From Laetmonice hystrix (lineage: Eukaryota): DNA of 64,000 nt. This document shows positions 1-64,000 of this stretch, in pieces (positions within the stretch are counted from its first letter, which is position 1; the number at the start of each line of letters is the position of its first letter). The stretch lies in assembly GCA_965235115.1 (NCBI GenBank), contig OZ249436.1, forward strand, positions 5,582,001 through 5,646,000. Direction: 5' to 3'. The position numbers were made by a program, and so were the translations under genes. Under the pieces are notes generated by a model. That model saw nothing but the letters and a program-made list of their open reading frames with translations, did not search any database and was not told where the DNA came from.

Positions 1-3000
1 GACAGACATATCTTTGGAGGATCAAAGCATTGGAGAGAGATCAAATCTACAACCTCTATCAAATATAATTGAAACCTCAGCTATCGAGAGTGTTAGTACA
101 ACACATGTAGCAGTTGCTGGTATTACTGTGAATGATGCAGGTAAACCTCATTTTGTCTCATACCATTCTGGATCTTTACTGTAGTATTTCAAAGCTTGGA
201 ATAATTAGAAAGAATTTTTTTTTAACCCATATTGTAACACTTAATATTTCTTATTACAGTTGGGTTTGGTATTTGGGATGCTAAGTTTGGAATTCTCCAT
301 GATTGGAAAAAACTGCCACGGTCTTCTTCAGAACAGGTAGGTGAAGAAGGGAAAATGTCACTTGAAAGATTCTGTAAGAAAACAAGAATATATGCAGGCA
401 AGGGGTCGCACCCTCTATTCCCCCTGATAATAATGTTATTTTGGCACATGGCTTTGTGCTGTTCTCATCTAGCGTAAAATTGTTACAAGAATAATTTTAT
501 TTCAGCTAAGGCTGTTCAGCACTGAGAGCCACTTAGTTTTACTCTGTGGTGGAGTAATTTATGCAGCACCTTATACAGCAAAACCAGCAACACTAATAGC
601 AGCACTTGGCAAGTTTAGCACCACTGGCGATAGCCTTTCTAAAGTAAGTATTTTTTTCTGTTTGAAAAAAGCATTATCCTGTCGAAATTATGCTACCAAC
701 AAGAGAGCTGGCTTGAAAATCTCTTGTTGCGATTGATTGTTTGATTGATTGATCGATTGACCAGTTATTTACAGTTCACATAGATATTTGTAAGAAAGGA
801 CTTTATAAACTAGGTATGGTTAAACTAATAGTGTCTCATAAAAATGTGCTAGGTAGATACTACATGGTATATTCAAAAGCTTATGAGCTGGAAGTGTTCA
901 TCTTCCATGTTTGTGCAATATTTTGAGAGGAATGTTTTTTTCAGAATAAAACCTCAGACAACGTGCTGTCTACATTATTAGATGATCTTCATAAGGCTGG
1001 CAAGGTAAGAACATAATTTTGTAGGGAGGAACAACTGTTATACATTTTTATTTTCTGAATTTTGTTCTTTGCTTAAACATCAGCAACAGGTCTTCAGTCA
1101 TCGATTGTTTTGATAATGCGAAATGTCTTTTGAAAATTGCAGAAAGCTTCTCCTGAACTTTATCAAAAGACATTGCAGAGATTACAAGAATTACAAACCA
1201 AGAAGAATGAGTTTCCATTGGTGCAACATCAGGTGGCAGCATTTGTCAATAAATGCATTTCTGAGAGCAACCACTGGCCAGAGCAAGAACTTCACTACCT
1301 TATCAAGAAGAACATGGTTCCCCCAAGGTCAAATCATAATGCAATAATTTGTGTAATTTTTAATATTGAAAATTGATTTTCTTTTCAACTCTCATTACCT
1401 GTTTAAAAATATGAAGGAAATTAGTTTTACCAAATGCACTTGTAACAGCTCTATATTTTAGGTTGTAATCTCTAGGTTTGCCCAGAACTTGACTCCTTAC
1501 CTCCACAGATAGTGTGGCAAGCACGGGCCTGCTGACACATGGAGCCTTTTATTTATTTTGCCATAATTGTTTACCTTGCAGTCTTTCCATGGCAGTTGTT
1601 CACAGCCTGTGCTTGAAAAAAGACATACGACTTCTGCATGCTTGTCTTTTACATCTTAAAGAAATTCCAGAGGCTGCACTTGTAGAATGTCTTGGCTGCT
1701 TCCTTAGGTGAGTTTTCATTGTTAGAAAATCCTGAGGTTAGAGAATAACTTAAAGTTTTTATTTGTTCAAGCTTCTCTAAAAGTGTTGACCATAGATCTG
1801 TAGGCATCCTTGTGATTCACCAAAGAAGGGTAGGGGTTGGTCTTAATTGCCATCATCTCTGGAAGGGAGAATTGACCAGACCAGAAGCCGAGGGTTATTT
1901 ACTGGTAAATACTGACCGCTATTTTCATGTTTTAGTTCTCATGAATGTACCTACAATGGCATGAACGTCGAGGAGGAAGAATCAAGCACACCAGGCTTCT
2001 TCAGCAGACAGAAGGAAACTATAATGTATCCTTAGAGAATTCAGCAGACAGAAGGAAACTATAATGTATCCTTAGAGAATTCAGCAGACAGAAGGAAACT
2101 ATAATGTATCCTTAGAGAATTCAGCAGACAGAAGGAAACTATAATGTATCCTTAGAGAATTCAGCAGACAGAAGGAAACTATAATGTATCCTTAGAGAAT
2201 TCAGCAGACAGAAGGAAACTATAATGTATCCTTAGAGAATTCAGCAGACAGAAGGAATCTATAATGTATCCTTAGAGAATTCAGCAGACAGAAGGAAACT
2301 ATAATGTATCCTTAGAGAATTCAGCAGACAGAAGGAAACTATAATGTATCCTTAGAGAATTCAGCAGACAGAAGGAAACTATAATGTATCCTTAGAGAAT
2401 TCAGCAGACAGAAGGAAACTATAATGTATCCTTAGAGAATTCAGCAGACAGAAGGAAACTATAATGTATCCTTAGAGAATTCAGCAGACAGAAGGAAACT
2501 ATAATGTATCCTTAGAGAATTCAGCAGACAGAAGGAAACTATAATGTATCCTTAGAGAATTCAGCAGACAGAAGGAAACTATAATGTATCCTTAGAGAAT
2601 TTGGCAGACAGGATAGACTACTTGTAATCTTCTTCATGTAGGGTCCCTTATGTCAAATTGTATCATGAAAGAAAAGGTTATTGCCTTGTATTTTCCATGT
2701 TGTGAAAGATTTAAATAAATGTCTTATAGCAAGGAATATAATTTTGTCACTAGAAACGGACCACTTTTTGTCTGATGTATTGGTGTGTATAATCTTGACT
2801 CTGGGCTCAGTCAAAGTGTGTTGGCTCAACCATATAATGACGTCTTTCTTGTCGACTGCCTCAAAACATTGGAATTTTCATCAGCACTGGTAAGTACATT
2901 TGTCTGCAAACTGGTGGTCATGTTGTGGCTAGCCAGGACATTTTTTCATTCATGATTGACTGCGATAGTGGTGTAAGTTTACTCAAACAAATCGGGATGT

Positions 3001-3947
3001 AAGATATGGTCGGTAGTTGGCAATTAGAATATACACTGATTTTATTCACCCTACTACTGTTTCGCAGAGTTTGCTCGGTTACCTTCATCATGTACTGACC
3101 TGCAGTAGTGTCTCCAACAAAGAGGATCGACTATCCAAGACCTTGACTTCTCTCAAGGTAAACTTTCTGTGGTAGATCTTTGTTCCAGAAGTAGATCTCT
3201 CTTTGCAGAACTTAGATCCTACTGTAGTACATGTACTATAGTGATTTATGATCACTAATGGCCCAATTCACTTTGCAATTAGAAAATAAACTGATGATCA
3301 GCAAATGTTTCTGTCCAAGATTACCCTCAAACTATGAGGGATGTTCCAAAAGGAATGGCAATGGAGAGTCCATCTGAACTCTTTCAGATGGACTGATGGT
3401 TCTACAAATTTTCCTGCACATAAAATATTACCAATTCTGAAGACATGATTATTAATATTGCAGGTAGTTGAATGGTGCTCTATGCTACTAGATGCCCATT
3501 TCACCCAGATGGTACTGGCAACAGATGCAAGACAGATTTTGGTTGATCTTCACCAGGAGGTTGAACAGCAGGTATGCATGTATTCTTCATCAATATTAAA
3601 AGGGTCCAGTTATGAGGCGAGGTCGTCAAGAATGTTAAAACACTTGTACGAGATTATTTTTTGCCTGTTGCTTACTAATACAGCCGTAGTTGAAAGTTCA
3701 GTAGACGTTAGATATTATGGTACTTTCATGAAATGTGTCAGTAACTCACTGCAGATATTGCTTGTCCACATTCAGCATGAGAACTCAAAGGAGATATTAA
3801 ATGTCTGTGGGATCGTTATTACAGGTGGCCTACTGTGATGATCTCATCGGACTGCAGGCCATTTTGTCAGGGCTTAAAGAGAAGTGTGTACTACCAAAGA
3901 AACAGCACCCAGGCCTCTACAACATCCACGTTCTACATGTCCGTTAG
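1..3947 (+). CDS. NOL11: Nucleolar protein 11, 3' portion (5' end lies outside the window); 11 coding exons visible
   Basis: Phase-consistent GT-AG exons: <1-140, 260-336, 506-643, 945-1004, 1143-1327, 1582-1707, 1936-2025, 2811-2889, 3068-3157, 3464-3571, 3825-3947 (TAG). Peptides GIWDAKFGILH, ATLIAALGK, LKKDIRLLHACLLHLKEIPEAALVECLGCFL, VVEWCSMLLDAHFT and the C-terminal GLYNIHVLHVR match remembered NOL11 motifs ([46 protein letters not shown]). Confidence 0.88.
2001..2610 (+). repeat. 40-bp minisatellite, 15 near-identical copies, spanning the NOL11 exon end and U12 donor
   Basis: Unit TCAGCAGACAGAAGGAAACTATAAT|GTATCCTTAGAGAAT repeats at 2001, 2041 ... 2561, followed by a degenerate partial copy at 2601. 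Confidence 0.97.
2026..2810 (+). other. U12-type (minor spliceosome) GT-AG intron of NOL11
   Basis: 5' splice site GTATCCTT at 2026. Branch-like TCTTGAC at 2793-2799, about 10 nt before the AG at 2809-2810, with no polypyrimidine tract. Splicing joins ETI-I-QSVLAQPYNDVFL in frame (phase 2). Confidence 0.8.
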
Positions 3948-4457
3948 CTCTAGCTTTTTTAAAAACACAGGCAAAATATTACCAGATGTGAATGTGGAAC
4001 TGCATATGTTGTCATTGGGCAGAAAATATATGAATAAAAATATTACCTGTAATATATAATACACACTTACAGTTTGTATTTATTTTCATCTCTTACATAA
4101 AGAGGAAGAACAATGTAATACTTCAAATCATTACCAAGGATCCATCTTCCACCAAGTTTTCTCAGAAATTACGTCGCAGCCCATCAAATGGTCACCAAGT
4201 TGATTTTACACAAACATACCCAGTTCAATGTGAATCCCCTCCATTCTCTGTCCGTCATTTGAACAAGTTTAATACATAGGTGTACTTTCAATCCCCTTTG
4301 TATTACAATCAGCTGAAATTTCTTCAGTTCAACAATCCGTGGACCACTCGGGCGACAACATCACAGGCTTTTCATCTCCTAACAAAAACAGCCACCTGCA
4401 TACAATTTTGTATACATGATCTGTAAATTACCATATAGCATCCTAAAATTGTCTTCA

Positions 4458-5304
4458 TTACGGGGCAAGCTTGTCCAAGAAACTCTCAATTGCTGCATCA
4501 TCTTTTAAACCAACGAACTTATCAATAACTTTTCCGTCCTTCATGCCCAAGACTGTCGGAACCGCCTGTACCTGTTCAGAGAAGACAAATATATTGGCAT
4601 AAGTACTTGGTCGGATACATGCTTTTATTATTTTATCATGTTTGTTGGAAAATTACATGTATTTTAATAAATTATTTAATAAATTAAATTATTAATAAAT
4701 TATTATACAGGTATTTTGATAAATTACCTGTTTATATATTTTTTTAAACCTACCCCATGGCTCATTGCAAGATCCGCAAGATCATCAATATCAACCTTAG
4801 CCAGAATTAACTTTCCGTCTCTTTCAGCTATCATTGATTCGAGCCGAGGGCCAAGCAACTTGCAGGGTCCACACCACCTAAAAATAAATACAAACACATG
4901 GTACATTTTTGGAGTTGTAATGTACATGTGTGTCCAAAGAGTCTTTAAATTACTTGCAAGCTCTTTTATTCATATAAAAGTAATTTGGCCATTCACCAAC
5001 TTGTGCCCAACAGTTAGAATCTCTATAATGCTTTACTTGTATAGACTTACCCTGCATGGAAATCTATTACAACTGGAGTTTTGCTCTCCACTACCCTTGT
5101 TTTGAAGTCTGCTTCATCTTGGACATTGATGATGTTTTGGCTGAGGCATGCCACTGATGTGTGGATCGAAGCTGGCCTCAGCACAGGGGCCTGTAGTTGT
5201 TGCCTCTGGCATGCAGCCACCACTGATCTGTTCCAGCTGGGTACAGATGACTGGAGGGCAACTCCTAGCCGCAATAACCTTCGAGCAACGTGTCTTTGTG
5301 CCAT
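4458..5304 (-). CDS. TXN2: Mitochondrial thioredoxin (thioredoxin-2), 163 aa
   Basis: Exons 5304-5051, 4877-4754, 4571-4458 total 492 nt. Arg/Leu/Ser-rich transit peptide [13 protein letters not shown]..., then [45 protein letters not shown] and DKFVGLKD. Confidence 0.95.
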
Positions 5305-5780
5305 TGTTTCAATTCAATTCTGGAACATAAGAAAATTCCTTTACAAAGACTTGTGTAACATAAGAATTATTGACCAGAACAATTAATACGATCTTATGCT
5401 CTGAAGCCAATTTCTTTTTAGAGAAGCTCCAAAAGCAACCCCATAATGCCAGAGTTTCCTGCAGGCCTGTTTTTGAGGAGGCTCTGTTTTTCTCATTTGG
5501 CTTTTCAAAGCATGGCTCCTTGGCTTGGGCCTATCTATTTGTCAATGGCGTATGACAAGAACACATACATGCACTTTTAAATCAGATGTAGCATTCTAAA
5601 CAATAGGAAACCATAATTGTCTGAGAAAGGTGACTAGTTGATAGACAGTGCAGATCTATAATCATAGCACATCGATGATCGACCATAAAGATGGACCGCT
5701 GGCTTATCGCACAATCAATGGCAAATGTGAAGTACGAGACTGACTGAAGTTTAACTTTAACTATACTACTACTAGTCTTG

Positions 5781-5952
5781 CAGGGGCGGATCTAGAGTGT
5801 ATATTCAGGGGGGGGGGGGTCCAGCATAAAAAGGGCAAATCGAGGGGGGGTCCGTTGTAAAAACAATAAGGCATTTTGGTTATAAAAAAATTAATTTGGC
5901 AAATTTGAGGGAGGGTCTGGACGTCGCCGACACCCCCCTGGATCCACCACTG
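5781..5952. mobile_element. Short MITE with CAGGGGCGGATC-type termini (hAT/P-like). Related copies at ~24161-24484, 31503-31722, 32014-32452, 42305-42797, 51093-51430, 61860-62066
   Basis: CAGGGGCGGATCT ... GGATCCACCACTG inverted ends with poly-G/poly-C subterminal tracts. TSDs are mostly not clear. Confidence 0.6.
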
Positions 5953-5983
5953 CCTTGACGCTTGAGACAGTAAGGTAACGTTA

Positions 5984-6274
5984 GGCCATTTGAGACCTGT
6001 TGCACGAGCATGCGATCGCAGCAGTCAGGCCACTATGTTACCCACAGCATACACTCACGCACGGTCGTGCCATCGATCGCACGACCATCGTGCGACGGTC
6101 GTCCAACAGTCGTGCAATGGACTGCGATAATTTTGGTTGCACCAAGTCGCCTCTGAATTTTTGACATGTCAAAAACCCAGCCGCGACTGGTTGCGAAGGC
6201 TTGCGACCCTGCAACAGGTGCAGGACCCTTGCAGGTGGTCGGGAACTGGTCGTGCAATAATTGTGAAAGGGGCT
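5984..6274. mobile_element. Possible PIF/Harbinger-like MITE
   Basis: TTA-GGCC...TTGCACGA at the left end and TCGTGCAA...GGGGCT-TAA at the right end, with repeated internal CGAC/GTCG motifs. Confidence 0.4.
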
Positions 6275-6399
6275 TAACTCGAGTGTTTATGCCAAACTAC
6301 ATGTATTGGTCAGTTTTTTTACATCCATTCTTGTTGTCATCCCTACTACTAATTACTATTAGTATATACTATAATCCTGCACCAAGTTTTGGGAACTAA

Positions 6400-7200
6400 A
6401 AACTTAGTTTTTTCAACATCAGCGCATCAAAACCCTTTTCGTGACGTGGAATCTCTCAGTCAATTACTTAAGGAATGGTAGCAAATAAAACTAGAGACTG
6501 CAGGCTATTTATCAGTATAAAAATTACACCAGGTTGCTAAGTTATAATTTCTACAGAGGTGTTTGAAAAACGTAGAAGTTTCTCAAAAAGTCGCAAAACT
6601 CATGACCTTTCGAGATTCAAGCGTTTGTTACGCAAAATCTGTCGCGACGACCTGTACAAAAAAGTACCCAGAATTATTCCCCACATCGTAAGGTCTCCAT
6701 AGATATCTTTCTTTTAGCGAGATTCCTTATAGTTTTGTATACAGCAAGCTTTGTTTGGAAATTTAAAAGTTCCCAAAACTTTGATAATGACGTTAAATAT
6801 CACAATAGACAGCCAGGCTCCAATCTAAGCTGTGTAGGATCAGAGGCCTACAGTGATGTTTACGGAGGTATTATAATGCTATAATTTTCTGAGACTATCT
6901 ACTGACCTTCGAAGTCTCTGCTTCTGTAGTATTTTAATCCATCTTTTAATAAAACGAGAGCTAGACAGCAAAATAGTGCAGTCTACGTTAGTCGTCACGA
7001 CTGTGCCGCACGTCCTATCTATGACGTCACAGCCACAGTTGACTTAACGAGGCACGCACTGTCTTTTTGTCAGTGAAACATTGTAATATTATGTATCAAA
7101 ATACGTAGTTAACTATTCTATGATGTCACAAGTGACAATGAAAGCACAAACAGATCGAACCCAGGCTATAAAATTGTAGCCAATGCAGATTATGAGGACG
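6400..7200 (+). repeat. Segment A of a diverged inverted duplication (partner ~12455-13270)
   Basis: Long reverse-complement matches, e.g. CGCAAAATCTGTCGCGACGACCTGTACAAAAAAGTACCCAGAATTATTCCCCACATCGTAAGGTCTCCATAGA (~6631-6703) against ~12969-13041. Confidence 0.9.
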
Positions 7201-7416
7201 TTATCAAAGATTGTACTAGGATAAGGGTCATTCCATACCAAATCACCCAAAAACAGGAAATTTTCCCAGTTCAAATCATAGATTTTGATGAAATTTTACT
7301 CATAAAAACTTTGATCCAATTCATGGGGCCATGCAAAATTTTATTTTTGTACTCCAAATAGTTTTCGAGATATGAATTTTTAAATTGGTGACCCCTTGGA
7401 CCCTTTTCAGACTTAA

Positions 7417-8640
7417 AGGAGACATCTAAGAGTTTTGACGCGTTTTGTGACTAACAAATACTAAGCGAATACTAACCTAAATCTTGGCCAAAAGTGTCTA
7501 GACGCCTTCCTTAGGTCCATGTGCAACCACAACCATATCATAAACATGTTAAATTTCGTGTGTGAATGTTATTTTTTAACAAATAATACACGCCTCAACA
7601 GTCGCTTGCCATATGCATATTTCTAAAGGCCGCTGTCGGAATTCTGTAATGTGACGTCCTATACGCAACCTCACTTTGGTTCCGCAGCTTCAGCTGCATT
7701 GTTTACAGCACAGACCAACGAGATGAATAGAGCTCTAGACGCTATAATCTATCTCATTGGCCCTGACTAAGTTATAGTCTGTGGTAGCAGGCAGAGATAT
7801 GGTATGCTGTGTTGTTTATGGATGCTCAGCACAAGCCAAAAACCGTGTGGGATGAGTTTCCACCACACTGCGTGTGAGCGTCAATCAGCACGGGTCCCGA
7901 CTCCCGACCGACCGGTGACAGTAGTAGTAGACATGGTTCCGTTGATCATCCTAGATATCTCCGTCTCCGAGTGGGAATTCCGCAATCCCAATATGTGTAA
8001 CTTTTAGAACGTTTAAATACTATTTCCAGTATTTAGATTGTCAACTAAGAGGTACCGTACGCCTATGCTGGAAGGTACGTAGGCCTACCCAGACATCTCC
8101 GCCGGTTCCCTTCGCCGCCCGCACGGCACGGCACTGACAGTATCTCAGCTTCCCGGCGTCGAGGGCCCGAAGGCCCGGGCGAGTTAGTAGCCCAATAGCG
8201 GGCTTTCATTCTAGGTCCTGACAGCCCTGATCCTGTATCTCGTGCCGTATTCTGCTGGAAATGTCAAGGGATTACGGGCGATCGATTTCTACTGAAAATT
8301 GTATTGCAAATATTTCTGGGGAAGACCGCTTGGACCCCCCACCCCACCCCTTTACGTCCGTCGGAAGAGCTTTCAAACACCTCTGGCTCTGTCAAACTTA
8401 CTCCTCGTGCCCCATTTTTATTTACTCTCTCGAACAAGTAGGCTTGACAGGGTTGTTGCTGTCTTCAGACACGTTAAACATGTCAAACTTCTCTTCACGG
8501 TCGTGTCTAGCCTGTCTACTATAGGCTTAGCACGGCCTAGAAGCTACAGTGGGTTGCGTAAATTACGTCACGGCGGTCACGTGACTCAGCTCATTAAAAG
8601 TTGGCACCTTACCAAGTCGGAAAACTCTTAGATGTCTCCT
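7417..8640. mobile_element. Kolobok-like non-autonomous element nested in the left arm
   Basis: TIR AGGAGACATCTAAGAGTTTT and TTAA TSD. The mirror arm has the empty site GAAACTTAAGTCTG at ~11431-11444. Confidence 0.85.
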
Positions 8641-9389
8641 TTAAGTTTCGCTTATTTTTGTGCCGATTTTGAGGACCTATAACAGCACAATTATAAGAGT
8701 GAGCATTCCCATATTTCATTAACTTACTATCCGTGGTGGGTATTTGCAAAATACAAGACAACAGGTTCATCCTGGGAATATTTATCCTGTACGAGTGGTG
8801 CCAAAATGGCGTTTTGGTCAATTTTTACCTAAAATATTTAGCTGCGCAACAGGGTTTTTTCCATTTGAAAAGGCATATTTTCTTTAATTCTTTATAGATC
8901 TTCACAAAACTTTCAGGGAATGCTTACTGGCCATATTCCGATATAGTCATAGTCCAAAATGGTTCACTTATGCTAAAAAGTCCTAGTTCTTCGACCTTAA
9001 GCATAGTGATATCCGACTTTTTGGAGGAGATGGATATTTCTGAAAGTTTAAAGTGCTCTAGAAAAGTGAGTTTTTAATATTTTTATTTTAAATTTGGCTC
9101 ATGGATAGTCTATGGAGAGGTCCTTTAGGAAAATACATTACAAGTTTCGAACTTGGATTAGATTTTTAATGAAGTCCTATCAAAAATGGCAAAAAAAGGA
9201 AAAATATGGTATTGGGCCCCACATATAAAAAAATGTCACACAAAAGGGATTGAGAGTACAGTCTCCAAACTTTTTTTAAATAACAAGGACATACATGTGT
9301 ACAGTTGACAAAAAAATGAGTAATGTGCTAGCTTTCCTTCCAGTCTTTAATGTATGATGAATACAGCCATTTTTTTTACATTCGCACGT

Positions 9390-9893
9390 GGGTCATTCCA
9401 TGTTGAACCAATGGCAAAAAAGTTGATGTCTCCGAATTTCTTTAAATTTTAACCACATATTTGACAGCCATATTTGGCCACCTCTGCAAAATTGCTAAGC
9501 ATTTGCACGAAAAAAATTATTGAGCAACCAGAAATAGTAAAACTTATTTTCTTCCCATTTTCAGACAATTATGCTGCCAAGATCCTTTCATATATCTCTT
9601 CAATCTTTTGTGGGCTTATTCTACACCAAACTGTCTGTAAGCAGAGCAAATTTCAGCCTTCTAGATGTAAAAACCTTAAAGTTGCAGGTATTTCAAAACC
9701 TATTCAGAATTAGTGGTGCGCTTTTGTCGACAACCCCCTACCTCATATTTGGAGGCCCCAGAGACACAATTTTTATCTAAATGCTTAGCAATTTTGCAGA
9801 AGTGGCCAAATATAGCTGTCAAATATGTGGTTAAAATTTAAAGAAATTCGGAGACATCAACTTTTTTGCCATTGGTTCAACATGGAATGACCC
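9390..9893. mobile_element. Second GGGTCATTCC-terminus (Sola2-like) MITE at the centre of the host palindrome
   Basis: ~115-bp TIRs starting GGGTCATTCCATGTTGAACC. Flanks ACGT and ACCT, read as a 4-bp TSD with one mismatch. Confidence 0.75.
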
Positions 9894-10285
9894 ACCTGCG
9901 AATGTGAAAAAGATGGCTGTATTCATCATACATTAAAGACTGGAAGGAAAGTTAGCACATTACTGATTTCCTTGTCAACTGTACATATATATGTCCTTAT
10001 TATTTGAAAAAAGTTTGGAGACTGTGCTCTCAATCCCTTTTGTGTGACAATTTTTTCTATGTGGGGCCCAATACCATATTTTTCATTTTTTGCCATTTTT
10101 GATAGGACTTCATTAAAAATCTAATCCAAGTTCGAAACTTGTAATGTATTTTCCTAAAGGACCTCTCCAAAGACTATCCATGTGCCAAATTTAAAATAAA
10201 AATATTAAAAACTCACTTTCCTAGAGCACTTTAAACTTTCAGAAATATCCATCTCCTCCAAAAAGTCGGATATCACTATGCTTAA

Positions 10286-11079
10286 AGGGGTAACTTTTGT
10301 TAGGACCCTAACAACTGGAGCCCTGCTGGGTCTCCCATTAGACCTATTAGATAACCATCAAGTGTGCAGTAGTCACTGGCAGGAGCCCGCCCGCACGGTC
10401 CCCACTGTCTAGCATAAGGGGGGCCCTGTGTGGGGACATGACTGTATGTTGTGGTAGCCCTGCCTCCACATACACAAATGCGTCTGTATGTTTCGGGTTG
10501 GGAGAAAACACATTTGTCACAACTGAAGTACAATACGCATTTGCCCTAGGCCCTGAGCATTCTCAGAAAAAGTTTTAAAAATCAACTTAGATCCTATGCT
10601 TCCTAGAAGACATACATCACTTCCCAATGGCACTCCTTGGTTGTGTAAATCCTTTATGTGATGCATACTCAGTGACTGTGCCCGAGTTCCCCAAGTAACC
10701 TGGGTGGTAATCTCCCATCAGGGCCTCCTTGCAGCAAGTCCAGCAGTCACCGGGTGGAGGGTGGGCCGTAATGGCTACATAACCAGGGGGTGTAAAGCCG
10801 CAGGGGGAACAGCGACAACATTTGAATCTAACTGACGAAAGCGATGGAAAAATCTCTGGTAGTACCTTTTTTACCTGGCCATTTTTTTTCATATTAATAC
10901 AGACGTTTCTTAAGATGTTCATGAACAAATGTGACATAAAATTTTCGAAAGAACCTTCTTTGTTCCACTTATATTTGCGATATTTCAGTAAATTCAGGCG
11001 GAGCTCTTTCCTGGTTGACATCATTAGCACCCTACTGGTTCAAAGGCTGTTCCGCCCTATTTATACTCCAGCTCCCCCT
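10286..11079. mobile_element. Kolobok-like non-autonomous element nested in the right arm
   Basis: TTAA TSD and short imperfect TIRs AGGGGTAACT / AGCTCCCCCT. The mirror arm has the empty site CGACCTTAAGCATAG at ~8992-9006. Confidence 0.8.
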
Positions 11080-12214
11080 TTAAGGTCGAAGAACTAGGAC
11101 TTTTTAGCATAAGTGAACCATTTTGGACTATGATTATATAGGAATATGGCCAGTAAGCATTCCCTGAAAGTTTTGTGAAGATCTATGAAAAATTAAAGAA
11201 AATATGCCTTTTCAAATGGAAAAAACCCTGTAGCGCAGCTAAATATTTTAGGTAAAAATTGGCCAAAACGCCATTTTGGCACCACTCGTACAGAAAAAAT
11301 ATTCCCAGGATGAACCTGTTGTCTTGTATTTAGCATATACCCACCACGGATAGTAAGTTAATGAAATATGGGAATGCTCACTCTTATAATTCTGCTGTTA
11401 GAGGTCCTCAAAATCGGCACAAAAATAAGCGAAACTTAAGTCTGGAAAGGGTCCAAGGGGTGACCAACTTAAAAATTCATATCTCGAAAACTATTTGGAG
11501 TACAGAAATAAAATTTTGCATGGCCCCATGAATTGGATCAAAGTTTTTATGAGTAAAATTTCATCAAAATCTATGATTTGAACTGGGAGGCCCTGGGTGA
11601 CTTGGTATGGAATGACCCATAAGATATCCGACTCTCGCGATTTCTGACGTCAAAAATGAGCCAACGCGACAGTGGCGCCGCACGACGGCTAGTCGCCTTA
11701 ACTAAAACTCCCGTCATCAAAGCCTATGCCTGGGCCTACTAGATAATAGCCTTGCTGACAAGAAATAGAACAACGAAAAACGAACACAAGTAACTAAATA
11801 AATAAATTAAAAGAATACCTAACAGACCTATCAATTTATTCAGATGGAAAAGCAAAATTTCGTGGTCAAAACTAAGATTCACGCTTGGCCTTGGTTTAGC
11901 CTAAACTAGCCTAAACTTAGGCTAAAGCCGCCACGGGCCTAGCCCTAGCCTAGGTAGTCGGACTCGGATGGTGCCGTGGTGAGCAGAGCCAGAGAGCAGG
12001 GGCAGGGGTGTCAGAATCCATTCAAAATTGGGCGGGAGGGGGGGGGGGCAGGCTGATGCTCCCCTATTTCGTTAGGAGGGGAAAATGATATTCTGATCCC
12101 TCCGACAAATATTGGGAGGAGGCCCCCCCCCCTCCCCTCGGCCCCTGTTCTGAATCTCCTGCTGCAGTCGTGCAGAGGTGGAACTCAGTCGGTGACGAGC
12201 CATAGCCTAGCCCA

Positions 12215-13665
12215 TAAGTTGGGAACTTGGGAGGTCATCCAGTTCTTACCACCACTTGACACCCCACAATGTGTGATTAGGCAGTTAGTCTTAATATTTA
12301 TGCAAACCCGAATGTTATAAAAATCAATCCTTAGCCTAGGCCTATTTATTTTATAGATTAGTTATACTCTAGAAACAGTGCGCTGCCGCTGCGCTCAAAA
12401 ACCTGTACTGGCCGGGTGTCGTGGGCCGCTGGTACAGCCGTCAACACGTTCATTGTCCTCATAATCGGCATTGGCTACTGTAGACTTTCTATGTTTATAT
12501 TTATACAGTTATAGCTTGGGTTCAATCTGTTTGTGCTTTCATTGTCACTTGTGACATCATAGTGTAGTTAACTACGTATTTTGATACATAATTCACTGAC
12601 AAAACGACAGTGCGTGCCTCGTTAGGTCAACTGTGGCTGTGACGTCATAGACATGACGTGCGGTGCAGTCTTGAATAGAAGGCTAGATCTAACGTAGACT
12701 GCACTCTTTTGCTGTCTAGCTCTCGTTTTATCGAAAGATACGACATAAGCAGAAACTTAAAAGGTCAGTAGATATTCTCAGAATATTTTAGCATTATAAT
12801 TTACCTGTTTAAACATCACCGTAGGCCCCTGATCCGACAGAGCTTAGCTTGGAACCTGGCTTTCTGTTGTGATATTTAACGTCAATATCAGGTTTTGGGC
12901 ACTTTTGAAATTTTCAAACGAAGCTCACTGTATTCATAAGTATAAGGAGTCTCGCTAAAAGGAAGACATCTATGGAGACCTTACGATGTGGGGAATAATT
13001 CTGGGTACTTTTTTGTATAGGTCGTCGCGACAGATTTTGCGTGGCAGCCTGCCAAACACGGAAAGGTCACACGTTTTTGGAAGTTTTCATTACACGTTTC
13101 TATGGTTTACATAGCTCGAAAGAAATGAAAATTATATGTAATCTGTCTAATTTCTATCCAACTCATAGCCTGGAATCTCTACTTTCATTTGCCACTATTC
13201 CTGTCCCGATCAACGAACTATGCACACCGCGAGCATACTTTTAATCAACTGAGGTGTCAAAAACTAGGTTGCCGCACTTAGGCCTGTACTATAGTTAAGG
13301 TGACTAGCCGTCGTGCGGCGCCACTGTCGCGCTGGCTCACTTTTTGGCCGCGAGTGGGATATCTTATCCTAGTACAATCTTTGACGTTATCGCCGGCCAG
13401 TCACTGGCCCAAGCGATGACAACGAACGTGTTGACGGCTCTACCAGCCCAAGACACCCGGCCAGTACACTGGTTTTTGAGCAGCCAGCAGCGCTCTAAAA
13501 TAACACTTTCTAACTATAAAATAATGATTTATTTTTATAACATTCGGGTTTGCATAAATATTAAGACTAACTGCCCACACTATTATCACCTAGAACGATA
13601 TAATAACATGTTCTGGGGTTTCAAGTGGGGGTTGAACTGGATGACCTCCCAAGTTCCCAATTTAC
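12215..13665. repeat. Inverted-duplicate segments C (12215-12450), A' (12455-13270), B' (13290-13390) and C' (13420-13665)
   Basis: Reverse-complement matches, e.g. TTGGGAACTTGGGAGGTCATCCAGTTC (12219) against GAACTGGATGACCTCCCAAGTTCCCAA (13634), and GCGACAGTGGCGCCGCACGACGGCTAGTC (11667) against 13302-13330. Confidence 0.85.
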
Positions 13666-13849
13666 GGTGTACTATAAAGTATAATAATAGGCTAGTGGAC
13701 TCCCACATTTCTTGGCGGACTCCTAAATTTTGCAACTTGTGAATCCTGCTGAGTAGTCCTAAAAAATCACGTACGAAATCTACCCCTGCGGTACAACTCC
13801 ATTCGACCCTGTCATAGTCGTGTCAGTGTCGCCATAGATCAATGAGTAA

Positions 13850-14307
13850 AGCGGTGTTTCCATTAACGCGGCTGCGGTCCGGCTGCGGTCCGGGCACGGG
13901 TACGGCTGATATCGCACGTCGTTGTTTTTAATGTAGGTGTTTCCATTAATGCGACCTCCGTACGGGGCCCGTACGGGCGTCGCATGCGGCTGTTCCCGAT
14001 CGCGTCATGGAGCGATTCGAGCACAGCCGCAGATGAGCCGCATGAGGGATCCCCTTGATCCTAGGTGGTCACGTGCATGTTGTTCACTCAAAAAATGGAT
14101 GGCACCATGCCTCACGTTGTCAGCAAGCAAGATATCCAAAAACATAACGAAAAACTTATCGATTCGGCAGGTGTATGGCCTATGACCTTATACCAACAAC
14201 AATGAGACGCAGCCGGGACGCACCTTTAAAAACAACGACGTGTCTTATCAGCCGTACCCGTGCCCGCACCGCAGCCGGGCCGCAGCCGCGTTAATGGAAA
14301 CACCGCT
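13850..14307. mobile_element. 458-bp PIF/Harbinger-like MITE, copy 1
   Basis: TIR AGCGGTGTTTCCATTAACGCGGCTGCGG with TAA and TTA flanks. A second copy lies in the opposite orientation at 48429-48886. Confidence 0.85.
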
Positions 14308-14399
14308 TTACTCATTGATCTATGGATGGTGTCGCGCTGTGGCGAGTGTGCCTGCAAGCTGCATGAGGCTGAGCCTGAGCCGAGGTGTGCCGTGCCGTG

Positions 14400-14680
14400 G
14401 TCCTTACCTGCGGCTGCGGTCACAGTTGGTGCATGTCGAACCGATAGCCACGCTATAATGTATCAGGCAACACACAGTTTTTCAATTATTGTCACCTGCC
14501 ATGATAATCACTTACCGTGTACCGTACGTCACCAAGTGTCATCGGCACTACCCCGTCCTTCACCTGTTCATCCACGGACCTTCATCCACGCGCTGCTGCT
14601 GAGGGAGCCTGCGTAAAACGTCACACCCCTATTTCTGATGACGTTTACACACTTCCGGTAGCAACCTGGCAACGTACCAC
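14400..14680. promoter_or_regulatory. Candidate TXN2 non-coding first exon(s) and promoter, possibly bidirectional
   Basis: Minus-strand donors ACG|GTAAGT (boundary 14516) and CAG|GTAAGG (14408). The region is CpG-rich, with an ETS motif ACTTCCGG (14651-58) overlapping RFX-like half sites GTAGCAAC-CTGGCAAC (14658-73). The TXN2 ATG exon has an acceptor at 5320-22, so an upstream exon is needed. Confidence 0.45.
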
Positions 14681-14959
14681 CACGCGGAAACACCTGAGGC
14701 TTACTCCCCAAAGAGAATGCCATCTGGAAAGGAAATGCCACATAGAAACGAGGCTGTGCTTAGCCCGAACGCGGCGAAGGTAGTGAAAAGAAAGAAGGCC
14801 GGCCAGCAGCGCAGTGGCACATCAGTACTCAGTACTCGAAGCTGCACTATAATGCTTCTGTAATATACAGCCCAACTTATCTTATTTATTTGTTGCACTC
14901 CATAGCTTTGCATTTTGATTTTACGCAACGTAAGTGGAATACGGACAGGAGGAGCCAGA

Positions 14960-16846
14960 TAATGATGCTAGTAGAGGGCAGAGAGCGAGGAGTGCAGACA
15001 CTGCTCCGATAAAGCCGGGCGTTTGTCTTTCCCTGCCTCCATTCAGAGGGAGTTGACACCAGGGGGCGCCACCACAAGTTCCTAGATGGCATCTGCGAGT
15101 AAAGGTCTTTTTTACTTGATAAATGAAAATAAAAAAATTCTCAGCCTCATTTACGGATATGGGCAGACAGCTGATGACCAGGGCAGTCCATTAGAATGGC
15201 CAAAATTATGCTATATCGTGTTTCTGAGATGCTAGAGCGCGAGGAGTAAAGAGCATGCCACTTAGGGAGATGCCATTTAGAACCGGAAGTTTCCAGATGG
15301 CATATGAAAGAGTAAAGGTCTATACTACTTGATAAATGGAAATAAAAAAATTCTCAGCCTGATTTATGGATAGGAATCGACAGATATTGATAGGGGCAAT
15401 GCATTAGAGTGATCAAAATTATGCTACATCGTGTTTTGTGGATGCTAGAGGGCAGAGAGTGGGGAGTGCAGACGATGCTCCGATATCGTTTTTCTCTGCC
15501 TCCATTCGTAGAGAGTTGACACCAGGGGGCGCCACCACAAGTTCCTAAATGGCATCTGCGAGTAAAGGTCTGTTTTACGTGATAAATGAAAATAAAAAAT
15601 TTCTCAGCCTCATTTACGGATATGGGAAGACAGATGATGACCAGGGCAATCCATTAGAATGGCCAAAATTATGCTACATCGTGTTTCTTAGATGCTAGAG
15701 CGCGAGGAGTAAAGAGCATGCCACTTAGAGAGATGCCAAGTAGAGCCGGAAGTTTCCAAATGGCATATGAAAGAGTAAAGGTCTGTTTTACTTGATAAAT
15801 GGAAATTAAAAAAATCTCAGCCTGATTTATGGATAGGAATCGACAGATAATGATAGGGGCAATGCATTAGAATGATTAAAATTATGCTACATCGTGTTTT
15901 GTGGATGCTAGAGGGCAGAGAGTGGGGAGGGCAGACGATGCTCCGATATCGTTTTTCTCTGCCTCCATTCGTAGAGAGTTGACACCAGGGGGCGCCACCA
16001 CAAGTTCCTAAATGGCATCTGCGAGTAAAGGTCTGTTTTACGTGATAAATGAAAATAAAAAATTTCTCAGCCTCATTTACGGATATGGGAAGACAGATGA
16101 TGACCAGGGCAATCCATTAGAATGGCCAAAATTATGCTACATCGTGTTTCTTAGATGCTAGAGCGCGAGGAGTAAAGAGCATGCCACTTAGAGAGATGCC
16201 AAGTAGAGCCGGAAGTTTCCAAATGGCATATGAAAGAGTAAAGGTCTGTTTTACTTGATAAATGGAAATTAAAAAAATCTCAGCCTGATTTATGGATAGG
16301 AATCGACAGATAATGATAGGGGCAATGCATTAGAATGATTAAAATTATGCTACATCGTGTTTTGTGGATGCTAGAGGGCAGAGAGTGGGGAGGGCAGACG
16401 ATGCTCCGATATCGTTTTTCTCTGCCTCCATTCGTAGAGAGTTGACACCAGGGGGCGCCACCACAAGTTCCTAAATGGCATCTGCGAGTAAAGGTCTGTT
16501 TTACGTGATAAATGAAAATAAAAAATTTCTCAGCCTCATTTACGGATATGGGAAGACAGATGATGACCAGGGCAATCCATTAGAATGGCCAAAATTATGC
16601 TACATCGTGTTTCTTAGATGCTAGAGCGCGAGGAGTAAAGAGCATGCCACTTAGAGAGATGCCAAGTAGAGCCGGAAGTTTCCAAATGGCATATGAAAGA
16701 GTAAAGGTCTGTTTTACTTGATAAATGGAAATTTAAAAAATCTCAGCCTGATTTATGGATAGGAATCGACAGATAATGATAGGGGCAATGCATTAGAATG
16801 ATCAAAATTATGCTACATCGTGTTTTGTGGATGCTAGAGGGCAGAG
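14960..16846 (+). repeat. 463-bp tandem array (dimer of ~230-bp subunits), about 4 units, left arm
   Basis: TGACACCAGGGGGCGCCAC recurs at 15054, 15517, 15980 and 16443. The alternate subunit carries CCGGAAGT. Confidence 0.95.
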
Positions 16847-17268
16847 GGTCCCAGGACGTTTCGATCGCGTACCAGTTCGAGCGCCGCTCCATTGCCAGTT
16901 CGAGCGCGAACCAGTTTGAGCACCGACCAGTTGAGCGGGCCTCCGTCGGCGGAGCCGCCCGCGTGTTACGCCCGCTCGTCGGGGGTAGATTTCGATCGAG
17001 ACCGCTGAGCGCGGCCAGTTGAGCGCGGCCCCGTTCGAGCGGCCGTAGGGAGGACACTGTCACTGTCAGTGTCGCAATATGACTAATGGCCACTAGTAAT
17101 ATCATCATACGAAAGATAGGGATACAATTCTTGCTGACTTCTGAGAACGGAACTTGTGAAATACAGGCCGAGTTGTGAAATAGTCGCGCTCGAAGTGGTC
17201 GGCGTCGGCGCTCGAAGTCGAAGTGGCCGGCGCTCGAACTGGTTCGCGCACGAAACGTCCAGACCCCA
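16846..17268. mobile_element. MITE with ~40-bp TIRs and TTCGAGCGC subrepeats, abutting or truncating the left arm
   Basis: GGGTCCCAGGACGTTTCGATCGCGTACCAGTTCGAGCGCC ... GGCGCTCGAACTGGTTCGCGCACGAAACGTCCAGACCC. No TSD visible. Confidence 0.7.
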
Positions 17269-17553
17269 AACAGTCTAACTAATGCCAAACTTGGCCGAAA
17301 TTGATGTAAATCGAGATTTAATTGACATCCATGGCCCATAGAGTAGGCTCCTATATAGACGAGATCTAGGCTTTTCGTGACAACTAGATCTAGGCCTATA
17401 GGTAAACGGTGGCGGATCCTGACTGTCACTCAGTCTCAGGTAGCTTGAGCGGCAGTCATTGCTTTGTTTGCGGCTGTTCGCGGCTTCCGACCGTCACCCT
17501 CGCAGCTACACTGCCGTTACAGTCAGGCCTGAGCTAGTTACAGTCAGGCTGCC

Positions 17554-20468
17554 ATGGTGAGTTTGTCTTGACTTTGGGTCCGCCCCTCCTACAAACCTAT
17601 AAAAATTTGACCCAACTTGTATTTTGCCCAGTTGTCGGAACAATCGGCAGCACAACAACAGGCTTGTGCCAAGTTGTGGGCGGTGGCTCCCAGACCCATT
17701 GCCGAGTGGCAGAGCGCTCTCTGGCCTTGACAAATATTTTTCGGATGCTGCTGAGTGCTGATTACTCCAAGGAAACGCAAATAATTTGTTGTCCTGGTGG
17801 TCACATATCATAGCTATACACACCATCGGGACATTTTTCTAACTTAAAATGTATTTTATAAAATGAATATCACTCTAGATCACAGGCTACGTAACGCCTC
17901 GAGCAGTGGCACACACAGGGAATCCCAAAACGTCTGAAAGACCGTTCTCGATTTGACGTCATTATCTGGTGCGGGTTTTGAATGGCATTTCGTTTCTAGG
18001 GCCGTTGCTATGGGCCGTTCTAATTAACGGGTGGACATAATAAAACGCAATTAACGAATTTTATTCCTCTATCTTATTACATTCAGTACATATCATGAGA
18101 TGCCTTCTAAATGACAGTTGACAGTACATCTTTAAGCATTGTGAACACTGACATTTCAAGTTAACGGCTAGAGGAAACCATACTTAGGCTAATGTTGTCA
18201 CAATCATGTTTTGCAGATAAGACAAACATCGTCTCAAACTGAACATGAACCTGAGAATAGAAGTTGATAGTTAAAGCAACTGTATCATGTCCTTTCTTGT
18301 TCATCTGGTTTGATGTTCTGTTTACATACATACCATTCTCTCAATATACAGAACAGTGACCCGAGAAGAAAATACGGGCGAACCGGGGCTGAGAAAGTGC
18401 CAGACTATGCCAAGCTCACTCGCCTTGAGGAACTTTTACTAGGTTATGCGGGTGAGGAAATAGTCACAGGTGAGCATTCCATTTATACATAACCTGAAAG
18501 CATTTATCACCGCCTGTTTTTCACCAGTAGTATTCTGGTTGTGTTGTAGATTATTACAGACTTGCTGTACAGAGGTGGGATAATACAATTTTATTTTATC
18601 TTATCTGCTCTCGAAGCGTCCCTTTTAAGTTAATTTTGTAGGTGTAGCAGCAAGGGGCCTTTCTTTCAACCTGTGAGGTGACCTGAGTTTTGGTGATCAT
18701 TTATTTGACAGGAATTACAGGCTTGTCGGCGGCACCTACACTAAGACTCCCAGGGCGAGTAGGCTACTGCTCTCAAATGACCCGAAGGATGGAAGGGTAG
18801 GCTCGGGAACGGTAAAGCAACGAGTCTTGAAGGGATGAAAAAAAGCAAGAAACCTAAGGATATAGAACCTTCGTCAGAGAGCTCTACAGAATCAGAAAGG
18901 TCCTTCACTATGGACCAATTCGATGTCATGAGAAACACAGATGAAGATGACAGTGAAGAGGATGGAGAAGGATCTGAAGGTTCGTCATCCTCGGAGAGTG
19001 GTTACTCTGTTGGTGGGTATCATGAGCAGTAATTGGGATTACACTAACAGATTCCTGAAAGGCAATGTCTTAGGTTGCTCACGTAACCAAATAATACCAA
19101 CATTACAAAACATAGCAAAATGTTCACAAACGATAGGACACTGTGCAGGACAGAGTCTGCAGCAGAAAAACCAGTCTGTCGATGATGTTAACGAAACGCC
19201 AAGAGACGCCAAGAATCCAACCTACCAGTACATGTATACTAGTCCTAGAACATCGTTTCAGTAGACCTTACATGAAAGGATGGAAGTATGGGCCTCGTTC
19301 ATTGTTTGGTGTTAGAAAAAAGCTTGTGTTTGAGACCTGAATTTTCACCGAATTTATCTTGAACCAGCTAGAGGTTTGTATGCATCTTTCAGAAACCTAT
19401 CATTCTGATTATCTAAATTGTCTGTCCATTGACAGTTGAAAAGGTTTGGCAGACCAATCAGCAAGTCATGCCAAGTACCTCAACCAGTACCACAGTCTTC
19501 CCTCAAAAGAAAGCAACGATCCGGTCGAGTACTGGAGCGTCAGGATCCCGACCACCATCCCCTGAGCGGAGGCAGCATTATGATCTCTTAGAGAAGGTCA
19601 CAGACCATCTGGACAACGGCATGACCACAATGGAGCGGCTGATGGAGAGAATGATACAGACGCATGAGAATACAGTTATAGGCGAGTTCACAAGTGAGCT
19701 CTAGGTAATTTAGCTAAACCTTTCTCTACTCGTTATCGCTGAACACTGTACACTGCTGTTAATAATTTAATAATTTAAGAGCAGCACAAAGTGATAAATA
19801 CTTGACATTGTATTTCGAAACACTCTTTTACAGTTCTGGCCTCCCTTGTTGATGGAAAAGACAAAAAGAGCTGTCATAAATACTGTTAAACCGACGGTGA
19901 AGGAATCATCCAGGAGCCCCAAATTCCTATCTACGATGGGAGTAATGGCAACTACCTTGGCCAGGCTATTGGTATGTAGCCCATGACCAGTCATGGTTAA
20001 CACACGACCACAAATCCATGTGATGACAAATTACACTGTACAAATTACACAATAGCTAATGTTACCATGTTTTCAACAACTGATGTAGTAGGCCTAATCC
20101 ACTGTATCATGACAAGACTTGTGAGAAAACACAACTATTGTATATCACCGGGAACATCGTTATGTTAAGCTGTCCTTGATGGGTTTTTTTTAGTAGAGAG
20201 ACCACTATTTACATTGCAGTTGAGGTTGAACCAGCACCGTCGCCAGCAGCGACCAAGGTGGAAGATGTTTCCAAACAAGTCCCGACCAAGGACACATCTG
20301 TGCAGCACGTCCCCACCTCCTGCTGATGAAGATGACATCCAAGCGCTCATAAACACTGTAAAAAACTACAGCGGAGAAGATGTGCACCCACCAGTCGGAA
20401 TCAGTACCTGTTCAATACCACGAAATCTGCCTAATCCTCTCTGCAGCAAGGCCAACATGGAAACGTAA
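17554..20468 (+). pseudogene. Decayed spliced cargo gene, possibly a Myb/SANT-like (Harbinger accessory-type) DNA-binding protein
   Basis: ATG|GTGAGT at 17554. Exon ~18351-18469 encodes RRKYGRTGAEKVPDYAKLTRLEELLLGYAGEEIVT and splices to GITG, resembling the post-SANT TGG...LT.LEE.....G...V.GI segment. An acidic/Ser-rich exon (~18712-19000, frameshifted), a coiled-coil-like exon (~19435-19680) and a frameshifted last exon (~20219-20468) follow. Confidence 0.4.
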
Positions 20469-21294
20469 CAAGCGCCACTAATTCTATGTCTAGGAACTAA
20501 TGCACTTTAAAGGTCGCTACTTTATGGCGCTAAAGAAGAACGTTCGCTGGTTGTCAAGGCCATATATATGAGGGCTGCCAGGCGGCCAGTCAAAATATTC
20601 CAGAGGCATTTTAGGGCATTTCCGAGATCATTTTTGAATTTTGATCCCCCAAAACGTTTTTTAACCCAAAATGGTTAAGAAAAATTTTGATTAAAAAATG
20701 CAAAATAATAACACTTGTACTGGTCATAATTTCCACTTTTTGATTTTTTTTTTCTAGCTGTGCCTACAATTTTTATACGGTGAAATTTAAAAAAAACATG
20801 GATTTAGCCCCAAAACACATATTTTCCCTAGAAAAGTGAATAAAACTACCACTTGGGAATGCCCATCATACTGAAACATGTGCCCCAGGTGATGATCTTT
20901 CAAAAAATATAGTGAGCCTTTGTCTCTCGAGATGTTACCAAAACGCGAATTTTAGGGGATTGGCCCATGGACTATATGAAAAATTGCAGTCAAGAAATAC
21001 TGCCAGATTTTGACGCATTACTGCAATATTTCATGATTGCAATACTTCGTCGCACACCTGTGCCCAGCTCTCGTGGTCCCCACCCCCCACCCCACCACCG
21101 CCACCACCACCACCACCACCCTTCAGGACATTACTAGTTATGCCGCTTTCTACTTTTTAAAAACTACTTTTTCATGTGCAAATACTTTATACGAATTTTT
21201 CTACCGAATCTATTATGTTGGCTGGGAAAGGACCTGCAACCTTTTCTATTTTTTGCCTTTCTATTTTTCTGCGATCTGATTTCCCGACTTTTCA

Positions 21295-23817
21295 CTTTAA
21301 GTGGCATACTCTTTACTCCTCGCGCTCTAAAATAATAATAATTTTGGCCATTCTAATGGATTGCCCATATCATTATCTATCGCTTCTTATCCATAAATCA
21401 GACAGATTTTTTTATTTCCATTTATCAAGTAAAACAGACCTTTACTCGCAGATGCCATTTAGGAACTTGTGGTGGCGCCCCCTGGTGTCAACTCTCTACG
21501 AATGGAGGCAGAGAAAGACGGTATCGGAGCATCGTCTGCACTCCCCACTCTCTGCCCTCTAGCATCCACAAAACACGATGTAGCATAACTTTGATCACTC
21601 TAATGCATTGCCCCTATCATTATATCTGTCGATTCCTATCCATAAATCAGGCTGAGATTTTTTTATTTTCATTTATCAAGTAAAACAGACCTTTACTCTT
21701 TCATATGCCATTTGGAAACTTCCGGTTCTACTTGGCATCTCTCTAAGTGGCATGCTCTTTACTCCTCGCGCTCTAGCATCTAAGAAACACGATGTAGCAT
21801 AATTTTGGCCATTCTAATGGATTGCCCTGGTCATCATCTGTCTTCCCATATCCGTAAATGAGGCTGAGAAATTTTTTATTTTCATTTGTCACGTAAAACA
21901 GACCTTTACTCGCAGATGCCATTTAGGAACTTGTGGTGGCGCCCCCTGGTGTCAACTCTCTACGAATGGAGGCAGAGAAAGACGGTATCGGAGCATCGTC
22001 TGCACTCCCCACTCTCTGCCCTCTAGCATCCACAAAACACGATGTAGCATAATTTTGATCATTCTAATGCATTGCCCCTATCATTATCTGTCGATTCCTA
22101 TCCATAAATCAGGCTGAGATTTTTTTATTTTCATTTATCAAGTAAAACAGACCTTTACTCTTTCATATGCCATTTGGAAACTTCCGGTTCTACTTGGCAT
22201 CTCTCTAAGTGGCATGCTCTTTACTCCTCGCGCTCTAGCATCTAAGAAACACGATGTAGCATAATTTTGGCCATTCTAATGAATTGCCCTGGTCATCATC
22301 TGTCTTCCCATATCCGTAAATGAGGCTGAGAATTTTTTTATTTTCATTTGTCACGTAAAACAGACCTTTACTCGCAGATGCCATTTAGGAACTTGTGGTG
22401 GCGCCCCCTGGTGTCAACTCTCTACGAATGGAGGCAGAGAAAGACGGTATCGGAGCATCGTCTGCACTCCCCACTCTCTGCCCTCTAGCATCCACAAAAC
22501 ACGATGTAGCATAATTTTGATCATTCTAATGCATTGCCCTTATCATTATCTGTCGATTCCTATCCATAAATCAGGCTGAGAATTTTTTTATTTCCATTTA
22601 TCAAGTAGTATAGACCTTTACTCTTTCATATGCCATTTGGAAACTTCCGGCTCTACTTGGCATCTCTCTAAGTGGCATGCTCTTTACTCCTCGCGCTCTA
22701 GCATCTAAGAAACACGATGTAGCATAATTTTGGCCATTCTAATGGATTGCCCTGGTCATCATCTGTCTTCCCATATCCGTAAATGAGGCTGAGAAATTTT
22801 TTATTTTCATTTGTCACGTAAAACAGACCTTTACTCGCAGATGCCATTTAGGAACTTGTGGTGGCGCCCCCTGGTGTCAACTCTCTACGAATGGAGGCAG
22901 AGAAAGACGATATCGGAGCATCGTCTGCACTCCCCACTCTCTGCCCTCTAGCATCCACAAAACACGATGTAGCATAATTTTGATCATTCTAATGCATTGC
23001 CCCTATCATTATCTGTCGATTCCTATCCATAAATCAGGCTGAGATTTTTTTAATTTCCATTTATCAAGTAAAACAGACCTTTACTCTTTCATATGCCATT
23101 TGGAAACTTCCGGCTCTACTTGGCATCTCTCTAACTAAGTGGCATGCTCTTTACTCCTCGCGCTCTAGCATCTAAGAAACACGATGTAGCATAATTTTGG
23201 CCATTCTAATGGATTGCCCTGGTCATCATCTGTCTTCCCATATCCGTAAATGAGGCTGAGAATTTTTTTATTTTCATTTATCACGTAAAACAGACCTTTA
23301 CTCGCAGATGCCATTTAGGAACTTGTGGTGGCGCCCCCTGGTGTCAACTCTCTACGAATGGAGGCAGAGAAAGACGATATCGGAGCATCGTCTGCACTCC
23401 CCACTCTCTGCCCTCTAGCATCCACAAAACACGATGTAGCATAATTTTGATCATTCTAATGCATTGCCCCTATCATTATCTGTCGATTCCTATCCATAAA
23501 TCAGGCTGAGAATTTTTTTATTTCCATTTATCAAGTAAAACAGACCTTTACTCTTTCATATGCCATTTGGAAACTTCCGGCTCTACTTGGCATCTCTCTA
23601 AGTGGCATGCTCTTTACTCCTCGCGCTCTAGCATCTAAGAAACACGATGTAGCATAATTTTGGCCATTCTGATGGATTGCCCTGGTCATCAGCTGTCTTC
23701 CCTTATCCGTAAACTAGGCTGAGAATTTTTTTATTTTCATTTATCAAGCAAAACAGACCTTTACTCTCATATGCCAGGTATGAAGTTGTAGTGGCGCCCC
23801 CTAGTGTCAACTCTCTC
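21295..23817 (-). repeat. Same 463-bp tandem array in inverted orientation, about 5.5 units, right arm
   Basis: GTGGCGCCCCCTRGTGTCA at 21472, 21936, 22398, 22861, 23328 and 23791. Confidence 0.95.
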
Positions 23818-25317
23818 CAGGGGCGCCGCTGCCGGGGGGGACGGGGCCGGGGGACATGCCCCCCCCCCCCCAGTTTTGCTGGCGACCTAAAAAGGTCAAA
23901 GGCTCCTTGAAGTTGAAGCTAGGCCTAATAGATAGATCTACAGGTTTTCTTATACTCCCTATGCCTAGCTTTTTAAGGTGAATTGCCCATGGGAGGCAAA
24001 TTAAAGATAGATTTTAATCATTTTTAATCTTGGCCTTCGCAGGCCTAAGCCTATGTCATGTGTTTAGGAGATAGGTCTATGCTTTGCTGTTCTATAATTA
24101 ATATGGGCCTAACCGCGGCCTAGATCCCCTGCAGCTTCCCTGTGTACCTTAGTCCTACCACACTGGCGGATCCAGGGTAGGGGGTCACATAGGGTCTGGA
24201 CCCCCCTAAAATATATATATTTCATGGCGCCCCTCCTGCCGTTCATGGCGCCTCACGGCATTGTAGGGCTACATAAAACTTTTGACATCATTGGTCTTTA
24301 AATAGCTTTGTGCTCCAAAATGCATCAGATTTCACCAAATTACACCTTGAATTTGAAAAATTTCCGGGGGGCATGCCCCCGGACCCCCTAGCAAGGCTTT
24401 GTGCCTTCGGCGCTCGTACAGTCACACCGGTTGCGTCCCTAAAAACGTTGGCCCCCCTACTTGAAAAAGCTGGATCTGCCCCTGTACCGTCTCTTGCTTA
24501 ATTAGCTCATAGACCTGAATATTCAGGTCAATCTTAAGCTCTAGGAAATCTAGGCCACGCTTTAATTATTGTCTGACAGCGTTAGGCCTGCGGCCGTCAA
24601 CATTTTTCACCCCCATGTTGGGCCTTCCTATTTGATTTTGAAGAAAAAGACCTCATGCGTGAATGTATTCAAATAATGAGTGAAGTTTACCAATTTTTAC
24701 TAGGCCTAGTGTGGTAGAATAGAAAGTGGCAAGTAGGATGGGGATGGTCTCTATTTTATTTGGTGTGTTTTAGGCCTAATCGTCAACTTTTTTGGCTTCT
24801 GATAAATATTGCTTGATACTGTTTTTGTGACGTCAACGGCCAGGTGAGGCCCACCTAAAAAATTTGTTTTGCCTCGCTACGCTCGGCATGATTTCATTGT
24901 AACTGTAGGTACTAATAGTATAATACATCTTCATACAAAAAAGGAAGATCTAAGGGGAGGCAAGCCCCCTGATTAATCCCTCACTGATTAATACATTAAT
25001 CTTTCAAAAAAAAAAGCAAAAGGTCGGCACCGAAAGCTCTTTAGTTTGATGCTGAGAAGCCGGGAAATAGCACCGACGGCCTTTTATATTCCCAAAGTCG
25101 GAGCTCCCCCCCCCCTTTCGGCGCGTGGCACGTTCTGACACCCCCCCCCCCCCCCCCCCCCCAAAGAAAATCCTGGGTCCGCCCCTTGGGGGGGGGGGGG
25201 GGGTGAATACACTGTTATTTTGAAATTCTTATGGTACATAAATCTCGGGGGAAAAGGTCAAACACACCAAGATTGCCCCCCCCCCCCCCCACTTTGAAAT
25301 AGGCAGCGGCGCCCCTG
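23818..25317. mobile_element. hAT/P-like non-autonomous element inserted in the right arm; contains a nested MITE
   Basis: TIR CAGGGGCGCCGCTGCC with a 7-bp duplication CTCTCTC on both sides. The left arm shows the uninterrupted site. Confidence 0.85.
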
Positions 25318-26310
25318 CTCTCTCGGAAGGGAGGCAGGGAAAGACGAACGCCTGCGGAACAGCGTCTGCACGCCTCACTCTCTGACCTCTAGCATCATTA
25401 TCTGGCTCCTCCTATCCAAATTCCACTTTTTCTACGTTGCGTAGAAATAAAATGCAAAGTTATGGAGGGCAACAAATAAATAAAAGATAGATCTAAGTTG
25501 GGCTGTAGAGTCTATATTAGGGCCTACACTAATTTACAGCCATATCATTCTCATAGTCATAGTGCAACTTCGAGTACTGAGTACTTCAATGTGCTACTCC
25601 GCTGCTGGCCGGCCTTCTTTTGTTTTCACTACCTTCGGCTTCGCCGCGTTCGGGCTAAGCAGCCTCGTTTCTATGTGGCATCTCTACTTGGCATATTCAG
25701 TTCACAAGTGGCACTCTCTTGCTCCGCTGAGCAGTTAGTCCGCGGAAATGGTACTGTTTGTTTGTAGTGTAGCAGTTGAATGGTGCCAGTTTGATGTTTT
25801 GTGAATAATTGTATTCCAAGGTTTGTATGCTACACTATTACACATGACGAACACGTTCCTTTTGTTGTTAAAATATAACAATCTTCTGTCAGTGTCATCT
25901 CATAGCCATACCAGACGTCCAGAGCCAGAGGCAGAGAGTGTATAGTAACGACGTTACACTCGCTCTCTGCTCTGCCGCGGACTGCGGCCGCAGCTCAGGC
26001 CCCAGCCTCAGGCCAGTCAGGGTCTGCGACTGCGGCCATACCCATACCCCAGACCAGAGTCCATGGCATAGCCAGAGAATCCGTGCATGTGGATTTTCAG
26101 GGGCGGGGCAGTTTTTGGGAGCGGCAGTGGGTTTTGGGGGGGCAGGGCGCCATGCCCCTCTGAAACTGTATAGCTAGGGCTCTGGACTGGTAACTAATCT
26201 AAATATAGTAATACTTCAGTTCTAGTTGAAGTTCTACTCTGCAAATCTAAAAAAAAATTATGCCAATGATTCCATTTCTCATTTCAGGTCTTGATTGAAA
26301 ACAGGAAGCT

Positions 26311-28391
26311 ATGGCTGTACAGCTACTTGACCTGCCAAAACCAGGAAACATGAGCTGCCTCAGCAACCGTGCTCATCGTACTGGGGCACGTCCCAAACAA
26401 TCTCTCTTTGGGTCATCCCTTCAGATGAGGGACGAGAAGATGTTATCAGAATTAAAGGCCATTGATCTTCAAAAATATGATATGGAGATGAAAGCTCGGA
26501 GTCAGAAAAATCGATCATTGTCTCCTGAGCTTGAGGCCATCTTTGGACCTGGTAAGACCAACTGTTTTTCAAAATGCAAAATAATATGTTTACTTTAAAT
26601 GGTGTAAACATCTTGAAAAATGAATTCAACTCAAAAGTCTTGTAGAGCATGTACATGTACTTCTAATTTATGACCCCATTTCACAATTGAAAATACAATG
26701 ATATTTTACTCAAATGAGCTGAACATACCGGTCTGTTATAAGGTCACAGAAGGCTTTTAAAATGCCGTAAGTATAATAGAATTTAGGAAACTGCACTATC
26801 ATACTCTCTTTGACTGAAGTATCCTGTAACATCGTATCTATAGCAGTCAGTGTTAAACACAACATATTTAGGGCTTCTTGGAGGTTTTCACATTAAAGGC
26901 CATGTGTCGGGGACATTTACTAGAAGATGTGCAACATTCTCAGCACCCTCAGGTAGATTACCGGTAGCATAGCAGTTTCTTGATACCCTTTTTAACTCTA
27001 GCTGGGCTGGCAAACTTAGTTACTCTACCTGTTCCCTGTATTTAGATCATTGTGCTTATACTATATGTACCGGTACTGGTAGTGGTGCTGACAATAAGAA
27101 AGATTAAATTTGAAAGTAATTTTTTTGTTTTTGCCAATTTAAAAAGTCGAATTTATCGTCATTTTAAATTAGTAAGGTAATCAGGCTTTTGAGGCTGATG
27201 CCACTAGTACTATGACATAAGATATTTATTGAGAAATTTAGATGATGTACCGGGGGTATTCTGTTCGTCAAATATGAGGACAATTTTTTGATTATGAACA
27301 GGTGAGCAGTTGATTCAACACAACCAGCAACAGCTTCAGGTCCAGGAAGCAAAAATCAAGCGGGCAGAGAAGATGCTGTCTTCAATTGAGGAGAAATCCA
27401 AATACTTTCAGGTCCAGCCAGTACCAAGTCCAGAAGAGTCGCAGAAACTGTCCAAGCCCCGCCAGTGGATGAGTGAACAAGACATAGGCCACGCCAGTGA
27501 AATCAACAGTGTTGGTCTGAAGAACGGTAGTTATAATCACCATAAGTATGGAAAACGACCTCCTGTCCATCAGTACACTTTAATAGGGGATGTTTTCTCC
27601 AAAGGGATGGATTTCCAGGACGTGACGGACAAACCCAACTATTTGGTGCCTCCAATGATCCCTTACAAGCGCCACAGGGATCCCTATGAAGTACCAAGGG
27701 AGTGTTACATGAAAGACGCCACTGGAGGTACCATTGTGGGAACGTCCTTGAAGATGCCCCCAAACATTCAACACCAGTTCGGCAGTAAAGTGTGTGCTGC
27801 TCTTCTCTCTGATGCTGACAAAGTGAAACAAACCCTGGCAAGCCAGCATCACACTCAGACAATTGCAGCCCGCCAACATCGACCTAAATCTAAAGTTGAA
27901 CTCCCACCCGAAAATTTGAACCCAACCTATGCACAGCTGGGAACTTCTACACGTTCAAATATTTTTGGACCAAGTGTGACGTATGGACACAAAGTTAGTA
28001 AAACAAAGCAAGATTTTTCTAAAGAAATCCACCAAAGGCGTGTAGCTGAGACAGACGAGTATCGCTATCAACGGGATGAACTCAGTAAGTCATTGCAGCA
28101 TCTCTGCTCCACCTTTCTTTGTAAATATGTCTAGCTCTAGACCAGATGACAAATGGCACTTACCTCTAAAATAAATTAAAGGCTGATCATGATAATGTGA
28201 TTACTAATGCTATGATTGCAGGGGGAGTCTTGTCCCTATACAGTTCATATGTTCCTGGCACAGTGTAAGTGCAGTGCTCAGTGCATACTTATCTTTCTCT
28301 TCTAGGTTCCTGGGCTGAGCAAAACGTCCTCCGTCAGCGTGTGAAAAAGGCATGGGATGGGCTCCTTGACGGATCTAATCCAAGGAAATAA
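26311..28391 (+). CDS. TEX33: TEX33-like testis-expressed protein, isoform with the proximal last exon
   Basis: Exons 26311-26551, 27302-28084, 28306-28391 (TAA), all junctions phase 1. MPPNIQHQFGSKVC and LGTSTRSNIF...SKTKQDFSKEI...RDELSSWAEQNVLRQRVKKAWD resemble remembered TEX33 motifs (IPSNIRHKFGS; LGYDLRANLF...RKTDELGRWHQKN). Confidence 0.75.
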
Positions 28392-28792
28392 TTACTGACC
28401 GTCATTAGCGGGGCAGATTGGTGGGGTTCTTCCAGACACAGGACACTGAAATAGCTGCATGTCTTACTTTTCTTTTCTTTTTTCTTTTCTTTTTTTGGAG
28501 GGGGGAGGGGGACACGTCAACTCTACTCCTTCATAGTGTACTTTTTAAACTCCTAAGTGGTAGGTGTACGCGTGATTTTATTTCCTTTGGTTGTATATGA
28601 GTCATGACATTTTGGCTGTTTATGGATGAAGACTGATTATAAACCGATCTTAATATATCAAAGACATGATTGTATGTTATTTCACTGTCCTAGCCTGGCA
28701 TGAAATCCGTAGTTTGAATACTCGGGGTAGTACAACATGTATGAATATGTTCCAACGTGAGATTACCTATCAACAGTGCCTGTTTTTGCCAG

Positions 28793-29136
28793 GTCTTTGG
28801 TGGCAAGATCACACAATCAGGGAGCGTTTGAAGAAGAAATGGGAGGAGTATGACGAGAGCCGACCCAAACCGACACTGAACTGGGACCGCAACGCTAAAC
28901 GTCCACAACCACCTCAGAAACCCAAGGAGCCCAAGCCAAAACTCAAACCAAAGCCAAAACCCAAACAGCCAACACCGCCGCCCCAAAGTGACGTAATAAT
29001 AGAAGATATTGAATTTAAAACGCCGCCATTGACGCCACCTCCGCGCGCCACATTGCCCCCACCAATTGCAACACTCGCGGCAGAAGACGATGATGACTTT
29101 TGGAACTTTTATGATCAAGGTATACCGCTACCCTGA
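28793..29136 (+). CDS. TEX33: Alternative distal last exon of the TEX33-like gene (Pro/Lys-rich extension)
   Basis: Acceptor TTTTTGCCAG in the same phase 1. Encodes SLWWQDHTIRERLKKKWEE...PKPKPKP...EDDDDFWNFYDQGIPLP*, homologous to the proximal last exon. Confidence 0.75.
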
Positions 29137-29261
29137 TCTCCAAAGTCATTTACAATGTCCGTAGGGCCGTATCTTAGCATTGCGGCAGGCGGTTGTCATT
29201 TGTCAGATTTATTTTGTTTGTGTGTGTATAAGAGTTGTCTTCACCTCGTAGCTTTTTACGG

Positions 29262-29672
29262 TCTGGTACGGCCCTGCTGGTCTGATTACGGCCTGCTGGT
29301 CTGATTACGGCCCTGCTGGTCTGATTACGGCCTGCTGGTCTGATTACGGCCTGCTGGTCTGAATACGGCCTGCTGGTTTGATTACGGCCCTGCTGGTCTG
29401 ATTACGGCCTGCTGGTCTGATTACGGCCTGCTGGTCTGATTACGGCCTGCTGGTCTGATTACGGCCCTGCTGGTCTGATTACGGCCTGCTGGTTTGATTA
29501 CGGCCTGCTGGTCTGATTACGGCCTGCTGGTCTGATTACGGCCTGCTGGTCTGATTATGGCCTGCTGGTCTGATTACGGCCCTGCTGGTCTGATTACGGC
29601 CTGCTGGTTTGATTACGGCCTGCTGGTCTGATTACGGCCCTGCTGGTCTGATTACGGCCTGCTGGTCTGATT
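29262..29672. repeat. 19/20-bp minisatellite, ~21 copies
   Basis: Unit (C)CCTGCTGGTCTGATTACGG, just downstream of the distal stop codon. Confidence 0.95.
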
Positions 29673-32460
29673 AGAGACATACACATTCCCGGTATTATGT
29701 ACATATGAGAATATTTAAACATAATGGTACCAAATATACGCAACCTATGTGATCTTTTGTCAAAATCTGTGAAGTATTAGTTTTGAAACTTGTGGACAGC
29801 ATTGTTTTAACGGTACTAACGGTAAGTCTAAAGCCAAGGACATATTTATTTAGATAAAGACATAGTATGTAGCTCTATTCTGCATATTGAATGGGAACAA
29901 TTCACTTATGGTTTTTAAAAATACATATATAAGTATTATGTATATTATATACAGAGAGAAAGAGTGCGAGATTATTAATCTATTATATTATAATTGACAA
30001 TTTTAGGCAATTCTGACAATTTTGTGACAGTGACTTCTCAGGGTTTGAGGTTGAATCGTGATGCTTTGTGACATGATATCCTGTGATATACAAATAAATA
30101 TATAGTATCTGTGCCTGTGTGCAGGTATCACCCAGTATTCTATGTTATTCTGCGTACGTCTTTCCAATGATACCTTTCTGTGACGGGCTCGTCTTTCCAA
30201 TGATACCTTTCTGTGACGGGCTTGACTCCTCGAGGCATGGATTGCGTGAGGTTTGCTTGGCTTCATTCCATCGGTATTGTTCGACAGGTCGCCCGCGTGT
30301 CTCGTAGTGCAGGTTCAGAAAGCGATCTGGGGCAGGTATATAAGGCAGTTTATCCAACTGCTTTTTTTCTCACTGTGATTTGAAGGGGGGGGGGAGAGGC
30401 CGAGCACTTAAATTGGTAGCGAAGGAGGGAGGTCTACCCCGTAAAAGGAAAGATATAACAGGTTTAAAACGAGTGTCATGCAGAGTCAACCCCGAATGTT
30501 ACAACGCCAACTTTGAGACACAGGCGCAAGATCCAGGTGCGCCAAGTAGGAGGGGGTGGGTGGGTGAACAAAAACCTGACCTAAACCAAAACAATCTCAC
30601 GATTTGGGTCATAGCCAATCTTGTGCCCAGATCATGACCACCTCAGATTTAGACCTTTACTAATTAAACGTATGAAAATGGAAAGTTTGTTGAAGTGAGT
30701 GTTATAAAGATCAAATTTAGCTGTAGGCCATACGTGTACATCTGTCTCCGGATAACCGAAGTGTACGGGCCAGCTCTCTGTCTCTGCCTCTCTCTATCTG
30801 TATCTCTCTCTCTCTATCCCAGACTTTCCCCTGCTGCTCGTTGGGAAATAAAGGCCTGCATGTGCCTGTGCAGACATCTCATGCACCGCCTGGTCCATTA
30901 TTTTATTGGTGTGAAAGAGACGGGAGGGGGGCTCCAGACCCCCACCTTGGGGGGCTGCACGTGAAGGGATCCGTCACGTGACAGAAGCTGTGACAAAAAG
31001 ACTGCATGGTCACATGGTCTATCATTTGGCGCATCGTTTGACAACTATGTCAAACGGTACACTGTGTCACTGAGATGTCAAACTGTACATTGGCGTCATA
31101 CGGGGTGAAGACACGGGGTTGCATGACGCGCAGTAGGCCTACAGGTTCTGTCAACGGCGGTCGTTGGCATTGCCAGTTATTATGGAATACTGCAGTCTCG
31201 TTCCTGTATGTTGGTGATTCTACGTATAAAGTGTTCTTGGTCCCGGACTCAGCGGCTGCTGGACAGCATTGTCACGGCAAGTTTAAACGTGTAGATCTAA
31301 GGTAAGCAAATTCACGCGGTCTCTATATCGGCAAGAACTAGAAGTTGATTCACGGTCGCTATACTCTCTGCCGTTAATTAGAGTAAAAAGTCCTTTGACG
31401 TAATTGTGATTGTTGAGCGGGATCATCATTCAACGAACAGCCTGTCAATGTGGTTGCTAACATAGCAGTTCAAGGAAAAACATTGTAGTCAAGAACTACG
31501 GACAGTGGCAGATCCAGGGGAAGGTTTTGGGGGCTTAAGGCCCCCCCTCCCCCCACAGTTGACTCCAGGGTTATCATTTTGCAGTCTGTCTACGGCGAAC
31601 CTTTAGAAAAGGTTTCATACATCCATCAACCCCCCCCCCCCCCGTTACAAAAACCTGGATGTAGCCCCCCCCCCCCCCCCAGTTGTAACATCCCCCCTTG
31701 TAAAATCCCGGATTCGCCCCTCATAGGTCCAATATTTATAAAATGACCGCATGGCTCAATGCAAAAGCATATAGGCATAAGTCATTGTGCGTCACTTCTG
31801 CCCCCCCCCCAATATTTTTTTCCTTCTTACACTACTGTAGGTCTATTCACGTTAGGATTATGCAGGCCCTATGTCATAATGCTATTAAGCGTAGCGTATC
31901 TTGGTGCTGGCTGACATTTTGGCGGGAAAACAGTCGGCCATGGCGGTGCTATCTAGGGTACGGTATCGCCACGGTGTTGCTACGGTTTGTCCCGGTTGCC
32001 CGCGGTTCTGCTACCAGTTGCGGATCCAGGGGGCGCAGGAGGCGCGCGCCCCCTATTTTGGGCAGACTAACCTTTAAAATCTGGTAGTAAATCGGGGGGG
32101 GGGGAATCCTGGATTTTGATAAGGGGGCACCTTTAAAAAGAAGACCTTACTTATTGCGATTAGATCTCTATGACCATTTTGTGCCCCTTTTGGTCTATTT
32201 CAATGCTGCATGGCCCAGAGTTATGTTGCTCCTGGATGACTGAGGAGGCCCTTTTGGGCACGATGTTAGGCCTACTATCACGTACAATATAGGAGGCTTT
32301 TTAGAAGAATTTTGTTGGAATCCTGGTTTCAGGGTCCGAATAATGCATCTTCTTAAAAAGGGAGGGGAAAGAAAAATTTAGGGGTGGGGGGCGGGCCCCC
32401 TGCCCTCTGGATCCCCCAGTGTAGCCTAAATTAATGCCGGGATCCATACTGACTGCCCAG

Positions 32461-33310
32461 TGAGGAATGTGACATCATAATGACATCACAGAGACATCAC
32501 AGGCAGTTCATCGTTAGTTCATCTGATCATGTCACTGTGAGTTCGATCTGTAACCGCACAAACACATCACAGTGACATCAGAGTGTGATATCATATCATG
32601 ACATCACAGTGAGTTCAATCCGTGACCTCACAGTGACATCACATCATGACATCACTGTGAGTTCGATCTGTAACCGCACAAACACATCACAGTGACATCA
32701 GAGTGTGATATCATATCATGACATCACAGTGAGTTCAATCCGTGACCTCACAGTGACATCACATCATGACATCACTGTGAGTTCCATCTGTAACCGCACA
32801 AACAGATCACAGTGACATCAGAGTGTGATATCATATCATGACATCACAGTGAGTTCAATCCGTGACCTCACAGTGACATCACATCATGACATCACTGTGA
32901 GTTCGATCTGTAACCGCACAAACACATCACAGTGACATCAGAGTGTGATATCATATCATGACGTCACTGTGAGTTCAATCCGTGAACTCACAGTGATATC
33001 ATATGACGTCACTGTGAGTTCAATCCTTGACCTCACGGTGATATCATATCATGACGTCACTGTGAGTTCAATCCGTGACCTCACAGTGATATCATATCAT
33101 GACGTCACTGTGAGTTCAATCCTTGACCTCACGGTGATATCATATTATGACGTCACTGTGAGTTCAATCCTTGACCTCACGGTGATATCACATCATAACA
33201 TCACTGTGAGTTCAATCCGTGACCTCACGGTGATATCACATCATAACATCACTGTGAGTTCAATCCGTGACCTCACGGTGATATAACATCACATCACTGT
33301 GAGCTCAATC
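32461..33310. repeat. Left subterminal array (120-bp units grading into 39-bp units)
   Basis: Sequence repeats with period 120 from 32521 to ~32960, then ~39-bp units GTGATATCATATCATGACGTCACTGTGAGTTCAATCC... Confidence 0.93.
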
Positions 33311-33469
33311 CAGTGATGTCGCCCTGAAATCAAAGTTAGGACACAAGGATATGTGTTGATTTTACCATTTATTTCACAATTTCATCCATTACCATATAAG
33401 TAATAATCTAATTACAAGTCCTTGAACTGTCAAATAAAGAACAAGCTAGTTTTCCAATGTCTGTTTCGA

Positions 33470-34970
33470 TAATTCCAACATATCATGATTCAGAACCATA
33501 TCCAAGTACACCACTATACCTGTAAAGGTAACCCAGTTTTGACATGGATTACTAAAAAAATATTTAATACAGATATCGTTTCTCAACAACACATACTATG
33601 ATTCAGATCCAAAGTAACCTGTGAAGGCTAGAATTGTACTAACCCAGTTTTGACATAATATTTAATACAATTATAGTATCGCAACAACACACACTATGAT
33701 TCAGAACCATATGATATCCAAAGTAACCTCTGACGGTTAAAATTGTACTGACCAACTTTTGACATGGATTACTAAAATAATATTTACTACAATTATACAT
33801 CGCCTGATTCAAAACCATATACAAAGTAACCTGTGAAGGTTAAATTGTACTAACCCAGTTTTGATATGGATTACTAAAATAACATTTAATAGAGATATCG
33901 TTTCTCAACAACACCTACTATGATTCAGATCCAAAGTAATCTGTGAAGGCTAGAATTGTACTAACCCAGTTCTGACATGAATTACTAAAATAATATTTAA
34001 TACAATTATCGTATCTCAACAACAAACACTATGATTCAGAACCATATGATATCCAAAGTAACCTCTGATGGTTAAAATTGTACTGACCAACTTTTGACAT
34101 GGATTACTACAATAATATTTACTACAATTATACATCGCCTGATTCAAAACCATATACAAAGTAACCTGTGAAGGTTAAAGGGAAATGTGAGTGTTCAAAG
34201 TGCCACCTAGTGAGTCGCGTTGGTACCACTGGGGAAATGTGAGTCTTCAAAGCGCCGGGTAGTGAGCTTTAACAGAAAAATGTTTGGCCTATTTATGCAG
34301 TCAACTAGTTTGATATGGAAATCAGTAGTATTTTTTAAACCATGAACCAAACTGTGTGGCAGAACCTGTCTACTCCAATGAATGCTATAGTTAAGACCCG
34401 TGTTTCACCAAAGCACTGACTGTTTGGCAGGCTGTAACTTGTTTTTTAATTCGGTGACCCCCAATTTTTTTTTTAACTATTAGTCCTGATCCACTTTATC
34501 CACTGTCACCGAGTTTCAGGAGAAAATCAGTACATGTATTAGTTTTTTAACTATTAGCAAAAATGTCTGAAAAATCCCGTATCTCCCATTGAAACCTATA
34601 GTAAAGACCCATTCTTTACGGAGGCCTGTATAAAAAAATCTAATTCAGTGATATGTGATTTTTGTTTGTTTCTTTGTACTCCTAGGGACAAAGGCTATCC
34701 CCCATAAAAATATTTTAAAAATTCTAGTGGTCGATTCGAACACTCACATTTCCCTTTAAATTGTACTAACCCAGTTTTGACATGGATTCAAAACCATATC
34801 CAAGTACACCACTATACCTGTGAAGGTAACCCAGTTTTGACATGGATTACTAAAAAATATTTAATACAAATACCGTTTTTCAACAACGTATACTATGATT
34901 CAGATCCAAAGTAACCTGTGAAGACTATTAAACCCAGTTCTGACATGGATTACTAAAATAATATTTAATA
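33470..34970. repeat. AT-rich higher-order tandem repeat (~100-110-bp subunits)
   Basis: Recurrent TAACCCAGTTTTGACATGGATTACTAAAA and AAAGTAACCTGTGAAGG blocks. Confidence 0.8.
34179..34755. mobile_element. Kolobok-like MITE
   Basis: TIR AGGGAAATGTGAGTGTTC and TTAA TSD. The empty site GAAGGTTAAATTGTAC is in the neighbouring repeat unit (~33835-33850). Confidence 0.85.
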
Positions 34971-34973
34971 CAA

Positions 34974-35291
34974 CAGGGTTCCGACAGGTTGGCTATATTG
35001 AAATTTCATGACTTCTCCATGACTTTTCCATACCGAAACTCCCAAATTTCATGACCAATTCCGAATAAAATTAACAAAATAGACTAACATATTACATTGT
35101 CCCCTATATTGTACGTCGTGAAAATTTACAATTTAGACCCAACGTACAGAAACTGAAATGTGGTTCAAAAGAAATCTCAAATTCCACGACTTTTCCATGA
35201 CTCTCCCTCGTTTTTCTATTTTCCATGACTTTTCCAGGCCTGGGAAACCAAATTCCATTTTCCATGACTTTTCAAGACCGTGGGAACCCTG
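34974..35291. mobile_element. hAT-like MITE
   Basis: CAGGGTTCC ... GGAACCCTG termini with repeated TTCCATGACTTTTCC subterminal motifs. No TSD. Confidence 0.6.
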
Positions 35292-35599
35292 TCCCCCCAT
35301 GTTCTCCTACTCAAATCTTTTTTTTTACTGTTCACCCTGTGATTCACTCAGACTCTTTTTTAGCATCCGCGACCTCCTACACAGGTGTCACTGTTGTTAG
35401 TTTAATCAGCCCGAAATTGTTGTTAAAATAGGCAATAACTTCCGGCGGTGACGTCATACCTGAAGTCACGGGCATGTAGCACAACTAATCGATCTCAGTT
35501 CATTTAGTTCGCTGTTTATTGATGCCCCTATTTTTCCGATTTTTTTTCAAAAACACTTGAAAAACTAGTCTAGAAGATTAATGACATTTTTTTAGAAAA

Positions 35600-36160
35600 C
35601 AAAATTTTCTATGACTACCAGTTGGGGTTCAGGGAAGGTCACTCAACAAGTATGGTATTGAATATTCTAAACCACAGGAAAACTTGATTTTAGGAAAATA
35701 AAATTTCATAAAACAAAACTCCCACTCTCGTGGCTAAACAACTACCTCTCAGGTAGGCTCCAGAAGGTCCACCTCTCTCAACATAAATCAGGTTAATACT
35801 GGAGTTCCCCATATGTTTTCCTAATAACATATACTATATTAATGACCTTTTTTACCAACGTACCTCATTATAAATCCAAGTCTCAACCTCCAAGTAAACC
35901 AAAGAATTATTAAAAGAGTACAGGCCACGAAGTTTCTAGGATTCATGATTGAAGATAACTTAGACTGGTCTAAACACATTTCTTACATTTCTGGCAAAAT
36001 TGAAAAGAACATTGGCATGATATATAAATCTCGAAAAACATTGAACACTGACATGTTAAGGACAATGTAGTTTACCCCAAAACCTCAAAGAATCGCTTAT
36101 CTATCATTAAACTTCAGAAAAGAGCCCTAAGACTAAGAACTATCACGTTTTCTAAACGTC
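35600..36160 (+). pseudogene. Decayed CR1/L2-clade LINE reverse transcriptase fragments
   Basis: Fragments YDYQLGFREGHSTSMVL, TGVP, YINDL, KFLGFMIEDNLDWSKHISYISGKIEKNIGMIYKSRKTL and LQKRALRL occur in RT order, with deletions and frameshifts. Confidence 0.8.
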
Positions 36161-36451
36161 AAAAGGATATTACAGCTGTTCAAGTCACGTAACATCATCC
36201 TTTTGAAAAACTCTACAGTGGTCATGTACAAGTACGTACTGCCATAACTTGATGCTGATAAAATGACAGTGAGAAGAATTTACAACAAATTTGTCTTAGT
36301 CAGTCCAGACTTTTCTCCACACAAATAAACCTCAGTCTCATGCTAATTACATTTAGGATAAAAGGCCTGTCTTTCTTGAAAATAAGGAAGTAATAGGCCT
36401 ACAGACTAGCCTCGAGATCAAAGCGGGCATTGGGGGGGGGGGGGGCTTTTA

Positions 36452-36710
36452 CAGACCTGCCAACATTCAGCAACATTCAGCCAGGTGCCAGGTACGTTCC
36501 CCAAAGGGACACGGGCACGCACAATTAAAAGGGTTGTCTCAAGTAAATTTTGAGCAAGAACTGATGCCTAACTTATGAATTACCAGTCGGGAAATGGTAA
36601 TTTTTATGTTAATTGCCGTTTCTAATCGTTTTGCGTAGCATATGAAGGACTGAGGGCACAGGAGTGTCGAATGCGTACCAGATATGCAAAATGTGTTGTT
36701 GGCAGGTCGG
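36452..36710. mobile_element. Short MITE
   Basis: Inverted ends CAGACCTGCCAACA ... TGTTGGCAGGTCGG. Confidence 0.5.
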
Positions 36711-39700
36711 TTTTTAAAGGTTTACAATGTACATGTAACTAAAAGAAGGAATACAGTACCAGCAGTAATTTAGTTAAATACCAGGTATAAATATCTTGTG
36801 TTTTTGCTTTACATCTCCCCATCCTTCCAGCTGATGGCCAAAAACAGACAGCTCCACTGAAAGTCCCAAGAAAAAGGGAAAGTTTATTAGAACCTTATCA
36901 AACACATCCAAACAAAAATCAGAATATTAATTAAATATGGATTACCATCACAGTAACTGGCGCGTTGGCGTAGATTAAATATAAAATACATGGTTGCTAA
37001 ACAAATTTTGCCTGTGATTCTGATTAACTTTCCACCTCACACACGGCAGGGTGTGCTGACATGTCAAACATCAGAGTGACAATACCCTAACCTAGTTCCG
37101 GCCTGGTATCCTATTTCTCCACACTCTAACGTCTAAGTAGGTTAATTCCTAATTTTATTGCCCGGCAACATCTGCAGTCTCACCCTCTCATTTAGTGTAA
37201 GGAACTTCAGGCATATGAGCAAGAATGAGGTCAAACGAACGAGTATAGAAAATACTACCTACATACATGTACTTCCATACACAGACCTACATAATATGTA
37301 AACCGTCAAAGTGAATGACATTATTATAATAATTACGAAATTGGAACAATATCCAATTAATCCTGTCAAAAGTATAAATCTTTTGTTCAGAAAGGCGAAT
37401 GAGAATGTTGGTTGAAATTTCTGCATGGGGCTACAAAAGTAAAAAGGGGGTGTGGGCCGGGGAAGGGGATCCTCCATATTGGCCTAAATATACGTATGCA
37501 ATGGTTGTAAGATGGCATCGGAGGCTGGGCTGTTGTTGGAAGAATTATTTTAGAACAATGGAATGCTCAATCTAAAGTGGCGGGAAATAGCAACACATCC
37601 CTTGAGGCTTTCCTAAGTTCAATAAATGAAGCAGATCATTACATAGCTACTTACGTGTTTGGAGGGATGTAGAATCTAGAATGATGTCTTGATGGCTGCA
37701 CCGCATGCAGGAGGAATTCTCAACTGAATTTCGCGCCAACACGTGTGCTGACCTGGAGTATACCACCACGACCCCGGGGTCATATACCCACTCTAGCACC
37801 AGCAGGCGGTCGCTTGTGCCTGGGTGCTTGCACTATGATGTGTGCAGAACGCTGCAGTCCAGGAGCCTGTTGTCTTACCATAAGATCTGGGTCAGTGGGC
37901 CGGGGTATAAAGCAAGGGCCACATAGAATTTAAAAACGGAATTATCACAAACTTGATCCCAACTTTGGACGTTGATTAGGAGGTGTCCTCTGGTTGTTAT
38001 TCTAGAGTCCTAGAATGTGTCGGTTCGTTTATAAAAACGATATATTAGTCCACCGCCTCATAAACACTTCTGCGCGTGTCCTAGCTTTGCGCTTGGAACG
38101 TACATACCTGATGGCAAAGTAGGGGCCCATGTTTGCAGCCCAACCAGTAAAACAAATTCAGATACTTTGGTTTCAAACTGCAAAGATTCATAATGATCCA
38201 TATTCGGGCAGAAAGACACAGCAAGCGTGGGATTTCGCTATCAATTCCCCGGCCGACAGGCTCGCCGGTTGCCGTGACCGGCAGCGTCGGAGCCCGCGTG
38301 CAGGGTGGATTCAGGTCGGGGTAGCTGTATGGGAGAATTACGGAGGGTCCGTATTTAAAAAGTACTGAATCATTTTATCCCAAACTTACGATATTTTATG
38401 GAAAGAGTTCTTGTGAATATGTAAGCAAGGTTGGAGCCTATGAAATGGAATGGAAGGTACCCTAAAGAAGCGAATAAAACAGGCAGACAGATCTTTTCAA
38501 AGTTTCCTATTCCTGACAGGAGGTGGCGCCACAAATACACTTAGCCCTAATTATTCAGGTCATTAATTAACCAGTTTTCTTTAACATATAATGGTTTAGA
38601 AATGGGGACTCATTGGATAATTTGTATTCCTAGCAACGTTGAGAATTTCATTAAGGTTCCTTCAACAGTAAAGTGGATAACAACTTATTTCATTTAAAAT
38701 TAATTAATTTTTAAAGTGTATTTCCATAATAAGGATTGAGGTATAATTGGGCATGCGTATAGAGAGTGACCATGTCTGCATACAGGAGCAGTATGATTAC
38801 TCCCCTGGCATTATTAAAAGAGCTATAGTGTTCAGATTGTGGAGTCCACCTTTTCATTTAGAATTAAATAATTAAAACTACTTTACCTAAGAAATCTGAA
38901 ATAGAATCCACTTTGTAATGTGTAGAACACCTAGGGTTATAATAACGCCACTTTTTATAGTATTTAAACCAATTTTGACCAATTACCGCAACTTTAGGAA
39001 AGATATCGCCTTTCAGTGCAACTCTCCATCAACGTCTGGGCGGGCCAGAAATGCGAACTAGTCAATTTTCTTAATTACGCATGAATTCGCCTAATTATGT
39101 TAATATATCCTCTTTGCCACCTAAAGAAACGATCTGTGATGTTTTTCTTATTGTTTAAAATTGCACGGGGCCAAAAAACCTCAATTAATCACCCTGCCCC
39201 CCAGGCGCTTGTGCTGCCACCTATCGGTTATCGGACGTTGTGGCCACTTTACTATTGGTATATAAACTTTACATTTCCCCGGATTCATTTTCAGATATCA
39301 TTTCAGACAAACACTTCAGTGCTTAAATGCACATATAAACCTACGATGAGGACACCACGTGTATCTTTCGCTATGGATTTGTACAAATACAACAAATAGT
39401 AGGCGTATATTATCAGGCGTTCCTGGAGATTTTCGACTTTTTTGGGGTGTGGGGGGGGGGGATGCTGCGAGTTTGGGGGGGGGGGGGCAGTAATGCAAAA
39501 TATTTCCCCCTGGAGATTGTTTTTTGTGGGGGAGTAGATAAATAATGGGGGGGGGGGGGGAAGTCTCCCCCCCCAAAAAAAAAAAGGGCCTGCAGGAAAC
39601 CCTGATTATATATCATATACCTGCTGTTAGGCCGGCTGTCAATACGTCTATAAAATACCTTTAAAACAGGTTTTAGCCTAAACCTGTAAAAGGTATATCT

Positions 39701-39849
39701 GTCAGAATAAAAAGTGATAGAAAAGTTCTGATCGAGGCACGAAAAGGATAGGCTTGAAAAAAGAGAATCAAGCGGAGTGGGTAAGGTCTGATAAACACTG
39801 TTTTTCGGTCGAAAATAGTATTTATCGATCGAAAAACAGCTTTCTTATG

Positions 39850-41190
39850 GAATATTGCCTGCTACATCACAGCCGTGATGTCCATGTGAGGTCAGAGTGA
39901 CGTCATTCTGTGAATATTCTAATATTTGCGATGTCACTGTGAGATTTCTGTGACTTCATATTTGTGAGCTCATATTTCGGATATCACTGTGACATATTGC
40001 CTGCTACATCACAGCCGTGATGTTCATGTGAGGTCACAGTGACGTCATTCTGTGAATATTCTAATATTTGCAATGTCACTGTGAGATTTCTGTGACTTCA
40101 TATTTGTGAGCTCATATTTCGGATATCACTGTGACATATTGCCTGTTACATCACAGCCGTGATGTTCATGTGAGGTCACAGTGACGTCATTCTGTGAATA
40201 TTCTAATATTTGCAATGTCACTGTGAGATTTCTGTGACTTCATATTTGTGAGCTCATATTTCGGATATCACTGTGACATATTGCCTGTTACATCACAGCC
40301 GTGATGTTCATGTGAGGTCAGAGTGACGTCATTCTGTGAATATTCTAATATTTGCGATGTCACTGTGAGATTTCTGTGACTTCATATTTGTGAGCTCACA
40401 TGTTGGATATCACTGTGACATTTTGCCTGTTACATCACAGCCGTGATGTCCAAGTGAGGTCACAGTGACGTCATTCTGTGAATATTCTAATATTTGCGAT
40501 GTCACTGTGAGATTTCTGTGACTTCATATTTGTGAGCTCATATTTCGGATATCACTGTGACATGTTGCCTGTTACATCACAGACGTGATGTTCATGTGAG
40601 GTCACAGTGACGTCATTCTGTGAATATTCAAATATTTGCGATGTCACTGTGAGATTTCTGTGACTTCATATTTGTGAGCTCATATTTCGGATATCACTGT
40701 GACATGTTGCCTGTTACATCACAACCGTGATGTCCAAGTGAGGTCAGAGTGACGTCATTCTGTGAATATTCTAATATTTGCGATGTCACTGTGAGATTTC
40801 TGTGACTTCATATTTGTGAGCTCATATTTCGGATATCACTGTGACATATTGCCTGTTACATCACAGCCGTGATGTTCATGTGAGGTCACAGTGACGTCAT
40901 TCTGTGAATATTCTAATATTTGCGATGTCACTGTGAGATTTCTGTGACTTCATATTTGTGAGCTCATATTTCGGATATCACTGTGACATATTGCCTGTTA
41001 CATCACAGCCGTGATGTTCATGTGAGGTCAGAGTGACGTCATTCTGTGAATATTCTAATATTTGCGATGTCACTGTGAGATTTCTGTGACTTCATATTTG
41101 TGAGCTCATGTTTGTGACACCAGAGTGACATCAGTGTGAACTATTACCTGTTACATCACAGCTGTGATGTTAATGTGAGATCACAGTGAC
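39850..41190. repeat. Right subterminal array, 120-bp unit, ~11 copies
   Basis: Period-120 repeat of ATTGCCTGTTACATCACAGCCGTGATGTTCATGTGAGGTCACAGTGACGTCATTCTGTG... Confidence 0.95.
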
Positions 41191-43138
41191 GTCTACGTGA
41201 ACTCACTTCCTCACTGGGTGGGCCACTATAGGGCCCTGTAAAATCCGTAATGCGGAATTCACGGGCGGAATCAGCCATAACACACGGAGGTATGTAGATC
41301 TAGGCCTATATTGTTACTGAAGAAATACGTTTCTGTAAATAGGAAACTAAGTAACGTCATCTTTTGTAAAAGCCTGTAGCTATATGTGCGCCCTATGCAA
41401 AGAAAGTTCAGCGAATCAGGGGACATCGTTGCACGATACGGTCACCATTCAATGATCCGTAACTAACGTGGTTCTGATGGCGGTTACCTATAGCCAGTAA
41501 TAGATCTACTAGGGGTACACGACGGTGCCAGCTACGATATGCATCAACCGTAAAACTACCGTTACAACCTACGGATCGTTACGGATCGTCACGTATCACC
41601 CCATCCTCCCCCGCTCGGGGTTGAACCGCTTCCAGTGATTCACCCCCTCCCGCCTGCATGGCCGCCTAGTCTCAGAAACGCGTAGCTCGCAGCGCCATCT
41701 GTTTTCCACCTGCTACGGTCCAATAGGAACGTCCCCGGCCCAGAGGCCGAGAGCGACAGCCAGCGCCAGCGCTAGCGACACCAGGCCGCGTGCAGGCCAG
41801 TGTATAGCCTAGGCCTAGGCCTAATGTTTGGATGCTTGTTTGGACGATGACAGGGGAGCTAAACTTTGGAATTTAGCGTGTTAAACGGTATTAGGTCAGA
41901 GTGCTACAAACTGTATTGTTAGGGAGGAACACATTTGTTTATCAGCGAACTGGGCAAGGCATTTTTGCGAGAAGTAGAGTCTAAGCCTTCGGTGAGAACC
42001 GTGCGGGTAGAGCGACGGTGACAGGTCCTATATTCATAAGGTCGACCTCAGGGTCAACTTCCACTGCCCGGTTAGCCTGGGCTGGGCTCAAGGGGTAGAA
42101 TGCAGGATGTGCGATGCCCCTTGACAACTCAAGATGGGATCACCCCGGATCGGTATACGGTTTGCCGCGGGACTCCCTATATAGAGGTCTACGCATCCCC
42201 ACAGATTTCTAGCACCGTGGTTCACCGTGGCTATTATTACAGTGGAGAGTGAGTGAGGTCAAATGTTATAGTTAAAGCCCTACCGTTTTAAAAACCTGTA
42301 TAACGAGGGGCGGATCAGGGATTTTCGCTTAGGTGGGGGGGGGGGGGGGGCTACCGGGACGAAGTCGGAAAGGGGTGGCTGGTCCTGAACTCCTGATAAC
42401 TAAATCATGTTTTAGGCCTATACAATTTTCAGTCTTCATAAAGGGCTAAGTTATACTAGGGCAACTAGGGATAGGATGTGCCACTTCACTTCGAGGGATA
42501 CAAGGTCGACGTAACCAGTTCACCGATGCTTAGGCCTATACGGGGTTTCATTATCGACGTTTGGCTTTCAAGCATAAAAATGTCGCAAATTTTGATCCTG
42601 GGCTTACGTCATAAGGGACGGCTATAAGGGGAAATGTGAAAAGTACTAACGACTCATCTCAGACTGGGCGAATTTTCGTTATAGGCCCCTATGTTGGTGA
42701 GGTCCTGGGGCCTCGTGTCCATCCTGCCCCATAGTTCCCCTGTACTTGTCCAAAATTTAGGGTGGGCCCGGGCCCCTGCCCCCCTAGATCCGCCTCTGAA
42801 AATCGACCCCTGCCATATAAATCAACTGTATAGCCTATCGGATGCAAAGCTCAAACTCGATGCAATACTTTCCCTTTACATCAGCACACCCTAAATAGAA
42901 CGTGAACGGATAGACCCAGTTTTCTCGCTTTTGCTTTTTACATGGTATAGATAAACATTCCGACATATATTTCTGTCCTTCACGTGCCGCCGACCGGGAT
43001 ACTTTATTATATGTTTTAGTGACGCATTGTTCGTGTAGGGGCGAGGGAGAGCCAATAGTCAGAATACCGTCCGTATTTTAATAGGCTAATACTTTGAGTA
43101 TCCCCTGATAGGTGCTTGTTTTTCTTTCAGACTAAATA

Positions 43139-46100
43139 ATGCGCGAAAGGACGGAAGCGATGCGAACAATGCGAGATCCATGGAAACGAGCGATGTCGCT
43201 TGTCTTTCTTCAATCCGTAATTTCTCTCTTGTCGCAGGCGAATAGCAACGAAGTCGTACCTCTGTGCCCTGTTAACGATAAAACGTGTGAGATAGTGTTG
43301 GAGATAGGTCACACTGTCACAATGACAAGACGAGATGACGTTGGAGGGACTCATGCGTACTATTTTAATAAAAGTGGAGAGGCATACGAATACAAACCTT
43401 GTAGCCCAAACAGCGAAGGAAAATCAGTCGAAGGTATAGTTTTTAAGATACAAAATTTAATTTCGTAATTACCCTAATTTATAGTATTGATAAAAATGCG
43501 ACGAATCTGATAAATGTGTATACGGAGAAGAACCTGTTACACGTATAACCGTGGATGATATAAACATTTGTCGTCTTCTACACCAAAAAGAAAACATCGG
43601 GCAATCTTTGCCGACCTCACTGTAAAAAAATCGTAGTTTTTACGGAAATTTACCGTATTCTTGCACGGAAAATTTCTCTCGCTGACCTTCGGTAAATATC
43701 ACGGATATTATCTGTTGTTTATTCAGTGAAGTACGCATTAGAAGAATCGCGGAAAATCTCTGTAATTTTTACGGATATTCCGTTGCCAGTTTACGGAAAC
43801 AATATTACGGAACTCGTTATTTTTACGGAAAATATCCGGTTCCTTTGTTGCCAGACATTTTCCGTAAATTTAACGGAATTTTTCTAACAATGTAGGCCTA
43901 TCATGGATAGGCCACGTAGATTCTTTGGTTGAACATGTGAGGGTTTTTTTATTAGATATATCCGAGATTCCTTTCGGGGATGGCTCCTTCAAGCTCGTGA
44001 CTGTTTACAATGGCTCTCTACCTGGTCCGCCAATTGTAGTCTACCGAGGACAAGAGGTAAAGTGACGTTTCTAATCTTGATGGAAAGCAAGTAATCCCAG
44101 GTAGAGCACGACTAGGTGTAGGAAAGGTAGGACCCAATCAGTATAATAGGTGAACATGCGATGCCTGCTTCCATATTTCAGATTTTAGATTCATTTGATT
44201 TGATTCTAGATTCATTACACACCAAAAAAAGGTCCAAAAGCTCCAACATTTCCAAAACTTTAGACTTTCTCTGTTTCCTGTAGGATTGGATACTAAGTAG
44301 TAAAACCTGGAAGAATTTATCATTTACATAGCCAAAATAAATTACACCAAATCATTTACATAGCCAAAATAAATTACGCCAAATCATTTACATAGCCAAA
44401 ATAAATTACGCCAAATCATTTACATAGCCAAAATAAATTACGCCAAATCATTTACACAGCCAAAATAAATTACGCCAAATCATTTACATAGCCAAAATAA
44501 ATTACGCCGGCAACCTATAAACTCGTAAAATTGCCATAGTTCTTTAGTCAAGTGGCGTATTTATGAAATAAATTAAAAATAAATAAATCGGGCCATGATT
44601 ATGAATCGGGCGGGGAGCATGGTCGATCATGAACAGATCGGAAATCCAAATTCATGATCTTGGTAAATGTCCAGGTGGTTATACGACTGAAGAACAATAT
44701 TGGGCACGAATCGACGACGCTGCATTCCCACGGTATCCACCAGTTCCGGACCCCTTGGATGGACGGTGTGGCTGGAGTCTCTCACTGCCCTATCAACCCA
44801 GGAGAAACGTTTACATATAGGTACAGTATCTCACTGCCCCATCAACCCAGGGGAAACGTTTACATATAGGTACAGTATCTCACTGCCCTATCAACCCAGG
44901 GGAAACGTTTACATAAAGGTATACAGTCACTGCCCTATATCAACCCAGGGGAAACGTTTACATATAGGTACAGTATCTCACTGCCCTATCAACCCAGGGG
45001 AAACGTTTACATATAGGTACAGTCTCTCACTGCCCTATCAACCCGGGGGAAACGTTTACATATAGGTACAGTCACTGCCCTATCAACCCAGGGGAAACGT
45101 TTACATATAGGTACAGTCTCCCACTGCCCTATCAACCCGGGGGAAACGTTTACATATAGGTACAGTCTCTCACTGCCCTATCAACCCAGGGGAAACGTTT
45201 ACATATAGGTACAGTCACTGCCCTATCAACCCAGGGGAAACGTTTACATATAGGTACAGTCACTGACCTATCAACCCAGGGGAAACGTTTACATATAGGT
45301 ACAGTCACTGCCCTATCAACCCAGGGGAAACGTTTACATATAGGTACAGTCTCCCACTGCCCTATCAACCCAGGGGAAACGTTTACATATAGGTACAGTC
45401 TCTCACTGCCCTATCAACCCGGGGGAAACGTTTACATATAGGTACAGTCTCTCACTGCCCTATCAACCCGGGGGAAACGTTTACATATAGGTACAGTATC
45501 TCACTGCCCTATCAACCCAGGGGAAACGTTTACATATAGGTACAGTATCTCACTGCCCTATCAACCCAGGGGAAACGTTTACAGATAGGTACAGTATCTC
45601 ACTGCCCTATCAACCCGGGGGAAACGTTTACATATAGGTACAGTCACTGCCCTATCAACCCGGGGGAAACGTTTACATATAGGTACAGTCACTGCCCTAT
45701 CAACCCGGGGGAAACGTTTACATATAGGTACAGTCTCTCACTGCCCTATCAACCCGGGGGAAACGTTTACATATAGGTACAGTATCTCACTGCCCTATCA
45801 ACCCGGGGGAAACGTTTACATATAGGTACAGTCACTGCCCTATCAACCCGGGGGAAACGTTTACATATAGGTACAGTCACTGCCCTATCAACCCAGGGGA
45901 AACGTTTACATATACATTGTAGGTACAGTCTATCACTGCCCTATCAACCCAGGGGAAACGTTTACATATAGGTACAATCACTGCCCTATCAACCCGGGGG
46001 AAACGTTTACATATAGGTACAGTCACCGCCCTATCAACCCGGGGGACACGTTTACATATAGGTACAATCACTGCCCTATCAACCCAGGGGAAACGTTTAC

Positions 46101-46804
46101 ATATAGGTACAGTCAACTCCACATATCAGATTTGCTTCTAACCGAGACTGCATGCATTTGTTAAATTAAGGCCTAGATCTATACAATGTAGATAGAATGA
46201 CCTGGAACATCCCGAAAGGGAGAGGTGCCTTCTGGAATCCAACCCTATATCCGAAGTACAGCCATTCACGTAGCCTATAATGAAGGTCTCTATCGCCAAG
46301 CGCGGTATCTGAACAAAGGCAGGTAATCACGATTATATAATGTTGTTTGGTTGGCGGTTACCTGAATAGGTTTGAGGCGGAGCCGGCAGGCACACACTGG
46401 TACCACAGTCATCACGGGACCCAGCGTACAATGGGAGCAGCTGGAGCTTTGATCGTCCTCGAGACAGCAGAGGACCTCAAGGAGGAGCGGGTAAAGTAAC
46501 AGGCCTCGGATCGACAAAGAGAACAGTTTGGGTCATTTTTATGATGGTTTTCATTGAGATATTTATCATTTAGACTAAACTATAATGTATGACCATGTGG
46601 GCAACGGCACGGGGGGGGGATCATTATTGGGGGTTTGGGGGAAGAGGTCCGAAACGTTTCAGCGGTTCGACAGTGCATGTGCTTGAAAACATCATACTTT
46701 TTAAATGCGAGATCAGATTTTTGGGGAGGTCACCCCTCCCCCATCTTAATTATTGGGAAGGAGAACCCCCTACTGACTGGCTCTCTCTCTCTCACCCTCT
46801 GTCG

Positions 46805-46895
<91 letters not shown>

Positions 46896-49800
46896 CGGTC
46901 CCCCCTCCCCGATTTCCTCAGTGAACTCTCTCCATCATGCAACTTTATTCCAATCTTTTCCCAACCTCCAGGGCAGTGATGTTCTGCCGACCTTTCACAA
47001 GGAATTTTACATGGTTTTACAAGACTGGATGCGGAGAAGTTCAGACGACCTGTTGACCTTGATCAAATACGACACAGTAAAGTAAGTGAACTCCAAATTG
47101 TTGTCAGTTACCTAAAATGTATGTGTCTGTTCTTTATATTAGCTGCATGATAAAATAGCTGTGCCGATGTCCTTTATACGGTTGAGAGGTATAGAGGTAT
47201 AGTTGGGATGACAAGTTATCGGGCATGTAGTAGATTGCCTAGTCTACTCATGTGTAGTCCCACATTCGGGAGTTTATCTTTTATTGTTCGAGCGGCTATA
47301 TAAATGTATGTCCCTAACCCCCATCTTTCTAACTTAAAGGTACAGGAAAAGTTCAAAATATCAATAGAAGGGTGTTCAGCATGAACAAGCTTGTTCCTAC
47401 CTACAATCCTGTGCTGTGATGGTATGATCTTTAATAAGGAATAATCAACTGAAATGTAGAGACATTCCCCCGCTGGCTTCGTCTGCTTGTCTGCCCTACT
47501 TGGCCCCACTTCAGTCACGTGACGCCGCGTCATAGCTCCCCTGTGTCGCGTGAAAATTAGCGCGTGACCCGCGCGGTAATTTTAGAAAGTCGACGAGACA
47601 GCGTTCAACTTATCGGTGCGACCGTAGACAGTTCAGTTACTGGTGTTCAAAGGTACGTTTTTGAGGAACTTTTCCTGTACCTTTAATGCGTAGAATTCTA
47701 CTGCTGATTTGTCTACATTATACATGTTTGAGAGGAAGACCCTGCCCGTTCCACATGCAGGTATCCTTTTGGCTATGGCAGCGTGAACGAATGCTACAAT
47801 TCCACCAAGCAGGCTGATGGCGTTGACAGTGGTGTCTTACCGTTTGTGTCAGCTCTCCTAAATGGCAGAGGTCCGTATACTGACGGCATCATTGAAAACA
47901 CACGCTAGACAATGTTCTACATGTAGGCCTACATGAAACAGACAAGTGAACAGCAGTTAATTATGACATTTATTGGGTGAAGTTTAGCAAGCTTGATTTA
48001 TGCCCAACGGGCTACCATTTCTAATGACCCTTAATGATCCTCTCACACCTTGCCGGATAGCATAAACGGACGTGCGACGGAGAGAAACTTTGTCAAAATT
48101 AACCATCCGGTGGTGAAAGTCGTCTCTGTTGCTACTCGATGCCCTCAGGCGGGCACAAGTCAGTATAGGCTGCCGAATAGTCCGGTGGAAGGACTTCCGT
48201 TTTCGTAACGCTATGGTGTGGGAGTGATACGGCCGTGGGGATTCTATATCTATATTCTTACGCGTGACGTCACAGCAGTTCACTGACTTGAGCCCTCGGG
48301 CGTTTCTCCGGATTGAACGGACCTCGCCTGACAAGGAACGCATTTGGCGAACGAGAAACGGACAAGAAACGCATGCAAACGGAGATAATCCGTTTATGCT
48401 ATCCGGCAAGGTGTGACAGGGCCATTAAAGCGGTGTTTCCATTAACGCGGCTGCGGCCCGGCTGCGGTGCGGTCACTCGTACGGCTGATAAGACACGTCG
48501 TTGTTTTTAAAGGTGCGTCCCGGCTGCGTCTCAATGTTGTTGGTATAAGGTCATAGGCCATACACCTGCCGAATCGAAAAGTTTTTCGATAAGTTTTTCG
48601 ATATCTTCCTCGCTGACCACGTGAGGTATGGTGCCATCCATTTTTTGAGTGAAGAACATGCACGGGACCACCTAGGATCAAGGGGATCCCTCATGCGGCT
48701 CATCTGCGGCTGTGCTCGAATCGCTCCATGACGCGATCGGGAAGAGCCGCATCCGACGCCCGGACGGGCGCCGTACGGAGATCGCATTAATGGAAACACT
48801 TACATTAAAAACAACGACGTGCGATATCAGCCGTACCCGTGCCCGGACCGCAGCCGGACCGCAGCCGCGTTAATGGAAACACCGCTTAAGAGCGTCACTG
48901 TAATCTCGAAAATAGCAAAGGCATGGTTATAACGGACGTTATGTTGACATAATGTGACACTTGCTTATGTATATTGAAACAGGAAGGTACAATGGTCGTA
49001 ATCCAATGTACCCCGGAAAGACTTATGTCCCCTTTGAGATCTACAAGGTGAGAAAGGGTGGATTTTATCGATTCCGGGTCATCGGGGCGTCAATGCTGTT
49101 CAGCTTCCGAGTGTCGGTTGATGGCCACCCGATTTATGTCATCGCAACCGACGGCACGAATGTAAGGGCTCGCCGACTGGAGTCGCTGATTATATTTAAT
49201 GGGGAAAGGTAAAGATGTTTGGTTTTTGTATCTCCAAAACAGTGATTGGCTTAGTAATGATGTAGTATTGGGGCACCTGTCATTAAAACACTAATTGGCT
49301 TAGTAATGATGTAGTATTGGGGCACCTGTCATTAAAACAGTGATTGGCTTAGTAATGATGTAGTATTGGGGCACCTGTCATTAAAACACTAATTGGCTTA
49401 GTAATGATGTAGTATTGGGGCACCTGTCATTAAAACACTAATTGGCTTAGTAATGATGTAGTATTGGGGCACCTGTCATTAAAACACTAATTGGCTTAGT
49501 AATGATGTAGTATTGGGGCACCTGTCATTAAAACAGTGATTGGCTTAGTAATGATGTAGTAGTGTGGCACCTGTCATTAAAACACTAATTGGCTTAGTAA
49601 TGATGTAGTATTGGGGCACCTGTCATTAAAACAGTGATTGGCTTAGTAATGATGTAGTAGTGTGGCACCTGTCATTAAAACACTAATTGGCTTAGTAATG
49701 ATGTAGTATTGGGGCACCTGTCATTAAAACAGTGATTGGCTTAGTAATGATGTAGTATTGGGGCACCTGTCATTAAAACAGTGATTGGCTTAGTAATGAT

Positions 49801-52800
49801 GTAGTATTGGGGCACCTGTCATTAAAACACTAATTGGCTTAGTAATGATGTAGTATTGGGGCACCTGTCATTAAAACACTAATTGGCTTAGTAATGATGT
49901 AGTATTGGGGCACCTGTCATTAAAACACTAATTGGCTTAGTAATGATGTAGTATTGGGGCACCTGTCATTAAAACAGTGATTGGCTTAGTAATGATGTAG
50001 TAGTGTGGCACCTGTCATTAAAACACTAATTGGCTTAGTAATGATGTAGTATTGGGGCACCTGTCATTAAAACAGTGATTGGCTTAGTAATGATGTAGTA
50101 TTGGGGCACCTGTCATTAAAACACTAATTGGCTTAGTAATGATGTAGTAGTGTGGCACCTGTCATTAAAACACTAATTGGCTTAGTAATGATGTAGTATT
50201 GGGGCACCTGTCATTAAAACAGTGATTGGCTTAGAAATGATGTAGTATTGGGGCACCTGTCATTAAAACACTAATTGGCTTAGTAATGATGTAGTATTGG
50301 GGCACCTGTCATTAAAACACTAATTGGCTTAGTAATGATGTAGTATTGGGGCACCTGTCATTAAAACACTAATTGGCTTAGTAATGATGTAGTAGTGTGG
50401 CACCTGTCATTAAAACACTAATCGGCTTAGTAATGATGTAGTATTGGGGCACCTGTAATTTTCTCGGTTACAATGATCTGTGTGACCTAAGCTTAGGCCA
50501 AAAAAAAAAGAATCGTTTCTTGTCCCCGCGCGCGTCACCTAAAAACCCCCGCGTCAAGTCTTTTTTCAAATCCGGCTGCTTCATAATTATGGTGGGCACT
50601 GTAGCGCTGTGACAGAACGTTGCAACGGTTCCTTGGCGTTGGCGTTTTTCTGCTATAGTACTGTAATTGCATTCGAAGAATCGGCCGTTGTCTAGTTGCA
50701 TCCAACTGTGGCCTTACTGTGTAAACTTATCTTGTACAACGTGAAGTTTTAGGTCAACCGGTGGTAGGCCTTTGTTATTCGCGGCCTAATGCCTTTCTGG
50801 GAGATTTTGATGGTTTTTCTTTCCTCGTTTTAAAGACACGTTTGGACACAATGATACTTGTCACTTATTGGATCTACACTGATCTATTGTATCACGATTT
50901 AAGATTTATGCGCATCTTGCTACAGATATGATTTCTACATTGAAGCCACCGATCCCGAAAACACCGGAAATTACTGGATCCGAGTGACAACTTTAGAGTT
51001 CATCCAAAACAACAAGGTTCGTTAAGCAGATATTTCAGGTGAACAACATCATCATCAACAACAACATCATCAACAATGAATCACTTCACTGTACACTGGG
51101 GGATCCAGGGGGCCCAAGGGCCCCCCCCCCTTAAATTTTCCTTTTCCCCGCTTTTTGTAAGAAGATGAATTATTCGGACCCTGAAACCAGTATTCCAACA
51201 AAATTCTATCAAAAAAAAGCCTCCTATATTGTACGTAAAAGTAACATCGGGCCCAATAGGGCCTCCTCAGTCATCCAGGAGCAACATAACTCTGGGTCAT
51301 GCAGCATTGAAATAGACCAAAGGGGCCCAAAATGGCATGATTACAATAAAATCATGCCGAGCTTAGCGAGGCTAAAATATTTTTAGGTGCCCCCCCCCCC
51401 CCCATTATCAAAATCCTGGATCCCCCACTGCTGTATAGGCCTACAGCATGTTTTCATAATCTATTCTACATAATTAGTAGTACAGAACAGATATTCGTTT
51501 ATTCATTGTAGCTATGAATATTTTTTTCAATCTTACAGATATACTGGAACCATTGTCATTGTACACAGGGCACATGCAATTAGTATGTGTCATTTGCATC
51601 ACAGTTATAACCTTGCGTAAACTAAAACCAACCCTAATTAATTTTATTTGTGTGAAACAATCATTACCTTGTAAACTGCCCACGCCCTTCCAGCGTGTAG
51701 AACCCAATGAGGTCGTAGCTATTCTCAGATATGATGAGGCACCACAAATAGAACCGGAATCCACACGAGTCAACTGCACCAGCCTCGCGCCTTGCCATGT
51801 ACTCAACTGCCCGTTTAGGTAAAAGTTGTAAGCTGCATCTGTCTAGACTAATCTATTTTTGGTTGGCCTTATCCTTTTTTATTTCAAGAATGTCATTAGT
51901 AGTATCCAGGTCGCGCTTTGATAATTCATCCAAGTCAGGTTGACATAGATTTGTGTTTGTATAGGAAATATCCAGACGTAGATCACATAGTTTGCCAACC
52001 AGTCACGGATCTACGTCTCACTCGACCGTTGGCAATCTTTCAACCGGACGACCCTGCGGATTTCGAAGAACATTTCCTAAACTTCCATTTTGTTTGGGAA
52101 GCTTCTGGAGACACGGAACACCCGTCGATAAACGGCGTGGTTCACCGACTGTCGTCTGGAAGTCCCCAGGTTTGTGTCCCACACAGAACGACAGCTAGAA
52201 TTGATATTTGCCATACAATTAAGTTTGTTGATTGCTCATAATGATTAATGTATTCCACTAAGTATAATGTGATCTCCATGGCCTCATGGACTTAAAGGTA
52301 ATATGTCACGGGGGGTATCGACCGATACCTGCTTACCGTTTTCTGCTTACCTGCTCACCACTGACGTACTTTATACTGATTGTTTTTCATATTGATTCTG
52401 GTAACATACTACGAGTAGACAGCTGTGAAATTCTCCCTAATGTAGAAAAACGAATAAAACTAGCTGCAGTGTCCGCAAAGTGCGATGAATCCGCCATTTT
52501 GGCCCCCTTTGGCTGCCGCGAATCGTTTGAACGGGTCCAATGATCACGTGACTCTCGCAAAACACAGCCGGCCGCAAATCCCGGGGTCTTGGAATCTGTG
52601 TCATTTTCAGTGACCGCCTTAAGAATTGGCGATTTTTTTTTACAAAATATCGGCCAAAGCTATATAAACAGGTAGGGGACCTTTGAGGCATATCGGAGAA
52701 CCGCAATGCAGACATATTTTTGATGAAACACGATGTATTATTTGCAATTCGTGACATATTACCTTTAAACAGTAAATTTTGACTCAAGCTTAACCAAGCC

Positions 52801-54266
52801 CAGCCATTGTTTTAGCACTCTCAGAACTTTACATATACATGTAGGTCTATATCCTTTTGGCAGGCTTACCCAAGTGAACCCTCAGAAGAACTCTGTGAGG
52901 AGATTATCTGTGCGAATGCAATATGCACGTGTCAACACCAGGTGGCGTTGTCATTAGGAAAGGTTATCCAGTTTAACATCGGCGTAACGGTATCGAATTC
53001 TCGTAAGTAGGACCTTTAAGTCACATCACATTATATATGTTTACATGTATTATAAATTAAAAGGAAAACACCGCTTGTAGAAATGTCAAGATTATTCAAC
53101 ATAAATGAACTTATAAGGTTCGAGAAAGCGTGATTTAATTTTTATCATTGAATAAATGTAGTTAGGCCTATATTGTCCTTTCGTTAGGTTATCTCCTGGA
53201 AAGGGGACAACATGATAACGTTTAAGTTAAATCAACATTAATAGAGTCTACATTTTGTAGTTATAAAATTTCCTGGTTGAAAAGCCAACTTCCTTTTTCC
53301 AACTTCAGCTGGCGTAATTAATGGTAATGACCATCCAGTTCATATCCACGGTCACAAGTTTCAATTGCTGAAAACTGTCTATGGCACGTACGATCCTGTG
53401 AGTAAGTACTACACGAACACGACGAATGACTTCTACTGTGAGGACGCTGCATGTAACCAACTGTCCTGGCCCAATAGTAGCTGGTATGGAGGTAACTTGG
53501 AAGGTTTAACACCAGAGGGCGCTCCGCTCAAGGACACGTTGGTCGTACCTGTTGGTGGCTATGTTGTAGTACGAATGAAAACCGACAACCCAGGTGAGTG
53601 GGATTTACGGATCTGAGACTGTGATAGCATTCGTGATTAGTGATAATCATAGTGATAAACATAATGTTTGTGATAGAGACGACAATAATCTTACTATAAT
53701 AAAGCTATTGTAATAACAGATAAGCCTACCGTAGTTTGAGACAAAAAGCGTTGGCGTAAAAATAATAATGACCTTTTCTCTTCTGAAAATTTACGGCAAA
53801 AGAACTCTCACATGTGTAATTTTCAGGGTACTGGTATATGCACTGTCACGTAGAGTTTCATAACGCGGAGGGCATGGGTCTCCAGTTTAAGGTAGGAAAC
53901 GAAGACGAGATGAATGATAGACCAGATAATTTACGAACCTGCGGCGATTTCTCGTGGGACGATGAGGAATTCGAGAATGGACTACTGGGTCTACCCTCTG
54001 GTATGTATTGATGTATGTCAAATCTATGTCGGATAACAATTCTAACATTGTTTTACAAGTTCTCTATTCTCCTTGTGTAAATTTATGTCGCCTTACTATA
54101 GGAATCTTGTTTTTTAATTGAAGAATTACCAGAATATAGGACGGAAGCCTATCAAATGGCCACGATTGTCCTGACGTCTTGCTCTGTCGTACTGTTGCTG
54201 CTGATCGCCAGAAAAGTTTGTGAGTCGAGATTGGCCACTCTAACACCGACCAAAGACCGTCCATGA
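43139..54266 (+). CDS. Three-domain multicopper oxidase (laccase/ascorbate oxidase-like) with signal peptide and C-terminal transmembrane helix, ~753 aa
   Basis: Exons 43139-43433, 43956-44056, 44675-44820, 46370-46490, 46972-47081, 47761-47870, 48983-49208, 50926-51016, 51694-51818, 51965-52169, 52864-53002, 53309-53593, 53827-54000, 54133-54266 total 2262 nt with consistent phases. All four Cu signatures are present: HSHG...WMDGV...CPI, GTHWYHSH, HPVHIHGH, WYMHCHVEFHNAEGM. The start codon and last exon are less certain. Confidence 0.93.
43618..43892. mobile_element. EnSpm-like MITE in a laccase intron
   Basis: CACTGTAAAAAAAT ... ATTTTTCTAACAATG ends with many TTACGG/CCGTAA subterminal motifs. 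Confidence 0.55.
44318..44508. repeat. 32-bp minisatellite, 6 copies
   Basis: Unit ATCATTTACATAGCCAAAATAAATTACGCCAA. Confidence 0.95.
44783..46115 (+). repeat. 45/49-bp minisatellite, ~28 copies, made of the laccase exon-3 end plus its donor site
   Basis: Unit CACTGCCCTATCAACCCRGGGGAAACGTTTACATATAG|GTACAGT(ATCT). The first copy is the real exon end, encoding HCPINPGETFTYR. Confidence 0.97.
46790..46892. repeat. (CT)n microsatellite
   Basis: Directly visible CT run. Confidence 0.98.
47338..47682. mobile_element. Kolobok-like MITE
   Basis: TIR AGGTACAGGAAAAGTTC with TTAA TSD. Confidence 0.85.
48035..48424. mobile_element. Harbinger-like MITE
   Basis: TIR core TCACACCTTGCCGGATAGCATAAACGGA, with TTAA on both flanks. 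Confidence 0.8.
48429..48886. mobile_element. 458-bp PIF/Harbinger-like MITE, copy 2 (inverted relative to 13850-14307)
   Basis: Same TIR AGCGGTGTTTCCATTAACGCGG with TAA TSD (48426-28, 48887-89). It is inserted in the flank of the adjacent MITE. Confidence 0.88.
49237..50457. repeat. 49-bp minisatellite, ~25 copies, starting ~28 nt after a laccase donor site
   Basis: Unit AAAACACTAATTGGCTTAGTAATGATGTAGTATTGGGGCACCTGTCATT with two interspersed variant positions. Confidence 0.97.
52296..52764. mobile_element. Kolobok-like MITE
   Basis: TIR AGGTAATATGTCACG with TTAA TSD. Confidence 0.85.
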
Positions 54267-55480
54267 CATCTAGATATGGGGGCAACCCTTTCTAAATCAC
54301 CCAGCGTAACTTCAACCTGTGGAGTTGAGAAAACGATGGACGCACCTCAATTCGAGGGAAGATGTTTAAAAAATTGTGCCTCATGTCATTCACTCCGTGC
54401 AGTTGTCTTGGCCCACATCATGACTCGACATAAAAGAAATTTACGTAGTCCTTTCGGAGCATAAATGTGGAGAATCTTGGGCCATTTATTTTCAGAAGTT
54501 GATTATATTTCAATAGTTGGGAAAGATAAAAAGTGGTTCTGAGGCAGATCTGATTTCGTTTCTTGTTTCTCTGTTTTATATCTAACTGAGTTCAACTGAG
54601 ACGACATTACTAGTATTTTTTACATATACGTGTAGGTTTCTACCATATACATAATGTTATTGCAGGATTCTGCATTTAATTTTAATTATAAATAATAAAA
54701 ATCATGAAAGATGACATGGAAATAAAATATTTTAGATCCAATTTTGGTATTTTCCTTATTTGGTTAAGTCAGGTAAATATTGAAATTACCTGGGTCTTGG
54801 CCCAGTACGATGCTGTAACATTTTGCTATATTGATACAAATATTACACTGTAAACAGGAGGGTGTAGGCTGACGTTACAGGTATTCTGAACAAATATGAT
54901 ATACAGGTGTAGAGTATATCAATCAAGTTGATATTTAGAGTCTAGATCTAGAACCGTTATGTGAATAGACCCTATAGTCTTTGATAGAGCTTCGTTCAGA
55001 GGCCAGAATTCGCCTGTTCTGCGCCAACAGTGGCGGCATCTAGTGTCAGTTATGGGAAGTTTGAAACCGCACCGAATAATTATACGTATGATATTGGCTT
55101 TTGGAGGGTTTAGTTTTAAATATGTTGTGCCAGGACATTAATCTTAAAAGATGTACCGTCCGGTGGTGAAGCTTTTCTCCGTGTTTCCCTTCGGTATCTC
55201 GAAAACTGAGTAATAACTCGTGCTGTGATCCACCATGTAACGGGGCCAGCGTTGGAAATAGGTGATAAAATTCTGCAGACGTGCATGACATCTAGACATG
55301 ACATCTAGACCAAACATTATGTGTATCAAGGTAGGTCTAAAGGACGTTTTCCCCAGTTGCGTGCAAATAAAACACTATCAGATCCGAAGCAGGCCTCACA
55401 ACGCGTGGCACAAATCAGGGAATGTAACAACAGACACTTTGCAACACTTCCATACACAGAAAATATATTTTTTTAATCTG

Positions 55481-57263
55481 TTAACTTACTTCACACAAGA
55501 ACAAACCGAATACACAGCAAAGCAATGTTAATAGTGACAACCACTTGCTACCAGTCTCACCAGTAGGGGGCGTGAGTGTCGGTGGCCGCCTCGTTGTCCT
55601 TCCATCCGGGCAGTTGTCTGGGCACGGTCCACATAATGACTCGAGATAAAAGAGGCTTCCACCAAAGACTTTATTTTGGCTGCTCGTGACTGGAAACAGA
55701 TCCCTTGAAATGGACGAGGTGGTCACTCTGACAACTACCAGTCCCACGCCACCAAGGCCAGATTGTTGTGAGTAACATCCGAAGTATACCCGTAGTGGAG
55801 AGGATGACGCCACGGAAACTCCAGTAAGTACACGACCTAACGGCATCGATGTATCCGCTGGAGCGTGAAAAGAAAAAAAGAAAATTGAACAAAATAATTG
55901 ACAAGGCAGACTAGAGATATTATATTTTTACAAAGAAATATTATAATATTTCCGTCGTTAAAAACTACCATTGCAACATATTTAAACTGGAAATAAAATG
56001 ATAGGCATAAAGTTGTGAATCGGCCTATCCTCTGGACCCAGTTTTTATAAACTTAATAATTTGCATAAGTTTAAGCTTAACGATTCCAATTGGCTAATCA
56101 AAAGCCTTTAGCTTAAGCAACTTTTTAAACTAAAAAATGGGGGCCGTAATGTGCTCACCTGTACATATTCCTTCATCATAGGCCTGTCCCTGGTCTACGA
56201 TCACCGACTTGATACTGAGATTTGGCCCGTCGACTGGGGCACATGTCAATGTTTCAGCTGCCGTCCAACATAGCATTCCATTCATGTAGTCCAACTCTCC
56301 GAACCCTCGAATTCGTGTGTTACCCCCGTATTCACTGGGCACCCTCACAGAGGACACTATTTTACCTTTGGTGAGATTTTGAACTTGGTACAGGTTCATT
56401 TTCACCTCGCTTTCTTCTTTTTCTATCAGTTGTAGATAGAAATACAGAACGCCGTCCGAGCTGGCTTGTACTGGTTGCAAGGAACTGCCGAGCCACGTGG
56501 TGAGAACGGTTTTGTCTAGGATGTATTCAATGCTATGGACTGTTGCCGCGAGGTCGGAGTATTTCAGTACATCAAAATTGGGGATAACTGACCCAGCACC
56601 CCGGGTGATATTTTGAAGGATCTCCTCATATCCCTTAACTAAAACTCGGACCTGGATCTCTCTGCGAAGGGAATCGGAATATTGTCCAAACACCGCAGAA
56701 AGGACAAAATACAATCTACTCTTATTCAGGGTAAAAGCTGCCCATCCACACTTCCAGCCACATTCCATCAAGAAAGGGTGGTCCGGGTCAACCAGCCGTA
56801 CCTCCGGAATGTCTATTCGGAGTGGCAAGGCAGTGTAGTCGGTAGAGTATGGGATATTGGAGGGACAGATGTTTCCCTTTGCAACAATCGTCCTGTCTTT
56901 GGTGAGGTTCTCGACCTCCACTAGAACGTCCCGACTGACTGGATCAAACGACGTCCGTCGTATGTTGACACCGTGCGCGCTGAAGGCATCGGGCAGTTCG
57001 AATCCATTGTAGCCACGTTCAAATAGGTTGTCTGCTTGGCCATTATTTGAATGGTTAATTGAACCTCCCCATAACCCAGGTTTCACCCCATCGCCCCCAG
57101 GAGAGGCTCTGAAGAGGAAGCCAGCCTCCCCAGACCTGGTCAAGATGAAGACGAGATAACAAAGAATGACGTTATGACTGGCGTTCCTTCCATGACGTCG
57201 GCACAGACGACAATTGAATGGCACCCAGCCGTGAGTGGCTCTACCCTTTGTGGTCTGAAACAT
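55481..57263 (-). CDS. Uncharacterised 493-aa secreted, probably GPI- or membrane-anchored protein (2 coding exons)
   Basis: Exons 57263-56159 (donor G|GTGAGC) and 55857-55481 (acceptor TTTTCACGCTCCAG) join in phase 1 and total 1482 nt. N-terminal hydrophobic segment VILCYLVFILTRSGEA, a beta-rich Cys-containing body, a Thr/Pro stalk and a hydrophobic C-terminus WLSLLTLLCCVFGLFLCEVS. Confidence 0.8.
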
Positions 57264-58227
57264 AAAGCCGAGTTTTCATAACGAATATTGTCGCCGAGAG
57301 CATTTTAATATAGACACACAGAGAAGGAATATTATATATAGGCCTCCTAATTATGTCGGTGTAACTTTACAGAAATTGAATTGCGAAATAGGTCATATCA
57401 AACCACGCCTAAAATAATTTACTAGGGCCCTACATCTCTCTTGCCAGACAAAAACGGTCAGAACTCTCGACATCCTATAGTTTTTCCTTAGACATAAGTG
57501 CAGACAGAGATATCGTATAGGCCTACATGTATCTAATGCTGCTACCGTTTGGATGTACATGTATATCTAATGCTGCTACCGTTTGGACCCGTCGTTGTTT
57601 ATATTATAGCCATTAGTAGGCCACTATCTTGAAGTTATTCGGCCTCTATTTACACTGAGATAGTGCTATAGCAGTGCTGTAGCCAGGGGTTGATGCCCGG
57701 GGAGAGGGTGGGGGGGTTACCAAGAGATTATTGTGGGGTGGACATCCTTGATGACCATACTGATAACCAAACAATGTTTTAACCGGGGGGTTACATTCGT
57801 ACCCGGGGGGTTACATTCGTACCCGGGGGAGGGGGGGTACAGAACCCCACCCCCACCCCGGCCACGGTCCTGTTACAGATCAGTAAACATTGGAAACAGG
57901 ATGCAGGGGCGGATACAGGATTTTCAAGACGGGGGGGTGCTATGAAAAAGGGCACTTTCTCACCCCCCCAGTGAGTAGACTAAACAGTCAAATAAAAGTA
58001 GCACACCAACAGGGCGGTAGCTAGAAATGTTTGAGTGTGGGGGCAGTCATGGGGCGGATCCAGGAATTTGGTAAAAGGGGTGTCCCCCATGCGAGCGCCG
58101 AAGTCGAGAAGCCATGAATGGGGGGTCTGGGGGCCCTCCCCCGGAAAAAAAGAAAATTACAGTGCCAAATACGCGATATAGACCAGCCTTTAGGCCTATA
58201 ATAGACCTATATAGGGCAGTAATGTCA

Positions 58228-58747
58228 GGATTGTAATGTGGCACTGCCTGCCCTGTCACGGAATGAGAAGGACTGTAATGTGGCACTGCCTGCCCTGGCA
58301 CGGAATGAGGATTGTAATGTGGCACTGCCTGCCCTGGCACGGAATGAGGATTGTAATGTGGCACTGCCTGCCCTGGCACGGAATGAGGATTGTAATGTGG
58401 CACTGCCTGCCCTGGCACGGAATGAGAATTGTAATGTGGCACTGCCTGCCCTGTCACGGAATGAGAAGGATTGTAATGTGGCACTGCCTGCCCTGGCACG
58501 GAATGAGGATTGTAATGTGGCACTGCCTGCCCTGTCACGGAATGAGAAGGACTGTAATGTGGCACTGCCTGCCCTGGCACGGAATGAGGATTGTAATGTG
58601 GCACTGCCTGCCCTGTCACGGAATGAGAAGGATTGTAATGTGGCACTGCCTGCCCTGGCACGGATGAGGATTGTAATGTGGCACTGCCTGCCCTGGCACG
58701 GAATGAGAATTGTAATGTGGCACTGCCTGCCCTGGCACGGAATGAGA
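58228..58747. repeat. 39/42-bp minisatellite, ~13 copies
   Basis: Unit GGATTGTAATGTGGCACTGCCTGCCCTGGCACGGAATGA(GAA). Confidence 0.97.
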
Positions 58748-59578
58748 TGGATTAGTTGTTTCGTGAAATGGCATGGCATTTGATTCCGGAATTAGTAAAA
58801 AGTCTGACCCCGATAGATTAAAGTAAGATGGTGCCATTTATTATAAATTACCAGTGTAAGGCTAACGAGCTTATGATGTCACTTATGAATAAAGGAGGAT
58901 ACATTTTGATGAAATAAAGTGTTGAAAAGTAACAATTCACACCATTGTTTGGTTATAAATATTTTAAAAATAAAAGGTATGCGCCCTTGAGAGTCGGCAT
59001 ATAGTTAAAAAAGGGGAAAAATTGTCTGCGAACATTTAAAAAAAAACCTTGTGGACCTACAATAAAGGTTGTATCTATGTCAATGTGAAAGACTTAAATC
59101 GATCTGTTAGTCTTCCGACTCTGACTTTAAGAGAGCTATATCTGTGTCTAAAGAGAAAGCCCTTGCAAGTGTTGTTACTAAATTTAAGCCTTTGCTGTTA
59201 GGTTGGTTTTTTAAATTCCCTGACTCGAGAGCTCCGACCAGTCTGTGTACGCATTATGTTACACCTTGGGGGATGATGTCTGGGATAAAACCTCCCCTGT
59301 CAAACACTCGATCGTCTCTGCAGTCTCCAGCCAACACATGATGCCAGTCGTTAGACCGAGCTGGGAACTGGCTCGATGGATATCATATTATACCATCTCT
59401 CATGATCATATCACGTCACTCAGCTTCGGTGAGGTGGAAATCATGTGGGGGCAGTTGATGGCGTTTATTAAACTCATCCCACTGGGATGTCACCGTCCAA
59501 ATGGTTCAATAATTTATGGAAATTTAAAAATAAATGAAAAAAATTAAATGTGAATCAGTGTGAATCAATGTCAACTTC

Positions 59579-59880
59579 GGTCCATCACAAAATAGTCAAT
59601 CAATAGTGTCCATCACAAAATAGTCAATCAATAGTGTCCATCACAAAATAGTCAATCAATAGTGTCCATCACAAAATAGTCAATCAATAGTGTCCATCAC
59701 AAAATAGTCAATCAATAGTGTCCATCACAAAATAGTCAATCAATAGTGTCCATCACAAAATAGTCAATCAATAGTGTCCATTACAAAATAGTCAATCAAT
59801 AGTGTCCATTACAAAATAGTCAATCAGTAGTGTCCATTACAAAATAATCAATAGTGTCCATTACAAAATAGTCAATCAAT
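59579..59880. repeat. 28-bp minisatellite, ~11 copies
   Basis: Unit GTCCATCACAAAATAGTCAATCAATAGT. It begins a few nt after a minus-strand CAG|GTATAT donor-like site at ~59888. Confidence 0.95.
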
Positions 59881-60160
59881 AATATACCTGGGCACTGAAT
59901 ACAAAAATGGTCACGATGTCCGAGATATCGTTGTAATTTATATTGCACTAACCCCGTCAAACCACTTCCAGATTGCCAGGATGTAGTTTTTCAGTCTTTG
60001 TTCCGTGTTTTGTTCCGACCCAGGGCTCTGAGCACTATTGTCCCATCTCAGTCTGTAAAGGCCATGTCGTTAATTGTTATCACATATTGGCACCCACTCC
60101 ACATCCTAACTGAGCCATGGAAACCTTTTAGGATAGTGTGTTATACTGGACAGATTGCCC

Positions 60161-60313
60161 CAGTTAGCCGTTCTAGGAGACCCACGTGGTCCGGCCCACA
60201 GTTAGCCGTTCTAGGAGACCCACGTGGTCCGGCCCACAGTTAGCCGTTCTAGGAGACCCACGTGGTCCGGCCCACAGTTAGCCGTTCTAGGAGACCCACG
60301 TGGTCCGGCCCAC
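60161..60313. repeat. 38-bp tandem repeat, 4 copies
   Basis: Unit CAGTTAGCCGTTCTAGGAGACCCACGTGGTCCGGCCCA. Confidence 0.96.
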
Positions 60314-62351
60314 AAGTAAATATTGCCCAACACGAACATGATGGCCCTCCATTGGTAAGCACACAACGTTACAACGTTTAACACTGAATCACTGTGTACT
60401 CAACCAGGATGAGATATTGTCTCCTGCCCTGAGTCCGGCAATAATATAATAGACTATGTGATGTTCTAAGACCTAGTTATAAATACGATTAGTGCCAGTA
60501 TATTCTTATATGGGTTAGTCAACCTATATTATTTTAAATTATCACCATTTCCAAAATAATAGAATATCGTGTAGCAGTTAAGCCTACTCGCCATCACAGT
60601 TCACAAAGCTAAACGCTTTTAATTTAATGAGATGAAAATATATTTTTCTTGAATTGGGAAGCCATGATAAGTAGATCTAGGCCTGCAGCATAATCGAAAA
60701 TTCGCCCCGAAACGGATGTAGGTATGTCTATACAGTGGTTACATACGTACCATCGGAAGAATATCTATAACACCCACCATATTTCAGTTTTCCAAATGCG
60801 TGCGGCTTTGTCCGTTCAGTCAGAACCGACCATGCAGGCGACGATGTGTTCCTTGGTGATGATCACATCTAACGGCTAGCAACCTTTCCAGGGAGTTTCA
60901 GCTATTCGTTCCTTTCATTCTTGTCCTCAAGACCGACGGATCGGCCTTACTCCATCTGCCGGTCAGTGCCACCTCCTGGTATATCTGATCCTCGTGAACC
61001 AGATCTGTGCCGTGAAGGACGCGCTTACTGTGTCCGGCATTCCATCAAGTCTCAACCACTGAGTGTGGCGAACCGACTGACTCAAGTCCCGCAGCGGACG
61101 CTGCATGCGGACATAGGCATAAACAACAACGTTTGCATAGGGGTAATACTAACGGACGGTATTATAATACTTGTGACCCTAATAAACATGAGTAAACACA
61201 ATATCACTGACTTCAAACGATTCAACGCGAGATTCAGTGCCTTGAAATGACCTGTTCTTCACTTATCGTTTTTAACTTATATAGATGTAAATATGCAACT
61301 ATAGGCTACTAGGCCCTAATTTAGCATTTAAGAAAATTTAAGCATGACCCCCTCCCCTTCCGGAATAGATCTATGGGCTAATCTCCCAGAATTTTTATTT
61401 TTCTGTCGTTTATATATTCCTGAATAAGGGGGCCTTGGAGGTCGACTGTAAAACAACGGGTTTTTGTCTGCCAGTATATCCTTTGTTTAGGAAAGACTTG
61501 TTGACTGAATACACAAAGAGTCATGACAAACGTTGGAGGCGGTCAGAATGGCGGCCTCGATCGGATGTTGTGATTGTATAAATACGGGTATTATAGGCCC
61601 CTCCTTATGTCACTGAGTATTTCCGTGTCCGGTACCGTGAATGCTATCGACTAGACCTACCCATAATAATTATGCAGTTCAAAATTCTACGCTTGTTTAG
61701 ATCGGATCGGATCGGGGTACCAGTCAATGAATGCTCTAGCGGGCCGCCTACGTCATTGATGTTGGTCAATAGTTATTTGTGTAAATTCTTGCCAATAGGC
61801 CTATCTGTCATCAGATAGATCTACGGCCGATTTTTCTCCATAGGAAAGCTATGGAGATGGGCCGGATCCGGGGGGGGGGGGTTGTGGGGGTTGCAACCCC
61901 CCTTAGAAATCCCCCCCCAAAAAGAAAAAAGAAAAGAAAAACAAGGGTCAAATGTCCGTCCTCCAGGAACCGCAGTGTGAGTAGTCTATATATTTCATAC
62001 AATAACAATAATTTTGGACTAGACGATTGCCCCCCCCCCCCCTTGAAAATCCTAGATCAGGCGCTGATACGGTCTGTGTATCTGAAGAGAGTGTGGCCCC
62101 AATTACGTAAAACAGAAGCGGGGTTCTTCATGACATGTAGGCCTATATTATTTCTGGCATTCTATCACGTGTTGACAACACCTGGGGACAGAATATCTGT
62201 TGGTATCGACTCAGTCAGAACACAAACGGCAAAGCTGGCCTCCGGCAACAAGTAGGATAAAGTAACGCTGCCCGTACGTCACAGACTGGTGACGTCATCA
62301 GCACTTGGTAACGGCCGCCGTCGGCGCAGCACCCATACATGTGCATGGCTC

Positions 62352-63557
62352 GTGTTCCCTTCACTCCGTGCCGCGTTCTCTTCACTCCCTCGGCCGTGCC
62401 GCGTTCCCTCCACTCCCTCGGCCGTGCCGCGTTCCCTTCACTCCCTCGGCCGTGCCGCGTTCTCTTCACTCCCTCGGCCGTGCCGCGTCCCATTCACTCC
62501 CTCGGCCGTGCCGCGTTACCTTCACTCCCTCGGCCGTGCCGCGTTCCCTTCACTCTCTCGGCCGTGCCGCGTTACCTTCACTCCCTCGGCCGTGCCGCGT
62601 TCCCTTCACTCCCTCGGCCGTGCCGCGTTACCTTCACTCCCTCGGCCGTGCACCGTTCCCTTCACTCTCTCGGCCGTGCCGCGTTCCCTTCACCCCCTCG
62701 GCCGTGCCGCGTTCCCTTCACTCCCTCGGCCGTGCCGCGTTCCTTTCACTCCCTCGGCCGTGCCGCGTTACCTTCACTCCCTCGGCCATGCCGCGTTCCC
62801 TTCACTCCCTCGGCCGTGCCACGTTCCCTTAACTCTCTCGGCCGTGCCGCGTCCCATTCACTCCCTCGGCCGTGCCACGTTCCCTTCACTCTCTCGGCCG
62901 TGCCGCGTTCCCGTCACCCCCTCCGCCATGCCGCGTTCCCTTCACCCCCTCGGCCTTGCCGCGTTACCTTCACTCCCTCGGCCGTGCCGCGTTCCCTTTA
63001 CTCCCTCGGCCGTGCCGCGTTCCCGTCACCCCCTCGGCCGTGCCGCGTTCCCTTCACCCCCTCGGCCGTGCCGCGTTACCTTCACTCCCTCGGCCGTGCC
63101 GCGTTCCCTTTACCCCCTCGGCCGTGCCGCGTTCCCTTCACCCCCTCGGCCGTGCCACGTTCCCTTCACTCTCTCGGCCGTGCCGCGTTCCCGTCACCCC
63201 CTCGGCCGTGCCGCGTTCCCTTCACCCCCTCGGCCGTGCCGCGTTACCTTCACTCTCTCGGCCGTGCCGCGTTCCCGTCACCCCCTCGGCCGTGCCGCTT
63301 CCCTTCACCCCCTCGGCCGTGCCGCGTTCCCTTCACTCCCTCGGCCGTGCCGCGTTCCATTCACTCCCTCGGCCGTGCCGCGTTCCATTCACTCCCTCGG
63401 CCGTGCCGCGTTACCTTCACTCCCTCGGCCGTGCCGCGTTCCCTTCACCCCCTCGGCCGTGCCGCGTTACCTTCACTCCCTCGGCCGTGCCGCGTTACCT
63501 TCACTCCCTCGGCCGTGCCGCGTTCCCTTTACTCCCTCGGCCGTGCCGCGTTCCCTT
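62352..63557. repeat. 28-bp GC-rich minisatellite, ~43 copies
   Basis: Unit TTCACTCCCTCGGCCGTGCCGCGTTCCC. Confidence 0.97.
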
Positions 63558-64000
63558 TTAGACTTTTATTCAGTTTGAAAAGAAGCCCCCATGCACTGTT
63601 GATTGCAAATCCACACATTTCAGGTCGAACGAAAAAAGTTAATATCCATCCTTTAATCCTTTAATGCCGATAGATCCCGCTAGAGGGAGGGACCATGAAA
63701 TATAGGCCAATTATGCATTTGTAGCCGAAAGTCCACGTGTTAGAAAATGTCACAGTGTATGATCCTTCGCCACCTGCTTGCCTTGACCGATGACATTTCT
63801 GGTGTATATCATTGTCCATTGTGTCGGTAGGGCTTTTTGTGCCTAACATAATATTTATGTGTAATGAAGTAGGATGGTCGGCGTGGCGCACAAAGTGTTG
63901 GCATTGTATATCAAGTTGTACGGAGGAAGGTGAAAGGGGATTGACGGCGCACCACATCACCCTACACCACATCAATCAACACCCTGCACCACATCAATCA

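Follow-up and report, generated by a model that had tools for sequence, protein, structure and literature searches.

A boundary-spanning minisatellite with fifteen copies of a U12-type 5' splice site in the NOL11 gene of Laetmonice hystrix

The window, that is, the whole stretch of 64,000 nucleotides of Laetmonice hystrix DNA analyzed here, opens with the 3' part of a NOL11 gene, whose 11-exon model gives an open frame of 404 residues when the intron behind position 2025 is spliced from its first donor. The host had been named NOL11 in the first-pass annotation, and this identity is upheld by several comparisons: human NOL11 is the best PDB match of two exons (E 0.078 and 0.0037), one of eight exons shows a weak Pfam Nol11_C match (E 0.0061, below the curated cut-off), and an alignment of the spliced model with Lingula NOL11 has 391 columns, 145 of them identities. 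A search with one exon gave 12 relatives, seven of which were looked up; three of these are unnamed fragments and four are full-length proteins named NOL11 or nucleolar protein 11, two belonging to annelids, one to a nemertean and one to a brachiopod, which makes a spiralian host probable. A word-index protein search, again with one exon, gave three candidates, none of which passed. No gap appears at the junction left by the intron of interest in any of the four homologue alignments. A metagenome scan returned, among 320 candidate stretches, two near-identical and distant NOL11 loci in which the junction position has no intron and no U12 donor motif occurs; they are not informative on animals. 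The features of the locus are as follows, X1 to X4 being four read runs.

2-3947, forward strand: 3' part of NOL11, 11 exons and 10 introns, 5' end before the window and stop codon at 3945-3947 (gene model, homology, all four introns tested seen in X4).
1936-2025, forward strand: exon before the U12-type intron, with the exonic bases of repeat unit 1 as its last 26 nt (gene model; unique sequence present as a loose end on the spliced contig).
2000-2599, forward strand: minisatellite, 15 x 40 nt (Tandem Repeats Finder, motif and probe counts, repeat-unit contigs in all four runs).
2012-2033, forward strand: predicted hairpin in which exonic bases pair with donor positions +4 to +8 (RNA folding, prediction only).
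2026-2034, forward strand: working U12-type 5' splice site, phase 2 (8/9 U12, 4/9 U1; used in X4).
2033-2035, forward strand: in-frame TAG, reached on intron retention or from any downstream donor (gene model).
2066-2594, forward strand: 14 downstream pseudo-donors at 2066+40n (motif positions; used by no contig among those listed for X4).
2600-2631, forward strand: apparent decayed 16th copy, donor broken (alignment to the unit).
2791-2799, forward strand: U12-like branch site with 2798 as its branch A (match of 6/9; 12 nt before the intron end).
2809-2810, forward strand: AG acceptor, with no pyrimidine tract behind the branch site (X4 joint to 2811).
2811-2889, forward strand: exon after the U12-type intron (gene model, X4 joint, homologue alignments).

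Outside NOL11, a thioredoxin gene at 4000-5330 on the reverse strand converges on it (Pfam match at 4727-4969); we presume it to be of the mitochondrial type. An open frame of 278 residues at 27298-28131 matches the TEX33 family (E 3.7e-13), and another of 381 residues, at 56133-57275 on the reverse strand, has no Pfam match. Two arrays of a 463-nt unit lie at 15028-16846 and 21338-23816, and, to judge by their consensus sequences, they seem to carry the same unit in opposite orientations. Rfam returned no match in the 64-kb window, which therefore holds neither an intronic snoRNA nor a minor snRNA among the families searched.

The donor at 2026 agrees with the U12 consensus at 8/9 positions, the best score among the 10 NOL11 introns, and with the U1 consensus at 4/9, the lowest among them. 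The first-pass annotation had placed a U12-like branch site before the acceptor at 2810, and this stands: although the 6/9 match does not discriminate alone, being reached in two of the nine other NOL11 introns at 15 and 19 nt, the distance of branch A from the intron end falls inside the 11-13 nt described as optimal in the accessible text of PMC3584512. Considering (i) the donor match, (ii) the branch-site distance and (iii) the spliced GT-AG ends seen in X4, the intron, of 785 nt (225 nt with one unit), is on sequence grounds a U12-type GT-AG intron, as had been claimed. The NOL11 intron at 3158-3463 has a donor that is 7/9 U12-like and 6/9 U1-like, and no good branch site.

A U12-type GT-AG intron is also assigned to human NOL11, at chr17:67738355-67738931, in supplements of PMC11039992, PMC6800510 and PMC11347168, and it shares with the window intron both the gene and the subtype. 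Its orthologue is classed as minor in Lingula, Octopus and Betta, three of the four rows consulted in Table S8 of PMC11347168 (263 species), where Lottia appears with the NOL11 protein orthologue only. NOL11 is merely listed in the material seen from PMC1874599 and PMC12589426, the supplement of PMC7367187, as available, has no NOL11 row, and the supplements examined did not yield the number that the U12 intron bears in the human gene. Since none of the other nine introns in view has a U12-type donor (the 5' part of the gene lying outside the window), the window intron would occupy the same position as the human one.

The array itself was recovered by Tandem Repeats Finder at 2000-2611 with period 40, 15.3 copies and 99% matches. 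Each 40-nt unit consists of 26 nt of exon end and 14 nt of intron start, and the U12 donor motif GTATCCTT recurs at 2026+40n, with n from 0 to 14. A 30-nt unit probe finds 15 matches in the window versus 0 expected from 100 shuffles. The 40-bp unit and its 15 copies are thus as first described, while the exonic share is 26 rather than 25 nt and the array starts at 2000. Fourteen of the 15 units are identical, unit 7 differing by one substitution at 2258. Of 16 plus-strand GTATCCTT matches in the window, 15 are these copies; the remaining one, a lone perfect motif at 47761 in the region of a multicopper oxidase gene, has no branch site within 4 kb downstream by the patterns used and is probably due to chance. 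Outside the array, U12-like donor motifs are found at 19 sites in the window, counting both strands.

Behind the last full unit, positions 2600-2631 can be aligned to the unit over 34 columns, of which 23 are identical, a score equaled by none of the 63,288 other 32-mers of the window, and the donor of this 16th copy has lost the U12 consensus. The part past its first 12 bases is weaker when taken alone (1,105 of 63,300 20-mers score as high), and judged by the letters, the segment may instead be a short chance repeat followed by noise. Within it, an 11-nt tandem duplication behind 2613 is present in X1 and X3 reads and absent from the window, which would fit local instability of the array. 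The hairpin predicted over the donor, of -5.2 kcal/mol, leaves it unpaired with a probability of 0.19-0.20 at all 15 donors; being the same everywhere, this structure cannot account for the choice of the first donor, and any part it may play in slippage would be speculation.

Reads from the four runs, all from one sample, probably the assembly's own source, and none recorded as RNA, were compared over 2546-3990, a segment containing one full unit, within which later donors are indistinguishable and copy number is not derivable. X4 was taken as RNA on account of its GT-AG joints. In the three unspliced-looking runs, X1, X2 and X3, the repeat-unit contig has depths of 621, 234 and 709 against 47, 38 and 58 for the flank, and the resulting ratios of 6-13, although depth does not equal copy number, indicate that the array is multi-copy in the reads. 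The single-copy assembly artefact considered in the first-pass annotation is thereby set aside, the exact number of 15 not being confirmed by depth. That the assembler expanded a single copy can almost be dismissed: the near-perfect units would suit such an error, and the runs probably come from the assembly's own sample, but the excess depth in three of three runs, the variant unit 7 and the decayed copy all speak against it.

All four predicted introns of 2546-3990 appear in X4 as GT-AG joints. X4 contig 23 (690 nt, depth 40.1) extends without a break from unique upstream exon across the joint to 2811; as it carries the unique upstream exon, it represents donor 1, and the predicted junction between the first donor and 2811 is thus observed, in contigs of one run and one sample. 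The first two X4 depth bins, 58.8 and 5.36, are reproduced exactly by contig 23 together with the repeat-unit contig, so that no other contig leads into or out of the array and no abundant entry into it occurs. An abundant product of a later donor should, given how graph assembly works, have broken contig 23. Abundant use of downstream donors appears to be absent; rare or degraded products lie beyond the reach of contigs from one run. The X4 contigs listed include none from a downstream donor, rare forms being lost from contigs and stop-bearing ones being subject to removal by decay. The X4 repeat-unit depth of 37.5, spread over 10-15 units, amounts to 6-9% of that of the spliced contig, which is an upper-range value for the sum of retention, later-donor use and carried-over DNA, and the X4 contig retaining the ordinary downstream intron at 3158-3463 has a depth of 13.6, above the per-unit depth of the array. 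No contig covers 2644-2790 in X4 and X2, which is not counted as evidence of absence. The unique 3' part of the intron is thus without a contig in X4 though the repeat has one, a pattern that low-level downstream-donor use would also yield. In the gene model, only donor 1 keeps the protein open, as had been noticed at the outset: its use gives the 404 residues, while all 14 downstream donors lead to a stop at codon 275.

An internal control is provided by the same window, 43 kb from the NOL11 array.

44776-46113, forward strand: 49-nt minisatellite, 28 copies of an exon end plus a U2-type donor, first donor at 44821 (Tandem Repeats Finder, placement in the multicopper oxidase gene).

Its units vary by a 4-nt deletion. 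The gene that harbors it, at 43874-53613 on the forward strand, is laccase-like, with Pfam Cu-oxidase_3, Cu-oxidase and Cu-oxidase_2 matches, and has another two arrays, at 44319-44508 and 49236-50460, that are purely intronic. Altogether, 28 tandem-repeat loci make up 21% of the window. Arrays of at least 150 nt number 14, of which two are shown to span a donor; four of the 14 lie in placeable genes, including both donor-spanning ones, the other 10 not being tied to exons. By a crude estimate, the chance that a 40-nt unit in an intron of the size of that in NOL11 holds a whole donor is 0.09-0.20. Minor introns, as calculated from survey counts, represent 0.22% of the introns of Lingula and 0.29% of those of Lottia, some hundreds per genome. 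In a genome rich in such arrays, a U12 case would then need no special cause.

Arrays of this architecture are known from other genomes. Human boundary-spanning minisatellites described in the available text of PMC1557585 include F7 intron 7 (37 bp, 5-9 units), CBS intron 13 (15-20 units), the interferon-inducible 6-16 (25 pseudo-sites), LMNB2 and PDGFA; the first donor only is used in F7, LMNB2 and PDGFA, two pseudo-donors being used as well in CBS and 6-16. As in the F7 type, unit 1 of the NOL11 array spans the boundary, identical donors run into the intron, the most upstream one is used, and the size and number of units are similar. On the contrary, the F7-type donors are recognized by U1, U12 being mentioned nowhere in the portion of PMC1557585 at hand, whereas the NOL11 donor is U12-type; and length polymorphism is reported there for F7 and CBS, while the NOL11 array is known from one sample. 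The 'mirage' minisatellites of amphioxus, in Adh3 and in the globins BflGb6 and BflGb9, leave splicing undisturbed and have a terminal unit spared homogenization, according to the accessible part of PMC3087553. They resemble the NOL11 array in the duplicated exon-intron boundary in a marine invertebrate, the homogenized core, the diverged terminal unit and the normal splicing, and differ from it in their amphioxus hosts, the present array being in a spiralian and on a U12-type intron. With its first unit at the true boundary and normal splicing from the authentic site (one run, contigs), the NOL11 array is a member of the boundary-spanning minisatellites. No such minisatellite on a U12 intron was found in the open-access papers searched; its donor makes it a new version of an otherwise known repeat, most likely a neutral one.

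Taken together, these observations most likely describe a minisatellite of the mirage or F7 type that arose by chance on a U12 intron conserved in NOL11 and that the gene tolerates, without any selected function. The neutral slippage that the first-pass annotation had offered as an alternative is the reading favored here, given the decayed 16th copy and the U2 donor amplified alike in the window. An old tandem duplication would have copied the exon end and donor once, and this copy, whose remnant is still visible, would subsequently have decayed. The short direct repeat so formed may then have seeded a recent expansion to some 10-15 near-identical units, the homogeneity of the units being observed and slippage or unequal exchange being the presumed mechanism. 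The minor spliceosome would take donor 1, pairing it with the single good branch site, and the extra copies would leave with the intron; donor 1 probably owes its success to the order of transcription and to exon definition over the 90 nt in front of it. Splicing that slipped to a later donor would meet the stop, with four junctions still downstream, and the product would probably be degraded. Unit homogeneity and the decayed copy argue, as features of the sequence, for a young array; youth explains that all 15 donors are intact, which could also reflect selection. Neutrality is what we infer from a single individual.

The same donors may, on a different reading, be leaky, the later ones, nearer the branch site, being sometimes used and their products degraded, so that longer alleles would mean less NOL11. 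This dosage effect would draw on the stop behind every later donor, on the cooperative bridging of the intron by U11/U12 (PMC3584512, text as available), on the two pseudo-donors used in CBS and 6-16 (PMC1557585, in the part consulted), and on X4 containing repeat sequence but no contig from the unique 3' part of the intron; X1 and X3 depth ratios of 10-13 versus 15 units would also suit a shorter second allele, with the same caution on depth and copy number. Nonetheless, contig 23 is unbroken, no downstream-donor contig is among those listed, the per-unit depth is a small share of the spliced one, and the F7 pseudo-donors are functional yet non-competing in the same portion of PMC1557585; leakage with a dosage effect is thus judged unlikely. 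The X4 contigs listed, in which no downstream donor is used, speak neither for nor against the copy-number poison switch suggested in the first-pass annotation, given that rare or degraded products would escape them. Slightly less credible still is a fuller version, a ladder of 15 identical U12 donors, variable in length, that compete for one branch site, with later-donor use rising with copy number or with U11/U12 supply and its products destroyed, by which NOL11 output would become a heritable read-out of minor-spliceosome activity and a USSE-like control would have originated de novo from a minisatellite.

A selected role had been suggested as well, as a USSE-like enhancer or as a U11 sink or sensor coupling the level of the minor spliceosome to ribosome biogenesis. 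The USSE, as described in the accessible text of PMC3584512, PMC5473595 and PMC8329584, consists of conserved tandem U12 sites that are not spliced and that, in SNRNP48 and RNPC3, switch on a U2 acceptor lying upstream at a constrained distance, and it regulates minor-spliceosome proteins. The NOL11 array shares with it the core, tandem copies of the U12 5' splice-site consensus, together with their placement in non-coding sequence and the possibility of an outcome that contains a stop, and the human NOL11 minor intron responds to minor-spliceosome loss in four of nine listed conditions in the part seen of Table S6 of PMC11347168. On the contrary, site 1 of the array is the real, spliced donor of a real U12 intron, its copies carry exon sequence, and the host is neither SNRNP48 nor RNPC3, so that the array falls outside the definition of a USSE. 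Moreover, no upstream alternative acceptor product is among the X4 contigs listed (covering the downstream side, 2546-3990), the oldest extra copy has lost its donor, the array is nearly homogeneous, and the same layout occurs on a U2 donor nearby. As a sink, 14 extra sites per nascent transcript would be small against the 275-503 minor introns counted in the genomes of three marine spiralians (the leech has 53). Both the enhancer analogy and the sink or sensor are consequently disfavored, and a selected role of either kind is very improbable. Equally hard to credit is a micro-exon or recursive cassette, in which AGs of the unit, lying after a weak branch-like stretch, could define pieces ending at the next donor: frame arithmetic allows in-frame pieces of 30, 21 or 18 nt from three of six AGs, but no backward joint or cassette contig is among those listed in X4, the homologues are ungapped at the junction, and the internal stretch is without the branch A of the consensus.

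Such repeats were the means by which the farthest upstream of several identical donors was shown to prevail in splicing by the major spliceosome (PMC1557585, in the text available). The minor spliceosome recognizes the two ends of an intron in cooperation and seldom gives alternative splicing (PMC3584512, likewise from the text available). The NOL11 locus is a natural test of the minor spliceosome: its 15 identical U12 donors face one branch site, the transcript takes the donor farthest from that site, and this favors first-come or exon-defined donor choice over choice of the nearest donor, provided that decay is not hiding the rest. The false donors of the array call for caution from annotators and minor-intron classifiers. 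A genome so rich in repeats should hold more U12 cases, enabling the tolerance of introns of the U12 and of the U2 type to such arrays to be compared. As a matter of the biology of the organism, the array is probably ordinary.

Follow-up and report, generated by a model that had tools for sequence, protein, structure and literature searches.

Elements of the hAT group carry an 8-bp target site duplication (TSD) together with short matching terminal repeats, P and Galileo elements have matching CA-type termini, with a 7-bp TSD in Galileo, and PIF/Harbinger elements combine a 3-bp TSD with a Myb/SANT-like DNA-binding helper protein. Zisupton was reportedly described by Boehne et al. in 2012 with subterminal inverted repeats, and to our knowledge Zisupton/KDZ elements have not been described with kilobase tandem arrays. 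Reiterated CTCF clusters are known from herpesviruses. For Muta1, sections of two accounts (PMC5499845, PMC5225508) describe subterminal repeats that bind the transposase, with more repeats raising excision, as well as a TSD of 8 or 9 bp and derivatives with unequal repeat numbers and captured interiors. Excerpts on Rehavkus report it from insects and annelids (bioRxiv 10.1101/2024.12.02.626372; PMC6446971). With regard to genome folding, passages of recent reviews present the spiralian evidence on CTCF looping as fragmentary.

Within the window, i.e., the whole 64-kb stretch of DNA that was analyzed, we identify an 11,050-bp element at 14691 to 25740 that is bracketed by an 8-bp TSD. The sequence-only reading had placed a foldback element at 14708 to 25725; the element stands, and its ends are corrected to 14691 and 25740. 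The insertion and its host flanks comprise the following features:

14600..14682, no strand assigned: host DNA resembling a promoter, to the left of the insertion, with what we take, by consensus, to be ETS, CRE, and X-box-like words
14683..14690, forward: left copy of the TSD, CGCGGAAA, the longest word common to both flanks and present once in the empty allele
25741..25748, forward: right copy of the TSD, from flank comparison and the empty allele
26311..29136, forward: host gene TEX33, in the flank outside the element (Pfam PF15400, E 3.7e-13; six homologues)

The six TEX33 homologues came from a search at near-equal length, and a search for homologues of greater length returned none. The putative start codon of the gene lies 570 bp from the right tip of the element.

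An empty site was seen in contigs from three of the four public runs (X1 to X4, which share one sample label and one study); X4 is without flank coverage, and the count rests on the other three. In the empty allele, a flank contig passes from 14680 directly into letters identical to the window from 25742 onward, and the promoter-like stretch joins the TEX33 side directly. In two contigs, one each from X3 and X4, the match ends exactly at 14691 and gives way to different flanking DNA. Contigs of the left and right ends reach 4 to 7 times the flank depth, a rough figure based on single-contig depths. The depths of the two ends are alike, which is compatible with paired arms at other loci and is not proof of them. 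Together, the boundaries, the TSD, the empty allele, and the other flanks at the left tip establish a real, mobile transposon. The element is a mobile foldback-type transposon present in several copies, few in number, and its insertion is polymorphic, with some chromosome copies carrying it and others not. The insertion lies just upstream of TEX33, at the promoter-like stretch, and is probably recent. A foldback-type mobile element had been proposed from the letters, with its true termini and TSD still to be located; both have now been found (14691 and 25740; 8 bp), along with the empty allele and other insertion sites.

The two arms are organized as follows:

14691..15027, forward: left tip and nonrepeated outer arm, with loose contig ends exactly at 14691 in X3 and X4
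15028..16846, forward: left array, 3.9 copies of 463 bp (97%), with 4 CTCF-like motifs, 16 YCYAnnTGGCA sites, and 4 ETS cores
16846..17266, no strand assigned: small inverted-repeat element of 0.42 kb bordering the left array on its inner side, with ends GGGTC/GACCC and short subterminal repeats
21292..23817, reverse: right array, 5.4 copies of 463 bp together with a degenerate piece on the inner side, with 6 CTCF-like motifs and 5 ETS cores
23818..25317, no strand assigned: nested 1.5-kb element in the right arm, with perfect 16-bp inverted ends that begin CAGGGGCG and a 7-bp duplication, CTCTCTC
25318..25740, reverse: right tip with its outer arm, which matches the left outer arm at 90% of ungapped columns

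Each 463-bp unit consists of subunit A (250 bp) and subunit B (213 bp), and the right tandem array proper runs from 21338 to 23816 (period 463, 5.4 copies, 96%). In full-unit register the arrays are 93 to 99% complementary. The ETS core CCGGAAG, found four times in the left array and five times in the right, is invariant among units (0 of 8 columns variable). The left array stops at the 0.42-kb inverted-repeat element, around which a flanking duplication was looked for and none seen. Junction contigs of the nested 1.5-kb element have depths of 268 and 229 in X1 and X2, and a covering contig has a depth of 202 in X3; several family copies apparently carry this insert. The observed/expected CpG ratio of the arrays (0.67 and 0.70) resembles the window mean (0.74) and is uninformative on methylation. 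Hairpins were not supported at either tip (z of −1.1 and 0.05), and Rfam gave zero matches across the 64-kb window.

Tandem-repeat inverted arms, a TSD with an empty site, and copies at other loci, by which the foldback class is defined, are all present here, whereas the inverted match between the arms, which in that class reaches the very ends, begins 20 bp in, the outermost 20 bp of the tips being unmatched. With regard to superfamily, hAT fits on TSD length and was rejected on the nonmatching tips, which start with CAC and GAC; P/Galileo was rejected on both the 8-bp TSD and the nonmatching tips. Membership in PIF/Harbinger was rejected on the 8-bp TSD versus 3 bp in that group, the Myb-like interior counting as a lead. 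An 8- to 10-bp TSD with inverted repeats of more than 100 bp, by which a section of PMC5499845 recognizes MULEs, is found in the element. The 12 interior reading frames scanned gave no Pfam match of any kind, the zinc finger and DDE transposase of MULEs included, which a nonautonomous copy need not encode, and no KDZ transposase, SWIM, SAP, or protease was seen in the interior frames scanned. On these features the element may be MULE-like or Zisupton-like.

Between the arrays lies a gene in decay:

17554..20470, forward: decayed spliced gene, with a candidate first exon consisting of ATG only and pieces at approximately 18352, 18712, 19436, 19834, and 20220
18352..18469, forward: its best-preserved exon (39 codons plus 1 base), with relatives P0001 and P0004

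That the arms enclose a decayed spliced gene had been claimed earlier and is borne out by exon-like pieces with GT/AG borders and by later pieces that carry stop codons or shifts of frame. For the best-preserved exon, phmmer returned eight matches, of which P0001 (88% identity, E 2.3e-13) and P0004 (60%, E 4.5e-6) were used; P0003, P0006, and P0007 were left out, as were P0002, P0005, and P0008, which were rejected as leucine-rich repeat look-alikes. Pfam assigned no family to the resulting three-row alignment, and a search among 1,598 candidates yielded no longer homologue, which is weak evidence. In Atlas, where a score below 0.9 counts as a lead only, the exon pointed to clusters of the Myb_DNA-bind_5 type (score, 0.84; 16% of members), and the ten best matches with a family all share the Myb_DNA-bind_5 family or clan; the coiled-coil-like piece at 19432 to 19698 gave no usable match. 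Membership of the interior gene in a Myb/SANT-like family is thus suggested as only a lead.

The 19-mer TGACACCAGGGGGCGCCAC occurs exactly on the forward strand at 15054, 15517, 15980, and 16443 and on the reverse strand at 21472, 21936, 22398, 22861, and 23328, and a further reverse-strand copy, at 23791, differs from it by a single C>T mismatch. All ten CTCF-like motifs listed by the sequence-only reading, four forward on the left and six reverse on the right, are therefore present. A further, unrelated match with three mismatches lies at 38514, and none of 100 shuffles reached 11 matches to the 19-mer. Scored with our own reconstruction of the JASPAR MA0139.1 counts, the motif reaches 22.4 bits out of 28.2 (p 1.4e-8 per position), a score equaled by 2 of 100,000 resampled units under this reconstructed matrix and by none of 5,000 column-permuted matrices; as sequence, the claimed strong CTCF motif in convergent order holds true. 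The C>T exchange, the sole change among the ten copies, costs 0.8 bit under the reconstructed matrix. Outside the element, the window contains five CTCF sites of at least 15 bits, against approximately 0.5 expected (reconstructed matrix), so that motifs of the CTCF class are probably in live use in this genome. Two unrelated sites, at 38513 and 55031, begin with TGACA and end with CGCCAC as the element’s motif does, a post hoc observation on a small number of sites.

All ten motifs go back to a single site that the tandem array has copied and do not represent ten independent events. Inverted arms render any such motif convergent or divergent automatically, so that convergence is a one-in-two by-product. 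The window contains nine transposon tips with the sequence CAGKGGCG, which falls short of the CTCF core by one base, versus 1.9 expected; this enrichment places the neutral chance of a CTCF-like site above the shuffle estimate. Variable columns amount to 1 of 19 in the motif versus 38 of 319 elsewhere (nine units; Fisher p 0.71, an underpowered comparison), and in the public runs 0 of 14 variable places fall inside it (p 0.48). The motif is confined to subunit A and absent from both tips, its outermost sites lying approximately 0.36 kb and 1.9 kb from them.

Another motif, YCYAnnTGGCA, is common to tips and arrays. It has 39 sites in the 11-kb element versus 1 in the 53 kb outside and, with four sites per 463-bp unit, is four times denser than the CTCF-like motif. 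Its TGCCA core begins 27 bp inside each tip, with further cores 45 bp in on the left and 47 and 60 bp in on the right. Every TGGCA word in both arrays (38 of 38) fits YAnnTGGCA, the TGGCA cores have 0 of 20 columns variable (p 0.15 versus the rest), and both subunits retain the TGGCA site that precedes their common AT-rich segment. The notion that these are weak CTCF sites was rejected, since every site scores below 0 bits. YCYAnnTGGCA is a better end-pairing candidate than the CTCF-like motif, probably acting via the transposase.

We regard it as fairly likely that the element is a nonautonomous cut-and-paste foldback transposon in which YCYAnnTGGCA is the transposase site and the CTCF-like motif a by-product. 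A transposase from outside the element would mobilize it in trans, and the arms would represent amplified end-recognition modules. YCYAnnTGGCA appears the most likely transposase site because it keeps a constant distance of 27 bp from the two cut ends and recurs four times per unit; as no transposase was found, we only infer that it binds there. By analogy with Muta1, more copies would allow better end binding and pairing, and the tip mismatch would be tolerable because the distance from the first site would determine where the cut falls. The CTCF-like site would have arisen or been captured once, in subunit A, and then been copied and mirrored along with the array; CTCF may bind it, its convergent layout being a presumed geometric by-product unneeded for transposition. 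Any effect on TEX33 would come first from the 11 kb separating the promoter-like stretch from the gene. Weighing against this explanation are a CTCF match far above chance for one unit (2/100,000; 0/5,000), a C>T change that at 0.8 bit is what selection would leave, the five sites of at least 15 bits outside the element, and the single sample label and study behind all four runs.

A host-factor platform independent of orientation, in which every unit is bound, under selection, by CTCF, an ETS factor, and possibly also YY1, seems to us unlikely. The arms would be kept open or shielded from silencing, like Su(Hw) sites in gypsy, the transposase would gain access, and the element would be a mobile insulator that requires no arm-to-arm loop. 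This would agree with the strong CTCF motif and its one tolerated change, the invariant ETS core, and the two unrelated window sites (38513 and 55031) resembling the motif’s start and end. It would also agree with what portions of two papers describe: a Dimorphilus CTCF motif that tops open chromatin, mostly at promoters (PMC7854359), and a 12-site Su(Hw) array in gypsy whose potency scales with site number (PMC7168160). However, excess conservation of the motif is undetectable (1/19 versus 38/319; 0/14, p 0.48), and the enriched CAGKGGCG tips (9 versus 1.9 expected) make a neutral origin likelier than the shuffles imply. We give a small chance to an active foldback family with arms selected for true CTCF arrays, in which each jump would deliver a two-way ten-site promoter insulator, with an arm-to-arm cohesin loop as a further possibility; if so, allele-specific insulation at TEX33 would follow, and with it direct evidence on CTCF folding outside vertebrates. 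The model of the sequence-only reading, namely, that convergent CTCF arrays stall cohesin, loop the 4.4-kb interior, pair the ends, and form a boundary, strikes us as very improbable. Usual cohesin loops are far larger than the 4 to 9 kb available here, the decay of the interior gene leaves nothing intact to insulate, and convergence arises automatically half of the time. The outermost sites lie well inside the tips (~0.36 and 1.9 kb), and copies with the 1.5-kb insert apparently multiplied anyway; a bracket that pairs the ends by looping finds no support where the motif is absent from the tips and another motif is common to tips and arrays. The arrays do hold four and six strong sites, forward on the left and reverse on the right, which is the vertebrate loop-anchor order (rule as given in a section of PMC13317027), and Mutator TIR motifs mark placozoan loop anchors in the corresponding part of PMC12221973. 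Against this, passages of the literature describe sea star and sea urchin as without a CTCF orientation pattern, an annelid Hox example as without a clear directional arrangement, and CTCF-dependent extrusion as not yet observed outside vertebrates.

The interior gene figures in a further reading, to which we assign a slim chance: it would be the relic of a DNA-binding helper that binds YCYAnnTGGCA and recruits the transposase. The Atlas lead to Myb_DNA-bind_5-type clusters (0.84) and protein-level conservation of the exon in P0001 and P0004 point this way, whereas the exon has no Pfam match and no longer homologue, its Atlas score is below 0.9, a helix-turn-helix part was not found in the interior gene, and the 8-bp TSD departs from the 3 bp of Harbinger. 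Finally, a local inverted satellite duplication or an assembly error would account for the mismatch in the first 20 bp of the ends and for the filled left junction, which is spanned by none of the contigs listed for the four public runs. It is contradicted by the empty allele with its single 8-mer, by other flanks at the identical tip, and, in independent contigs of the public runs, by joints between units and by variants specific to one arm; we consider this reading largely refuted and give it hardly any credence.

The element offers a way to ask whether CTCF directs orientation-dependent loop extrusion outside vertebrates. Ten inward-facing strong motifs, for which one promoter provides both a filled allele and an empty one, constitute a natural knock-in, and with this polymorphic ten-site cassette CTCF looping, insulation, and directionality could be compared between the alleles of an invertebrate whose genome need not be engineered. 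CTCF aside, the element is a clean mobile foldback case with unmatched tips, a candidate end-recognition motif 27 bp from the cuts, and 463-bp units; should CTCF fail to bind, what remains is a new nonautonomous family of the ordinary sort.

Like Zisupton/KDZ elements, the element has inverted repeats that begin inside its tips, and it shares with them an 8-bp TSD, as given in part of PMC12730594. In the sections describing Muta1 of Aedes aegypti, a MULE and type 2 foldback element, we find a TSD of 8 or 9 bp, a range that includes the 8 bp seen here, and likewise long arms of subterminal repeats, and its derivatives resemble our element in unequal left and right repeat numbers, a foreign interior, and insertion near a gene. 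Muta1 repeats measure 12 bp, in contrast to the 463-bp units with four short sites each seen here, and the element differs further in its unmatched tips without a terminal palindrome and in that no transposase was found. Rehavkus and Tetris, as portrayed in excerpts of 10.1101/2024.12.02.626372 and PMC6446971, also have long-monomer arrays in both inverted arms that are homogenized between arms; the TSD of Rehavkus is 9 bp instead of 8 bp (PMC6446971, Table 1), the PHD-finger transposase of Rehavkus is lacking in the element, and those excerpts mention no CTCF motif for either family.

Mobile elements with insulator-protein motifs are also known, such as the Su(Hw) array of gypsy (in a portion of PMC7168160) and the CTCF sites of B2 SINE, HERV, and MER20 (in a portion of PMC7786948). 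For these, the excerpts describe demonstrated binding or insulation, whereas our element is known from its motif alone; unlike them, it is a DNA transposon whose two arms carry the sites in mirror image. The placozoan Mutator TIR motif, according to sections of PMC12221973, similarly combines an inverted-end motif, promoter insertion, and a proposed architectural site, but placozoans are without CTCF and the link there rests on Micro-C. Many CTCF sites through repeat expansion are likewise seen in Firre R0 (per a section of PMC4820808, in which R0 binds CTCF without the canonical motif), DXZ4, and D4Z4; these and the herpesvirus clusters, unlike the element, are not known as mobile cut-and-paste elements. 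Among the papers listed from the openly licensed PMC and bioRxiv literature, judged by title and opening of the abstract, we found no description of convergent CTCF arrays in foldback arms. The foldback architecture itself is of a known structural kind.

The stretch at 14691-25740 is a real, mobile, and polymorphic foldback-type element. In a word comparison of flank against flank, the only 8-mer common to both is CGCGGAAA, starting at 14683 and 25741. To test the boundaries, four public sequencing runs (X1 to X4) were compared as contigs with window positions 14330-15440. In X1, X2, and X3, the left-flank contig departs from the window at 14680 and resumes identical to it from 25742 onward, and an empty allele with a single copy of the 8-mer is present in these three runs, the left flank lying outside the coverage of X4. 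In addition, in one X3 contig and one X4 contig the match to the element begins exactly at 14691, with other DNA beyond, which fixes the left tip and shows that other insertion sites exist. The shared 8-mer, the empty allele, and the contig ends together set the element's length at 11,050 bp and its target duplication at 8 bp, supplying the true termini that the sequence-only reading had sought. The four runs share one sample label and one study and are thus not independent, and the best-covering run may be the assembly's own source; filled and empty alleles both exist, whichever run underlies the assembly.

The X4 contig on 14691-14975 (1,188 bases; depth 247 in a small run) has a left tip 90-95% alike and a different flank. 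In the empty allele, the 8-bp target sits within a 6-bp inverted pair, GTACCA before and TGGTAC after, making a symmetric target site (14673-14690, 25741-25754); the filled allele of the window has 3 additional bases (one more CCA) ahead of the duplication.

The 19-mer previously read as a CTCF core was found exactly where claimed on the forward strand (15054, 15517, 15980, and 16443), and on the reverse strand in five exact copies between 21472 and 23328, plus a tenth at 23791 that differs by a single C>T substitution; shuffled sequence gives a mean of 0.01 matches. These copies belong to two 463-bp-period arrays (3.9 copies left, 5.4 right) that are reverse complements of each other (93-99% in full-unit register), and beyond the arrays the two ends are alike over ~330 bp (90%, ungapped columns). 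Each unit joins a 250-bp subunit A, with the CTCF-like site, to a 213-bp subunit B, with an ETS core, both having a GC-richer, motif-bearing start (119 or 82 bp by subunit in unit 15435-15897) and a related 131-bp AT-rich end, an arrangement that might accommodate bound factors alternating with nucleosomes. The features that adjoin or interrupt this architecture are as follows:

16846-17266: small 0.42-kb inverted-repeat element, ending the left array on its inner side
23818-25317: nested 1.5-kb element in the right arm, with 16-bp inverted ends and a 7-bp duplication
right neighbour of the element: TEX33 (PF15400, E 3.7e-13)

Relative to the flank contig, depth is 4.3-5.1x for the left end, 6.3-7.0x for the right end, and ~110-190x for the unit, these being single contigs in which depth is not copy number; read loosely, this amounts to a handful of copies whose ends each have about ten units, and not to an independent satellite. 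The nested-element junction is about as deep as the element ends, so several family copies probably carry the nested element. No duplication was found at the flanks of the small element, which may therefore have removed the inner portion of that arm on the left. It has GGGTC/GACCC ends, short subterminal repeats, and a CpG observed/expected ratio of 1.44, and it shares its first five bases with the Muta1 terminal motif given in PMC5499845.

The sequence left of the insertion resembles a promoter, containing ETS, CRE, and X-box-like words, and the element may have landed in a bidirectional promoter. A short candidate for a first coding exon, with GTAAGT as its donor, lies at 14520-14600 (-), in a putative gene divergent from TEX33. 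Elsewhere in the window we observe a ~0.5-kb MITE with 100-bp inverted ends in two copies of opposite orientation (13832-14325 and 48426-48887, 96% identical); a 1.66-kb stretch (11670-13326) whose inverted ends start CAGTGGCGCCGC and share their tip class with the nested element; a large foldback-like pair, recognised by eye, within 8640-11440 (~8640-9000 mirrors 11090-11440, ~9000-9340 mirrors 9950-10290, plus an inverted pair nested at ~9390-9900); and a multicopper oxidase gene (43136-53616; Cu-oxidase_2, E 6.4e-13) with several minisatellites within its introns.

Another motif, YCYAnnTGGCA, has 39 sites inside the element versus one in the remaining 53 kb. Every unit contains four, oriented both ways, and each of the 38 TGGCA words in the arrays conforms to YAnnTGGCA. 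The motif is also found in the tips, where the CTCF motif is absent. Over their first 20 bp the two ends differ, yet a TGCCA core starts exactly 27 bp inside each end, with further cores at 45 (left) and at 47 and 60 (right). Placement at a fixed distance from both cuts, together with multiplication along the arms, is what transposase sites show, and YCYAnnTGGCA is a putative site of this kind; as CTCF sites these words are ruled out, all scoring below 0 bits. For Muta1, subterminal repeats are described as strengthening transposase binding, more repeats giving higher excision (PMC5499845). We consider it probable that a partner transposase encoded elsewhere would bind the TGGCA sites, pair the element ends, and cut 27 bp outside the first site, the element having presumably inserted with an 8-bp stagger, in this case into a promoter; the arrays would be amplified end modules and the CTCF-like site a passenger, or at most a secondary aid.

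That the element's own Myb-like helper binds TGGCA is quite improbable. The interior (17554-20470) holds exon-like pieces bordered by GT/AG, the later ones with stops and frame changes, and its description as a decayed spliced gene is fair. Exon 18352-18469 has two clear relatives among eight hits (proteins P0001, 88%, and P0004, 60%). A Pfam search of the interior gave no match and no transposase; Atlas features of the exon give a weak indication of Myb_DNA-bind_5-type proteins (score 0.84, 16% of members), an identity we treat as a lead.

Against the vertebrate matrix JASPAR MA0139.1, with counts entered by hand, the CTCF-like site reaches 22.4 bits out of 28.2 (p 1.4e-8 per position), a score attained in 2 of 100,000 dinucleotide resamples made from a single unit and by 0 of 5,000 column-permuted matrices. 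The strong motif asserted earlier is thus real as sequence, and a CTCF function of these predicted sites is unproven. Outside the element, the window has five sites of at least 15 bits versus ~0.5 expected, which suggests that the genome makes use of this motif class. One of the five (53506) falls within laccase coding sequence. The motif may have a lineage-specific form. Three of the five have A at position 4, where the vertebrate matrix has C, and two unrelated CTCF-like sites, 38513-38532 (+) and 55031-55049 (-), begin with TGACA and finish with CGCCAC just as the element's motif does.

A selected, orientation-independent CTCF and ETS platform, keeping the arms open or insulating, is doubtful, and a selected mobile insulator is unlikely. 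The ten copies are a single event, through tandem amplification and arm mirroring. Among nine units (the truncated innermost right unit left out), variable columns number 1/19 in the motif versus 38/319 elsewhere (p 0.71), and 0/14 variable places in the four runs fall inside it (p 0.48), neither count showing constraint on the motif; the sole change among motif copies costs only 0.8 bit, which leans slightly toward constraint. Transposon tips of the form CAGKGGCG, one base short of the CTCF core, number nine in the window versus 1.9 expected, two of them terminating the nested 1.5-kb element. A neutral origin would therefore be likelier than the shuffles imply. The sequence-only model, in which convergent CTCF arrays form a cohesin bracket that loops the cargo, pairs the ends, and makes a boundary between host genes, is very improbable: a motif placed in inverted arms has an equal chance of ending up convergent or divergent, boundaries in sea star and sea urchin are reported to lack a CTCF orientation pattern (PMC13317027), CTCF in the annelid Dimorphilus is described as promoter-centred single motifs with no clear directional arrangement (PMC7854359), and CTCF-dependent extrusion as so far unobserved outside vertebrates (PMC12221973). 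TAD borders in a squid are reported as enriched for CTCF (PMC10658181), so the question of CTCF folding outside vertebrates stays open. An artefact is barely credible.

Zisupton elements carry subterminal repeats, which the non-matching tips described here resemble; hAT, P, and Harbinger are rejected on tips or target duplication. The 8-bp duplication fits both MULE and Zisupton/KDZ as described in PMC5499845 and PMC12730594, and Rehavkus is rejected as a family, its duplication being given as 9 bp (PMC6446971). Insulator-site-bearing transposons are reported, namely gypsy (PMC7168160) and B2, HERV, and MER20 (PMC7786948), as are placozoan Mutator ends at loop anchors (PMC12221973); mirrored CTCF-motif arrays in DNA-transposon arms were not found in searches of CC-licensed PMC papers and bioRxiv. 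With its filled and empty alleles, this ten-site cassette makes CTCF insulation and directionality testable in an invertebrate. Finally, the element works like a type 2 foldback, as do Muta1 derivatives (PMC5499845, PMC5225508) and Rehavkus and Tetris, whose arms carry satellite arrays (bioRxiv 10.1101/2024.12.02.626372, PMC6446971), and is a variant not previously met of a foldback type already known.
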